The notes under the pieces: model-generated | Told to the model about the DNA's origin: nothing | Database searches by the model: none | The model's input: only the letters and a program-made list of their open reading frames with translations | Assembly: GCF_902652985.1 (NCBI RefSeq) | Contig: NC_047032.1 | Coordinates: forward strand, 30,194,001-30,258,000 | Length of the DNA: 64,000 nucleotides | Direction: 5' to 3' | Source of the DNA: Pecten maximus | Taxonomy: Eukaryota | Position numbers and translations under genes: made by a program | Shown here: positions 1-64,000 of the stretch, piece by piece | Layout of the letters: each line of letters opens with the position of its first letter | Position numbering within the stretch: the first letter of the stretch is position 1

Positions 1-620
1 CTGACATCTCACAGTACAACACAAGTCTTCAGGGGGAGGGTCTAGTCTAACATCTCACAGTACAACACAAGTCTTCAGGAGGAGGGTCTAGTCTGACATC
101 TCACAGTACAACACAAGTCTTCAGGAGGAGAGTCTAGTCTGACAACATCTCACAGTACAACACAAGTCTTCAGGAGGAGAGTCTAGTCTGACAACATCTC
201 ACAGTACAACACAAGTCTTCAGGAGGAGAGTCTAGACTGACATCATCTCACAGTACAACACAAGTCTACAGTAGGAGTCTAGTCTGACATTTCACAGTAC
301 AACACAAGTCTTCAGGAGGAGAGTCTAGTCTGACATCATCTAGAGTACAACACAAGTCTTCAGGAGGAGAGTCTAGTCTGACATCATCTAGAGTACAACA
401 CAAGTCTTCAGGAGGAGAGTCTTGACTGACATCATCTCACAGTACAACACAAATCTTCAGGAGGAGAGTCTAGTCTGACATCATCTCACAGTACAACACA
501 AGTCTTCAGGAGGGAGAGTCTAGTCTGACATCTCACAGTACAACACAAGTCTTAAGGAGGAGAGTCTAGTCTGACATCATCTCACAGTACAACACAAGTC
601 TTCAGGAGGAGAGTCTGGAC
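1..620. repeat. Minisatellite, ~48-52 bp unit (ctgacatcatctcacagtacaacacaagtcttcaggaggagagtctagt), runs off the left edge
   Basis: About 12 directly visible tandem copies. Confidence 0.95.
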
Positions 621-885
621 ATTATATTTTATCTGGCAGTACTGTGGTGTACATATATATGCTCCTGTACATACCGTTCCTATACAAGATATTCTGACAC
701 AGACAAGTGTAGGTTGATGTAACAAACACATGGAATTTTCTGGAGTGACTGGCTGACACACAAGATGAAACGTCTGAGTCCTCCATCCAAAAAGTACAAT
801 ATGAAGTCTTCACTGAGATGTGAAAAATCTACACCAGTAACAAAATATTAACTTTAACTCAGACACAATTCAGGACAAAAATTTA

Positions 886-2610
886 TTATTGGTAACTTTT
901 GGATTCCTGGGGAGAGATCATTGTTCTGATGTAGGGAGGTATCATTGGTAACATTTTTATTCCTGGGGAGAGATCATTGTTCTGATGTAGGGAGGTATCA
1001 TTAGTAACCTTTTTTATTCCTGGGGAGAGATCATTGTTCTGATGTAGGGAGGTATCATTGGTAACATTTGGATTCCTGGGGAGAGATCATTGTTCTGATG
1101 TAGGTAGGTATCATTGGTAACTTTTTTATTCCTGGGGAGAGATCATTGTTCTGATGTAGGTAGGTATCATTGGTAACATTTGGATTCCTGGGGAGAGATC
1201 ATTGTTCTGATGTAGGGAGGTATCATTTGTAACTTTTTTATTCCTGGGGAGAGATCATTGTTCTGATGTAGGGAGGTATCATTGGTAGCTTTTTGATTCC
1301 TGGGGAGAGATCATTGTTCTGATGTAGGGAGGTATCATTGGTAACTTTTTTATTCCTGGGGAGAGATCATTGTTCTGATGTAGGGAGGTATCATTGGTAA
1401 CTTTTTGATTCCTGAGGAGAGATCATTGTTCTGATGTAGGGAGGTATCATTGGTAACATTTTTATTCCTGGGGAGAGATCATTGTTCTGATGTAGTTAGG
1501 TATCATTGGTAACTTTTTTATTCCTGGGGAGAGATCATTGTTCTGACGTAGGGAGGTATCATTGGTAGCTTTTTGATTCCTGGGGAGAGATCATTGTTCT
1601 GATGTAGGGAGGTATCATTGGTAACTTTTTGATTCCTGGGGAGAGATCACTGTTCTGATGTAGGGAGGTATCATTAGTAACCTTTTGGATTCCTGGGGAG
1701 AGATCATTGTTCTGATGTAGGGAGGTATCATTGGAAACTTTTTTATTCCTGGGGAGAGATCACTGTTCTGATGTAGTTAGGTATCATTGATAACTTTTTT
1801 ATTCCTGGAGAGTGATCATTGTTCTGATGTAGGTAGGTATCATTAGTAACTTTTGGATGCCTGGGGAGAGATCATTGTTCTGATGTAGTTAGGTATCATT
1901 GATAACTTTTGGATTCCTGGGGAGAGATCATTGTTCTGATGTAGGGAGGTATCATTGGTAACTTTTGGATTCCTGGGGAGAGATCATTGTTCTGATGTAG
2001 TTAGGTATTATTGGTAACTTTTGGATTCCTGGGGAAAGATCATTGTTCTGATGTAGGTAGGTATCATTGATAACTTTTGGATTCCTGGGGAGAGATCATT
2101 GTTCTGATGTAGTTAGGTATCATTGGTAACTTTTTTATTCCTGGGGAGAGATCATTGTTCTGATGTAGGTAGGTATCATTGGTAACTTTTTTATTCCTGG
2201 GGAGAGATCATTGTTCTGATGTAGGTAGGTATCATTGGTAGCTTTTTGATTCCTGGGGAGAGATCATTGTTCTGATGTAGGTAAGTATCATTGGAAACTT
2301 TTTTATTCCTGGGGAGAGATCATTGTTCTGATGTAGGGAGGTATCATTGGTAGCTTTTTGATTCCTGGGGAGAGATCATTGTTCTGATGTAGGGAGGTAT
2401 CATTGGTAACTTTTGGATTCCTGGGGAGAGATCATTGTTCTGATGTAGGTAGGTATCATTAGTAGCTTTTGGATTCCTGGGGAGAGATCATTGTTCTGAT
2501 GTAGGGAGGTATCATTGGTAACTTTTGGATTCCTGGGGAGAGATCATTGTTCTGATGTAGGGAGGTATCATTAGTAACATTTGGATTCCTGGGGAGAGAT
2601 CATTGTTCTG
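886..2610. repeat. Minisatellite, 56-bp unit (tcattggtaactttttgattcctggggagagatcattgttctgatgtagggaggta)
   Basis: About 30 tandem copies; spacing of 56 measured between gatcattgttctg at 916 and 972. Confidence 0.97.
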
Positions 2611-2741
2611 TCAGGTTTTAGATCAGTTGATTATCTCCCAATGGAATTCCTACAGAGGGCAATGACACCAGTGTCGGCTCTCAGAGGTACCAGTGTCAGA
2701 GTTACCAGTGTGGGCTCTCAGAGGTGTTAACATCACTAACT

Positions 2742-3870
2742 TCTCCCCAAACCATGACAGGATAGGGCCAACGTACCCTCACATTATATATCTCCCCAAA
2801 CCATGACAGGAAAGGGTCAACGTACCCTCCCATTATATATCTCCCCAAACCATGACAGGAAGGGTCAACGTACCCTCCCATTATATATCTCCCCAAACCA
2901 TGACAGGATAGGGTCAACGTACCCTCACATTATATATCTCCCCAAACCATGACAGGAAGGGTCAACGTACCCTCCCATTATATATCTCCCCAAACCATGA
3001 CAGGATAGGGTCAACGTACCCTCCCATTATATATCTCCCCAAACCATGACAGGATAGGGTCAACGTACCCTCACATTATATCTCTCCCCAAACCATGACA
3101 GGATAGGGTCAACGTACCCTCACATTATATATCTCCCCAAACAATGACAGGAAGGGTCAACGTACCCTCACATTATATATCTCCCCAAACAATGACAGGA
3201 TAGGGTCAACGTACCCTCACATTATATATCTCCCCAAACCATGACAGGATAGGGTCAACGTACCCTCCCATTATATATCTCCCAAACCATGACAGGATAG
3301 GGTCAACGTACCCTCCCATTATATATCTCCCCAAACCATGACAGGATATATAGGGTCAACGTACCCTCCCATTATATATCTCCCCAAACCATGACAGGAT
3401 AGGGTCAACGTACCCTCCCATTATATATCTCCCCAAACCATGACAGGATAGGGTCAACGTACCCTCCCATTATATATCTCCCCAAACCATGACAGGATAG
3501 GGTCAACGTACCCTCCCATTATATATCTCCCCAAACCATGACAGGATAGGGTCAACGTACCCTCCCATTATATATCTCCCCAAACCATGACAGGAAAGGG
3601 TCAACGTACCCTCACATTATATATCTCCCCAAACCATGACAGGATAGGGTCAACGTACCCTCCCATTATATATCTCCCCAAACCATGACAGGAAAGGGTC
3701 AACGTACCCTCCCATTATATATCTCCCCAAACCATGACAGGATAGGGTCAACGTACCCTCACATTATATATCTCCCCAAACCATGACAGGATAGGGTCAA
3801 CGTAACCTCCCATTATATATCTCCCCAAACCATGACAGGATAGGGTCAACGTACCCTCCCCATATATCTC
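2742..3870. repeat. Minisatellite, 49-bp unit (ctccccaaaccatgacaggatagggtcaacgtaccctcccattatatat)
   Basis: About 23 tandem copies. Confidence 0.97.
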
Positions 3871-5138
3871 TGACATTAATGCAGATTCTTCTATCATTGT
3901 TCTACACATATGTAATACGGCATAATTTGATAAAACCAGTGTAACATTAATCAAATTGGTCATATGTAGTTTGAGGTATATGTAAATTCTACCCTACTCA
4001 CAACACCCTAACACCAGTGGACTTCATCTATCTAGTACGTACGGTCTTACTTACAAGATAAGATTCCCATTTTTATTTTACATATGTTTTGCTTCAGACA
4101 GTGTTATACACATACAAAGTTTATGTATGACATTCCAGTCAATGTATGAGTAATTGGACCAGCCAAGCTACTCAAACTCTGCCGAATCCACTCTGGTGTT
4201 ATAGAGGTAGGGTGATTAAAGTAGAGGGTTTTACACTGACGAGGCCAGCCTACCAATAAAGAATACTATTGACACTGACGAGGCCGGCCTACCAATAAAG
4301 AATACTATTGACACAGATTTTTACAAAGTTTATACTGAAATGTCAAGGTCCCAATAGTGTAGCTCAGCATTATAAAGTGAAGTATTTTGTCTAAATCTGA
4401 TCCTGAACCATGTAATCCGTTCTATAAACACCGGGGTATCCCTGTCGAAAACTATATGGTGTGTAAACTGAATCCGTACAATCTGAAAACATCCATTCTC
4501 AATCGTCAGATTTATTCTGATGGGATAAAACCTCAGCTTAATACCTTTAGTTGTTTGTTTTTTACTTTGTGTATCCTCAAAATTAACTTCCCAGGGGATG
4601 AGGTGAACACAAGGAAACAGTATGGATCTTCAGACAGTTTAAACGGAGGTTCCATCAAAAAGTAATCATTAACATTTCAATAATAAATTGGTGGCAGAAA
4701 TCAAATAGTCTAGGTTTATGCTTTCAAATATATTGGAGATGACAACCCCATATTCCTGATGATGTTAAGATACTATAGGTCCAGATATTGTGGGAACAGG
4801 CCATTTGAATCAGTATACTTAGACCACTGTTCTGTGTATTTGTTGAAATCTGGTGACAAAAAACTTTTACCTCTGAGTGCTGTTACACAACAATGCCAGA
4901 AAATAAACTTACAGCTATGTATAAATCCATTGTCTTTATCAACATTTGGTGAATGCCGACATTATATCTCAAAATATCTCGCATACCTATTAGGGAGAGT
5001 GAATTGGTTACACCAATATGCTACACAGAGTGGTAGAAGCTATTGGTATCACAGAAGATAAAATGTTTCTATCATGTGATCAGCTATGGGTATTTTTATC
5101 ACATCAGTCTGCTGGGGTTTCTTCACTACTGCCTGGTA

Positions 5139-8100
5139 AGGAGAGCTCTAGTATCAGAGTAATGGCTAAACTAGGGGAGCTCTAGTATCAGGAGTAATGG
5201 CTAAACTAGGAGAGCTCTAATATCAGGAGTAATGGCTAAACTAGGAGAGCTCTAATATCAGGAGTAATGGCTGAACTAGGAGAGCTCTAGAACCAGGAGT
5301 AATGGCTAAACTAGGAGAGCTCTAGTATCAATAGTAATGGCTAAACTAGGAGAGCTCTAGTATCAATAGTAATGGCTAAACTAGGAGAGCTCTAATATCA
5401 GGAGTAATGGCTGAACTAGGAGAGCTCTAGAATCAGGAGTAATGGCTAAACTAGGAGAGCTCTAGTATCAATAGTAATGGCTGAACTAGGAGAGTTCATG
5501 TATCAATAGTAATGGCTGAACTAGGAGAGCTCTAGTATCAATAGTAATGGCTGAACTAGGAGAGCTCTAGTATCAGGATTAATGGCTAAACTAGGAGAGC
5601 TCTAGTATCAGGAGTAATGGCTAAACTAGGAGAGCTCTAGTATCAGGAGTAATGACTAAACTAGGAGAGCTATTGTATCAGGAGTAATGACTAAACTAGG
5701 AGAGCTCTAGTATCAGGGGTAATGGCTGAACTAGGAGAGCTCTAGTATCAATAGTAATGGCTAAACTAGGATAGCTCTAGTATTAGAGTAATGGCTAAAC
5801 TTGGAGAGCTCTAGTATCAATAGTAATGGCTAAACTAGGGGAGCTCTAGTATCAGGAGTAATGGCTAAACTAGGAGAGCTCTAGTATCAGGAGTAATGGC
5901 TAAACTAGGAGAGCTCTAGTATCAATAGTAATGGCTAAACTAGGAGAGCTCTTGTATCAGTAGTAATGGCTAAACTAGGAGAGCTATTGTATCAGTAGTA
6001 ATGGCTAAACTAGGGGAGCTCTAGTATCAGGAGTAATGACTAAACTTGGAGAGCTCTAGTATCAATAGTAATGGCTAAACTAGGAGAGCTCTAGTATTAG
6101 AGTAATGGCTAAACTTGGAGAGCTCTAGTATCAATAGTAATGACTAAACTTGGAGAGCTCTAGTATCAATAGTAATGGCTAAACTAGGAGAGCTCTAGTA
6201 TTAGAGTAATGGCTAAACTTGGAGAGCTCTAGTATCAATAGTAATGGCTAAACTAGGAGAGCTCTAGTATCAATAGTAATGGCTAAACTTGGAGAGCTCT
6301 AGTATCAATAGTAATGACTAAACTTGGAGAGCTCTAGTATCAATAGTAATGGCTAAACTAGGAGAGCTCTAATATCAGGAGTAATGTCTAAACTATGAGA
6401 GCTCTAGTATCAGGAGTAATGGCTAAACTAGGAGAGCTATTGTATCAATAGTAATGGCTAAACTAGGAGAGCTATTGTATCAGGAGTAATGACTAAACTA
6501 GGAGAGCTCTAGTATCAATAGTAATGGCTAAACTTGGAGAGCTCTAATATCAGGAGTAATGACTAAACTAGGAGAGCTCTAGTATCAGGAGTAATGGCTA
6601 AACTAGGAGAGCTAGCTCTAGTATCAATAGTAATGGCTAAACTAGGAGAGCTCTAGTATCAGGAGTAATGGCTAAACTAGGAGAGCTCTAGTATCAATAG
6701 TAATGGCTAAACTAGGAGAGCTATTGTATCAGGAGTAATGACTAAACTAGGAGAGCTCTAGTATCAGGAGTAATGTCTAAACTATGAGAGCTCTAGTATC
6801 AGGAGTAATGGCTAAACTAGGAGAGCTCTAGTATCAATAGTAATGGCTAAACTAGGAGAGCTATTGTATCAGGAGTAATGACTAAACTAGGAGAGCTCTA
6901 GTATCAATAGTAATGGCTGAACTAAGAGAGCTCTAGTATCAGGAGTAATGGCTAAACTAGGAGAGCTCTTGTATCAATAGTAATGACTAAACTTGGAGAG
7001 CTCTAATATCAGGAGTAATGTCTAAACTATGAGAGCTCTAGTATCAGGAGTAATGGCTAAACTAGGAGAGCTAGCTCTAGTATCAATAGTAATGGCTAAA
7101 CTAGAAGAGCTCTAGTATCAGGAGTAATGGCTAAACTAGGAGAGCTCTAGTATCAATAGTAATGGCTAAACTAGGAGAGCTATTGTATCAGGAGTAATGA
7201 CTAAACTAGGAGAGCTCTAGTATCAGGAGTAATGGCAAAACTTGGAGAGCTCTAGTATCAGGAGTAATGTCTAAACTATGAGAGCTCTAGTATCAGGAGT
7301 AATGGCTAAACTAGGAGAGCTCTAGTATCAATAGTAATGGCTAAACTAGGAGAGCTATTGTATCAGGAGTAATGACTAAACTAGGAGAGCTCTAGTATCA
7401 ATAGTAATGGCTGAACTAAGAGAGCTCTAGTATCAGGAGTAATGGCTAAACTAGCAGAGCTCTAGTATCAGGAGTAATGACTAAACTAGGAGAGCTCTAG
7501 AATCAGGAGTAATGGCTAAACTAGGAGAGCTCTAATATCAGGAGTAATGACTAAACTAGGAGAGCTCTAGTATCAGGAGTAATGGCTAAACTAGGGGAGC
7601 TCTAGTATCAGGAGTAATGGCTAAACTAGGAGAGATCTAGTATCAGGAGTAATGGCTGAACTAGGAGAGCTCTAGTATCAGGAGTAATGACTAAACTAGC
7701 AGAGCTCTAGTATCAGGAGTAATGACTAAACTAGGGGAGCTCTAGTATTAGAGTAATGGCTAAACTAGGAGAGCTCTAATATCAGGAGTAATGGCTGAAC
7801 TAGGAGAGCTCTAGTATCAGGAGTAATGGCTGAACTAGGAGAGCTCTAGTATCAGGAGTAATGGCTAAACTAGGAGAGCTCTAGTATCAATAGTAATGGC
7901 TGAACTAGGAGAGTTCTTGTATCAGTAGTAATGGCTGAACTAGGAGAGCTCTTGTATCAGGAGTAATGGCTGAACTAGGAGAGCTCTAGTATCAATAGCA
8001 ATGGCTAAACTAGGAGAGCTCTAGTATCAGGAGTAATGGCTAAACTAGGAGAGCTCTTGTATCAATAGTAATGACTGAACTAGGAGAGCTCTAGTATCAA

Positions 8101-8863
8101 TAGCAATGGCTAAACTAGGAGAGCTCTAGTATCAGTAGTAATGGCTGAACTAGGAGAGCTCTAGTATCAATAGCAATGGCTAAACTAGGAGAGCTCTAGT
8201 ATCAGTAGTAATGGCTGAACTAGGAGAGCTCTTGTATCAGGAGTAATGGCTAAACTAGGAGCACTAATATCAGGAGTAATGGCTGAACTAGAAGAGCTCT
8301 AGTATCAGAGTAATGGCTGAACTAGGAGAGCTCTGGTATCAGGAGTAATGACTAAACTAGGAGAGCTCTAGTATCAGGAGTAATGACTAAACTAGGAGAG
8401 CTCTAGTATCAGGAGTAATGGCTAAACTAGGAGAGCTCTAGTATCAGGAGTAATGACTAAACTAGGAGAGCTCTAGTATCAGGAGTAATGACTAAACTAG
8501 GGGAGCTCTAGTATCAGGGGTAATGGCTGAACTAGGAGAGCTCTTGTATCAGGAGTAATGGCTGAACTAGGAGAGCTCTTGTATCAGGAGTAATGGCTAA
8601 ACTAGGAGAGCTCTAGAATCAATAGTAATGGCTAAACTAGGAGAGCTCTAGAATCAATAGTAATGGCTAAAGTAGGAGAGCTCTAATATCAGGAGTAATG
8701 GCTAAACTAGGAGAGCTCTAGTATCAGAGTAATGGCTGAACTAGGGGACCTCTAGTATCAGGAGTAATGGCTAAAGTAGGAGAGCTCTAGTATCAGAGTA
8801 ATGGCTGAACTAGGGGACCTCTAGTATCAGAGTAATGGCTGAACTAGGAGAGTTCTTGTATCA
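5139..8863. repeat. Minisatellite, 35-bp unit (aggagagctctagtatcaggagtaatggctaaact)
   Basis: About 105 tandem copies with variant subtypes. Confidence 0.98.
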
Positions 8864-9323
8864 TCTACTATCTGTTTACTTAGTGACTTCACATTATATA
8901 ATTAGACACATCAAGATTACAAACACTGCAACAAGTTAGTCATAGGTATAGCCATATAAACCCCACAAATAAGTCTAACCCTTCAGATTTATGAGAAAGT
9001 CAGGAGTTATTTGTTGGCCCCCATCTGCTACAAAAATGCCCATTTTACAAAGGTCAGACACTCTCAAAGTCAAAAATCATGTGAAACTTCAAACCCATCT
9101 TCTAGTCCAAAAAGAAAGCCATATACCCTCTAATCCTACGTTGATTTCAATAACATATATGCTGGAACAGGTCCAGTCCAGGATTCCCATCCTTCCATGT
9201 TACAGCATGTGATCTGTAATCTAGATCTGGACTGTCTGAGAAATATCAGTGAGTCACTAGCCACACTTCACCCCCTCCCTACATCTAAATTGGCCACAGT
9301 CGCATTCCTGAGATATAACCTGT

Positions 9324-10696
9324 TCTCTACAAGTACTAACACAGAAATTATCTCTACCAGTACTTACACAGAAATTACCTCTACCAGTAATTACACAGAA
9401 ATTATCTCTACCAGTACTTACACAGAAATTATCTCTACCAGTAATTACACAGAAATTATCTCTACGAGTACTAACACAGAAATTATATCTACCAGTACTA
9501 ACACAGAAATTATCTCTACCAGTACTTACACAGAAATTATCTCTACGAGTACTTACACAGAAATTATCTCTACCAGTACTAACACAGAAATTATCTCTAC
9601 CAGTACTAACACAGAAATTATCTCTACTAGTACTTACACAGAAATTATCTCTACCAGTACTTACACAGAAATTATCTCTACCAGTACTTACACAGAAATT
9701 ATCTCTACCAGTACTTACACACAAATTATCTCTACCGGTACTTACACAGAAATTATCTCTACCAGTACTTACACAGAAATTATCTCTACCAGTACTAACA
9801 CAGAAATTATCTCTACCAGTACTTACACAGAAATTATCTCTACCAGTACTTACACAGAAATTATCTCTACCAGTACTTACACAGAAATTATCTCTACCAG
9901 TACTTACACACAAATTATCTCTACCGGTACTTACACAGAAATTATCTCTACCAGTACTTACACAGAAATTATCTCTACCAGTACTTACACAGAAATTATC
10001 TCTACCAGTTCTTACACAGAAATTATCTCTACCAGTACTAACACAGAAATTATCTCTACCAGTACTTACACAGAAATTATCTCTACCAGTACTTACACAG
10101 AAATTATCTCGACCAGTACTTACACAGAAATTATCTCTATCAGTACTTACACAGAAATTATCTCTACACAGAAATTATCTCTACCAGTACTTACACAGAA
10201 ATTATCTCTACCAGTACTTACACAGAAATTATCTCGACCAGTACTTACACAGAAATTGTCTCTTCCAGTACTAACACAGAAATTATCTCTACCAGTACTA
10301 ACACAGAAATTGTCTCTACCAGTACTAACACAGAAATTGTCTCTACCAGTACTAACACAGAAATTGTCTCTACCAGTACTTACACAGAAATTATCTCTAC
10401 CAGTACTTACACAGAAATTATCTCTACCGGTACTTACACAGAAATTATCTCTACCAGTACTTACACAGAAATTATCTCTACCAGTACTTACACAGAAATT
10501 ATCTCTACCGGTACTTACACAGAAATTATCTCTACCAGTACTTACACAGAAATTATCTCTACCAGTACTAACACAGAAATTGTCTCTACCAGTACTTACA
10601 CAGAAATTGTCTCTACCAGTACTAACACAGAAATTATCTCTACCAGTACTTACACAGAAATTGTCTCTCACCAGTACTTACACAGAAGTTATCTTT
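9324..10696. repeat. Minisatellite, 27-bp unit (acacagaaattatctctaccagtactt)
   Basis: About 50 copies; explains the TEIISTSTY / QKLSLPVLT / CVSTGRDNF ORFs. Confidence 0.97.
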
Positions 10697-11729
10697 ACTT
10701 TCAAACCTTATGGATTATTTTGATCAAAACTTTACTCATCAGTAAGTTTTCTCTATCTTTAATTTTTGTTTCAGTTATAAAAAAGCATTAACATGAGATA
10801 TTGAAAATATTTTTGTCAATTAAATAACAAATGAACATTTCCAGTGCAGTCAATAACTCTATTCCAATAATATCAAAGATAATGTGCAGTCCTCTATGAA
10901 CCACCAGATTCTGTGAATATTTTATCCAGTGACATGCACGATTTAGCTAAAATTAGGAACTAGCTGGAATTTGGGTTTTCATGCAAAATAAAACACTATA
11001 AATATCAACAAAAGACCGGTAGCAGCTATCATATAGTCATTCCATCTTAACATGTTGGCACAATCTCAATTCCTCAACTCCGCACCATAAACAATGTAAC
11101 TGATGTTCAAATTTGTTAGGAATCTCTTGGGATCTGTAGAAGTCTTATTCCGACGTAACCGCCCACGTCAATAGCTCACATAACCCTTGCTCCATCAACA
11201 CAACAAACGTGGCAACACTTTCGGTAATTTATACCAGGTTTCTCCATTTGATTCAATGGCCTGCAGCACAGCTATTTAAAAATGTTAGGAGGAGATCAAC
11301 CAATATTCTCCCACCAATAAGATAAATTTGGTTATAATGTTCAATATTCAGGCGCCTTCTGCCAGGATCAACAATATCTTACTCCAAGACAGTCCCAAAA
11401 TAACTCCTATCAGAATTGTAAATATCCTTTTACCAGTATTTGTCTGTCCAATGTTGATATTTCTCCCCTTAACTCCGACAGCCAGACTTCTGAAGCTATG
11501 CACACCGTAATCAATCTTATTAATATGTTCACTGTATCTTTAAAAGCTAAACTATCTATAGGCAATGTTCCACAAAACTTTGTAATTGTTTTCCTGCAAA
11601 ACAATCAATTGGTTGAAACTCCATACAATGCAATCACATAATCTTTTTTTCAGATTCTCTGTGAAAAAATGTTTTTACAGTATAACAGTTTTCCAGTGTT
11701 TAACAGTGAGGACAATAACCTTGACCTAC

Positions 11730-11796
11730 CTTTGCATGTCCTTGACCTCCACAACTTTCCCAAAGGTACCTTCTCCTAGGGTGGAAACAATTTCAT
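11730..11796 (-). CDS. CLK2: CLK/Doa dual-specificity kinase, coding exon with Gly-rich ATP-binding loop (YEIVSTLGEGTFGKVVEVKDMQ), 67 nt
   Basis: Translation matches CLK-family subdomain I; acceptor ttttcag| and donor AG|gtaggt; phase joins the preceding exon (T+AT=Tyr). The symbol denotes a CLK-family ortholog; the paralog number is nominal. Confidence 0.93.
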
Positions 11797-12600
11797 CTGA
11801 AAACCAAACAATCACAACAGTAAACTCACATGCATGTGATAAGGAATTCACATGGAAAAACAGTAAAATGGAAAAGAAAAGAATTTCCTTTTACCAAAAT
11901 GGGTAAATAGTCCCTGGGAACATGCCAAGGTAGTAAATGCTATGAGCAATGCTTCAGTTACTTTGAGAAACATTCTCGAAAAATTTCCCATGAAATTGCT
12001 TCCTGCTCACGGAGATTTGGCTACAGTTCTGATCAAAAGAATTAGGGGCATGAAATCATTTACAAACGCAAACGTTTTCCCCCAGATCATGTGTTACCAT
12101 TTTGCTAAATATTCTGTGAACAAAACATTTCATAATGAATGATTAATATCTATATAGGATATAGAAATATATACGTGTTATATTTGGCAGCAATAGTATC
12201 CAGATTGTCACCATTGAATTAAGGGCAATAACTCATTTTATGCAACAATCTCCAAATTGCAAGCAATGCATGAAATATTCAACAATATTCTATGATCAAT
12301 ATAAGAATAGGTTCATATAAAATACATATCTAGGAAGCACATTAACATCAATAAACCCAAAACCCGTTTTCTAAGTGGTACTTGATTAATGAAATAGGGG
12401 GTGATTCTCTGAAACATCTCCCCAAGGGAAACATGATCGAACATCAGTGTTACCCCTTCGATTGTTATTCAACATCATAGGGACCAAATTAGGTCGAAAT
12501 ATTTGGGACATTGAAGGCCAATCGAAGGAATAATACACAAATAGGGGGCACTTATGATGCAAGATATATTCTAGGCTAAACGTTACGAAAAGAGGTGTAC

Positions 12601-12685
12601 ATCGTGCTTGTAGGACATCGCCCGGCTGATAGATCAGATGGCCTTCTTCATCGTCCACAACTCTCGGACCAGCCTCACTTTCATC
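12601..12685 (-). CDS. CLK2: CLK kinase, 85-nt cassette exon (DESEAGPRVVDDEEGHLIYQPGDVLQAR), equivalent of the regulated vertebrate exon 4
   Basis: Family-diagnostic DDEEGHL..GD.L..RY motif; acceptor ggaacag| and weak donor CGAT|gtacac; length is 1 mod 3. Confidence 0.92.
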
Positions 12686-13009
12686 CTGTTCCATCATCCC
12701 CAAACCCAACAGGTGGCAGCACCCCAGCAATCACCCAACAGCGAAACATCGTCATCGGCGTGGTAAGGGAGGCAGGAAGGCAGCACGGATGATACCCCAA
12801 ACATCGTTCATTCATATTCAGATTAAATGTTAGACAGCCCATAGTGTAGTCGGATCATTTTCATTGTCGGTTGACCGGCAAGTCAGGTGGAAGGGCGCAC
12901 ATGAGATAGATAAGGGAGGCGAATGTGTCACAAAAAAATACATCAGGACATATGGTCATCATTAAACAGTGTGTGCAACATATTTTACATTCAACGAGAC
13001 AGCAACACT
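12686..13009 (-). promoter_or_regulatory. AG-exclusion zone / predicted distant branch point region upstream of the CLK 85-nt exon
   Basis: No CT on + (AG on -) between 12688 and 13007; candidate branch motifs ctaac (12829-12833), ctgac (12882-12886) and tttaat (~12961-12966), with pyrimidine-rich stretches between them and the acceptor. Confidence 0.8.
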
Positions 13010-14387
13010 GCTACAGGTCAAGCCTATATCCTGGTGACCTTCAAAGGACCTTGGATTACTATACAAATCCAATCTTAAATTTGTTTTTGAAGACTATTTT
13101 TCATTCAATTATCTCCATAATTTTCGCAAATAACACTCTTTTAAGGCTTTAAAACAATCAGAAATGTACAGTTGATGAAAAAAAACACTACATCATCATT
13201 TTTAACAGCAATTTAAGTAAAGAACAAATTAAAAGAATTATTGTAAAAGTTTATTTACCAACTGGAAATAAATGATACGAATGTCAGTTGATATAATAAT
13301 TTTCATTTCCATTATTTCAGCAAATAAAATCTGAAATTCTGTAAAAACCTAATATTTCATCATTACCAAGATTCAACAAAAATCTATTGATTCCTATATA
13401 TGTCATAATTAAAATAAAGTTTACTTCAAAGAAATTAAATGTGAAAAACGATATCAAATCATTACAAGTTTCAGGATGCCATGGGATAGTATGATCTTTG
13501 TACATCGGGCAAGGAGTCTTTTTAAGAGTGATGTATCCCCTGGCAACAGCAAGGTCACATGAAGGTCACAAGGATAGACAGACCTGATAGTGGTGCTGCT
13601 ATAACAATGTCAGTTGATACATACATAAACAAGAGGCTTTCACCAGTATTCAATTATCTAAAATTACCCTATACATCATCTGCCGGCAGTCTATATAGAA
13701 TTACAGTCAATGGTATTTATAGGAAAATTCTTATAAATTATCACACAAAAGACATTAGTACTATAGGTAAGCAATTTTCTATTTCAAAAAGATTTTATAC
13801 AGTATTTAAATATTGATTATTTAGATATTTGATTTAGATTTGTTTTTGTGTTAATTTCATATTTGAGGCATACTATATATATATTTATTTGTTTTAATTT
13901 TCTGGTAAATTTTACAAACCATATCATGACAATATCACCTTTTAATGAACAAAAATAAACAAACCTTGAAAATTAAATTGTCTTAATCAGTAGATGATTA
14001 TCAGAGCAATTAGGCATCAAAACAACTTTCGTTTTGGTCTATATCTTTTAAAATATAATCCCACAACTAATTTCACTTAATCTCACAACACCCTGATGAC
14101 CTTGACCTTGTATTGATCATGCCTGACAATGAAGTGACCTTCACATTGTGCCTATTTATAACCTATAGCTAGGAGTGTGTACCTAGAGTGTTTGTCTAGT
14201 CAGCTAGTACATACTAACTAGTTCCATCTGCTGAAGGAGACCGTAGTACCCTGTACATGTCAACATTGACATAGATTCTCATTGGCCTGTGATGAAGTAA
14301 ACGGCAAAATTGGCAACTAATGAAACAGCCAAAGGTAATTAGCCTCAACTTCAGAAGACACATGTTAGCGACTCAAAGTAACACATG

Positions 14388-14875
14388 AGAAATATTCAAC
14401 CTTGTCAAGCAGCTCAAAGTCGGTCAACTCAAGGTAATTAAGACTGAAAAATATTCAAACTTGTCAATGAAAAATATTCAAACTTGTCAAGCAGCTCAAA
14501 GTCAGTCAACTCAAGGTAATTAAGACTGAAAAATATTCAAACTTGTCAATGAAAAATATTCAAACTTGTCAAGCAGCTCAAAGTCGGTCAACTCAAGGTA
14601 ATTAAGACTGAAAAATATTCAAACTTGTCAATGAAAAATATTCAAACTTGTCAAGAAGCTGAAAGTCGGTCAACTCAGGGTAAGTACAACTGAAAAATAT
14701 TCAAACTTGTCAAGCAGCTGAAAGTCAGTGCACTCAAAGCAATTTGGACTGAAAAATATTCAACCTTGTCAAGCAGCTGAAAGTCTATTAATTAAACTCA
14801 CAGCTAAAAATAGCCAACCTTGTTAAACAGATGAAAGTCTACCAACTCAAGTAAACACCTAAAAATATCCAACTT
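14388..14875. repeat. Degenerate tandem repeat (aaaatattcaaacttgtcaagcagct...)
   Basis: Several diverged ~60-80 bp copies. Confidence 0.8.
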
Positions 14876-15731
14876 TGCACAACATTTGAAAATTAGTCAA
14901 CCATATAAAACATTCCAAAAAGTAGTTGTATCTTGGTCTTTGTTGAGTTTTACATGTCAATATAGAGCTGAGGTATAAAGTTCATAACGCTGAAAGTCGT
15001 GTAGATGCCATCCTAGTCTGTGTAGATATTTTGGTAGTGGATAGAGGCGAGATCGATAGCATGTTATATGTTTTTTACTTCCTACCTCCATCCCCAGACA
15101 TGGAGAAACCACCATGTACATCACATGTAAATTGTCTAAATTGAAAGTTTAAGTGAAAACAAATGTATTTGAATTAATCCTTCCACCCCTCCAAATGAAC
15201 TTCTCAAAGTATAAATCCATACATGGATCATTTCACTGAACAAGTAAATGGGGGATATCAGGGTTAATGGCGCAAAACTTAATTTAAAACCTCATAACTT
15301 GGAAACGATGTTGCAGGAACGATATATATTAATTTGTGTTTTATTAAGAAATGGGAAGTTTTGTTTGTAGTTACCATGTCTATTTAGTATGTTGTCTTGG
15401 CAACAATTTCCAGTCCTAACAAAATCCCTGTAAAATTCTACAGAAATAGATGATGTGATATTAATCAAAAGTCGTAAACTACCCAGTGCAACATTCCCAC
15501 AAACTCTTTTATGATATAATCTACATTTTGACAATCCAATTCCTTACGTCAGATCTGATCCACCTGTAATAATCAGTTTATCTGCCTGGTATTCTCATAT
15601 TGTTTGTAACAATTATTTTGACATTTCAATTTTATGACAAACTAGGTTTTCCTGTGAACTGCTTGTAATAGTTATATGACTATCCTACAACAGACTGTTA
15701 CCTATGTGTTTTCTTAGCCTTCAGCTCAAGC

Positions 15732-16658
15732 CCTAGGTGTCACCCGTGTACCTGGTCCTAGGTGTCACCTGTCACCGGTGTACCTGGTCCTAGGTGTCAT
15801 CCGTGTACTTGGTCCTAGGTGTCACCTGTGTACCTGGTCCTAGGTGTCACCTATGTACCTGGTTCTAGGTGTCACCTGTGTACCTGGTCCTAGGTGTCAC
15901 CTGTGTACTTGGTCCTAGGTGTCACCTATGTACCTGGCCCTAGGTGTCACCCGTGTACCTGGTCCTAGGTGTCACCCTTGTACCTGGTCCTAGGTGTCAC
16001 CCGTGTACCTGGTCCTAGGTGTCACCCTTGTACCTGGTCCTAGGTGTCACCTGTGTACCTGGTCCTAGGTTTCACCTGTGTACCTGGTCCTAGGTGTCAC
16101 CTGTGTACTTGGTCCTAGGTGTCACCTATGTACCTGGTCCTAGGTGTCACCCTTGTACCTGGTCCTAGGTGTCACCTGTGTACCTGGTCCTAGGTGTCAC
16201 CTGTGTACCTGGTCCTAGGTGTCACCCGTGTACCTGGTCCTAGGTGTCACCCGTGTACCTGGTCCTAGGTGTCATCCGTGTACCTGGTCCTAGGTGTCAC
16301 CCGTGTACCTGGTCCTAGGTGTCATCCGTGTACCTGGTCCTAGGTGTCACCTGTGTACCTGGTCCTAGGTGTCATCCGTGTACCTGGTCCTAGCTGTCAC
16401 CCGTGTACCTGGTCCTAGGTGTCACCCGTGTACCTGGTCCTAGGTGACACCCGTGTACCTGGTCCTAGGTGTCACCGGTGTACCTGGTCCTAGGTGTCAC
16501 CCGTGTACTAGGCTAGGTGTCACCTGTGTACCTGGTCCTAGGTGTCACCTGTGTACCTGGTCCTAGGTATCACCTGTGTACCTGGTCCTAGGTGTCACCT
16601 GTGTACCTGGTCCTAGGTGTCACCCATGTACCTGGTTCTAAGTGTCACCTGTGTACCT
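15732..16658. repeat. Minisatellite, 25-bp unit (cctaggtgtcacctgtgtacctggt)
   Basis: About 37 copies. Confidence 0.97.
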
Positions 16659-18049
16659 ATCGACCAATACAATATTGTCCCGTTCAATGTATCTTATTTC
16701 CTGTATATTACTGTCTTATCATGTAATAAGCCCAGGTCCAGGATGTGCTTATATATTACAGGACCATGAAATAGCACTTGATGGTAATTTAACTGAACAG
16801 GAAAAGATATCGGTGGGCTTATTATGTATTAATTAATTACAAAGCTTCAGTTTATGTTTAGATTATGGCAGCAATTAAGCGTCTGTCTAGGAAGACTAGT
16901 GTCTCGACCTCTCCCTCCACTGAGTTCTCAACCAGAACTACGTGAATCCCCATCAGCTGTACAATCCTAGGTCAGATAACACCACATTCCAATACACCCA
17001 TGGGTTTTTTCCCTCTACTTAGGTCCTTCCGTTCTGATTTAATCAAATCTAACATACCCAAGGGAGACAACTGTCAGTAATATCATCTGCTAATTCTTCA
17101 GATTTCTTCTGCTTACTCATCCCTTGATGAGGTTATTAAATTAGGTCTTAAATAAGGTTTTAAAGTCTGTTAAGATCTATGTTACAGTTAGAGAGAAACA
17201 CCAAAAAGTGAAACAAATTCCTAAGCACTGAATAACCTACTTAAAAATGCAGATTGAACCCAAAATTTTGTTGCTAAGGCAATGACAGGTCTGGAGTAAA
17301 AACTAACTGCTGTAAAGCACCAGGAAAATGAGTAACGAGAAGAAACAAACCTTTGATAGTGAGGACAGGTCTTATTCTCTATTATATGTAACAGCAACAA
17401 GGTATTCAAGACAACCAATTACTCCCTCCCCTCTCCCATCCCCCCAATCCTTTCCAACACAATGTATTGGTCTATAATATTATAAAACAATTCCAGATAA
17501 AGTTTATATATATACATATGCCTCAAAAGTAGTTTTCAACCTTAATAAACATACATATATCTCATTTCTAAATCTATCAAATAGTAATATACATTGATTC
17601 ACGTTTCATCCTAAGTCACATATTTAGACCAATCAGAAACTGCCACTTAGAAAAGTACAAATAGTTTTTGTTCTGAAGATCAAGGAATATCTACATCTTT
17701 TTTATTTTTATTTACTTTTATTTATTTTTATTTATTTTTATATTATATTTTTTTTAAAGGGTAGGGTGGGGCCATGTAATAAGTAAACAATCTACTGTTT
17801 TGCTATGACCATCGCTGAAACCAATCAGGTTATTTCTAAGTCTATCTAAGCATGGATGACATTTAAGTATAACACAACAATAAAGAAAGTCAGTATTAGA
17901 CATGGGGGGACGAGATAGCTAGAATGGCCTAAAGGGAGATAACTCAGGCCTAGAAGGCAGTCTGATTGGTCCAAAGATGGTAATATAAACAAACATTATA
18001 CTAGAGATTTGATGTGAGAAACATGCGACTACAATCAAACCTGTCTTAC

Positions 18050-18214
18050 CGCGATGTTCTGGTAGTCATTGTCATGTTTATAGCTACTATAGCTGTAATT
18101 GTTGGTCAGAGACCCGTTTAATCCGGAGGAACTGGACGCTCCCGACAGGGTTTGTGTGGTAGGCATCGCAGCCCATTCCGTTATACCCGCCTGACTAAGG
18201 CCATCCACTCGCAT
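18050..18214 (-). CDS. Candidate alternative first coding exon of CLK (MRVDGLSQAGITEWAAMPTTQTLSGASSSSGLNGSLTNNYSYSSYKHDNDYQNIA)
   Basis: Open 55-codon frame ending exactly at phase 0 in GCG|gtaaga, compatible with the phase-0 acceptor at 12685; locally GC/CpG-richer than the flanking intron. Confidence 0.5.
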
Positions 18215-21200
18215 CTCAGACACAACATTGGTTTTATTACAGCTAAAACCTTTGCACAATTCCTCTGTTATTTCTCACACCAACTTTACCACAAATATTA
18301 CTATTTCCGGCTCGTCATAAAAAAGTGTGAAAATTATAAAACAACGGAGAAAGATCTGTAATGAATAATCCTTCTGTTTACAAGAGATTATTCACAGCCA
18401 AGTTATTCCAAAAGGGTTGAGTAGAAACTCCCAAGATTATCACTGGAATGGTAATCCAAGTTCACAAATTCAACTAAATCCAGTCAGTCATATGACTTAA
18501 ATCCAGTCAGTCATACAACTGAACAAGTAAGCTGTGAAGCTGAAGTGATACTGCTGTACTGTTTCAACAGACAGACTGGTAGGCCTAACACACACATCAA
18601 TGTACACCGGGCTCCACATACATCCCAGGAGGTATCACCATCCCCCAGCACACGAAATTCTCAAAACTCCACAAAAGTTGTGGAACTTCTGGGGAAGCTG
18701 GTAGAAAGTTCCAAGTCACTGGCAGAAAGTTCCGAAATGTAGAAGGGTGATAGAGAATGACAGAAGCCCTCACTGTGTTTCAGTGGGAGGAAGTTGGCCC
18801 CAGGAAAGAGTAAAGTATGTAATTCTCCTCCCAACACTGTACCACAGACTCCTCACCATCCTGAGCTATAAATAGCACACTCCCCTATCTCTGCAGCACT
18901 TCAGCATCATCAGCTACTGGTTGCCACGGGTTCCCCAGAGGATCCCCAGGGGGTGTCAGAGGGGAGGCCAGTGGAGGACTCCCAGGGGGTCACCAACACC
19001 CCCTGGTACCAATTACACACATCAGAACAAGCTGGACAAGACCAGAGTCAGGTTTCATAACACCAGGATCTGATCTAACATCACACTATATTGATGATCA
19101 GCCTACAGGCCACAGTAATCATCCTAGTACCTACTTCTGTTGGGCCTGTACACAAACATTACATTCTCAAATCTCTACCAAATCTGTACAGTATCAGTGT
19201 AATCATCTTCCTTCTTGGGCTTAATAGGTGTCTTATGATTACAGTAAAAATCTTTCAGTCTTTATGAAGTTTTCATTCACTATCAAACCCGACATATCTT
19301 CGACTTTTCTCTGAAATATTCTATAAATATATTGTAGTAAACTTAAATATTTGATAAATATATCATAAAAAAACTTTTTTTCTGAAATATTCCTAAAATA
19401 TATCACAGAATATATGAAATGAACATATATTTCATGGATTTGTTTATTTTACAGCTAGCACTGTCATCTTCATCATAAATAACTTCAACTTGTATGTCAT
19501 TATAGAAATATCCTAAAGATTCTTTAAATCAACTTCTATCCTATCAATCTAAAAGTCTCTTTAAATCAACTTCTATCATGCTCATCTGGCATTTCAGCAT
19601 AAAGTTCATAAAACACAAATATCTTTAAATGTTCTAGTCCTATGACATGGTGTTTCTATTTATCATGTTTACGATATCTATGTACCCCATACAGAGCCCC
19701 CAACTCACTAACTCCTCTTTGATACCTGTGTAAGTTTCCCTCCAGGACCCCCCCTGGACCAGTTCCAAATGACTGTTACCTATAAAACATGCACAGAAGA
19801 TCTCTGGAGTGTAATCCTAGCACAGGGAGGGGGAGTGATCAATTCTGGCATCCAAATCAAACTTCAGCTGGAGGGTTTCATCCTGTATCTCACCACTGGG
19901 GAGTCAATTGGGGTACATGTTTCTGACCACACAGAACCTTCATATATAACCAGCGGACAATCGGACCTACAAATATCTATAGAATAGTCCTTGAAAGTCA
20001 GAGATATATATATTAGATGTCACTATCCTTTATATCATTGGAATATATATTACTGAGGAGAAGTTTCTTTCCTTCGAGTTGAGACTTTGCTGCTTGTCTA
20101 GTTTAATACATAACGAGCCCATTAAATGAACTGGGAAAACTTCTGTTAGGGAGGAACACATCTGATGAATTACCTACTAGACCTGAAGTAAATTCCATAA
20201 TTCAAAGACTTGTGACCAAACTCTTCATCTTAAAAATATTAATCTTATTCCCTCAAATTTGTAACCTAAAACACAGGAAACTTATCTCAAAATGACCTGA
20301 TATAATGAATTACAATATTCCAAAGAAAATATGTTTCCTGTATGGAGAAATTAAAGATTAGACCTAATTATCCAGTATAAATTGTTAAAAATACATACAA
20401 CTCCCCAAAATTATTTCTGGCATAACTCGTTCAGTTAAAACACAGTATAGAAACCTATCAAATGTACACATCAGCCGCCACATATTTCTATAGTAGAATC
20501 ACTGTTCCTCTGCGGAGTTAACTAAAGAATGCCTCCAAACCACAAAAAAACCTCGCACAACCATGGCAACCTACACAATGACTTACACTGGAGTGTATAA
20601 ACAAAGGGATGACTTGTGATTGGCTCAGTACCTACATAGTCAGCCCATTGATCAGTTATCTCTAACTCATGGCCACATCAACACTACCCCTAATCAACAT
20701 GTTTACTACAATAAAATAAAAAAAAAAAAGAAATATCATCCTCATCATCTAAACACTCCTATTCAATCATCATCTGAACACTCCTGCTCCTCTGCTTAAA
20801 AATTATTTCTTTTCTAATAATTTCCTCGCAGGACTGTTAGCTATCTGTTCAAATATCACAATGATTATTTTGTTATAATTTCCAAGGTACTAATTAACGA
20901 TGACAGCTTAATGATGATTCACGAAAAAATTAAATGCTGAGAAAACCCATCCAAACCACTTCTATGTTGCCTATTTTCTAGCACATCGCAATTCCGTCAT
21001 TCCACCTTCCGTTCAAACACTTGGTTCTGTTTTTTCTACACACCAGAATTCTGTCAAGTTTATTGAATTACTCTCCGGCTACAAATGAAATTCTGTTGAC
21101 ACACTTGGGATAGAAGTTTCTTACAGTATATTGAAATCATCTTCCTTAATTTTCTTTTGCTAATATGATTAGTAATACACTTCGCAGTGCGTGGAATTTC

Positions 21201-22844
21201 CCAGCAGTTAATGGTTTTCAAAAGTTACTTTTTCCTCTCATCCATTCCTGTATAAGGGTGTTCTCTTAATGTAGAAGATTCAATACAGAGATAGAATTTG
21301 TCTACGCTATTAAATTAAGTTCTGGGCACTTTGTCGACAAACAAATTCTTCTAATTCCTTATCTGCTTTTAATTTTGCTTCTCTTAATGTTTCCTGTTCT
21401 ATCTGTTAAAATCCATTCTGACTCAAAATAATGTCTTTTGTTGAACATCTCATGTATAACCAAGACTTCACATTGAATGGGTTACCAGTCTTCAAGTGCC
21501 ATCCCATCCACACAAAACCATTCAATATTCCAGTTCAAGAATTATAAGTTGTATTTACAACTGTATCTAGTTCCCATGAGTTCACAACATTTACAATTGT
21601 CTCTACTTCCTGTGAGTTCACAAAGTTTTCAGTTCAGCATTCCAGTTTACTAATTAAATATCAGTTTTTAAGTTCAGTATTCTTGTAAACAAACGATTGT
21701 TTACAATTACTGTCTGTACACATCTATCTCCTTGTTCACGAAATTTGACAGTTTAATGTTTCAATTCAAATGCTTGAAGTTAAAAAATTGATTGCCACAC
21801 AGCCAACTCCTCATTCAAAATAGTTAGACCAGATTCCATTTTAAACATTTAGTAATTCATTCATTGTCTGATCAAATCCCCAGTTCACAAATTATAACAA
21901 TCCTCATATCTCATTCACATATATCTTAAGATTGTCTAGTGATTGGTACCTGAACTTGAGGTTACCACTAAACATGAAGTCAGCATGTCTGTTTAGATCA
22001 CAATGGGAACTCGTGTCTGGAACCCAGACAATAGGACACTTCTACAGACTTCCACCAAGTCCTACTTGTCCCGTGGTTTTCTAGGACTTAAATGGCAAAG
22101 ACCTGAATTAGAATCGTCAAAAATACATGAAAGCTGAACTTTGCGACCTACTCTACACAACCTTGACAACTCTTCCCTTCACATATTGATCTCTTGAAGT
22201 GAAAAATAATGAAGTTTTGGGAATACGAGACGGAACACACATGTGCGACAACCCTAAGCCGAACGGGGAGTTATTATTGTCTAAACTACTAGTCTGCCAG
22301 GCACAAATAATCAATAAAAGGTCCGGCCAGTAGTAATCACAGGATGCCATGTATAAATTGCCTCCATTTTGGGCCTAAAAAGTGTAACGACAGATTGTCA
22401 TCCATTTGTCAGGGTATTTAAATATTCCTGAATAATCATGAATAATTACGTCACTTAACACCTTAACTTCCCTCTAGCACTGGTGTTATACTGTTCTGAT
22501 GATTTGCAGACAAACATCATGTAACTTTATATAATCAATCAATTACTTCCCTCTTTCACTAAATCTTCTAAACATAAAATGAAAATGCCAGACACTGCAA
22601 TTACTTGTAGATATGTCTAAGAATAAATTAATGGAAATTTAAAAGCAGTATCAATTTATATATGCTCAAAACTAATTATCATTTCATATCATTATAATTA
22701 CATACTATGTTACGGTCTTCCATCTGTTTCTTCTTTATAAACTTATCTTTTTTTAACTAATTGGACATTTCATGCTATAAAACTTGACCATTTCTTTATG
22801 AATTAAAACACTATATTTTTGGGATATTTTTTTTGCTATGATTA

Positions 22845-22980
22845 TGTAACCCCTATAAAAACTAGCTAGCTACTTCCTACCGGCTCAGCTATGGAGAATT
22901 TCTCTTTAGCTCAATCGATAGTGTGTTAGACTAGTAAGCCAAGAGCCAGAGGTCCTAGATTTAATCTCTTGCTAAGGCTT
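22845..22980 (+). mobile_element. Degenerate copy of the tRNA-Thr-like, TGTAAC-initiated short element (see 32212-32370)
   Basis: Shares tgtaaccc start, ttctctttagctc.atcg, agactagtaagcca and ggtcct with the 32212 copy. Confidence 0.65.
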
Positions 22981-23331
22981 GAAATAAATTATATGATATA
23001 TACTATATACAATTACTTTTATACATCATATATTTTATCTAGCTAACAGTATCAGTATATTTAACAATTTTCTTTTTCTTTATAGGTTAAAAATAATATT
23101 TAAAATATATTTTGATCAGTTCACTATTGTAATTTCTTTTGTTATTAAATGTGGAAATTTCTTTCAAATTAGTTTAATTACACAATATATTGTAAAACAA
23201 ATTTTTGGAGTCAGCCTAATTTCTGTATGTGTACACAGTGTGGTATGTATGCTATATCCAGCTTCTTTATCAGTTCAATCAATAACATTTTATCCTATTT
23301 TTCCATCATCAATCAGCATATGTAAATTTCT

Positions 23332-23783
23332 TTTGTTTATGTATGATCAACTGACGGTCCTCCCGTACGAGAGCACACCTATTTGTTTATGTATGATCAA
23401 CCGACGGTCCTCCCGTACGAGAGCACACCTATTTGTTTATGTATGATCAACTGACGGTCCTCCCGTACGAGAGCACACCTATTTGTTTATGTATGATCAA
23501 CTGACGGTCCTCCCGTACGAGAGCACACCTTTCTGTTTATGTATGATCAACTGACGGTCCTCCCGTACGAGAGCACACCTTTCTGTTTATGTATGATCAA
23601 CTGACGGTCCTCCCGTACGAGAGCACACCTTTTTGGTTATGTATGATCAACTGACGGTCCTCCCGTACGAGAGCACACCTATTTGTTTATGTATGATCAA
23701 CTGACGGTCCTCCCGTACGAGAGCACACCTTTCTGTTTATGTATGATCAACTGACGGTCCTCCCGTACGAGAGCACACCTTTT
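23332..23783. repeat. Minisatellite, 50-bp unit, 9 copies (tttgtttatgtatgatcaactgacggtcctcccgtacgagagcacaccta)
   Basis: gtatgatcaa recurs every 50 nt from 23341 to 23741. Confidence 0.97.
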
Positions 23784-23999
23784 ACGTTCTGTGCACTGGC
23801 ACTGTCTGTTATTCTCCCATCTCCTAACACTTCTATAGCACATATCAAAACAAGTACAAATGCACAATCTTATGATATCTTATAGTAACACACCTGCCTA
23901 CCAAAATCAATCAAAGAGCAGACAACTCATCACTGACTTTTGTCACTCAATGCTAAGCCTTTATTTGACATTTTGACACATGTACAGTTTTTGACTTAC

Positions 24000-24013
24000 C
24001 TCCCAAGTTCCAG
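24000..24013 (-). other. Candidate 14-nt microexon of CLK (CTGGAACTTGGGAG)
   Basis: Pyrimidine tract plus ttttgacag| acceptor, consensus GAG|gtaagt donor, TGCATG ~30 nt upstream. Confidence 0.45.
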
Positions 24014-24632
24014 CTGTCAAAATAACATACAGGGAGACATGCACACAAGGGGAGGGGTGGGACATGTCTATAGATTTCTACCACATCAGGGCTATAATTT
24101 TCTCACATGAAATTAAGCATTCTCTTTTTTTGTCTATGCATGAGATAGCTACATAAGTTCCATTGGCTCCCCCCCCCTCCCCCCACTCTTTCTAAATGGT
24201 AAGTATTTCTGATATAAAGCTGTCAGTTAACGATCCTCTATTTACTAACCCAGATGTTTTTGCAAATAATATTCTTCATAAAAAAAAACTGTTGCAAATT
24301 GATTCAAATCAAGTATGACTTTTAGCAAAATGATATATAAATGCTATCTTTGTGTCCCTATCATCGAATATAAACCTGTTTTTCTGAGTCTATGTACCTT
24401 ATAGAAAATCACCATGATTAAAGGAAGTAATTATACACTGCACTATGTGATTATAAAATAAGATTATTGTATTTAGTTAACTAATGGAAATTGTTAATTG
24501 GTATATGTAGTTTCCAAAAATATAACCTTACCTAACATCACAAACAACTATGAGCTATTTGTACTTAATCTGGGGTTCAAGTAAGGGCGTTCATACAGGA
24601 ACTATATCTATATTGGTCACAACAACAGTTAC

Positions 24633-24652
24633 CTCCCTTCGACAAGTCAATT
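24633..24652 (-). other. Candidate 20-nt poison microexon of CLK (AATTGACTTGTCGAAGGGAG)
   Basis: ttttggtttttgtgtgcag| acceptor and GAG|gtaact donor; reads AAT TGA in frame with exon 3. Confidence 0.45.
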
Positions 24653-24888
24653 CTGCACACAAAAACCAAAATGGAAGTTTTCACACATATTCAAATTATA
24701 TACAAGAAAAAGAAATTTCAGAAACTGGTATTGTATACATTCAGATTTCTGATGTAATTGTTGTAAAACAAGAGAGGTGAGCTCTATGAGTTTGTACATG
24801 GTCAAGGGGAGGTAACTGTGGTGTGAGAACCTAACTCTGCCTGTGCTATGGTGGGTATAGGCCTACACATGTATAGAACAACTCCTAC

Positions 24889-25156
24889 CTTGCTTGAGTC
24901 AGAACTGAAGGTTGTATGTCTGTGATGACGATAACTTCGCCTTCTGCGGCGCCGATGGGGCCGATTTCGATTGTGGTGGCTGTTGTCACGGGAACGGTAG
25001 TGGCTGCCATGATCAGACTCATCGTAGTGACGACTGATGCGACTACGGCTGTGATTCTGGTAATCCCAGCGATCTCTCTCGGGGGTGTAGGATCGGTCCC
25101 GGTAGCTGTCCTGGTAGTCATGGTAATGGTCTCGGTCCCTTCGCCGCCTGTCACCA
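24889..25156 (-). CDS. CLK2: CLK kinase, Arg/Ser/His/Asp-rich N-terminal exon (SGDRRRRDRDHYH...FSSDSSK), 268 nt
   Basis: RS-like composition; ttacag| acceptor and AAG|gtagga donor; phases (2 in, 0 out) match both neighbouring exons. Confidence 0.85.
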
Positions 25157-26305
25157 CTGTAACAATATAGTAATACATGTAGTAAGTTATTCGTATTCTG
25201 CACTGTATAACATATTCAGCAAACAGATTGATCACCAGTTTTTCTGCAAGAGTAAATTAGGAATAATTTTTTTCTTAACTCTTAATTGGCATTGTTTACA
25301 TTATCCTCATTAATGCAGGGATTAATCTAGGCCTCAATATCCTGAACTCACCTACATTTTCCCAAAATATTGCACTTCATTTAATGCATGCTGTCTATCA
25401 GTAGATAACAAACTTTCTAAAGATCATGACAAATCAAAACAAACTTAATTAACTAATAATAGAGCTACAAATATGTTCATATTTATGGGTTTGCTAATTC
25501 CATACTATATTATATATATGTGTTAAAAGATCTAAGAGGTCTGCTGAGTATTATAATAGAATAATTTCCAGTGAGCAAACATGTCCTACTAGCAGGCCTG
25601 TATTGTTTGGAGTTACACCAGAAATTGTCAGTCATGTTGTTATTTATCTATTTAATTTAAAAATTTATTTTTATTTGTTTTCTTTCATAGGAAGTAATTA
25701 TTTTAGTTTCTGTATTCCTTTTCTATGACTGTTTATACATAATTATGACTGAATAGTATTAAATACTCTACATTACAGATGAAAATGGATCAAAATATTA
25801 CTGTTTTATCAAGCTTTTAATTATATATCTTGAGTTTGCAATATATTGCAATAAATATATCGCAATGTGACAATAAATATCGCAATATGAAAATTTTGGC
25901 AATACAGTGTACCCCACCCTAATATTTTGTTCAGTGTATTTCAAAATAGAAACATGAAGATTAGAGTGAAAATCTATCGTCATTGAGAGATAATTTACTA
26001 TATTACATCTAAACGTCACAAAGTTAACACCACAGTGTTGCTATCCAAAGGGAAGTGGAGCAAGCGGATTGTATTGTTACACTAGTACTAGAAACCTTCA
26101 CACAATACCTAATAAACTATGGTGGAAAATAGGTAACCTGACCGAAAAAAATAACTAAAATGTTTGATTCAGGACTCTTGAACATATTCATATGGTATTC
26201 GGTGATGGTGGGGTGTAGCTGTTTTTATTTTTTACATCAGCATAGCATGTTGACATGTTCAATCAAGAAAACATCATTGTTTTGTTTGTTTAAAAGCAAT
26301 TTATT

Positions 26306-26680
26306 TAAGCATTGATGTCATTTTTTTTTAGTTTCATCGGGGTTTTGTTTGCAAACTGTATGAATCCGCATAGCGGATTCTTACAGAAGTTTGCAAACAA
26401 AATTTGTTTCATACCCCGATGAAACTAAAAAATAATTGACATCAAAGCTTATAATTAATTTTTGAAAAAGGTTTTCTAATTTAAAACATGTTTTATGTAC
26501 AATTTTACTGGTTTTAAATGGGATTCTTTTTCTCAAATCAACACGCAACGTCAATTGTCGTATTGTGACGTCACATTTTTCGCGTCATTCTCGGAATTTC
26601 TTTCATAGAAGAATGAAAAGAATTTTTCGACCAGTCACATTTGAGTAATTACCATGAAAACAAAGAAAAATTAATTATTT
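26306..26680. mobile_element. Palindromic non-autonomous DNA element remnant (hairpin 26306-26451)
   Basis: Nested inverted arms tttagtttcatcgggg/ccccgatgaaactaaa, ttttgtttgcaaact/agtttgcaaacaaaa and gaatccgc/gcggattc; right boundary approximate. Confidence 0.55.
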
Positions 26681-26842
26681 ACATATGAATCAACACAAAA
26701 TCCTCTGTATGTAACTCTGACACGAATAATTCATTAGCAAACTCTTGCACACAGTTAGTTATGGTTGTGATCTATATACTGAGTTGGGTTTAAAGTTGGG
26801 CCTACAATATATTTGACAGATTTTAACATTAAACTTTGAGAG

Positions 26843-27863
26843 TGAAATGTTGAATCCTGGCGTTAGAGAAGTTAATGTTGAATCCTGTCATTAGAGAAGT
26901 GAAATGTTGAATCCTGTCATTAGAGAAGTTAATGTTGAATCCTGGCGTTAGAGAAGTTAATGTTGAATCCTGTCGTTAGAGAAGTTAATGTTGAATCCTG
27001 TCGTTAGAGAAGTTAACGTTGAATCCTGTCGTTAGAGAAGTTAATGTTGAATCCTGTCGTTAGAGAAGTGAATGTTGAATCCTGTCGTTAGAGAAGTTAA
27101 TGTTGAATCCTGTCGTTAGAGAAGTTAATGTTGAATCCTGTCATTAGAGAAGTTAATGTTGAATCCTGTCGTTAGAGAAGTTAATGTTGAATCCTGTCGT
27201 TAGAGAAGTTAATGTTGAATGCTGTCGTTAGAGAAGTTAATGTTGAATCCTGTCGTTAGAGAAGTTAATGTTGAATCCTGGCGTTAGAGAAGTTAATGTT
27301 GAATCCTGTCGTTAGAGAAGTTAATGTTGAATCCTGTCATTAGAGAAGTTAATGTTGAATCCTGTCGTTAGAGCAGTTAATGTTGAATCCTGTCATTAGA
27401 GAAGTTAATGTTGAATCCTGTCATTAGAGAAGTTAATGTTGAATCCTGTCATTAGAGAAGTTAATGTTGAATCCTGTCGTTAGAGAAGTTAATGTTGAAT
27501 CCTGGCGTTAGAGAAGTTAATGTTGAATCCTGTCATTAGAGAAGTTAATGTTGAATCCTGTCGTTAGAGAAGTTAATGTTGAATCCTGTCATTAGAGAAG
27601 TGAAATGTTGAATCCTGTCGTTAGAGAAGTTAATGTTGAATCCTGTCGTTAGAGAAGTTAATGTTGAATCCAGTCGTTAGAGAAGTTAATGTTGAATCCA
27701 GTCGTTAGAGAAGTGAAATGTTGAATCCTGTCATTAGAGAAGTGAAATGTTGAATCCTGTCATTAGAGAAGTTAATGTTGAATCCTGTCATTAGAGAAGT
27801 TAATGTTGAATCCTGTCGTTAGAGAAGTTAATGTTGAATCCTGTCGTTAGAGAAGTTAACGTT
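26843..27863. repeat. Minisatellite, 28-bp unit (aatgttgaatcctgtcgttagagaagtt)
   Basis: About 36 copies. Confidence 0.97.
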
Positions 27864-29228
27864 GGGTGCATTGAAATTTTGCAACATTGCTATTAGTAGC
27901 GAAACCATTCAATGACATAACAATGAATAACGATTTATTGACGTCAATTCAATTCTTGATTCATTATGCCCAGATTTCGATTAGTGTTTCTGGTTTCTAT
28001 GAAAGCTGAGAGAGCTGTACAAGCAATACATTTGATTGGCTGACAACTTGTACTATGAGCTCACTCAACCAATCACAACGACTGTGACATGAATACAACA
28101 ATATCACATTATCAAGGATGACGGAAAGATCTAGTTGGTCCATTAGCTTTTTAAAACCACTGGTATGAAAGCATTTCGGCTTCCAGTCAGTTGGAGGGAA
28201 AGCAGACAAAAACACAACTGTCTGACAAATAATTTAGGTTTTCCTTTTGTTTGTGAGTTATTTGTGAAAAACAGAATTACTTCTGGGCTGAATAAATAAT
28301 CGAAATGAAAATAATTGAATTGTCATGAGATAAGAATCGAGAATTGAATCACATCATGGCATGGGAAACTTGAATAAAAGCATCCCTTACTGCAATGATG
28401 TTCAGTCAATTGAGATGACACTTTCTATCATGTTCACATGCAATGTGACAGTCAGATATTACTTATGATAGAACTCTCAACCAGACATTCTGCATCACAT
28501 GTCTTCACAAAGTTTACTATGCAAATAAAGAATATCAATTGAATTTGAGCTGTGCATTTGTTTTGTATCTGAAAATGAAAAGTGAAGAACAATACAACTC
28601 TGACGAAATATGATCATTAAAATTTTATTTAAAATTTGCAGCAATGATTTTGGTATTCAAATGGTACCCCTTAAATACTAAATTTACCTTTTCCCTCGAA
28701 AATCTAGCTGTACCTCCAATGTTCAAACCATGTGAGTATACCAAACCCCCACAAAAAACGTGGATGGTTACACTGCTTTACCATTATGCATGGTGCAGTG
28801 ATTGGAATCAATAATCAATTAAAATCAATTATTTTTTAATTATCTTTCTCAGTGCTTACTGCACCATTCCAGCCATCTAGACACTTTTATTTTATATGAT
28901 AAAAGCAACAACATAATCCATTGTGAAAAATTTATCTCACATGTAATACCAAACAGCTGATAATCATTCGTTTAGCATGATGTCGGGTATTTCTGACTAA
29001 AGATCAATTACAGATTTCTTACTCGATTAATTGGACAAACACCCCAAACAAGTAATGCCATACAAGCTTGATTAATCAGAACACCCTTGCTAGGTGTATA
29101 ACATAGGTGCTCAAATGAGATTATATTATATAGGCTGAATGTAGTTGGAGGTGCTTAAATCAGTTTAAAAATTCTGAATCTACCTTCAGTACTATCACTT
29201 ATTTCCAAATCTGTGAAAAAATACATAC

Positions 29229-29353
29229 CTTCTGCTTCTGCTCCTGGACCGACGATGTCTCGAGTCCTCGTAATAATCACCTCTTCGCCGTTTATACTCA
29301 AACGAAGAGTCTCTACTCCGTGACCGATTCCTTCTTCTCGTTGACCTAGGCAT
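29229..29353 (-). CDS. CLK2: CLK kinase, first coding exon (MPRSTRRRNRSRSRDSSFEYKRRRGDYYEDSRHRRSRSRSR), 125 nt
   Basis: RS-dipeptide-rich; ATG immediately after the tttag| acceptor; donor AG|gtatgt; phase 2 joins the 25156 exon. Confidence 0.85.
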
Positions 29354-31109
29354 CTAAATCAAAGAAATTTAGGAATTATAAAAACTTCCAAATATTCTAT
29401 GAAGACCGTGATATGGTTCAGTTTGGATTCAAAATTACAACCGTAACCCAACCTTACATATAGAGGAGTCCAAGCTATCAACACTATATAATAATGTGAT
29501 CAGTAGTGTTCCCAACTCACCTGGTTTCTCCAGGTTGACCCGTTTTTAGGCCACAAAGATTAAATACCTATTTGACCTGTGGGCTTTTTAAATAATCTGC
29601 ATTTTAGATTCAAGACCAGGGATGACCCGATTTGTATTCTCATGATTCAATGTACCTGTACATGTTCATCCACATTTTAGATTCAAGACCGGAGATGATC
29701 CAGATTTGCAAATTTAAACTCATGTCATGATGATGTATGCATTTCAGTTAAAGTCCTGGGATGGGATGACCCAGATTTGTAATAATGATGATTATATCTG
29801 TATTATAGATTCAAAACCTGGAAGATCCGGATTTGTTACATAAAGGAGATGGGCAGGATGTCAAATCACGATCAGATCAAGCAAAAAGATCTAGTGTATA
29901 TATGTACTGAGCAGTAGGAAGGTCTCTATATCCAGTGTTTTTTTTTTGTACATTTGGGACCTATAAAGGCCTCTTCCCATAGTGAGATTTTGTTGTATTT
30001 TCCTAAATATCATTATCATATTTTCCCAAACAGAAATTGTTTCAAATGTCCTAGTACAACCATCTGTTTGATTGTACTCATGCTATTATTTCTATATATC
30101 GAAGCTAAATTAAACATAAAATATCTGTTGAGTGTTGATAGTTGATTAGTAAAACACAAAAACTCTTCAAAGAAATATTGTTTATAATATTAAATAAGCA
30201 AACAAGGCGCACTTCTCAATAAAATATACCAAAACCTGAAATGTTGATGCACTATATAGGGTGCACTTAATCGTAAAATCAAAATACAAAGTCTCGCAAT
30301 ATACTGACACAGTTGTCTTTATTTACTGTGCGAGTTAACGTTCCCAACGAGTGGATAATATAAATAGTAACGGTATACAACAATATGTCATTTTACCAGC
30401 TCTTTACTCCTAGTCCAGTGGTAGGTCTCTTAAATGCATCAGGTGACTAGTTGGAATACTTAATGAAGGGCAGATAGAGTCAGATAGGAGACTGAATTTG
30501 TAGAGCAAGAATCTAAAACCTAAATGTACAGTACTAGCGATACATGTGTGTCTCTCGGGTGGTCAAATACATGGTATTTAATTACTATATATAGTACTCC
30601 AGTACTGTTACAGATGATAAAACATGACATGGGATGGTGATAGCATGCTCTGTGGTAAGCCTAGTTTGTCACATATAGGCCTATACTATATTACAATAAT
30701 TATAATGCTGTAAACCATTTTGTACCATGTTATCATATGTTCCGAGTTACATTTCATCAACAGGCGGCTTTACCAAGTTAAAATGGGTAATATTATCCAA
30801 AAATCCAGGGAGAAAATACAATGAATACGTTCCAAATCTACGCAAGTCCATGTAGTTGAGCAAAGCATAAAACAAAACTGGTAGGTTTACCATAACAAAT
30901 AATTAGCCAGAAATCAAGCTGTAAAAGGGGTCATTGTGATATTGTGTTATGCTACCAATGTATTATCATCAATTAGAAACTTAATCCATGTATTACTGGC
31001 GTACATTAGATTCGATAAAGCCCAGTTCATTTCCCAATCAAACCACATGGAGGTGTTTTAATCTATTCAACGGAGAAACGTTCTTTCAACGTTATCATCA
31101 TGTTTTGTG

Positions 31110-31400
31110 TATTCAAGATGGCGGGCCAAAATCGGCAACAGGTCAAGCGTCACTACAACCCTAATTTAGACATATATTTTTGGACATTCAATGGGAACAA
31201 AACATCAGAACCGTATATTACACCCGTAAACTTACTGTGGTTTGTGGCTTCCTATATCGATTATCCCACAAAAAGTCTAATTTAAATTTACTAGCACACC
31301 TCGACACGAAGCCAGCCAACACATCCATCCATCCGAATGGATTTTTGTTTTGACCAATGAAAAGTGTCGTTACATACAGGCGTAAAGAAATATTGTTGCA
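31110..31400 (-). promoter_or_regulatory. Probable CLK promoter and non-coding exon 1 (donor CA|gtaagt at 31235-31230)
   Basis: Consensus donor; CCAAT box ~31354; YY1-type aagatggcg ~31115; local CpG enrichment; a non-coding first exon is required because the ATG exon begins at an acceptor. Confidence 0.55.
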
Positions 31401-32211
31401 GTGCGCGACAATCTTATAGACCGGGAACGGTTAGGGCCATGTTCAAAAACGGCTTGACAGAAGAGTTTAGTTTTCGACGGACCTAGGTGATATCAGAGAC
31501 GTATATACCATGATATACAAGTCTCTGGTGATATTATATACTTTTTGGCGTGTATATTGACAGAAACTTAATATATGTATTTCCAGAGACCTAGGTCTCT
31601 GATATTTCCAATGTATTAACGTTACATTTAACATGTGTGATAACTTGTAAGTACCTTGCACGCGCCATTTAATTTGTATGAGAGAGAGAGAGATGCAAAT
31701 AAATAATGAAAAAGGGAAATCTTTACAACAGGTCATTTCGCCGTAAATTCATTACCATGTCGCCCCAAAATTCAATTCGACAACAGAAAGATATTCACGT
31801 CTATTAAATTGTTTATGTTGTTGTTGTTTTTTAGATTTTTTTTAGATATCTATTAAAATAATAGTTTTATTTATTTACAACAATTGCGAAACAATGGCCT
31901 AGATAAAATATTACCTCTGCGACAGGTAACAGGTATTACAATGTTACCAATCAGTTTCAACATCCGTTTCTTTAATAGAAAAAAGTTTTACACAGAATGT
32001 ACCGTACCTAACCAACATTGTGGATTTTCCAATGGTGTTTAATTCTGTTGTGTTTTCAATAGGGATATATATTATAACGGGTATGTCCCTGGTTTTCAAA
32101 GTTTAGAATTGGTATAAAATCATGCTCATATGGACGGAGTTTGAGTTTAAAGTTCTGAGTGAATAGGCTACATGTATCTGCATAAAATGGACACTTAATT
32201 ACAAAACAATA

Positions 32212-32370
32212 TGTAACCCTGGTAAATACAAGCCGCAATATAGCGCTCGGCTAGAGAGATCTTCTCTTTAGCTCGATCGGTTGAGCGTAAGACTAGTAAG
32301 CCAGCGGTCCTGGGTTCGATCCCTAGCGGAGGCAGTGATTTAAATTACATTAATCCTGAGCTCTGTTACA
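32212..32370 (+). mobile_element. 159-bp element with TGTAAC...GTTACA termini enclosing a tRNA-Thr(AGT)-like sequence (solo-LTR-like)
   Basis: 6-bp inverted termini; A box tagctcgatcgg, anticodon loop ctagtaa, B box ggttcgatccc; stems imperfect, so not a functional tRNA. Confidence 0.65.
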
Positions 32371-32922
32371 CCTATATAAGTATCACGATTATTACATAAC
32401 GCACAGACTGTCAATATTATTGATATTGAAATAACGTTTAGCCAGCGACCAGTAGAGTGAGGATAGAGCTGCTTGGGAATAGTGTACATATACACACATT
32501 TAGCTAGGTTCGATGTACCAAAACGCTATCCAACTAGCCTAATCAAAAAAGTTTAATTTGGACAGAGACGTATATATAGGTCACTGATTTGGGTTAGTTT
32601 TATGTCATGCGTTTCGTTTCCATTTGTGAACAGAAGAAAACCAATATTTTAGCCTTTTCAATCACGGCTTTCTCATTGCTTTTCACTTCAATTTAATGGG
32701 ATTGATTGTGTACACTAACCGGGGTTTTGGTTTTCTTCATTGGAGTGGAAACTATTTTATAATAATCCGTAACTCTAATCTTTTAATCCAATATTGTGTT
32801 ATAACGTTGTTTTTTTGTTTTTTTTTCTTTGTAGAAAACTTCCTATTCAGACGTGGAATTATTTCTTTTAATGTTCCCATTATTTTCCAGCAGTAGATGC
32901 TGTCGGTACACATTTAGCCCAG

Positions 32923-35900
32923 GTGTAGCGAGGTAGGGCCGAGGGCGGGTCGTCCGTGTGTAGCGAGGTAGGGCCGAGGGCGGGTAGTCCCTGTGTAGCA
33001 AGGTAGGGCCGAGGGCGGGTCGTCCATGTGTAGCGAGGTAGGGCCGAGGGCGGGTAGTACCTGTGTAGCAAGGTAGGGCCGAGGGCGGGTCGTCCATGTG
33101 TAGCGAGGTAGGGCCGAGGGCGGGTAGTCCCTGTGTAGCAAGGTAGGGCCGAGGGCGGGTCGTCCATGTGTAGCGAGGTAGGGCCGAGGGCGGGTCGTCC
33201 ATGTGTAGCGAGGTAGGGCCGAGGGCGGGTAGTCCCTGTGTAGCAAGGTAGGGCCGAGGGCGGGTCGTCCATGTGTAGCGAGGTAGGGCCGAGGGCGGGT
33301 AGTCCCTGTGTAGCGATATAGGGCCGAGGGCGGGTTGTCCCTGTGTAGCGATATAGGGCCGAGGGCGGGTTGTCCCTGTGTAGCGATATAGGGCCGAGGG
33401 CGGGTAGTCCCTGTGTAGCGAGATAGGGTCGAGGGCGGGTAGTACCTGTGTAGCGAGGTAGGACCGAGGGCGGGTAGTCCCTGTGTAGCGAGGTAGGGCC
33501 GAGGGCGGGTAGTACCTGTGTAGCGAGGTAGGGCCGAGGGCGGGTAGTCCCTGTGTAGCGAGGTAGGACCGAGGGCGGGTAGTCCCTGTGTAGCGATGTA
33601 GGGCCGAGGGCGGGTAGTCCCTGTGTAGCGAGGTAGGACCGAGGGTGGATAGTCCCTGTGTAGCGAGGTAGGACCAAGGGCGGGTAGTCCCTGTGTAGCG
33701 AGGTAGGACCAAGGGCGGGTAGTCCCTGTGTAGCGAGGTAGGACCAAGGGCGGGTAGTCCCTGTGTAGCGAGGTAGGACCGAGGGTGGATAGTCCCTGTG
33801 TAGCGAGGTAGGGCCGAGGGCGGGTAGTCCCTGTGTAGCGAGGCAGGGCCGAGGGTGGGTAGTCCCTGTGTAGCGAGGTAGGACCGAGGGCGGGTAGTCC
33901 ATGTGTAGCGAGGTAGGGCCGAGGGCGGGTAGTCCCTGTGTTGCGAGGTAGGGCCGAGGGTGGATAGTCACTCTGTAGCGAGGTAGGGCCGAGGGTGGAT
34001 AGTCACTCTGTAGCGAGGTAGGGCCGAGGGCGGGTAGTCCGTGTGTAGCGAGGTAGGGCCGAGGGCGGGTAGTCCATGTGTAGCAAGGTAGGGCCGAGGG
34101 CGGGTAGTCCATGTGTAGCAAGGTAGGACCGAGGGCGGGTAGTCCATGTGTAGCGAGGTAGGGCCGAGGGCGGGTAGTCCATGTGTAGCAAGGTAGGGCC
34201 GAGGGCGGGTAGTCCCTGTGTAGCGAGGCAGGGCCGAGGGTGGGTAGTCCCTGTGTAGCGAGGTAGGACCGAGGGTGGATAGTCCCTGTGTAGCGAGGTA
34301 GGGCCGCTGTCGGGTACTCCCTGTGTTGCGAGGTAGGGCCGAGGGTGGATAGTCACTCTGTAGCGAGGTAGGGCCGAGGGTGGATAGTCACTCTGTAGCG
34401 AGGTAGGGCCGAGGGCGGGTAGTCCGTGTGTAGCGAGGTAGGGCCGAGGGCGGGTAGTCCATGTGTAGCAAGGTAGGGCCGAGGGCGGGTAGTCCATGTG
34501 TAGCAAGGTAGGACCGAGGGCGGGTAGTCCATGTGTAGCGAGGTAGGGCCGAGGGCGGGTAGTCCATGTGTAGCAAGGTAGGGCCGAGGGCGGGTAGTCC
34601 ATGTGTAGCGAGGTAGGACCGAGGGCGGGTAGTCCATGTGTAGCGAGGTAGGGCCGAGGGCGGGTAGTCCCTGTGTAGCGAGGTAGGACCGAGGGCGGGT
34701 AGTCCCTGTGTAGTCCCTGTGTAGCAAGGTAGGGCCGAGGCCGGGTAGTCCGTGTGTATCGAGGTAGGACCGAGGGCGGGTAGTCCCTGTGTAGCGAGAT
34801 AGGGTCGAGGGCGGATAGTACCTGTGTAGCGAGGTAGGACCGAGGGCGGGTAGTCCCTGTGTAGCGATATAGGGCCGAGGGTGGATAGTCCATGTGTAGC
34901 GAGGTAGGACCGAGGGCGGGTAGTCCCTGTGTAGCAAGGTAGGGCCGAGGGCGGGTAGTCCATGTGTAGCGAGGTAGGACCGAGGGTGGATAGTCCCTGT
35001 GTAGCGAGGTAGGGCCGAGGGCGGGTAGTCCCTGTGTAGCGAGGTAGGACCGAGGGCCGGGAGTCCGTGTGTAGCGAGGTAGGACCGAGGGCGGGTAGTC
35101 CCTGTGTAGCGAGGTAGGGCCGAGGGCGGGTAGTTCCTGTGTAGCGAGGTAGGACCGAGGGTGGGTAGTCCCTGTGTAGCGAGGTAGGGCCGAGGGTGGA
35201 TAGTCACTGTGTAGCGAGGTAGGACCGAGGGTGGATAGTCCCTGTGTAGCGAGGTAGGACCAAGGGCGGGTAGTCCCTGTGTAGCGAGGTAGGACCAAGG
35301 GCGGGTAGTCCCTGTGTAGCGAGGTAGGACCGAGGGTGGGTTGTCCCTGTGTAGCGAGGTAGGACCGAGGGCGGGTAGTCCCTGTGTAGCGAGATAGGGC
35401 CGAGGGCGGGTAGTCCCTGTGTAGCGAGGTAGGGCCGAGGGCGGGTAGTACCTGTGTAGCGAGGTAGGGCCGAGGGTGGATAGTCCCTGTGTAGCGAGGT
35501 AGGACCGAGGGCGGGTAGTCCCTGTGTAGCGAGGTAGGACCAAGGGTGGATTGTCCCTGTGTAGCGAGGTAGGACCGAGGGCGGGTAGTCCCTGTGTAGC
35601 GAGGTAGGACCGAGGGCGGGTAGTCCCTGTGTAGCGAGGTAGGACCGAGGGCGGGTAGTCCCTGTGTAGCGAGGTAGGACCGAGGGTGGATAGTCCTTGT
35701 GTAGCGAGGTAGGACCGAGGGTGGATAGTCCCTGTGTAGCGAGGTAAGACCGAGGGCGGGTTGTCCCTGTGTAGCGAGGTAGGGCCGAGGGCGGGTAGTC
35801 CGTGTGTAGCGAGGTAGGACCGAGGGAGGGTAGTCCCTGTGTAGCGAGGAAGGGCCGAGGGCGGGTAGTCCCTGTGTAGCGAGGTAGGACCGAGGGCGGG

Positions 35901-36471
35901 TAGTACCTGTGTAGCGAGGTAGGGCCGAGGGCGGGTAGTCCGTGTGTAGCGAGGTAGGACCGAGGGTGGGTAGTCCCTGTGTAGTGAGGTAGGGCCGAGG
36001 GCGGGTTGTCCCTGTGTAGCGATATAGGGCCGAGGGCGGGTAGTCCGTGTAGGACCGAGGGTGGGTAGTCCCTGTGCAGTGAGGTAGGACCGAGGGCGGG
36101 TTGTCCCTGTGTAGCGAGGTAGGACCGAGGGCGGGTTGTCCCTGTGTAGCGAGGTAGGACCGAGGGCGGGTAGTCCCTGTGTAGCGAGGCAGGGCCGAGG
36201 GCGGGTTGTCTCTGTGTAGCGATATAGGGCCGAGGGCGGGTTGTCCCTGTGTAGCGATATAGGGCCGAGGGCGGGTTGTCCCTGTGTAGCGATATAGGGC
36301 CGAGGGCGGATAGTCCATGTGTAGCGATATAGGTCCGAGGGCGGGTAGTCCCTGTGTAGCGAGGTAGGGCCGAGGGCGGGTAGTCCCTGTGTAGCGAGGT
36401 AGGGCCGAGGGCGGGTAGTCCCTGTGTAGCGAGGTAGGGCCGAGGGCGGGTAGTCCCTGTGTAGCGAGGTA
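32923..36471. repeat. GC/CpG-rich minisatellite, 35-bp unit (gtgtagcgaggtagggccgagggcgggtagtccct)
   Basis: About 100 copies; source of all overlapping PRYTGTTRPR ORFs on the minus strand. Confidence 0.98.
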
Positions 36472-36761
36472 TACAAAGAATGCACGTCCCTGTTTTATTA
36501 CAATGTAAATTGTATATCAGAGTATTGACGCTTAAATATTTTATCAATGTAATATTGGTATATCTAGCCTTTATAGAACTAGCAATGAAATGTGCTGAAA
36601 TCGAAATAAACATGCAAATATACAACATGCCATTACAGCTGTCACCTTTCTGAGATCTATACATCACACCTGTAAATAACAGAACGTGCCTGAAGGTCAC
36701 AGATACTGGTGATAACCGTTAGGTAGGACACTCGTGTATTGTATATTCACACCTGAGTAAG

Positions 36762-38095
36762 TCTGCTGAAGGGTAATTACCAAATACAGTAACCTTACCC
36801 TCTGCTGAAGGGTAATTACCAAATATAGTAACCTTACCCTCTGCTGAAGGGTAATTACCAAATATAGTACCCATACCCTCTACTGAAGGGTAATTACCAA
36901 ATATAGTACCCATACCCTCTACTGAAGGGTAATTACCAAATACAGTAACCATACCCTCTACTGAAGGGTAATTACCAAATACAGTAACCATACCCTCTAC
37001 TGAAGGGTAATTACCAAATATAGTACCCATACCCTCTACTGAAGGGTAATTACCAAATACAGTAACCATACCCTCTACTGAAGGGTAATTACCAAATATA
37101 GTACCCATACCCTCTACTGAAGGGTAATTACCAAATATAGTACCCATACCCTCTACTGAAGGGTAATTACCAAATACAGTACCCATACCCTCTACTGAAG
37201 GGTAATTACCAAATATAGTACCCATACCCTCTACTGAAGGGTAATTACCAAATATAGTACCCATACCCTCTACTGAAGGGTAATTACCAAATACAGTACC
37301 CATACCCTCTACTGAAGGGTAATTACCAAATACAGTAACCATACCCTCTGCTGAAGGGTAATTACCAAATACAGTACCCATACCCTCTACTGAAGGGTAA
37401 TTACCAAATACAGTACCCATACCCTCTACTGAAGGGTAATTACCCAATATAGTACCCATACCCTCTACTGAAGGGTAATTACCAAATATAGTACCCATAC
37501 CCTCTACTGAAGGGTAATTACCAAATACAGTAACCATACCCTCTACTGAAGGGTAATTACCAAATACAGTAACCATACCCTCTACTGAAGGGTAATTACC
37601 AAATACAGTACCCATACCCTCTACTGAAGGGTAATTACCAAATATAGTACCCATACCCTCTACTGAAGGGTAATTACCAAATATAGTACCCATACCCTCT
37701 ACTGAAGGGTAATTACCAAATATAGTACCCATACCCTCTACTGAAGGGTAATTACCAAATACAGTACCCATACCCTCTACTGAAGGGTAATTACCAAATA
37801 TAGTACCCCTACCCTCTACTGAAGGGTAATTACCAAATATAGTACCCATACCCTCTACTGAAGGGTAATTACCAAATATAGTACCCATACCCTCTACTGA
37901 AGGGTAATTACCAAATATAGTACCCATACCCTCTACTGAAGGGTAATTACCAAATATAGTACCCATACCCTCTACTGAAGGGTAATTACCAAATATAGTA
38001 CCCATACCCTCTACTGAAGGGTAATTACCAAATACAGTAACCATACTCTCTACTGAAGGGTAATTACCAAATACAGTAACCATACCCTCTACTGA
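36762..38095. repeat. Minisatellite, 39-bp unit (ctctactgaagggtaattaccaaatatagtacccatacc)
   Basis: About 34 copies; source of the FGNYPSVEGMGTI ORF. Confidence 0.97.
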
Positions 38096-38479
38096 GACCA
38101 CAACTAACGATAAACGGGCCTGTAAGTAATTCTATAGTTTCTCATTATATACCAATTCTAATCTAGGTCATTTTATCTAATCCAATTAATCTTATATCGA
38201 AATATCTGTTTTAATTTTTTATGTAACTATCCCTTAACAAATTCACCACATCAAAGCAAAAGTGGAGGGGTTTATCATTGATTACAAACCGTTTACTTTG
38301 GTTATTTCTCTTTCTCGGCACAAGTATACTGAAGTTAACAGAGATAGTTACGAATATGTTACAAAACGGATTCGTTACTCGTCAAAACAGTACTTTAATT
38401 AAACTTTATTTCGTTTCTTTTGATCAGAGACTTGTATATCAGGGGTATATACGTCTCTGTTTTGATAGAGCATATGACA

Positions 38480-39299
38480 ACATGTTTTTATCAACAAACA
38501 GAACAGGATATGGAAACAAGCTTGAAAGCTTATACTAATCCACTTTCTTCAATTGGAATTTACATATTATCTACTAGAAGGAGAGGGTGTGTATGGAAGA
38601 GGGGATAGCCAGCTTAATTTATTAACAGCATCGAATCTTTCATGATTACAATTATCGCAAAAAAAAAGGGGGGGGGGGGGGGGGGGGGGGGGGGGTGGAG
38701 AAAAAAAAATACAAAAAAATGCAGGGTACCAAGTAGCAATTATAAACTTTTGTATACATGTAAACAATTCCTTATTTTCTTCGAAAGAGAGGTTTTTATC
38801 TCCAAATAGTAACAGCCTTTCAGATAAGTGATACTGATTGATCGGATTAAAGTATGGCATGCGTAGATTAACGTATAGTGGGCATCGCAAAAGATAGTGG
38901 GTGAACAGAGAGGACTATCAACAAAGCCTTTCGAGTAAAGGTGGCTATTTAGGGAGCTACATTCCATTCTTATAGTCTCGCATGGAGGATCTGACCTTGT
39001 CTGCTTCCAGAGGAGAAATATAATGGTACTTTGGTGGAAGGTCCATGCAAGTGTTTCTTAAATTTTCGCAATGACGGATTCGTTTTAACATCAGACGGAA
39101 GAGAGTTCCAAGTTTTAAGGTAAGGGGAATGAAATAATTTTGAAACAAAGAAATATGACAAAGAAGAGGACGAAACTTTTCTCCGTCTCTAGTAGCATGA
39201 GTATGTACATCGGAATTTCTATGTGGGAGGATGTCTTGTAAAAAGGGGGAACCATACCATGAACCATTTTATGAAACTGTATAAGTGTATGTTCTGACG
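38480..39299 (-). mobile_element. Non-LTR retrotransposon (CR1/L2-like) 3' portion: ORF2 C-terminus and 3' UTR, degraded
   Basis: Frameshifted translation ..FHKMVHGMVP..TWNSLP..ILHARL..SSLNSHLYSKGFVDSPLC..LLFGD..FII; G homopolymer at ~38668-38695. Confidence 0.8.
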
Positions 39300-40108
39300 T
39301 ATATTAGCAAGGCCTTCGATAGAGTTTTGCACCATGGTTTAGTTTTTAAATTATCTAGTTTTGGCATTAGTGGAAATTTATTGAAATAGTTTAAACATTA
39401 CTTATCAAACCTATTCCAGAGAACTGTTATAAATGGTATAAGTCAAATTGGCGTAATATACCAGCTGGTGTACCACAAGGATCAATTTCAGGCCCTTTGA
39501 TGTTCTTGATTTATATTAACGATATATAGTAAATTATATAGAGGCTGTTATTAAACTATTCGCTGATGATACTTCATTGTACACATTTGTTGACACTCCA
39601 GCAACAAGTGCAGATCTTATTAATAGAGACCTCGTTAAAATTTATTCTTGGTCAAAAAGATGGCTGGTTGATTTTAATCCTCTATAAACCGAAAGTGTAA
39701 CAGTCAGTAGAAAAGGCACGCGTGTAGCTCATCCTCCGCTCTACATGAACAACATTCCTATTAATGAAGTTAGTCTCCACAAACATCTTGGTGTGTACAT
39801 ATCTGATAACGGCACATGGAAAGACCATGTTCATTATGTAATTGACAAAGCATTCTCTAAGCTTAATCTCCTAAGGAAATTTTCATTTTCTCTTGATCGG
39901 CAATACACTTCAAACTCTATATTTCCCCTTCATTCATCCAGTTTTAGAATACGCCAACATTGTGTGGGATAATCTTACAGTAGCCCAAACAAATATTTCT
40001 GAAAGTTTAAATCTAGAGGCCGCTAGAATTGTAACGGGAGGGACAAAGCTTACAAGTAGATTTATGTTGTACAACACAACGGGCTGGGGACCTCTTGAAA
40101 AAACCGTC
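39300..40108 (+). mobile_element. Non-LTR retrotransposon reverse transcriptase fragment (inverted 5' segment of the same element), degraded
   Basis: ISKAFDRV, AGVPQGS..GPL.FLIYIND, LFADDT, HKHLGV, LEYANIVWD and AARIVTG motifs with stops and frameshifts. Confidence 0.9.
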
Positions 40109-40509
40109 CTTTGACATGTTTATATAAGGTTAACTTATATGATATATATTGAATTCAAGTTCAAGACTGATTTCAGTAAAGTGACATGTCAATATAAATA
40201 CATATGTATTACAAAAACTATACATTATAAAATTGTTTGACATCCTGCCGTGGTATCAAACAAGTGTGTCTGCCATCAAAGGGGGTCTCCGTCAATTTAG
40301 AGTAAATATAAAAACGTACCCAGGTTATTTCGTTGTTGTTTTTTTTAAATATGTCTTATATTTGTTCTTAACTCAGTGAAGAAGGAACATTTTAACAAGG
40401 AGTGAAATTCGTGCTCTAAGTCATTTTACAAGATATTTTCCTGTATTTTCTACAGACATAATTTTTACAAATGACTTCTTATATTTTATATGCCATATAT
40501 GATACTTTC

Positions 40510-40543
40510 GGGACACCTTAACCACTCGGCCACCGCGCTCCTG
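40510..40543 (-). mobile_element. 5' (tRNA head) fragment of the SINE family seen at 50939
   Basis: Reverse complement ggagcgcggtggccgagtggttaaggtgtcccga matches the SINE head. Confidence 0.6.
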
Positions 40544-40625
40544 AGAAGCAGTGTATGTATACACTGTCTGCCATGTGACACATGGTTTGCTTGGAATACC
40601 CTAAGATAAAAAACAAAAACAAAAT

Positions 40626-40712
40626 AAACCGCGAATGGCCCATTAAATCAGTTATGGTTCCTTATATCGTACGATACTACTTGGATAACTGTGGCAATTC
40701 TAGAGCTAATAC
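40626..40712 (+). pseudogene. 18S rRNA fragment (5' domain), ~87 bp, orphan copy
   Basis: aaaccgcgaatggcccattaaatcagttatggttcctt...tacttggataactgtggcaattctagagctaatac is recognisably metazoan SSU rRNA with a few substitutions; no flanking rDNA. Confidence 0.9.
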
Positions 40713-41189
40713 CCATAAACCACACATTGACGAGAGCGGCTAAATACCAATGTTGAATTTTGAGAGAAATCGATTTTTGGGTGAAATGGTTGGTGCGTTC
40801 TAGTTGGGCGATATGTGTCTCACTTCGGACCGAAAATGTTGGACGATAGGGCAGTGCTTTGGGACGAAATGACCATTTTGGCGGTTATGAAAATAGTGTG
40901 GGCACAATGGCTTTCGAGTGAAACATCTATTGTTAGTTTAACTTTACAGTATTTTACCAGACGCCAACGAGTAAAACAAATCATTAATGATGCTTCAAGA
41001 AAATTCTAATATATAAGTCCGTGCAGTCAGGGACGTCTCTGATGCAGGATATGAGCAGAACACAAATAAAATCAAGTTTTATCTAAAGTCAATACATGGT
41101 AAGACAATACAAAAGCTCTACTGTAGATCTATTGAGCTATTTAGAACCGAAACTAAAAATATGTACAAGTAATAAATAATAATACGGTC

Positions 41190-41322
41190 TTAGATCGATA
41201 TATATACATCTGTTATGTAGCGGAAGAAGTAATTGATCCTTGGCGCTTCGATACCATATGGTTTTGTCTGGACCGCTTTTAGTTATACATTTTTCTAAAA
41301 GGGGCACTTCCGGTTCAAAATG
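41190..41322 (+). promoter_or_regulatory. MRPL53 core promoter region
   Basis: ETS/GABP-type cacttccgg (~41305-41313) and cggaag (41221); YY1-type aaaatggc overlapping the ATG. Confidence 0.55.
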
Positions 41323-41429
41323 GCACAGAATAGAGCCATTGCAGGGATCTTAAAGAACTTCCAACTCCGACCTGTAAAGAAACTGCTTTTCAAATTCGAC
41401 CCGTACTCATCAGATGTAAGAGCAATCAG
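41320..41429 (+). CDS. MRPL53: Mitochondrial ribosomal protein L53, exon 1 (MAQNRAIAGILKNFQLRPVKKLLFKFDPYSSDVRAIR)
   Basis: LRPVK..F.P motif typical of mL53; donor AG|gtaata; phase 2. Confidence 0.88.
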
Positions 41430-43262
41430 GTAATATATGATGTGGGGTATATTGCTAATGTGGATTTACATCTTTGTAAGTATTATCGTAACTTGTCGGT
41501 TAAACATGTGCACCGGCAAACGTTTGACGACCGGTCTGATTTGGGAGCACACTGTACATGCGAGTCTGTGAGATGGCAATGTACGTCACTGAACGTAACA
41601 AAAATCTAGAATTAATCGCGACACAACACTTATTTCAGCTACATCATCAAGATATTAGTCTATGAATAGTCCGGCCACACTACCAGACAATACCCATGTT
41701 GTCGGAGATCCTCTACATGCGTTACCCATTTTGATAGATATTAAGTTACATGTCTGTGTCACACCACATAAGTCCGCCAGAATGTCTAACGTCCAGTGTT
41801 GGGACTAAGGAATTTAGCATTCTACATTTATATGAATTGATTAATACTTAAATGGTTATCGGGAGGGTCACTGGGTGACCTTGGCGTGATTTCAGGCTCT
41901 GTTACTGGTATATAAGATATATGTATAAAAGGGAGAGTGTAGATCACCTTACCAGTACAGACTAGAGATTTTCCTTGAGTCTGGTGGTAGGATATCAATT
42001 CAGACAGGGCACTGGTCGGAGGCTCAAGTGCGGCCAGAGTATTGTTCATTATTATCATATTTCATATTTGTTTTATTTTATTTGTGAAAAATATATATAT
42101 ATAAGCAGGACACATGAACACTATAAGTTGTTGTTGTCTTCATCATTATCCTATTATACATTTTTTAGTTATAACCTTCCTATTATACATTTTTTAGTTA
42201 TAACGTTAACCTTCCTATTATACATTTTTTAGTTATAACATCATCATCGTCGCTGCCGTCGTCGTCGTCGTCATCATCATCATCATCATCATCATCATCC
42301 CTTCCAATTACATTGATTAGTTATAACTGTTTTGTATGAGGAGAAATTGAAATTTCCGCTTACCTGGGATTATAAATTATTATATAACTCCTTACTTTTT
42401 ATACAACTCCCTCGGAGTCCATCCTTCACAAAGCCTTTGCCCCAAAAGACAAATGAAACTCTGGTTATTATCAAATGAGAGATGAAGCACTCATAAAATG
42501 CTACAATATCTCATGAGAAAAAGATTTTCAAATCACACAATGAAATATAAAGGGGAGATAACTTTGCTTCAGGTGAAAAAAGTAAAATCACTAAAATGTA
42601 AACAATGGTTTGTATTATTTTCATTTCCTTGGTTAGGTAATGTTTTTATTCTCCCTTAATTTAACATTTTATAATTCATCTTTGCAAGAAAGATTATATG
42701 ATTTCCTTTTTTCATATTTTGGTGTAATAAAAATGCCCTCAAAAATAAAATTCTTACTTGTAGGTAAAGTTTCTCAACTTAAATCAGATTCCCCCTGTAA
42801 AAACTTAACATTTACAGATTATTACACCCTTTTTTCATCCTTGTTTTGAAATAATTATGTTTTTGAAAAACCATGTTTTCTGCAATAAGTTTGAATATCG
42901 AGAAAATTAGCATGGAAAGCCATAGTAAATTTTTCTCAAGTAAGCAAATGGTGGCGCTAAGATCACTCATGTCAATTTTCATGACTATCGGTTCATCATT
43001 TCCTGACCATGTCATTTCCTGTTAAACAGATTTTGAATTTTTACATATTTTATGGTAGCTACAAAAAAACACCTGTCACATGAATATGATGTGAATATAA
43101 GGTCTGAATGTTTTGATAGTCTTATAAAGTTGATTTGATAGAGACATGGGTTATAAAAAAAAATTCCTATTAAATTTATCATAAAACTTGTAGTATACAT
43201 GTATATACCGGTAAAAACAGAAGGTGTGTGTTAAATTGATACCTTCCATTGTGCTCATTAAT

Positions 43263-45343
43263 CAACGACTTACATACAGTCAAATCTGTAACAGGGGACA
43301 CCCTTATATAATGGACACCTGTCTATAACGGACTAGAAATCTCCAACGACTTACATACAGTCAAATCTGTAACAGGGGACACCCTTATATAATGGACACC
43401 TGTCTATAACGGACTAGAAATCTCCAACGACTTACATACAGTCAAATCTGTAACAGGACACCCTTATATAATGGACACCTGTCTATAACGGACTAGAAAT
43501 CTCCAACGACTTACATACAGTCAAATCTGTAACAGGACACCCTTATATAATGGACACCTGTCTATAACGGACTAGAAATCTCCAACGACTTACATACAGT
43601 CAAATCTGTAACAGGACACCCTTATATAATGGACACCTGTCTATAACGGACAGTGCTAGAAATCTCCAACGACTTACATACAGTCAAATCTGTAACAGGG
43701 GACACCCTTATATAATGGACACCTGTCTATAACGGACTAGAAATCTCCAACGACAAGTTTACATACAGTAAAATCTGTAACAGGGGATCCGGACACCCTT
43801 ATATAATGGACACCTGTCTATAACGGACTAGAAATCTCCAACGACTTACATACAGTCAAATCTGTAACAGGGGACACCCTTATATAATGGACACCTGTCT
43901 ATAACGGACTAGAAATATCCAACGACAAGTTTACATACAGTCAAATCTGTAACAGGGGACACCCTTATATAATGGACACCTGTCTATAACAGACTAGAAA
44001 TCTCCAACGACTTATATACAGTCAAATCTGTAACAGGGGACACCCTTATATAATGGACACCTGTCTATAACGGACTAGAAATCTCCAACGACTTACATAC
44101 AGTCAAATCTGTAACAGGACACCCTTATATAATGGACACCTGTCTATAACGGACAGTGCTAGAAATCTCCAACGACTTACATACAGTCAAATCTGTAACA
44201 GGGGACACCCTTATATAATGGACACCTGTCTATAACGGACTAGAAATCTCCAACGACAAGTTTACATACAGTAAAATCTGTAACAGGGGACACCCTTATA
44301 TAATGGACACCTGTCTATAACGGACTAGAAATCTCCAACGACTTACATACAGTCAAATCTGTAACAGGGGACACCCTTATATAATGGACACCTGTCTATA
44401 ACGGACTAGAAATATCCAACGACAAGTTTACATACAGTAAAATCTGTAACAGGGGACACCCTTATATAATGGACACCTGTCTATAACGGACTAGAAATCT
44501 CCAACGACTTATATACAGTCAAATCTGTAACAGGGGACACCCTTATATAATGGACACCTGTCTATAACGGACTAGAAATCTCCAACGACTTACATACAGT
44601 CAAATCGGTTATAGGGACACCCTTATATAATGGACACCTGTCTATAACGGACTAGAAATCTCCAACGACTTACATACAGTCAAATCGGTTATAGGGACAC
44701 CCTTATATAATGGACACCTGTCTATAACGGACAGTGCCAGTAATCTCCAACGACTTACATACAGTCAAATCTGTAACAGGGGACACCCTTATATAATGGA
44801 CACCTGTCTATAACGGACTAGAAATCTCCAACGACTTACATACAGTCAAATCTGTAACAGGGGACACCCTTATATAATGGACACCTGTCTATAACGGACT
44901 AGAAATATCCAACGACAAGTTTACATACAGTCAAATCTGTAACAGGGGACACCCTTATATAATGGACACCTGTCTATAACGGACTAGAAATCTCCAACGA
45001 CTTATATACAGTCAAATCTGTAACAGGGGACACCCTTATATAATGGACACCTGTCTATAACGGACTAGAAATCTCCAACGACTTACATACAGTCAAATCG
45101 GTTATAGGGACACCCTTATATAATGGACACCTGTCTATAACGGACTAGAAATCTCCAACGACTTACATACAGTCAAATCGGTTATAGGGACACCCTTATA
45201 TAATGGACACCTGTCTATAACGGACAGTGCTAGAAATCTCCAACGACTTACATACAGTCAAATCTGTAACAGGGGACACCCTTATATAATGGACACCTGT
45301 CTATAACGGACAGTACCAGGACTGTCCAATGAAATCCACTGTA
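43263..45343. repeat. Satellite of ~80-88 bp units derived from a TA-flanked DNA transposon (Tc1/pogo-like MITE) end, in MRPL53 intron 1
   Basis: About 24 copies each containing tacagtcaaatctgt...ggacacc...ataatggacacctgtctataacggac; the array is followed by ccactgta. Confidence 0.9.
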
Positions 45344-45692
45344 TAAATGTAATGTTAAGTTAAACAAAATAATGCCATATCTTGTAATCGGCCCAAGCTG
45401 GTAGACTAACACATAAACTTGGACTGAATTTAGGGATAGGACATGTGTGTCTATTGCAAAGCAACGAAACAGGAATCACTCTGTATTTTACTTGAAAATA
45501 TTCAAATTCCACTTCATAAATCTCCGTGAACCATTTTTGTGATGACAGAACTTCATTAAAAGTTCCCCTCTGTACACTACCAGGTCATTACAGTCTTCAA
45601 AGATATTTACTTAGTAGGTTTTACAGCAAAGTAAACACCAGGAAAATCAAAAATGTTTCATGAAAATAAATATTCTGGATTCTGTGTTTCAG

Positions 45693-45805
45693 GGAAGTGA
45701 TGTTTGCCCTGCATGCAGATAAGATTCTCTCGACCAATGTAAACTGTGTACCAAAGGTGGAAGTCATGTCAGACCAGTCAGAACCGGAGATGAAAGTCGA
45801 CTTCA
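45693..45805 (+). CDS. MRPL53: MRPL53 exon 2 (EVMFALHADKILSTNVNCVPKVEVMSDQSEPEMKVDF)
   Basis: TN.NC...V..D.SEP...V.F motif; tttcag| and A|gtaagt; phases consistent. Confidence 0.9.
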
Positions 45806-46821
45806 GTAAGTAGTGTCATGGTCTTACATGTCAATGTGTGCCTGTGCCTGTCCTTCTGATCTGCTGGTAAAAACAGTAACAAGGTCTTATGAAAATATCT
45901 TAAGATTTTGGTGAGACAATGAAGCAAAATTTCCATGCATTCTGACAATCAATTAAAAAAGTTTACATTGCATTCTGCTTGTGTAGCCATATTAGGCCAA
46001 GTGTCACATTTCATATATAGCAACATTTCTATATTTCTTTTCAGTTACAAAAGAATATTATTGTTTAATCTATAAACAATAAATTCTGAGAATGATTTTG
46101 ACAGAAAAAAACCCTGAATTAAAACTCTTAATGATATTAAATATTCATCTGAATTGCTTTAAACATAAAATGAAAAAATGGATGTATAAAACAGAAACAT
46201 TTTGTGGAAATGAGGCTGCCATTTGAAAGTGATTAAATTTATTTCAACAATCCTAAGGGCTATTCCACTAGAACGTTGGACGGATGGGAGGCATTTGCAC
46301 TGATAAACCTACATTTATTTTTGTATGGGTCATTTTCCTGTAGTTTAATTAAAACTAGCCCCACTGTGTACAATTTCAATATTTCTAGAATGTCCAAATG
46401 ACCTGGGACACACATCATGTCACATGTAGAATTATCACTGCACTTGTATCAAAATTTGATGGGTGGTGGGAGTAGTCACATTTTTCTAGTATTGTTTTAA
46501 TGTTTATACTTGATATGTTCTGATGATATATGATCAGTGGTTGGGTTTCTGAAAAATTGCCTCTCACCCCTCCCACATTGATAATTTTGGAAAAGCCCTA
46601 AGGTAACTAGTATCAAAAAATATTAAAATCCTTAACTTTATGTATTTGGTTGGAAATTTTTGAATTGTTAAAGAGAAGATTAGTTTTTGACTAGTGTTGT
46701 CTACATTTTTAAGCCCATTATCATCAGATGGTGGGCAGTTCAGATACCTTGTCATACCTAGTCCATCATCTGGCCATCCTTAAATAACTATTGTTACAGC
46801 TATTTATCAGTACTTTCTTGA

Positions 46822-48677
46822 CCATTCTCGATTTAGACATGGATTTCCCTAGGTCCTTGATCATACTCGATTTAGACATGGATGTCCCTAGGTCCTTGAT
46901 CATACTCGATTTAGACAGATTTCCCTAGGTCCTTGATCATACTCGATTTAGACATGGATGTCCCTAGGTCCGGGATCATACTCGATTTAGACATGGATTT
47001 CCCTTGGTCCTTAATCATACTCGATTTAGACATGGATTTCGCTTGGTTCTTGATCATTCTCGATTTAGACATGGATTTCCCTAGGTCCTTAATCATACTC
47101 GATTTAGACATGGATTTCCCTTGGTCCGGGATCATACTCGATTTAGACATGGATGTCCATAGGTCCGGGATCATTCTCGATTTAGTCATGGATTTCCCTT
47201 GGTCCTTGATCATACTCGATTAAAACATGGATATCCCTTGGTCCTTGATCATACTCGATTTAGACATGGATGTCCCTAGGTCCGGGATCATACTCGATTT
47301 AGACATGGATTTCCCTTGGTCCTTAATCATACTCGATTTAGACATGGATTTCGCTTGGTTCTTGATCATTCTCGATTTAGACATGGATTTCCCTAGGTCC
47401 TTAATCATACTCGATTTAGACATGGATTTCCCTTGGTCCGGGATCATACTCGATTTAGACATGGATGTCCATAGGTCCGGGATCATTCTCGATTTAGTCA
47501 TGGATTTCCCTTGGTCCTTGATCATACTCGATTAAAACATGGATATCCCTTGGTCCTTGATCATTCTCGATTTAGACATGGATGTCCCTAGGTCCTTGAT
47601 CATACTCGATTTAGACATGGATTTCCCTTGGTCCTTGATCATTCTCGATTTAGACATGGATTTCCCTTGGTCCTTGATCATTCTCGATTTAGACATGGAT
47701 TTCCCTAGGTCCTTGATCATACTCAGTTTAGACATGGATTTCGCTTGGTCCGCGATCATTCTCGATTTAGTCATGGATTTCCCTTGGTCCTTGATCATAC
47801 TCGATTTAGACATGGATTTCCCTTGGTCCTTGATCATTCTCGATTTAGACATGGATTTCCCTTGGTCCTTGATCATACTCGATTTAGACATGGATGTCCC
47901 TTGGTCCTTGATCATACTCGATTTAGACAGATTTCCCTAGGTCCTTGATCATACTGGATTTAGACATGGATTTCCCTAGGTCCTTGATCATTCTCGATTT
48001 AGACAGATTTCCCTAGGTCCTTGATCATTCTCGATTTAGACATGGATTTCCCTAGGTCCTTGATCATACTCGATTTAGACATGGATGTCCCTAGGTCCTT
48101 GATCATACTCGATTTAGACATGGATTTCCCTTGGTCCTTGATCATTCTCGATTTAGACATGGATTTCCCTTGGTCCTTGATCATTCTCGATTTAGACATG
48201 GATTTCCCTAGGTCCTTGATCATTCTCGATTTAGTCATGGATTTCCCTTGGTCCTTGATCATTCTCGATTTAGACATGGATTTCCCTTGGTCCTTGATCA
48301 TTCTCGATTTAGACATGTATTTCCCTTGGTTCTTGATCATTCTCGATTTAGACATAGATGCCCCTAGGTCCGGGATCATACTCGATTTAGACATGGATTT
48401 CCCTAGGTCCTTAATCATTCTCGATTTAGACATGGATTTCCCTAGGTCCTTAATCATTCTCGATTTAGACATGGATTTCCCTAGGTCCTTGATCATTCTC
48501 GATTTAGACAGATTTCCCTTGGTCCTTGATCATTCTCGATTTAGACATGGATTTCCCAAGGTCCTTGATCATTCTTGATTTAGACATGGATTTCCCTTGG
48601 TTCTTGATCATTCTCGATTTAGACATGGATTTCCCTTGGTCCTTGATCATACTTGATTTAGACATGGATTTCCCTTG
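46822..48677. repeat. Minisatellite, 39-bp unit (gatcatactcgatttagacatggatttccctaggtcctt), in MRPL53 intron 2
   Basis: About 47 copies, with a 312-bp higher-order duplication. Confidence 0.97.
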
Positions 48678-49210
48678 CTCCAAATGTTGTTCAAGATCAG
48701 TTTTGATACTGACCAGACAATTTAAGTTTGTTATTTTTCAAAAATTATTGCATGGATCTTTCTCAATTTTCATTAGTCTGTCTCCGATGGTCCTTAGCTA
48801 TGTATGAACAAAATGGCTGACAAGAATTGTATGTAACCATCTTGGAGTTGGACAATTCAAGTATCTTAGCAATTTTTCTCAGAAAAAAGTAGAGAGATGC
48901 TTCCCGATGTCCAGATGTTTGATCAGATCATCATTATTCATTGTTTTGCTTGTTTATTTTTGAGATTGATCATAAGAACAATAGAATCATAGTTTGTCCA
49001 TATGTCGGTAGAGCAGAAAACAATAGGAGAGAGGACAAAACAATAGAAAAGTTAAAACCTTCATAGAACTAATAAAAGTGATAGTGACCACAAGGATCTC
49101 TGTGAGATTTCTTGTTATTGTTTAATTGAGACCAGAATTGATGTTGGTATAGAATAGTGAAACTAAAAAAAGATAATGAAAATCTTAAAGTCTGCTTCTT
49201 TTCATTACAG

Positions 49211-49365
49211 GTGATGGCCAGAATGTGTTATTCAAAACAACAAATCTAACGTCATTGGACATTTTACTGAAATTACATCAGATGTGTACAGAAAAGGACC
49301 CCAAAAAAATGGAAACAAACGTTATTGACACAAAATCATCTCGGAAAAAAGCCTCCAAAAAATGA
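49211..49365 (+). CDS. MRPL53: MRPL53 exon 3 (SDGQNVLFKTTNLTSLDILLKLHQMC...KKASKK*); spliced CDS 378 nt, 125 aa
   Basis: DG..L......LT.L.IL motif; ttacag| acceptor; TGA at 49363-49365; AATAAA at 49716. Confidence 0.9.
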
Positions 49366-50279
49366 TTTTGAGGAAAGAGTGTTAAGTGCTTTAGAGGATT
49401 GCGTTGTATATTTACTGTGAGTAAATCCTTGTTGTGTTTCTATGTTTATATTTGGAAAGGAATGAAATGCTACTTTGTTCTGTGAATCAGGTTGATTCTG
49501 TTGGATGTGTCTGGATACATAAGTAAATGAAGACTCACCGCCTGTGTACAACATTATACCAAACAAAACACTTTTCAACTACCCTAGGTTTCCAGTTGAT
49601 TTACAGTAACTCACAGTTGTCATTAGATTTACCTTTCTGAAATTTGTCCGATAACTGAACAGCCATTTCAGTGTGGGAAAGTAAAATGTGAAATCAGACA
49701 TTAAATGTAAATGATAATAAAGAAACAAAGATATTAGATGAAATCATTTGCCTAACATCCCCATTTTTAACATTTATGTTGTGAGAAACACATGAAAAGT
49801 ACAACGGCTCAAGTTCTTTTGTCATAATTGCTCTAATTTATGTTTTCGAAGTAAAATGATAAAAGTCTTCTTTTAAAAAAATCTTAGGGGAAAAATTAAG
49901 ATTCATCCTCCAAACAAGGGGAGTTGTCTCCCTTTAATTCAGAGTGTATACTTAGTCTTTTACCTGTCTACAAAACCATGGTGAACTTTGACTGTGAAGT
50001 GACTTTAAGTGTTCGTCTGTCCACCAACAGGCTATCAAAAGACCTTTATAAGTTCTGAACAAATGTATCATTCATGTAAGTGATGCCATTATTAGTTGGA
50101 TATATTTACAGGTAAATAAGTCTTTTTACTTTTATGGCAGAGCCTGATAAAAACTAGACTGCTGAGTGTGACATCGTGTAAATGATATATAAAATGGAAA
50201 TACTTAGTGGAATACATGTGTTTGATTTGTAAAATAAAGTTTTGTCTGAATAAATGAATGATATGTTTGTATTCTTTGG

Positions 50280-50500
50280 TGCGACGAAACCTAGCGATAG
50301 GCGGAGTCATGTGGGCGATAAACCAGTCTCTAAGGCCAACAGAACACTGACTATAGTCGGTGAGACGAAACCTAGCAATAGGTGGAGTGATGTAGGCGGT
50401 AAACCAGTAACTAACTAAGGCTGAGAACACTGACTATAGTCGGTGAGACGAAACCTAGCGATAGGTGGAGTTGTGTAGGCAGTAAACCAGTAACTAACTA
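50280..50500. repeat. Short tandem triplication, ~82-bp unit (gacgaaacctagcgatagg...actatagtcggtga)
   Basis: Three diverged copies. Confidence 0.8.
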
Positions 50501-50938
50501 AAACTTAAAGTATGTTCAATTTTGAAAAAAAAAAATCTTGATTTGAATACACATGATTAATGTTCGACCCTGAAAAGAACTTTTGATGCGAACTATCAGC
50601 AGCCTATCTCTATCGATGAGAGTCATGATCAATTACACACGAGTGCTTAAGTCTGTATCAAGTATGTTCTCGCTCAGTATTGTTAGCTCACATGATGAAA
50701 AAAACAGTGAACTTATACCAATGGTGCGGCATCTGTTTTCCTTCCCTCTATCATTTGTCAACATTTCTTTTTTAAGTTGTCTAGAATGACGGAATGGAAT
50801 TTGACTAATATTATGTCAGAAGTATCTCCATGAGAAAAGATAAGGAAGTTAGTCTGCTGATCTAATTCTGAACACTTTAAGGAGAAAATTCTTCTTGATC
50901 CTTACCCAGTAGTTAAACCTATTGTACGCAGTACAATT

Positions 50939-51162
50939 GGGGCCACAGTGGCCGAGTGGTTAAGGTGTCCTGACACTTTATCACTAGCCCTCCACCTTTG
51001 GGTTGCAAGTTCCAAACCTACATGAGGCTGTTGCCAGGTACTGACCGTAGGCCGGTGGTTATTCCCCGGGTACTCCGGCTTTCCTCCACCTCCAAAACCT
51101 GGCACGTCCTTAAATGACCCTGGCTGTTAATAGGACGTTAAACAAAAACAAACAAAAAAAAA
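50939..51162 (+). mobile_element. tRNA-derived SINE with V-domain-like core, near full length
   Basis: A box tggccgagtgg, B-box remnant, ccgggtactccggctttcctccacc core, A-rich tail; a 3' fragment recurs at ~55375-55462. Confidence 0.85.
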
Positions 51163-51219
51163 GTATAATAAGATATATGGTATAATAAATGAAAAAAGTT
51201 GATCAATGTGTATACCCGT

Positions 51220-53460
51220 ACACCTGATATTGGTATTAAGGACTGGAGAAGGAATGACACACAGGTAGGTTTTCCAAAGATTTGTTGAGGTATTTTGTGT
51301 ATTTACTCTGTGAAGCTATTGTCCCTTTCAAACCTATAACAATATATTTTAAACGTCTTATGTCCAACAGATAAGGGGTCAAGGATAACATGAATTTTAT
51401 GTTATCCTTGACCCCTTATCTGTTGGACGTTTTTCCATTTTTTGTTTATGTACTAAAAACTTCCTGCTAGGTGCCACAATCACAGCAGCAGATAATGGAG
51501 AATTGACATTCCCTGAGCTTCATTTTGAGGTCGTCTGACCCAATTATTATCTTGCCATCATGTTTTATCCCTTGTTGTGCACCATCCGTCATCAGCAATG
51601 AATCAACTTTTCATATTTTAAACTTCTTCTCTAGTTCCATCTGAACTGAAAACTGGTGAGGATGGTAAGGGAAGGATGAAACTGAAAGTGTTCTAATTTT
51701 TTGGCCTCATCAAAAGTTCAACATTGCAGTCATGGCAGCCATTTTATAACATGATTGCACAATCATTGTTTGCTTAAACTGCACCTATTTAAATTTCTCC
51801 TCACGTTTTACCAATTGGATTCATCTGAAACTTGCAAGGAATGATCACTGTAATATCCAGCTGACTGGATGCAGGCCTCTTGGACCTCTTGTTTGTACCC
51901 AAGTCACAAATATCCAAGTTCCAAATATCCCTCAAAGAGATGTTGCTGACCAAGTGTTCATAATTTCCGCGAAGGTCTGAAATCTACGATGCTGGTGTCA
52001 TCCATTGCTATCATCTCCAAAAACAATATTATTTCAAACTTCTTCTACTGGTGGCTTTGAGCTGAAAATTGGCGAGGCTGTTAAGGAAGCACACAAAGAG
52101 TTGTTATTGTTCATCCATGTCACAATCTGCAGTTCAGCATTGCAGCCATGGTGGCCAGTTTGTTACATGATAGTGCAATTATGGTTTTCTAAACAAATTT
52201 TATTTATCGTTGTTTACAGCATAAGCTCTGTAGAGCTTTTATTCAGACCACCACTGGGGGAACAATTTATTATTTGTTTATATTTATATTATTTTGGATG
52301 TTGGAGGAAAACCCACAGGTGGAAAACCAACGTGGCATCTGTGGGGAAACAACAAACCCAACAGACTTCATCCCATGCCACCAGCGCGACTTAAACCCAC
52401 ATTGTAGGGGAGAGTGGTCTGAAGGTCACGCATGACTGCACTGACGACTGTCAGCGCACTAGTGTTCACAGCTACCCAGGCAGGAATATAAATATGTTTT
52501 TTTTGTGCAATAATGCTTTTTTTTTTATTAAACAACACATGTACATATTTTAAACTTCTTAATTTCCACCAGTTGCTACAATAACACATGGTGTTTTATA
52601 GTCAGATGACTGTACAGGCCCCATGGGCCTCTTGTTTATGTTATTTGAATGTATGATTATGGTATATAATTTTGTATGTATGCCCGGTGGCTTTGGTATT
52701 GTTATGAATGCGTTACCAATACAATATAAAAATGACTAGGTGCATGGCAAGCGCGTAGCTGCCTGTACGCAAGTATGCAGGTGAATCCACTTCATTTTTT
52801 CATAAAAAAAATTGTATCAATATGAAGTCAAGTGCACCTTGTATACATAGTAGAACCATATAGTGACACTGACACATCGGGAACAGAAATGAGAATTAAA
52901 GTTTACTGGGGGAAAAAGCCGGACCATCGAACTCCATTTTATATTGAACTCCATTTTAATATTTTCAAAACTTTCCAAAACTTTCAAACTCACACCTACA
53001 GCACTCATGAATCCACTTAATCAAGGGCCCAGCTACACCCCTGCTGGAGGTTTGATAATTGAAAGTACTGCATGTTGATTTAAGCAAATAGCCATACAAT
53101 ACCAAATAATTTCAATCTTTTTTATAATATCCTGATCTCACAATTTGTTATTCTGTGTGATGTACATGTATATGACAACTGTAGTCAATCATAAAACATG
53201 AATATTATCACCCAGGAAGTTCATCCCTTATCAAGATTCCTCCTCAACTGTCGGTGTGATTGTAGTACTATAGGCAGCCTGTATTTAACACACACGTTTT
53301 TTAGTGACTGATACAGAGGGACAACGAGGGCCACATATGGATCACATATATAATAGGTTTGAAGGGGACACTTTGTGGTGTAAATACATAAGATTATAAA
53401 AAACCTACCTGTGTGTCATTCCTTCTCATTTCCTTTAATTAGTACCAATTTCCGGTGTAT
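51220..53460. mobile_element. Segment bracketed by ~50-bp inverted repeats (non-autonomous TIR element with nested insertions)
   Basis: gagaaggaatgacacacaggtaggtttt (~51246-51273) is the reverse complement of aaaacctacctgtgtgtcattccttctc (~53400-53427). Confidence 0.6.
51523..52637 (+). mobile_element. Helentron-associated (HINE/pearl-like) non-autonomous element, degraded
   Basis: Subterminal inverted repeat gtcgtctgac / gtcagatgac; 3' stem-loop aggccccatgggcct followed by cttgttt. Confidence 0.6.
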
Positions 53461-53884
53461 AGCAGGATATACAGGGATTTATGGGTAAATTAAGAATCTG
53501 ACTGTGCATTTTACAAGGTGTGGATACCGGTACCTTCATTTTGATGTAAGTCATTTGCATTTATAAGAAAATAGAGTTAATTATTATGGTTTGATATATT
53601 TAAATCATATAATTTCAAATCCAATACAACAATGGCATCAATTTCCCTCTAATTACCACATGTTTAACCAGGCATGATTTTGTACATAAAATGGATGATT
53701 TAACAACACTTCTACTTTCAGAATTGCGTTGATAGTGACTTACACATTTGTGCGCTAGTGTTTGAAGAGGTTTAAATTGCAGAAAAGACTTATAAAACAT
53801 CTGAAACGTTTTAGTTTCACTACAATTCCAAATCATGTAAGTAATATCCTTTAATATGAGTTTTGATGTCAAAGAACTTGAATT

Positions 53885-54030
53885 ATATTCATGTCCAGCA
53901 GGACACCCCACCTGGTCTCATTATACTGACAACAGTCAAACCAGTCGTCCCACTCCTAAAATGCCAAGCATAAGGAGAGAGTAGCAACTACCATTTGTAT
54001 AGACTCTGGTATGTCTCAACTCAGGGAACA
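53885..54030 (-). mobile_element. SINE fragment (Meta/MESC-like core), degraded
   Basis: Reverse complement reads ...gacataccagagtctatacaaatggtagttgctactc...cttggcattttaggagtgggacgactgg...tcagtataatg, resembling molluscan SINE cores. Confidence 0.5.
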
Positions 54031-54109
54031 GAGCCAACATTGAATAGACTCCACCATAAACAATTGAATGAATGAATTATATAAATGGGAATCATCTTGC
54101 ATGAGGACA

Positions 54110-55378
54110 TTGTTGAGTCAATTTGGTCAGAAACATCCTTTGGGGAAGGGGAACAGATTTTGCATAAATGGTTACTCTGACCCCCAAGGGGCCAAAGGGG
54201 TGGGGCCTAATGGGGAAATAGAGGTAATTCCTTCAAATCGCTACTAGTCATAAAGTTCTGAATGGATTTGAACCCAATTTGGTCAGACATATCCTTGGCA
54301 GAAGGGGATCAGATTTTGCATAAATGGTGACTCTGACCCCCAAGGGGCCTGAGGGGCGGGGCCCAATAGAGGAAATTGAGGCAATTCCTTTAAATCGCTA
54401 CTAGTCATAAAGTTCTGAATGGATTTGAAGCCAATTTGGTCAATAACATCCTTTGGGGAAGGGGAACAGATTTTGCATAAATGGTGACTCTGACCCCCAA
54501 GGGGCCAAAGGGGTGGGGCCTAATGGGGAAATAGAGGTTATTCCTTCAAATCGCTACTAGTCATAAAGTTCTGAATGGATTTGAACCCAATTTGGTCAGA
54601 AATATCCTTGGCAGAAGGGGATCAGATTTTGCATAAATGGTGACTCTGACCCCCAAGGGGCCTGAGGGGCGGGGCCCAATAGAGGAAATAGAGGCAATTC
54701 CTTTAAATCGCTACTAGTCATAAAGTTATGAATGGATTTGAACCCAATTTGGTCAGAAACATCCTTTGGGGAAGGGGAACAGATTTTGCATAAATGGTTA
54801 CTCTGACCTCCAAGGGGCCAAAGGGGCGGGGCCTAATGGGGAAATAGAGGTTATTCCTTTAAATAGCTACTTGTCATAAAGTTATGAATGGATTTGAACC
54901 CAATTTGGTCAGAAACATTCTTGGGGGAAGGGGAACAGATTTTGCATAAATGGTGACTCTGACCCCCCAAGGGCCAAAGGGACGGGGCCTAATGGGGAAA
55001 TAGAGGTAATTCCTTAAAATCGCTACTAGTCATAAAGTTAATTATGAATGGATTTGAAACCCAATTTTGGTAAGAAACATTCTTGGGGAAAGGGGAACAG
55101 ATTTTGCATAAATGGTGACTCTGACCCCCAAGGGGCAAAAGGGGCGGGGCCCCATATGGGATATAGAGGTAATTCCTTTAAATCACTACTAGAATGCATG
55201 TTGTAAACTCAGAGAGTCTGGACTTCATTATTTCTTTAAAGCAATTGGGATCCCCACGCTATAACCATATATAGCATTGTTTGAGGTTAACAACAAAACG
55301 AATTGAACATGAACATTATTTTGACATTTGGTTAAATCCAACCAGGTGAGCGATACAGGCCCCATGGGCCTCTTGTTT
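54110..55378 (+). mobile_element. HINE/pearl-like element carrying ~7 tandem ~157-bp (BIV160-like) core repeats
   Basis: aatttggtca recurs at 54120, 54276, 54433 and onward; 3' end caggtgagcgatacaggccccatgggcctcttgtt. Confidence 0.8.
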
Positions 55379-55639
55379 TCTCCAGGTACACCAACTTTTC
55401 TCCACCTCCAAAACCAGGCACATCCTTAAATTACCCTGACTGTTAATAGAACGTTTAACAAAATATATAACAGAAAGCCATTGTTATGCTTTCAGGATTA
55501 TTTCTGTGGCCATGCCTCACCACTGAGTTAATTTGAAACTAAGATTATCATCATACAACTGCTGTGATGTACAGTTTACAGGCCTGGACTAATCTCAGAA
55601 AAACAATTGCAAGTTTTGTAAACTCTGTCTGATTGGTCT

Positions 55640-55780
55640 TACGATGGGAAGAAACCGGAGTAACCCGGATAAAACTCACATGGTCAGGCAGGTGACCCCA
55701 CACCTATCTGATCAGTGAATTAGGCTTCAGGCACCCAGGTGAAAGTTGAGTTTTACCACTGCACTACCTGACCACCTAAA
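55640..55780 (-). mobile_element. V-domain-like SINE fragment
   Basis: gaaaccggagtaacccggataaaactcac is the reverse complement of a V-core-like motif. Confidence 0.5.
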
Positions 55781-55974
55781 CACTGACTGAAATATGCTTG
55801 AAGCATTCCGATGTTTTAATTTGTGATAGAAAAGAAACAGATGAGCAATACGTGTTCTATGGGCCTTTTGTTTAATCACAGGTGCCTGCTTCTGGTTAGT
55901 ATTAAAAGAAAGAAAAAATTAGCCCGTACTCTTACTTTATAAACAAGGTGTAACACTCGAGGATCTACGATGCA

Positions 55975-56226
55975 TCGACTGTGGAACGGAAGGTAAGATT
56001 TGATTGGTTGACAATTATAGTTAGTATTGTTTACAGAGCTGTCGACCAATCAGATTGTCTCCCTACATACCGCTCTAAAATATACAGATTACTTCCGTTC
56101 CACAGTCGAATCGCATCGCTGGCTATCACAATCGCTTTTCAGATCCATCTCTGCATCTTCTTGTCTTTAAAGCATCGTCACATAAAAAAAAAAACATGCG
56201 TTGATATCTAAGAATTCTAAACCAAG
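55975..56226 (+). promoter_or_regulatory. Probable promoter and non-coding exon 1 of an unidentified gene
   Basis: Two CCAAT boxes (gattggtt ~56002, ccaatcag ~56046), ETS-like cggaag and cttccg, CpG enrichment, donor AAG|gtatgt at 56227. Confidence 0.55.
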
Positions 56227-56430
56227 GTATGTTACTGAAGTTTATGTTCATTTGATATTATAATCGGATTGAACTTAAGTCTTGCAGTTTTTTGAGTGTT
56301 ACACCTTGTTGGTATTATAGTAGAGGCTAATATTTTTTCTATTAATGCTAACCAGAAGCAGACACCTTTTGTTTGATTTACCCACAGTAATGTGATTGTC
56401 CAACTTATAGATGTCATCTTTTTTCAGAGG

Positions 56431-56452
56431 ATGAGGAGCGTCGACGCCACAC
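56431..56452 (+). CDS. First coding exon of unidentified gene (MRSVDAT; exon 56428-56452)
   Basis: ttttttcag| acceptor and AC|gtaagt donor; phase 1 joins the 61325 exon in frame. Confidence 0.55.
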
Positions 56453-56669
56453 GTAAGTCATCATCATACACTGTTTATCAGTATTTCATTAGACCATTTT
56501 CATTATCTCGACTATACAAAGTTCTTTTCATCATGAAGTAAAATTTATATTTATCATGTGGTAAATAATAAACATTACCAGTACAACTTACAGGTATTAA
56601 GATTTATGATTATATCACTTGTTTTAAAGCTTCCTTTATAGTCTACATTAGGATTGTAGTGATCAGTTA

Positions 56670-57220
56670 CCTGTATGTGTGTATACATGGGGTGAGGACC
56701 AAACCCAGAATGCACTCCGACATGAAGAGATTTTTCATAATATTTTGTATTTATTAGGTCATATCTCACTTATCACTGAATGGATTTTTGTTTAAGGTGA
56801 AATTCACCTAGGTTAATTCGGCCACCACTTTCGCAATTAATATCGAACATGTATTCAGACAGTTTATATCATGTGAAAGAGTACTAAATTCTCCTTTTGT
56901 TGGTAGTTCCTGAACAAAAATCTGTTCAGTATCATTTGAGATATGGGTATTCGTTATAACAAAAACAGTTGTAAATATCGACATTTTTATTTCATATGGG
57001 TTCATAATGGCCACCACTTTCAGTTCTAATTTCTAATACTGTTGAATATAACTTATACCATTTTAAAGGTGATGAATTAACCTTTTTGCTGCTGGTGTCC
57101 GAACAAAAATCCATTCAGTAATAATGGAGATATGACCTAATAAACACAATAAATCACCAAAAATGTTTTCAGGCCTGAGTACATTCCGGGTTTTCTACTC
57201 ATCTGTATACATGTGTGGGT
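56670..57220. mobile_element. MITE-like remnant with long imperfect inverted repeats
   Basis: ttattaggtcatatctc..tgaatggatttttgtt versus aacaaaaatccattca..gagatatgacctaataa. Confidence 0.5.
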
Positions 57221-57235
57221 AGTGTGCGAGCTTGA

Positions 57236-58415
57236 ATGTTTGGGAAGAAGCATCTGAGTGAGCCCGTGAGGCTAAGGATTATGGGACACCCTGCCCCACT
57301 AAAGATTATGGGACACCCCGTCCCACTAAGGATAATGGGACACCCCATCCCACTAAGAATTATGGGACACCTTGTCCCACTAAGGATAATGGGACACCCC
57401 GTCGCACTAAGAATTATGGGACACCTTGTCCCACTAAGGACACTGGGACACCCTGGCCCAATAAAGACCCCGGGAGATTTAGTTGTAGTAAGGACATTAG
57501 GTCTAACGGATCAAGCATGGACAATGGGACATTTATAGTCCCAAACAGGATACAGCTTCAGATGTGGAGGTAGTACAGGTATTTAGAGTACGTCCAGGAT
57601 CATCGTCCATACAGATAATTGTCATGGAAGCAAGGATGGACTCTTGAGCAGAGATTACTATTCTGTCAACAGCGATATATGATAGACTAGGTAAAAAACC
57701 ACGCAAGGTGAAGGATGCTATCATGTATATGGCGGACCAGGATTCAGCTATGAAGGGCCTTATTATTACACCTATCGGTATAAGACTAGGGAATCACTCA
57801 TTCCAACACCGAGTTTATGTAGCACCAATAAATGAGGAAATGTTATTGGGTCATGATCTTTTCGATTCATAAAATGCAGACGGACACACTCATTTTAGAG
57901 GATGAACGGATTCCAATCTCTACAAAATTTAGGGGTGTAAGCCTGAAGTCGCCAGAGTCACAACTACCAAACAAATTGTTGTACCTCCTAACTCTGTAGT
58001 AAGAGTGTCCGGGAAAATGGATTGTTCGTTGAGCGACTGCTTTATTGAATCTTTCAACGATCTTGGTTTATCCATCCCCGCACTGTGTCTTATCCAACTA
58101 ATGTGGAAAGGAAAATGAGCGAAGAGGCAACTAATGTGGACCAGGACTTTATCAAGTGGATTTCTAATCTCAAAATCCATGAGATATTACTACCGGACAC
58201 GGCCATACAAGAATTACCGTCTCATGTGAGGACCGTATTTGAGGACTCTATCAAGCATCTTACAGCAGATCAAGCGACACAACTAAAGTGCCTGCCGGGT
58301 AACTACAGCGATGTGTTTGTGGAAACTGATTTTGACTTGGGGAGCTTTACGGAAATCGAACAACAGATTGACACAGGGGATGCTAAACCGATTAAACAGC
58401 AAATGTGGTGTACTC
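57236..58415 (+). mobile_element. Ty3/Gypsy gag-end/protease/pre-RT fragment, degraded (includes a 27-bp tandem repeat at ~57275-57455)
   Basis: DS*AEITILS (aspartic protease-like), MLLGHD, YSDVF..DFDLG..IDTGDAKPIKQ. Confidence 0.8.
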
Positions 58416-58985
58416 CAGATAAAGTACGGACCTTCCTGTCTGCGACTGCATGGAAAGACCAATCACTCCGTCCACTTCCTGGGTAAATTCTCCCGATTGC
58501 CAGTTGGCTCTTATGCAGTAATGGCATCTCTTATGCAGTAATGGCATCCTCCACATGGGTTAACATCTCCAGCTTTATGTCTGCCACATATGATGGACAC
58601 GGAGTAAGACTGTCCGGAACTCGTGAGAGTGCATCCGCATTTCCGTGCTTAACTCCTGACCTATGCTTGACGATCATGTGATACTGTGCAAGCTCCTCCA
58701 TCCATTGTGCTAGTTGTCCCTGTGGTTCCTTAAACCTTAAGAGCCCAGTAAGAATTGAATGATGTGTCTGTACGGTAAACTGTTTACCTAATAGGTAGTG
58801 TTTAAACTGTCGAGTGAATCTGACTATACTCAAAAACTCCTTACGTGTGGTGCAGTAAGTTTTCTCTTCTGCTGGTAGAGAAAAACTGCTAAAAGCAATT
58901 ACTTTCTCCTTGTTTCCTTGCACTTGACTTAGTACTCCCCCAATAGCGACGTCTGAAGCATCAGTGTCCAGGATGAAATTATCTT
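58416..58985 (-). mobile_element. Ty3/Gypsy RNase H fragment, inverted relative to the adjacent piece
   Basis: FILDTDASDVAIGGVLSQ, YCTTRKE, HYLLGKQFTV and HRSGVKHGNADALSR motifs. Confidence 0.92.
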
Positions 58986-60000
58986 TGTTTTTGGCTTCTA
59001 AATCTATTTTAACATGTTTTATACCTGTGGCAAGTGATATTTTACTTGAGACTTTTGTAGCGTAATGAACAAACATATCAATTACATATCTACAGGTAAG
59101 TGCCAAAATTTAACACACATGATGGTAAACGCCAAAATTTGACACACCAATATTTAACCACCCTATTTTAAGCAAAAAATGCCAAATTTTGGCAACGCCA
59201 AAATATCCCAAAGTGCAGTATCCAGTTAGGACTTGTGTCAAACATCATTGTGTGTGAGAGGTTTGATTGGATGAGAGTGTTGTACAGACTTCACATCTTA
59301 TTACCTGCACAGGTCATCCCTGTACTCTGCTTCCACTTCATTCTGCATCATGCCATCGGACAGTTTGTAGGACAGGACAGGACAGGATTTTGGACTTTTA
59401 CCTTAATCTGGTTAACATGGTCATTGGTGTCGCTTCTATAAGGTTTTACTTTGACATGCTCAAATCAGTCTCTCAAAGGAACAGATGATCATATATTGCT
59501 CCAGAAAATTGGCAATTATGTACATAGTCATCACTTTTGCGGATACACCTGACGGGTGAATCCACACCAAACTGTCAAGCAGTCAAGGTCAAGGACAATT
59601 TCCCTTGCTCTTGGTGAGGCTGAAGTTTTTATACTTGTCATCAAAATGTACCAAAAGTCCTAAATTACCCTCTTTCTAAGGAGAGGACCCTCCCATGAAG
59701 AGCGATGTTTTGTATATGGACTGGAGGTATGAGATTTGCTGCTTGATGAGTGATTCAGAGGTTACATCCTGTTCTTTGGTTCAGGCTCTAAGGCAGTCAC
59801 AGGGGTGTGACCCGCTGAGTATTGAGGACCATGGGGTCTCCAAGGGAGATTCTAGCCAGGCTTGATACATAAGTTTCGCCCTGAATCCTTTAGGGTATAT
59901 TGTGTTCGAGCTCCAGATACCTTTTATTCAGAATGCTAAATTTAGCATTTTGGCTAAAGTAGTACCAGATACAGATTATAACATGCAGTGCCCAATGTTG

Positions 60001-60742
60001 TACTAATGTAACAAGGCTTATAAAAGATTCTGTAGCGGATACTAATGTAACAAGGCTTATAAAAGATTCTGTAGCAGATACTTATGTAACAAGGCTTATA
60101 AAAGATTCTGTAGCGGATACTAATGTAACAAGGCTTATAAAAGATTCTGTAGCGGATACTTATGTAACAAGGCTTATAAAAGATTCTGTAGGGGATACTA
60201 ATGTAACAAGGCTTATAAAAGATTCTGTATCTCATACTAATGTAACAAGGCTTACAAAAGATTCTGTATCTGATACTAATGTAACAAGGCTTATAAAAGA
60301 TTCTGTAGCGGATACTAATGTAATAAGGCTTATAAAAGATTCTGTATCTGATACTAATGTAACAAGGCTTATAAAAGATTCTGTAGCGGATACTAATGTA
60401 ACAAAGCTTATAAAAGATTCTGTAGCGGATACTAATGTTACAAGGCTTATAAAAGATTCTGTATCTGATACTTATGTAATAAGGCTTATAAAAGATTCTG
60501 TATCTGATACTTATGTAACAAGGCTTATAAAAGATTCTGTATCTGATACTTATGTAATAAGGCTTATAAAAGATTCTGTAGGGGATACTAATGTAATAAG
60601 GCTTATAAAAGATTCTGTATCTGATACTTATGTAACAAGGCTTATAAAAGATTCTGTATCTCATACTAATGTAACAAGGCTTATAAAAGATTCTGTATCT
60701 GATACTAATGTAATAAGGCTTATAAAAGATTCTGTAGCGGAT
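60001..60742. repeat. Minisatellite, 39-bp unit (atactaatgtaacaaggcttataaaagattctgtagcgg)
   Basis: About 19 copies; source of the YRIFYKPCYISIR ORF. Confidence 0.97.
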
Positions 60743-61033
60743 GATTTCTTTGCAACACACCATAGACAGTATTTTGTGTTCGTATGGTGTTAGGACCATT
60801 AGTAAGAAACATCTAATGGTTGGCCCACATGCGTCTACAAATGTCTTGGCTATTGGTCACATAGCGTTCCATCATAGAACATGGCTTTGTACATGTCACG
60901 CTAGCCACATAGACGAACTTTGCCCAGCTATGCATTTTCTAAGTTTTCAACCAGACTTTTACAAAATTTTATGGGAATGACCAATACAATATGGAGATGT
61001 GCCCCTTGAAAGGATTTTGGATTTTTACCCCTA

Positions 61034-61090
61034 TTTAGCTCACCTGGTCCAAAGGACATACTTATGTCATACTGTGGCGTCCTGCGTGAT
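61034..61090 (+). mobile_element. Isolated 5' end of a HINE/pearl-like element
   Basis: tttagctcacctggtcc.aaggac; gctcacctg is the reverse complement of the caggtgagc subterminal motif at ~55343. Confidence 0.5.
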
Positions 61091-61324
61091 ATTGTACATG
61101 TCTAGATCTTGTAAATGCATTGTTGAAAAAAAAATCATCGAAAAGGAAAAAAGAAGTTACCAAAAAAAGAAGAACAATAAGGTTTCATTCCATTGAATAA
61201 TTAATTTGATTTTGTAAAAAAACCTATCAACAGTTACATGTATGTCCTTTTATGCAAGAGAGAAAGTGTGTTCAACTTCAGAAGAAGAACAAATCTTTTA
61301 ATTGGTGTGAGTTTTATGTTTTAG

Positions 61325-61401
61325 CTCTGATGAAAGTAGCAGATCAGATGGCAAAGGGGCCCAGAGCACAGGCCATGTTTAATTGCCTACTGAAATATGG
61401 G
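61325..61401 (+). CDS. Second coding exon of unidentified gene (PLMKVADQMAKGPRAQAMFNCLLKYG); gene continues beyond the window
   Basis: ttttatgttttag| acceptor and GGG|gtatgt donor; open in the frame set by the 56431 exon. Confidence 0.6.
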
Positions 61402-62065
61402 GTATGTGGACGCTTCCTTCTTAGAACCAAACTTTGGATCATGTTTTTACAGGACACATCATGATCACCATTACCAGTATTTGATGACAATATCAGAGCC
61501 ATGTGATGTACAGGCCACTGATCCACCCTCCAGTTAGGGTTTAAAGCTAGTTTAATCTAGAATTGTTGTGTAGAGTTTGACTAGAGCAAATATTACTGGC
61601 CTATAAGAAATCTATTGTACTCACAAAGTGTTTTCCTGTTGAATCATGGGTACAATTATGTTCCCAGCTTGGTTTTTTGGGTACATCCATGGTTAGTTAA
61701 CAGGAAAATGGTATAATGTATTCAAAACCTTACCTTTAGTTATATAAGATTAATTACTTGATTGGGATGATAAAAGCATGCTACCTATACCTAAGTCACA
61801 AAATGAAAAACGTCGACTTTAAATCAAGCTTTCCACTTTTTAATACCACACCAGAATTGTACACACAGTGATTTTGATGAAAAATACCTCTTTTACTTCT
61901 TGAGTATTTTTTTAACATATCATGAGGCTGGTCTCTTTTGTGTAATGGAATTCAACCACAATGATTCTCCTAATAGTGGTCGAAGCTGTGGCTTTAATAT
62001 AAGGGAGGAAATGGCCTACATAGGAGATATAGATAGAACAAACAGTAGCCACATCGTTTTAAATT

Positions 62066-64000
62066 ACCCACTCAATGTCTCATCACGTACAGTATATCAA
62101 GTCTGGTGTAATAACGCTCAATGTCTCATCACGTACAGTATAGCAAGTCTGGTGTAATACCCACTCAATGTCTCATCACATACAGTGTATCAAGTCTGGT
62201 GTAATACCCACTCAATTTCTCATCACGTACAGTATATCAAGTCTGTCTGGTGTTACACCCACTCAATGTCTCATCACGTACAGTATATCACGTCTGTCTG
62301 GTGTAATACCCACTCAATGTCTCATCACGTACAGTATATCAAGTCTGTCTGGTGTAATACCCACTCAATGTCTCATCACGTACAGTATATCAAGTCTGTC
62401 TGGTGTAATACCCACTCAATGTCACATCACGTACAGTATATCAAGTCTGTCTGGTGTAATACCCACTCAATGTCTCATCACGTACAGTATATCAAGTCTG
62501 TCTGGTGTAATACCCACTCAATGTCTCATCACGTACAGTATATCAAGTCTGGTGTAATACCCACTCAATGTCTCATCACATACAGTATATCAAGTCTGTC
62601 TGGTGTAATACCCACTCAATGTCTCATCACGTACAGTATATCAAGTCTGGTGTAATACCCACTCAATGTCTCATCACATACAGTATATCAAGTCTGTCTG
62701 GGGTAATACCCACTCAATGTCTCATCACATACAGTATATCAAGTCTGGTGTAATACCCACTCAATGTCTCATTACATACAGTATATCAAGTCTGTCTGGT
62801 GTAATACCCACTCAATGTCTCATCACGTACAGTATATCAAGTCTGGTGTAATACCCGCTCAATGTCTCATCACGTACAGTATAGCAAGTCTGGTGTAATA
62901 CCCACTCAATGTCTCATCACATACAGTGTATCAAGTCTGGTGTAATACCCACTCAATTTCTCATCACGTACAGTATATCAAGTCTGTCTGGTGTTACACC
63001 CACTCAATGTCTCATCACGTACAGTATATCACGTCTGTCTGGTGTAATACCCACTCAATGTCTCATCACGTACAGTATATCAAGTCTGTCTGGTGTAATA
63101 CCCACTCAATGTCTCATCACGTACAGTATATCAAGTCTGGTGTAATACCCACTCAATGTCTCATCACATACAGTGTTTCAAGTCTGGTGTAATACCCACT
63201 CAATGTCTCATCACATACAGTATATCAAGTCTGTCTGGTGTAATACCCACTCAATGTCTCATCACGTACAGTATATCAAGTCTGGTGTAATACCCACTCA
63301 TTGTCTCATCACATACAGTATATCAAGTCTGTCTGGTGTAATATCCACTCAATGTCTCATCACGTACAGTATATCAAGTCTGTCTGGTGTAATACCCACT
63401 CAATGTCTCATCACATACAGTATATCAAGTCTGTCTGGAGTAATACACACTCAATGTCTCATCACATACAGTATATCAAGTCTGTCTGGTGTAATACCCA
63501 CTCAATGTCTCATCACGTACAGTATATCAAGTGTGGTGTAATACCCACTCAATGTCTCATCACATACAGTGTATCAAGTCTGGTGTAATACCCACTCAAT
63601 GTCTCATCACGTACAGTATATCAAGTCTGGTGTAATACCCACTCAATGTCTCATCACGTAAAGTATATCAAGTCTGTCTGGTGTAATACCCACTCAATGT
63701 CTCATCACGTACAGTATATCAAGTCTGTCTGGTGTAATACCCACTCAATGTCTCATCACGTACAGTATATCAAGTCTGGTGTAATACCCACTCAATGTCT
63801 CATCACATACAGTATATCAAGTCTGTCTGGTGTAATACCCACTCAATGTCTCATCACGTACAGTATATCAAGTCTGGTGTAATACCCACTCAATGTCTCA
63901 TCACATACAGTATATCAAGTCTGTCTGGTGTAATACCCACTCAATGTCTCATCACGTACAGTATATCAAGTCTGGTGTAATACCCACTCAATGTCTCATC
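62066..64000. repeat. Minisatellite, 47/51-bp units (gtaatacccactcaatgtctcatcacgtacagtatatcaagtct[gtct]ggt), runs off the right edge
   Basis: About 39 copies with two length variants. Confidence 0.97.

What the first reader, a model, noticed from the sequence alone, without database searches (positions are those of the whole stretch)
12686..13009. 320-nt AG-exclusion zone and purine-rich acceptor before the CLK regulated exon
Seen: on the transcribed (minus) strand there is no AG dinucleotide for 320 nt (13007 to 12688), whereas AG occurs every few tens of bases at most in nearby intron. The acceptor itself (tttggggatgatggaacag) lacks an adjacent pyrimidine tract; pyrimidine tracts and branch-like motifs lie ~80-280 nt upstream, and GATG/GATGTTT motifs recur. 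Established: long AG-free zones mark distant branch points at regulated exons; from memory, which needs checking, this has been reported for human CLK genes. Inference: a deeply conserved distant-branch-point regulatory element under purifying selection.
Basis: partly seen in the sequence, partly recalled or inferred. Interest (0 to 1): 0.75.

Follow-up and report, generated by a model that had tools for sequence, protein, structure and literature searches.

The report
AG-free zone before scallop CLK exon
A mollusc splicing-kinase gene has a 320-base stretch with no AG just before its on/off exon, as human CLK1 and CLK3 do, which suggests the branch point lies far upstream and that this splicing switch may be older than vertebrates.

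Summary
On the minus strand no AG occurs between 13009/13008 and the acceptor AG at 12687/12686. That is 320 nt where about 15 AGs are expected (0 of 20,000 shuffles gave fewer than 4). Ten other acceptors of the same gene have AG-free zones of 15-105 nt.

RNA contigs show that the acceptor is used. A 12.2-kb intron (24888..12686) is spliced onto an 85-nt exon (12685-12601) homologous to CLK exon 4. The exon is skipped in one low-depth contig, which gives a stop after 6 codons. The exon's acceptor and the whole downstream intron persist unspliced in 4 of 4 runs, while the next intron has no cover.

A 2010 paper mapped branch points at -224/-229 and -196 in AG-free zones of 235 and 207 nt before human CLK1 and CLK3 exon 4. 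This is therefore a new member of a known kind.

One probably arthropod ortholog has a zone of only 35 nt.

Additional findings: the zone folds less well than all 100 shuffles, G-runs separate the pyrimidine tract from the AG, and the exon's donor (GTACAC) is the weakest in the gene.

The parts
12688..13007 (-). 320-nt stretch with no AG dinucleotide on the transcribed strand (AG exclusion zone)
   Evidence: About 15 AGs are expected and none is found. It is predicted to be less structured than all 100 dinucleotide shuffles (z=+3.05). No inverted repeats.
12686..12687 (-). 3' splice site AG of the 12.2-kb intron (acceptor of the exon-4 homolog)
   Evidence: in 2 of 4 runs (X8, X9) contigs end at 12687 and continue with the last letters of the RS exon, located at 24891-24889.
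13008..13009 (-). First AG upstream, the 5' boundary of the zone. A second AG lies at 13011-13012.
12601..12685 (-). 85-nt cassette exon encoding DESEAGPRVVDDEEGHLIYQPGDVLQAR, homolog of vertebrate CLK exon 4
   Evidence: 60-77% identity to mollusc CLK2-like proteins. Junctions. 85 is 1 modulo 3, like the 91 and 97 nt of human CLK1 and CLK3 exon 4.
12595..12600 (-). Weak 5' splice site GAT|GTACAC of the exon
   Evidence: Joint 11796/12601 in 3 of 4 runs. It departs most from the GTRAGT consensus (recalled) among the 11 exon-end contexts listed, read by eye. CT(P/R/V) follows the exon in two relatives' retained-intron ORFs, which fits a GTAC donor.
12890..12950 (-). Distal pyrimidine-rich tract (U7 run, then pyrimidine fraction 0.70-0.80) with branch-like sites at 12943 (-258), 12911 (-226), 12902 (-217) and 12883 (-198)
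12962..13018 (-). Most distal branch candidates: 13018 (-333, GCTTGACCT, within about 15 nt above the zone), 12991 (-306, TTGAA, seen by eye) and 12962 (-277)
   Evidence: Likelihood argument from the length of the zone.
12823..12830 (-). Best consensus branch motif GTCTAACAT (A at 12830, -145), and TTTAAT (A at 12823, -138)
   Evidence: 5 of 7 matches to TACTAAC.
12762..12795 (-). Middle pyrimidine tract (fraction 0.75-0.85) ending in CCCTTACC (A at 12764, -79). The 10-mer GCCTCCCTTA also occurs at 12911-12920.
12688..12761 (-). Purine-interrupted spacer rich in G-runs between the last pyrimidine tract and the AG, with four GGG/GGGG runs in the last 50 nt including GGGG at -16..-13
   Evidence: GGG 9 against 3.7 expected, P=0.0025, post hoc.
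11797..12600 (-). Intron 4 (804 nt), retained in RNA contigs
   Evidence: spliced joint in 3 of 4 runs. Unspliced contigs across it or its ends in 4 of 4 runs.
11730..11796 (-). Exon 5 (start of the kinase domain, YEIVSTLGEGTFGKVV). If exon 4 is skipped it reads MKLFPP then a stop.
12686..24888 (-). Intron 3 (12,203 nt), whose last 322 nt are the finding

Best explanation
The zone is the AG exclusion zone of a distant-branch-point 3' splice site. This site controls the 85-nt cassette exon of the single CLK (CLK2-like) gene of this bivalve.

Inferred mechanism:
1. U2 snRNP pairs with one or more branch sites near the upstream end of the zone. The most distal used site probably lies between -258 and -333. 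It is supported by the interrupted pyrimidine tract at 12950-12890, and perhaps by a second branch/tract module at -145 to -76.
2. After the first catalytic step the spliceosome takes the first AG downstream. Any AG arising in the 320 nt would therefore become the splice site and destroy the reading frame. This is why AG is selected against: 140 of 960 possible substitutions would create one.
3. The long, unstructured spacer with G-runs at its end, and the weak GTACAC donor, make the exon poorly defined. The transcript is then fully spliced (active kinase), or skips the exon (RS domain followed by MKLFPP and a stop), or waits with both flanking introns unspliced.

By analogy with mammalian CLK1/4, CLK activity acting through SR proteins would set the choice, giving feedback.

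Shown here: the AG-free zone, the used acceptor, the skipped junction and the unspliced forms.
Inferred: branch position, the scanning mechanism in this species, the regulators and the feedback.
For: - Zone statistics.
- Outlier in its own gene: 320 nt against 15-105 nt at 10 other acceptors, and pyrimidine fraction 0.30 against 0.55-0.90 next to the AG.
- Acceptor used: 2 of 4 runs. Exon 4-exon 5 joint: 3 of 4 runs. RS exon joined directly to exon 5: 1 of 4 runs (60-nt contig, depth 2.45).
- Contigs crossing the acceptor unspliced: 4 of 4 runs. One is a 2216-nt contig whose other 671 nt begin with exon 6, so it is RNA spliced downstream.
- Zero depth over 11000-11669 (intron 5) in 4 of 4 runs. 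This serves as an internal control against DNA carry-over.
- Human precedent at the homologous exon, with branch points mapped in vitro at the 5' end of the zones (PMC2991248).
- General rule that distant-branch exons carry such zones and are alternatively spliced (PMC1431707).
- Mouse Clk1 keeps introns 3 and 4 unspliced in the nucleus, and the cis element is exon 4 plus the proximal introns (PMC3187705).
- If only the -145 site were used, the further 175 AG-free nt would need P=2.5e-4.
- A relative's transcript ORF (P0267) reads through the same acceptor and donor, so retention occurs there too.
Against: - No lariat or branch read was available, because all four runs were contigs.
- The skipped form rests on one short, low-depth contig.
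- The best-consensus branch motif (CTAAC, -145) lies in the middle of the zone, not at its distal end.
- L018, a probably arthropod ortholog with the same 85-nt exon, has a normal 35-nt zone and a strong donor. The arrangement is therefore not needed for the exon as such.
- In the relative P0267 the last 48 nt of the intron differ by an insertion or deletion and several changes, so the sequence itself is not strongly conserved there.
- The polymorphism deficit in the zone alone is not significant (P=0.08).
Confidence: 0.7

Rival explanations
1. Only a middle or proximal branch (-145 CTAAC or -79) is used. The upstream 175-240 nt are AG-free for another reason or by chance.
For: The -145 site is the best match to the U2 consensus and is followed by the strongest pyrimidine tract at 12795-12762. 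The 10-mer GCCTCCCTTA occurs in both modules, which is compatible with a duplicated module of which one copy is idle.
Against: The chance of the extra AG-free length is 2.5e-4 for -145 and 1e-5 for -79. In human CLK1 and CLK3 the stronger mid-zone signals were not the mapped branch points; the distal ones were.
Confidence: 0.12
2. The zone is mainly a single-stranded landing pad for splicing repressors or activators (G-run, UG-rich or YGCY binders). Lack of AG would then be a by-product of the motifs it must carry, not of AG scanning.
For: The zone is less structured than 100 of 100 shuffles, while the flanks give z=-0.18 and -1.72. GGG, YGCY, GCUG and UUGGG are enriched (P=0.001-0.01, post hoc). 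G tracts between the pyrimidine tract and the AG are described as silencers linked to intron retention and distant branches (PMC6339879).
Against: Motif enrichment does not explain the complete, strand-specific absence of one dinucleotide among 68 As and 76 Gs, with GA at 21. The two ideas are not exclusive, because regulatory elements typically sit inside such zones.
Confidence: 0.1
3. Chance, a compositional artefact or a repeat.
For: Real genome DNA holds more long AG-free gaps than shuffles predict: 10 of 300 nt or more in 294 kb, both strands.
Against: Nine of those ten are repeats or G-poor. This one is single-copy and of balanced composition. It abuts exactly a used acceptor of the exon whose human homologs carry the same feature.
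Confidence: 0.03

Closest known systems
Long AG exclusion zones with distant branch points before human CLK1 exon 4 and CLK3 exon 4 (Corvelo et al. 2010, PMC2991248; passages read)
   Same: It is the homologous exon, encoding the DDEEGHL motif just before the kinase domain, with a length of 1 modulo 3 (85 against 91 and 97 nt). The AG-free zone is very long (320 against 235 and 207 nt). The pyrimidine tracts are interrupted by purines. Stronger-looking branch signals sit mid-zone. Short cores resembling the mapped human branch sites (TTGAC; CTTATCT at -226 against -229) are present. These are a lead only: 7 letters each, noticed post hoc.
   Different: This is a mollusc and the gene is the single CLK2-like gene. 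The zone is about 90-110 nt longer. The intron is 12.2 kb. The branch points are unmapped. I did not see the human intron sequences themselves (supplement closed, no human DNA fetched), so no alignment was made.
Detained introns 3 and 4 of mammalian Clk1/Clk4 and the exon-4-skipped, kinase-less form (Ninomiya et al. 2011, PMC3187705; review PMC11346455; passages read)
   Same: Both introns flanking the exon are found unspliced in RNA while the next intron is not. Skipping shifts the frame to an early stop.
   Different: Nuclear detention, the response to stress, temperature or CLK inhibition, and NMD were not tested here. Intron 3 is 12.2 kb here against 871 nt in mouse, and I saw only its last 2.3 kb covered.
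Class of distant-branch-point exons defined by AG exclusion zones (Gooding et al. 2006, PMC1431707; passages read), e.g. PTB exon 11
   Same: The zone is far above the 100-nt threshold, which about 0.7% of human introns reach. The exon is alternatively spliced, and skipping gives a premature stop in a splicing regulator.
   Different: That class was defined in human. No experimental branch mapping was done here.
REPAG: G tracts between the pyrimidine tract and the 3' AG (PMC6339879; passages read)
   Same: A GGGG run at -16..-13 and three more G-runs in the last 50 nt, together with a distant branch and intron retention.
   Different: Binding by hnRNP H/F-type proteins is unknown in this species. 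Here the spacer is about 75 nt, much longer than the -15..-3 window used to define REPAG.

Membership tests
Distant-branch-point exon with AG exclusion zone (Gooding 2006; Corvelo 2010) | AG-free zone of at least 100 nt directly upstream of a used 3' splice site | tested here: met
   320 nt. The acceptor is used in RNA contigs.
Distant-branch-point exon with AG exclusion zone (Gooding 2006; Corvelo 2010) | Branch point experimentally located far (100 nt or more) upstream | not testable with these tools
   All runs were Logan contigs, so no lariat reads were available. There are only sequence candidates and a likelihood argument.
Distant-branch-point exon with AG exclusion zone (Gooding 2006; Corvelo 2010) | Pyrimidine tract next to the distal branch candidates rather than next to the AG | tested here: met
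   Pyrimidine fraction is 0.70-0.80 at 12950-12890 and 0.30 at -3..-22.
Distant-branch-point exon with AG exclusion zone (Gooding 2006; Corvelo 2010) | The exon is alternatively spliced | tested here: met
   Skipped junction in 1 of 4 runs (weak: 60-nt contig, depth 2.45). Unspliced forms in 4 of 4 runs.
CLK exon-4 autoregulatory switch (mammalian CLK1/4) | Homologous exon before the kinase domain whose skipping shifts the frame | tested here: met
   (MKLFPP then a stop).
CLK exon-4 autoregulatory switch (mammalian CLK1/4) | Selective retention of the two introns flanking the exon | tested here: met
   intron 4 and the last 2.3 kb of intron 3 are covered, while the first 670 nt examined of intron 5 have zero depth in 4 of 4 runs. 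Contigs give presence only, not level.
CLK exon-4 autoregulatory switch (mammalian CLK1/4) | Splicing responds to CLK activity, heat or stress | not tested
   This needs experiments or condition-resolved raw reads.
CLK exon-4 autoregulatory switch (mammalian CLK1/4) | High sequence conservation of the intron parts next to the exon | tested here: inconclusive
   A relative's read-through ORF, P0267, keeps about 17 residues of intron 4 and the last 3-4 codons of intron 3, but differs further upstream. No DNA of other molluscs could be fetched.
REPAG 3' splice sites | GGG between -15 and -3 of the 3' AG | tested here: met
   GGGG at -16..-13.

The most novel reading that the evidence does not exclude
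The whole CLK exon-4 switch already existed in the last common ancestor of molluscs and vertebrates. That switch comprises a frame-shifting cassette exon, a distant branch point with a 200-300-nt AG-free scanning track, a weak donor and two detained flanking introns. It would be homologous rather than convergent, down to branch-site cores at similar distances. It would then have been lost or simplified in small-intron lineages such as the arthropod-like L018. On this reading it is an ancient stress or temperature feedback of ectotherms, not something tied to endothermy as a recent review suggests (PMC11346455).
Probability: 0.35. Interest if true: 0.7.

Novelty: new member of a known kind. Interest (0 to 1): 0.5.

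Why it matters
CLK kinases set the phosphorylation of SR splicing factors. In mammals their own exon 4 and its two flanking introns form a fast feedback and temperature switch whose cis-logic is still not understood.

A mollusc gene shows the same odd 3' splice site design, the same frame-shifting exon and the same pair of waiting introns. This suggests the design is functional rather than a vertebrate accident, and it gives a second, very distant example in which shared features stand out:
- no AG for hundreds of bases;
- no RNA structure;
- G-runs before the AG;
- a weak donor.

It also warns annotators and variant interpreters that any AG-creating change within 320 nt of this exon should be disruptive.

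Tried and rejected
- Metagenome scan with the exon frame: 3 loci. Two are cDNA (L017, L019). One is genomic (L018), with a short zone.
- Paralog comparison: the genome has only this CLK gene. Other hits are at most 41% identical kinases.
- Known RNA families: none reached its gathering score; the two matches listed at E<=1 (E=0.25 and 0.88) score about half of it.
- Stable structure in the zone: rejected, and the opposite was found.
- Inverted repeats: none.
- Protein database search with a 53-aa frame inside the zone: no hit.
- GATG motif enrichment: not significant.
- Repeat or transposon origin: rejected (single copy).
- Literature: searches found no paper on CLK splicing or AG-free zones in molluscs. 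Only PMC2991248 holds both 'AG exclusion zone' and 'CLK1'. This covers the held library only.
- Supplement Text S1 of PMC2991248 (figures of the CLK1 and CLK3 introns) was not seen. It may bear on the motif-level comparison.
Exons were searched singly.

Full report
**What is there.** Read on the minus strand, the window carries an AG at 13009-13008. The next AG is at 12687-12686, with 320 AG-free bases in between. The stretch is not simple sequence. It has A68 C75 G76 T105 over 324 nt, GA 21 times and CT 25 times, so the gap is specific to AG and to this strand.

Shuffling the zone gives 15.3 AGs on average and never fewer than 4 in 20,000 trials. Dinucleotide shuffles of the window never exceed a 218-nt gap (200 trials). 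Within the same gene the median AG spacing is 11 nt and the next longest gap is 137 nt.

As a harder control I read 294 kb of real DNA from this genome on both strands. It holds ten AG-free gaps of 300 nt or more. Eight are low-complexity repeats and one is a G-poor repeat-like stretch. The tenth is this one, the only gap with balanced composition (about 15 AGs expected). The region is single-copy in the 918-Mb genome.

**The gene.** The minus strand encodes the genome's only CLK-type kinase. One search found no paralog, and PMC12795684 says molluscs have one CLK. The exons are 54-85% identical to bivalve, gastropod and cephalopod CLK2-like proteins.
- The large RS-domain exon ends at 24889.
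- The next exon is 12685-12601, 85 nt, encoding DESEAGPRVVDDEEGHLIYQPGDVLQAR.
- Exon 5 (11796-11730) starts the kinase domain.
- Exon 6 lies 26 kb further on, outside the window.
- The intron that ends in the AG-free zone is 12,203 nt long (24888..12686).

**RNA evidence.** A run search listed 24 runs. Twenty hold the stretch or part of it, 14 hold half or more of its words, and 4 are on record as RNA, from 7 studies. I laid four runs on 11000-15000 (X8 and X9, recorded as RNA; X1 and X5, guessed RNA). All four are Logan contigs, so they show presence but not level, strand or branch points.
- (a) The exon 4-exon 5 joint (11796/12601, GT..AG on the minus strand) appears in 3 of 4 runs.
- (b) In 2 of 4 runs contigs stop at 12687 and continue with the last letters of the RS exon. 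The acceptor is therefore used, and the RS exon is spliced directly to this exon.
- (c) In 1 of 4 runs (X9) a 60-nt contig at depth 2.45 joins the same RS-exon letters to exon 5. This is the skipped form. It is thin evidence. Skipping would read MKLFPP and then a stop.
- (d) In 4 of 4 runs contigs cross the acceptor unspliced (12658-13003, 12658-13134, 12601-13383, 11729-13273). The last belongs to a 2216-nt contig whose other 671 nt start with exon 6. It is therefore an RNA spliced downstream that keeps intron 4 and the end of intron 3.
- (e) Depth is zero over 11000-11669 (intron 5) in 4 of 4 runs, which argues against DNA carry-over as the source of the intron cover.
- No other junction falls in the zone. 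None of the variants seen creates an AG there: the only variant in the zone is at 13004.

**How unusual the splice sites are.** Ten other acceptors of the gene have AG-free zones of 15-105 nt and pyrimidine fractions of 0.55-0.90 at -3..-22. This one has 320 nt and 0.30. The last 75 nt are a purine-interrupted spacer with four G-runs, including GGGG at -16..-13.

Pyrimidine tracts lie at 12795-12762 and 12950-12890. Branch-like sites lie at -79, -138, -145 (the best consensus, GTCTAAC), -198, -217, -226, -258 and -277. There is also a TTGAC site at -333, which lies within the about 15 nt above the zone where AGs close to a branch are bypassed.

The exon's donor, GAT|GTACAC, departs most from the GTRAGT consensus among the 11 exon ends I listed and read by eye.

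The zone is predicted to fold less well than every one of 100 dinucleotide shuffles (z=+3.05). The 320 nt upstream give z=-0.18 and the first 320 nt of intron 4 give z=-1.72. There are no inverted repeats.

GGG, YGCY, GCTG and TTGGG are enriched (P=0.001-0.01, chosen post hoc).

**What is known.**
- PMC2991248 (passages read) mapped branch points in vitro for human CLK1 exon 4 (91 nt; zone 235 nt; branches at -224 and -229) and CLK3 exon 4 (97 nt; zone 207 nt; branch at -196). It noted that the branches lie at the 5' end of the zones, that the pyrimidine tracts are purine-interrupted, and that stronger mid-zone signals are not the ones used.
- PMC1431707 defines the class. The spliceosome searches linearly for the first AG after a distant branch, hence the AG-free zone. 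Such exons are alternatively spliced and vulnerable to any new AG.
- PMC3187705 shows that mouse Clk1 keeps introns 3 and 4 unspliced in the nucleus, and that exon 4 plus the proximal introns suffice for this.
- PMC6339879 links G tracts between the pyrimidine tract and the AG with weak sites, intron retention and distant branches.
- A review (PMC11346455) describes the extreme conservation of CLK1/4 exon 4 and its introns across vertebrates and ties it to endothermy.

**Reading.** The simplest account is that this is the same device in a mollusc. The length of the zone carries information. If the most distal used branch were at -145, the further 175 AG-free bases would have P=2.5e-4. The figure is 0.012 at -226, 0.05 at -258 and 0.13 at -277, and nothing is left to explain at -333. 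Since 140 of 960 possible substitutions would create an AG, the zone would not persist without selection.

I therefore expect branches in the distal module, as in human. The middle module may be an alternative or a regulatory decoy. The regulators (SR proteins, G-run binders) and the feedback by CLK activity are inferred by analogy only.

**Limits and contrary results.**
- No branch was mapped.
- The one genomic ortholog I did get (L018, nearest to arthropod CLKs) has the same 85-nt exon. However, its upstream intron is about 180 nt, its AG-free zone is 35 nt and its donor is a strong GTAAGT.
- A Logan-derived protein, P0267, is a read-through ORF from a relative. Its exon differs by 1 residue. 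The first about 17 intron-4 residues and the last codons before the acceptor are conserved. The 48 nt before the acceptor differ by an insertion or deletion. This shows retention in a second species but not strong sequence conservation, and protein letters cannot tell whether AG is absent there.
- Polymorphism across the four runs is low in the zone (1 variant against 4.2 expected from 13010-15000, P=0.08). It is low over 11797-13009 as a whole (6 against 15.8, P=0.004). Cover is uneven, so this is only suggestive.

**Verdict.** The feature is a new member of a known kind. Its value lies in the phylogenetic distance from the human cases.

Noticed in passing
window 18035-18259 (-): An open frame encodes MRVDGLSQAGITEWAAMPTT.., similar to the alternative N-termini of bivalve CLK isoforms that lack the RS domain (P0156 E=5e-8; also P0165, P0155). 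It is followed by a GTAAGA donor. It is probably an alternative first exon inside intron 3 that also splices to the acceptor at 12686.
   Followed up: partly
L004 about 1745-1918 and 824-970 (window -28.1k and -29.0k), minus strand: Two neighbouring exons encode alternative versions of the same kinase segment (..[25 protein letters not shown] and ..[26 protein letters not shown]). Both versions occur in different mollusc isoforms, so they are likely mutually exclusive exons.
   Followed up: no
L004 about 6290-6870 (window -23.1k to -23.8k), minus strand: The intron after the DFG/APE exon holds a tandem array that repeats the exon's last codons and its donor region (frames read ..HDRAPEVILGMY.. 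many times). This is a possible array of decoy 5' splice sites.
   Followed up: no
window about 12450-12545 (-): The first 320 nt of intron 4 tend to fold (z=-1.72, 4 of 100 shuffles fold as well), with a long hairpin pairing CCUUCGAUUG.. with ..CAAUCGAAGG.
   Followed up: no
window 14394-14581: One RNA-run contig (X8) lacks these 188 nt (ends AT..AA, not splice-like). This is probably an insertion/deletion polymorphism in intron 3.
   Followed up: no
window 9197-10723; 32843-36700; 36719-38101: Large tandem-repeat arrays (long open frames in several phases) lie in intron 5 and upstream of the gene. They produce the other long dinucleotide-free gaps in the window.
   Followed up: no
P0004 (Pinctada imbricata gene model): This deposited model joins an MRVD-type N-terminus to the kinase domain without the exon-4 segment and stays in frame (..GVSLIDEIASTLGEG..). 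For transcripts from the internal promoter, skipping may therefore not truncate the protein.
   Followed up: no
G000:C7:17718607-17719605 (L005): A 546-aa open frame without introns is 35% identical to the CLK kinase domain. It is another CMGC-type kinase or a diverged retrocopy.
   Followed up: no

What the first reader, a model, noticed from the sequence alone, without database searches (positions are those of the whole stretch)
24617..24826. RNA duplex burying the donor of a 20-nt stop-codon microexon, with an A.C mismatch
Seen: 24801-24826 and 24617-24643 are inverted repeats. On the CLK pre-mRNA, ucacaccacaguuaccuccccuugac (63-88 nt after the exon-3 donor) can pair with gucgaagggag|guaacuguuguuguga over ~24 bp, with one G.U, one A.C mismatch (A at 24638), one C.U and one bulge. 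The second arm covers the 3' half and the whole donor of a candidate microexon that reads AAT TGA in frame. Established: duplexes can mask 5' splice sites, and A.C mismatches in dsRNA are preferred ADAR sites. Inference: a structure-, editing- or temperature-gated poison exon.
Basis: partly seen in the sequence, partly recalled or inferred. Interest (0 to 1): 0.8.

Follow-up and report, generated by a model that had tools for sequence, protein, structure and literature searches.

The report
Conserved RNA stem in scallop CLK intron
A 24-base-pair RNA hairpin just inside the long regulated intron of a scallop CLK splicing-kinase gene is real, single-copy and kept by compensating mutations in a distant relative, but nothing supports the proposed temperature- or editing-gated stop-codon microexon.

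Summary
Arms 24826-24801 and 24643-24617 (minus-strand RNA) pair over about 24 bp at -35 kcal/mol, and the stem buries the GAG|GUAACU end of a 20-nt AG..GT segment that reads AAT TGA in frame after CLK exon 3. The duplex is stronger than any found in 20 shuffles of 21 kb. The region is single copy in the 918-Mb genome.

The only relative I could reach is one 933-nt Logan contig. Its four-fold sites are near saturation, yet it keeps the stem at the same place, with three double compensatory changes and three one-sided changes. G.U pairs favour the sense RNA.

- In the relative the in-frame TGA is absent, the donor GT is GC (with a compensating change in the other arm), and the A.C mismatch is a U-A pair.
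- The stem stays more than 99% paired from 0 to 37 C in the model.
- RNA contigs from three independent data sets show no microexon junction and no A>G difference.
- Those contigs instead run unspliced from exon 3 into at least 890 nt of intron 3, while intron 2 is cleanly removed.

Best reading: a selected structural element of a retained CLK intron that keeps a pseudo or decoy exon closed.

The parts
24889..25156 (-). CLK exon 3 (268 nt, RS-rich N-terminal region), ending AAG|GT in phase 0
   Evidence: Spliced joint 25156->29229 (CT..AC on the + strand, i.e. GT..AG on the minus strand) in all four runs. ORF. 80% amino-acid identity to the relative.
24000..24888 (-). 5' part of intron 3 that is present in RNA contigs (retained or detained intron, or read-through)
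   Evidence: X1 record 3 joins exon 2 to exon 3 and runs on unspliced to 24425. X2 record 16 covers 24555-24918. X8 record 22 covers 24554-24800. Further contigs reach 24000. Intron 2 (25157-29228) is empty apart from a dispersed repeat.
24827..24842 (-). Conserved unpaired island holding a UUAGG motif, directly upstream of the stem
   Evidence: 88% identical to the relative, against 52% for the loop. The link to hnRNP A1-type UAGG motifs is an inference from memory.
24801..24826 (-). Upstream arm of the stem, 63-88 nt after the exon 3 donor. It holds the TGA (24804-24802) that ends the frame if the intron is retained.
24644..24800 (-). Loop of 157 nt (131 nt in the relative), poorly conserved except at its 3' end
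24653..24666 (-). Conserved pyrimidine/GU-rich tract ending in CAG (3' splice-site-like), lying in the loop
   Evidence: 79% identical to the relative although it is not part of the stem.
24633..24652 (-). Candidate 20-nt microexon / pseudo-exon (AAT TGA in frame); its 3' half is in the stem
   Evidence: Sequence; frame. No junction in RNA contigs. In the relative it is 14 nt and has no in-frame stop.
24617..24643 (-). Downstream arm of the stem; covers GAG|GUAACU (GT at 24632-24631)
   Evidence: 81% identical to the relative.
12601..12685 (-). CLK exon 4 (85 nt, frame-shifting if skipped), the next constitutive or regulated exon, 12.2 kb downstream
   Evidence: Single copy in the genome.

Best explanation
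The inverted repeat encodes a selected RNA stem of about 24 bp that closes a 130-160-nt loop. It begins about 63 nt inside intron 3 of the single CLK (LAMMER kinase) gene of this scallop-type genome. This is the 12.2-kb intron that precedes the frame-shifting exon 4, and its 5' part persists in RNA while the neighbouring intron is removed.

The hairpin encloses an exon-like module. A conserved 3'ss-like tract ending in CAG lies in the loop, and a 5'ss-like GGUAAC lies in the stem. The stem is closed at every physiological temperature. I therefore read it as a constitutive structural repressor or organiser: it keeps U1 off the pseudo-5' splice site, so the pseudo or decoy exon is not spliced in, and it thereby sets how the regulated intron is handled.

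Shown: the stem exists, is strong, is single copy, has been kept by compensatory change, and prefers the sense strand; the intron's 5' part is retained in RNA. Inferred: any effect on splicing.
For: - Strength: the duplex is -34.9 kcal/mol and is part of the MFE and centroid folds. It is the strongest local duplex in 21 kb and beats all 20 shuffles, whose best was -28.5.
- Copy number: the region is single copy in the 918-Mb genome. The same search finds more than 2000 candidates for a real foldback repeat 1.6 kb away.
- Depth of the comparison: in relative L022, exon 3 is 76.7% identical at the nucleotide level and only 8 of 25 four-fold sites are the same. Even so, its stem sits at +65 from the donor and is as strong, at -35 to -37 kcal/mol.
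- Covariation: RNAalifold keeps 17 pairs, with 2 double compensatory and 3 one-sided changes. A third double change (24802/24642, A-U to U-A) is read by hand.
- Controls: 9 and 7 random substitutions in the two arms give -12.8 +/- 4.4 kcal/mol, and 0 of 5000 trials reach the observed value. Cross-species arm hybrids reach only -27.
- Strand: in the relative the sense strand folds at -35.0 and the antisense at -27.5.
- Stability: pairing probability stays above 0.99 from 0 to 37 C.
- Exon-like signal: the 3'ss-like tract in the loop is conserved although it is unpaired.
- RNA: contigs retain at least 890 nt of intron 3, while intron 2 is spliced out.
Against: - Only one relative could be retrieved, so covariation rests on two sequences of unknown taxonomic distance.
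- The RNA data are assembled contigs, not reads. Isoform ratios cannot be measured, and it cannot be told whether all 12 kb of the intron are retained or the transcript ends inside it.
- No junction shows that the pseudo-exon is ever recognised.
- The donor is GC in the relative, so masking a 5' splice site may not be what selection sees.
- The 16-nt arm core is over-represented in the genome (95 hits against 2 for the control). This hints at a repeat-related origin that I cannot explain.
- Thermodynamic folding ignores co-transcriptional kinetics, proteins and helicases.
Confidence: 0.45

Rival explanations
1. The 20-nt segment is a genuine poison microexon, included under some condition when the stem is opened by temperature, A-to-I editing at the A.C mismatch, or a helicase. 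Inclusion truncates CLK after the RS region.
For: In this genome the segment has a CAG acceptor with a pyrimidine-rich tract, a usable GAG|GTAACT donor and an immediate in-frame TGA. The acceptor tract is conserved. Both the 20-nt and the 14-nt version shift the frame by +2, so both would be poisonous. The stem covers the donor completely. Contigs cannot exclude a rare or condition-specific isoform.
Against: No joint at 24889->24652 or at 24633 appears in the contigs of three independent data sets. In the relative the TGA is out of frame, the donor is GC, and the A.C mismatch is a U-A pair. The stem is more than 99% paired from 0 to 37 C. No A>G difference appears in the contigs.
Confidence: 0.12
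2. The stem is selected for a role unrelated to the splice-site-like letters inside it. Examples are a double-stranded RNA platform for a dsRNA-binding protein that holds the intron-retaining CLK transcript in the nucleus, or a fold that shortens the path from the exon 3 donor to downstream intronic elements.
For: The pairing is kept while the donor GT is lost in the relative, so the stem itself is the conserved object. The intron's 5' part is present in RNA. In mammals, intron 3/4-retaining Clk1/4 RNA is pooled in the nucleus (PMC3187705).
Against: This model does not explain why the unpaired CAG tract next to the stem is conserved. A 24-bp stem is short for known dsRNA retention signals (from memory). 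No editing footprints were seen.
Confidence: 0.2
3. The inverted repeat has no function. It is an old local inverted duplication or repeat remnant whose arms happen to remain complementary, and the exon-like look is coincidence in a 12-kb intron.
For: Inverted repeats of 20 of 22 pairs occur at about the chance rate in the window. The arm core is a word over-represented in this genome and is the core of several minisatellites. Only two species were compared.
Against: Four-fold sites are near saturation, yet the stem survives with 16 arm substitutions, 0 of 5000 random trials match it, and G.U pairs favour the sense RNA. Its position relative to the donor is kept at +63 versus +65. The region is single copy.
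Confidence: 0.15

Closest known systems
Stem-loops that mask a 5' splice site (MAPT exon 10 stem-loop, SMN2 exon 7 TSL2; from memory). See also RNA structural repression of cryptic splice sites (PMC13692680).
   Same: The 5'ss-like nucleotides -3 to +6 are fully base-paired, which should block U1 pairing. Compensatory changes keep the stem.
   Different: The known cases are short local hairpins at the donor of a used exon. Here the stem is a long-range 24-bp duplex closing a ~157-nt loop around an unused 20-nt pseudo-exon, and one arm lies upstream of that exon's acceptor.
Retained/detained introns 3 and 4 around exon 4 of vertebrate CLK1/CLK4 (PMC3187705; review PMC11346455)
   Same: The same gene family and the same place in the gene: the intron before the short frame-shifting exon that precedes the kinase domain. 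Intron sequence persists in RNA while other introns are removed.
   Different: The vertebrate introns are short, and their cis-element was mapped to about 400 nt around exon 4. Here the intron is 12.2 kb and the conserved element sits at its 5' end. No hairpin is described in the papers I read. Nuclear retention and stress response were not tested here.
Decoy exons that promote intron retention (OGT, SF3B1, SNRNP70; PMC7373989)
   Same: A conserved, essentially unspliced exon-like unit with a 3'ss and a 5'ss, lying inside a large retained intron of a splicing regulator.
   Different: Known decoys are longer and are not reported to be closed by a stem. Here the 5'ss is GC in the relative, and no rare junction has yet been seen.
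ADAR substrates with an intronic editing-complementary sequence, and RNA thermometers
   Same: An imperfect intramolecular duplex containing an A.C mismatch.
   Different: The mismatch is not conserved, no A>G difference was seen, and the stem does not melt in the physiological range.

Membership tests
Structure-masked 5' splice site | Splice-site nucleotides -3..+6 are paired in a stable structure | tested here: met
   MFE and centroid folds; duplex energy -34.9 kcal/mol; pairing probability above 0.99.
Structure-masked 5' splice site | The structure is conserved with compensatory changes | tested here: met
   One relative only. Two double changes by RNAalifold plus one read by hand, and three one-sided changes. 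0 of 5000 random-substitution trials match the observed energy.
Structure-masked 5' splice site | Opening the structure raises use of the site | not testable with these tools
   Needs minigene or antisense experiments.
Poison (NMD) cassette exon | Exon junctions are found in some transcripts | tested here: inconclusive
   No joint 24889->24652 or 24633->downstream in the contigs of four runs from three data sets. Contigs cannot prove absence.
Poison (NMD) cassette exon | Inclusion gives a premature stop, and this is conserved | tested here: inconclusive
   There is an in-frame TGA here. The relative has none inside the segment, but its 14-nt length also shifts the frame by +2.
Poison (NMD) cassette exon | Canonical splice sites are conserved | tested here: not met
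   The acceptor CAG is kept, but the donor GT is GC in the relative.
ADAR editing site | A>G RNA/DNA difference at the proposed adenosine | tested here: inconclusive
   No difference at 24638/24639 in the contigs (table 3). Contigs drop rare variants.
ADAR editing site | The edited A.C context is conserved | tested here: not met
   The pair 24806/24638 is U-A in the relative.
RNA thermometer | The structure opens within the organism's temperature range | tested here: not met
   Modelled pairing probability is above 0.99 from 0 to 37 C and above 0.94 at 55 C. This is an equilibrium model only.
MITE / terminal inverted repeats of a dispersed element | Many dispersed copies share the arms and the interior | tested here: not met
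   Only the locus itself matches 24600-24840 and 24000-24900. The same search finds more than 2000 candidates for the repeat at 26290-26690. The 22-nt arm alone has 95 near-matches, but their flanks are unrelated.
CLK1/4-type retained (detained) intron | The intron next to the frame-shifting pre-kinase exon persists in RNA while others are spliced | tested here: met
   24000-24888 is covered, and one contig joins it to spliced exons 2-3. Intron 2 is empty. Only the first ~890 nt were examined.
CLK1/4-type retained (detained) intron | Nuclear pooling, with splicing triggered by stress or CLK inhibition | not testable with these tools
   Needs cell fractionation and stress or inhibitor time courses.
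Decoy exon | An exon-like unit with conserved splice-site motifs inside a retained intron, and rarely spliced | tested here: inconclusive
   It lies in the retained part and is unspliced in the contigs. The 3'ss tract is conserved, but the 5'ss is GT here and GC in the relative.

The most novel reading that the evidence does not exclude
An ancient, covarying RNA stem in the autoregulatory intron of an invertebrate CLK gene works as a switch. The stem would be opened not by melting but by co-transcriptional kinetics, a helicase, or SR-protein or CLK activity. Opening exposes a decoy or poison microexon and so couples kinase activity or environmental stress to CLK output in an ectotherm. That would be a cis-RNA layer of the CLK temperature and stress circuit not described in vertebrates.
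Probability: 0.15. Interest if true: 0.8.

Novelty: new variant of a known kind. Interest (0 to 1): 0.5.

Why it matters
CLK kinases set SR-protein phosphorylation and are held to be the temperature sensors of animal splicing. Their own output is controlled by splicing around exon 4. The vertebrate cis-elements for this control are only roughly mapped, and nothing is known for molluscs.

A compact, covarying RNA stem with an enclosed exon-like unit gives a concrete target at the 5' end of the equivalent intron. It can be mutated in a marine ectotherm that lives through large temperature swings. It would also be a clean natural example of selection tracking base pairing across a splice-site dinucleotide, since GT became GC with a compensating change in the other arm.

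If the stem has no effect on splicing, the case is still a caution. An attractive structure-gated poison-exon story can be built from one genome when its stop codon, donor and mismatch are not conserved.

Tried and rejected
- MITE or TIR origin. Own-genome DNA searches with 241 nt and 901 nt found only the locus itself. The positive control worked. Rejected as a classical MITE. The over-representation of the 22-nt arm word, with unrelated flanks, remains unexplained.
- Thermometer. Rejected on modelled pairing probabilities.
- ADAR gating. The mismatch is not conserved and no A>G difference appears in the contigs. The contigs are weak evidence.
- A switch in which the upstream arm pairs alternately with the authentic exon 3 donor. 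That pairing gives only -12 to -13.5 kcal/mol in both species. Rejected.
- Known RNA family. Rfam finds nothing at 23500-25300, even at E = 1.
- More relatives. A word search with the exon 3 reading frame, the same search with a two-sequence profile, the full representative search and a metagenome locus scan all returned only P0001/L022 or nothing. The L022 intron finds no second copy in the own genome, and there is no CLK paralogue with this exon 4.
- The run accession of L022 appears in no paper held, so its species is unknown.
This is why no annotated orthologous genes with their introns could be fetched.
- Whole-region fold z-score is only -1.73. That measure dilutes a single strong stem and was not used as evidence either way.

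Full report
**What is there.** The minus strand of the window carries a CLK (LAMMER) kinase gene.
- Exon 2 ends at 29229.
- Exon 3 is 25156..24889. It is 268 nt, encodes an Arg/Ser/His-rich region, and ends AAG|GT.
- The next coding exon is 12685..12601. It is 85 nt and encodes the conserved EGHLIYQPGDVL motif just before the GEGTFGKV kinase exon near 11800.
- Intron 3 is therefore 12.2 kb. Exon 3 ends and exon 4 starts in phase 0.
- The exon 2-exon 3 joint is seen in all four sequencing runs laid on the region.
- The genome has 918 Mb in 3983 contigs, and this CLK exon 4 occurs once in it.

**The observation.**
- The inverted repeat is exactly as described. On the pre-mRNA, 24826-24801 pairs with 24643-24617. 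There are 19 Watson-Crick pairs, one G.U, one C.A (A at 24638) and one C.U, then four more pairs beyond a one-base bulge.
- The upstream arm starts 63 nt after the exon 3 donor.
- The downstream arm covers GAG|GUAACU, the donor-like end of a 20-nt segment (24652-24633). That segment follows a pyrimidine-rich tract plus CAG and would read AAT TGA in frame.
- The arm-arm duplex is -34.9 kcal/mol and appears in the MFE and centroid folds.
- By simple match counting, such repeats are as frequent as chance predicts, and the whole-region z-score is only -1.73.
- By duplex energy, this is the strongest local pair in 21 kb. None of 20 dinucleotide shuffles of that 21 kb came closer than -28.5 kcal/mol.

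**Is it a transposon?**
- Own-genome DNA searches with 241 nt and 901 nt around the hairpin return only the locus itself.
- The same tool finds more than 2000 candidates, at 93-94% identity, for a ~390-nt foldback repeat 1.6 kb away in intron 2. The negative result is therefore meaningful.
- One oddity remains. The 22-nt arm alone has 95 matches at up to 3 mismatches, against 2 for the reversed control. The shared part is a ~16-nt core. It sits at scattered single loci with unrelated flanks and forms the core of several different minisatellites.
- This is not a MITE signature, but I cannot explain it.

**Conservation.**
- A word search with the exon 3 reading frame found one protein, P0001. 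It is encoded on a 933-nt Logan contig, L022, from another sample.
- L022 reads through both exon 3 borders, so it carries 478 nt of the orthologous intron.
- It is a distant relative. Exon 3 is 76.7% identical at the nucleotide level, and only 8 of 25 four-fold degenerate sites agree.
- The intron is mostly unalignable (loop 52% identical), but islands stand out:
  - the donor-proximal 20 nt: 81%
  - an unpaired island with UUAGG just before the stem: 88%
  - the tract ending in CAG: 79%
  - the downstream arm: 81%
  - the upstream arm: 65%
- The stem is kept at +65 from the donor, with -35 to -37 kcal/mol.
- RNAalifold retains 17 pairs, with two double compensatory changes (C-G to G-C, A-U to G-C) and three one-sided changes (A-U to G.U twice, C-G to U.G). 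A third double change (24802/24642, A-U to U-A) is lost to gap placement but is clear by hand.
- Placing the observed 9 and 7 arm substitutions at random gives -12.8 +/- 4.4 kcal/mol, and 0 of 5000 trials reach the observed value. Arms swapped between species pair at only -27.
- In the relative the sense strand folds 7.5 kcal/mol better than the antisense, because of G.U pairs. This points to selection on the sense RNA rather than on a DNA palindrome.

**What is not conserved.** In L022:
- The exon-like segment is 14 nt and has no in-frame TGA, though it still shifts the frame by +2.
- The donor dinucleotide is GC, and this T>C is one half of a compensatory pair.
- The A.C mismatch is a U-A pair.

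Selection therefore follows the pairing. It does not follow the stop codon, the GT or the mismatch.

**Temperature.** In both species the ten core pairs that cover the donor keep a modelled probability above 0.99 from 0 to 37 C, and above 0.94 at 55 C. The stem cannot act as a thermometer by melting at sea temperatures. Kinetic or protein-driven opening is not excluded.

**RNA evidence.** Only assembled contigs were available. X1 and X15 appear to be one data set, so there are three independent sets.
- No joint 24889->24652 and no joint at 24633 is listed.
- No differing letter is listed between 24600 and 24830.
- One contig leaves exon 3 at 24888 into 27 nt that do not lie on the stretch. The shared G fits exon 4 (starts with G) and not the microexon (starts with A).
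- One contig in X1 joins exon 2 to exon 3 and then continues unspliced to 24425.
- Other contigs cover 24555-24918 (X2), 24554-24800 (X8) and down to 24000.
- Intron 2 is empty except for the dispersed repeat.

Intron 2 serves as the silent control against DNA contamination. The 5' part of intron 3 is therefore a real component of the RNA. With the intron retained, the frame runs 30 codons further and stops at the TGA at 24804-24802, inside the upstream arm. Contigs cannot give isoform ratios.

**Interpretation.**
- The gene position and the retention match the vertebrate CLK1/4 picture. There, the introns around exon 4 stay in a nuclear RNA pool and are spliced on stress or CLK inhibition (PMC3187705, PMC11346455).
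- A conserved, unspliced, exon-like unit inside a large retained intron of a splicing regulator is what the decoy-exon model describes (PMC7373989).
- A stem over a 5'ss-like sequence is the classical way to hide it from U1 (MAPT and SMN2, from memory; PMC13692680 for cryptic sites).
- My best reading (0.45) is that the hairpin is a selected, essentially always-closed structural element of this retained intron. It keeps a pseudo or decoy exon shut and so influences how the regulated intron is processed.
- An alternative pairing of the upstream arm with the true exon 3 donor is too weak to be a switch.
- Rfam has no family here.

**Limits.**
- There is one relative, of unknown species.
- Further searches were blank.
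- All structure statements are computational.

**Verdict.** I rate it a new variant of a known kind, of moderate interest.

Noticed in passing
window 26290-26690 (intron 2): A ~390-nt dispersed repeat whose first ~160 nt are self-complementary (foldback/MITE-like). It has more than 2000 candidate copies in the genome at 93-94% identity. RNA contigs cover it at enormous summed depth. It gives sub-threshold Rfam hits to MITE-derived plant miRNA families.
   Followed up: partly
own genome, e.g. L003, L004, L013, L018, L019: The 16-nt core of the hairpin arm (AAGGGGAGGTAACTGT) is about 50-fold over-represented against the reversed control. It is the core of several different minisatellites (periods of about 25, 28, 37 and 44 nt), and it also occurs at about 40 single loci with unrelated flanks. 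This is unexplained.
   Followed up: partly
window 23998-24190, minus strand: A second look-alike module lies deeper in intron 3. It is a 14-nt AG..GT segment (24013-24000) with a long pyrimidine tract and a perfect GAG|GTAAGT donor. An upstream G-run (near 24188) can pair with its C-rich tract (near 24064) at -31.7 kcal/mol. Its conservation could not be checked, because L022 ends before this point.
   Followed up: no
window 23330-23800: A tandem array of about eight 60-nt units in intron 3.
   Followed up: no
window 24165, 24171-24178, 24238, 24279: The RNA contigs of X1/X15 differ from the assembly by two substitutions, an 8-nt deletion and a 1-nt insertion. These are probably intron polymorphisms.
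   Followed up: no
window 36722-38131, minus strand: A 470-codon open frame made of 13-residue tandem repeats (GNYPSVEGMGTIF-like). It lies next to a GC-rich block with strong GC skew at 32000-36000, GC 0.52-0.64.
   Followed up: no
window 9340-10650 and 54000-55150: Two further tandem-repeat arrays showed up as clusters of inverted-repeat hits.
   Followed up: no
window 24877-24895 vs 24621-24639: The authentic exon 3 donor region and the pseudo-exon donor region are 74% alike over 19 nt, both ending in ..AG|GTA..GTTGTT (family D1). This may be a local duplication or chance.
   Followed up: no
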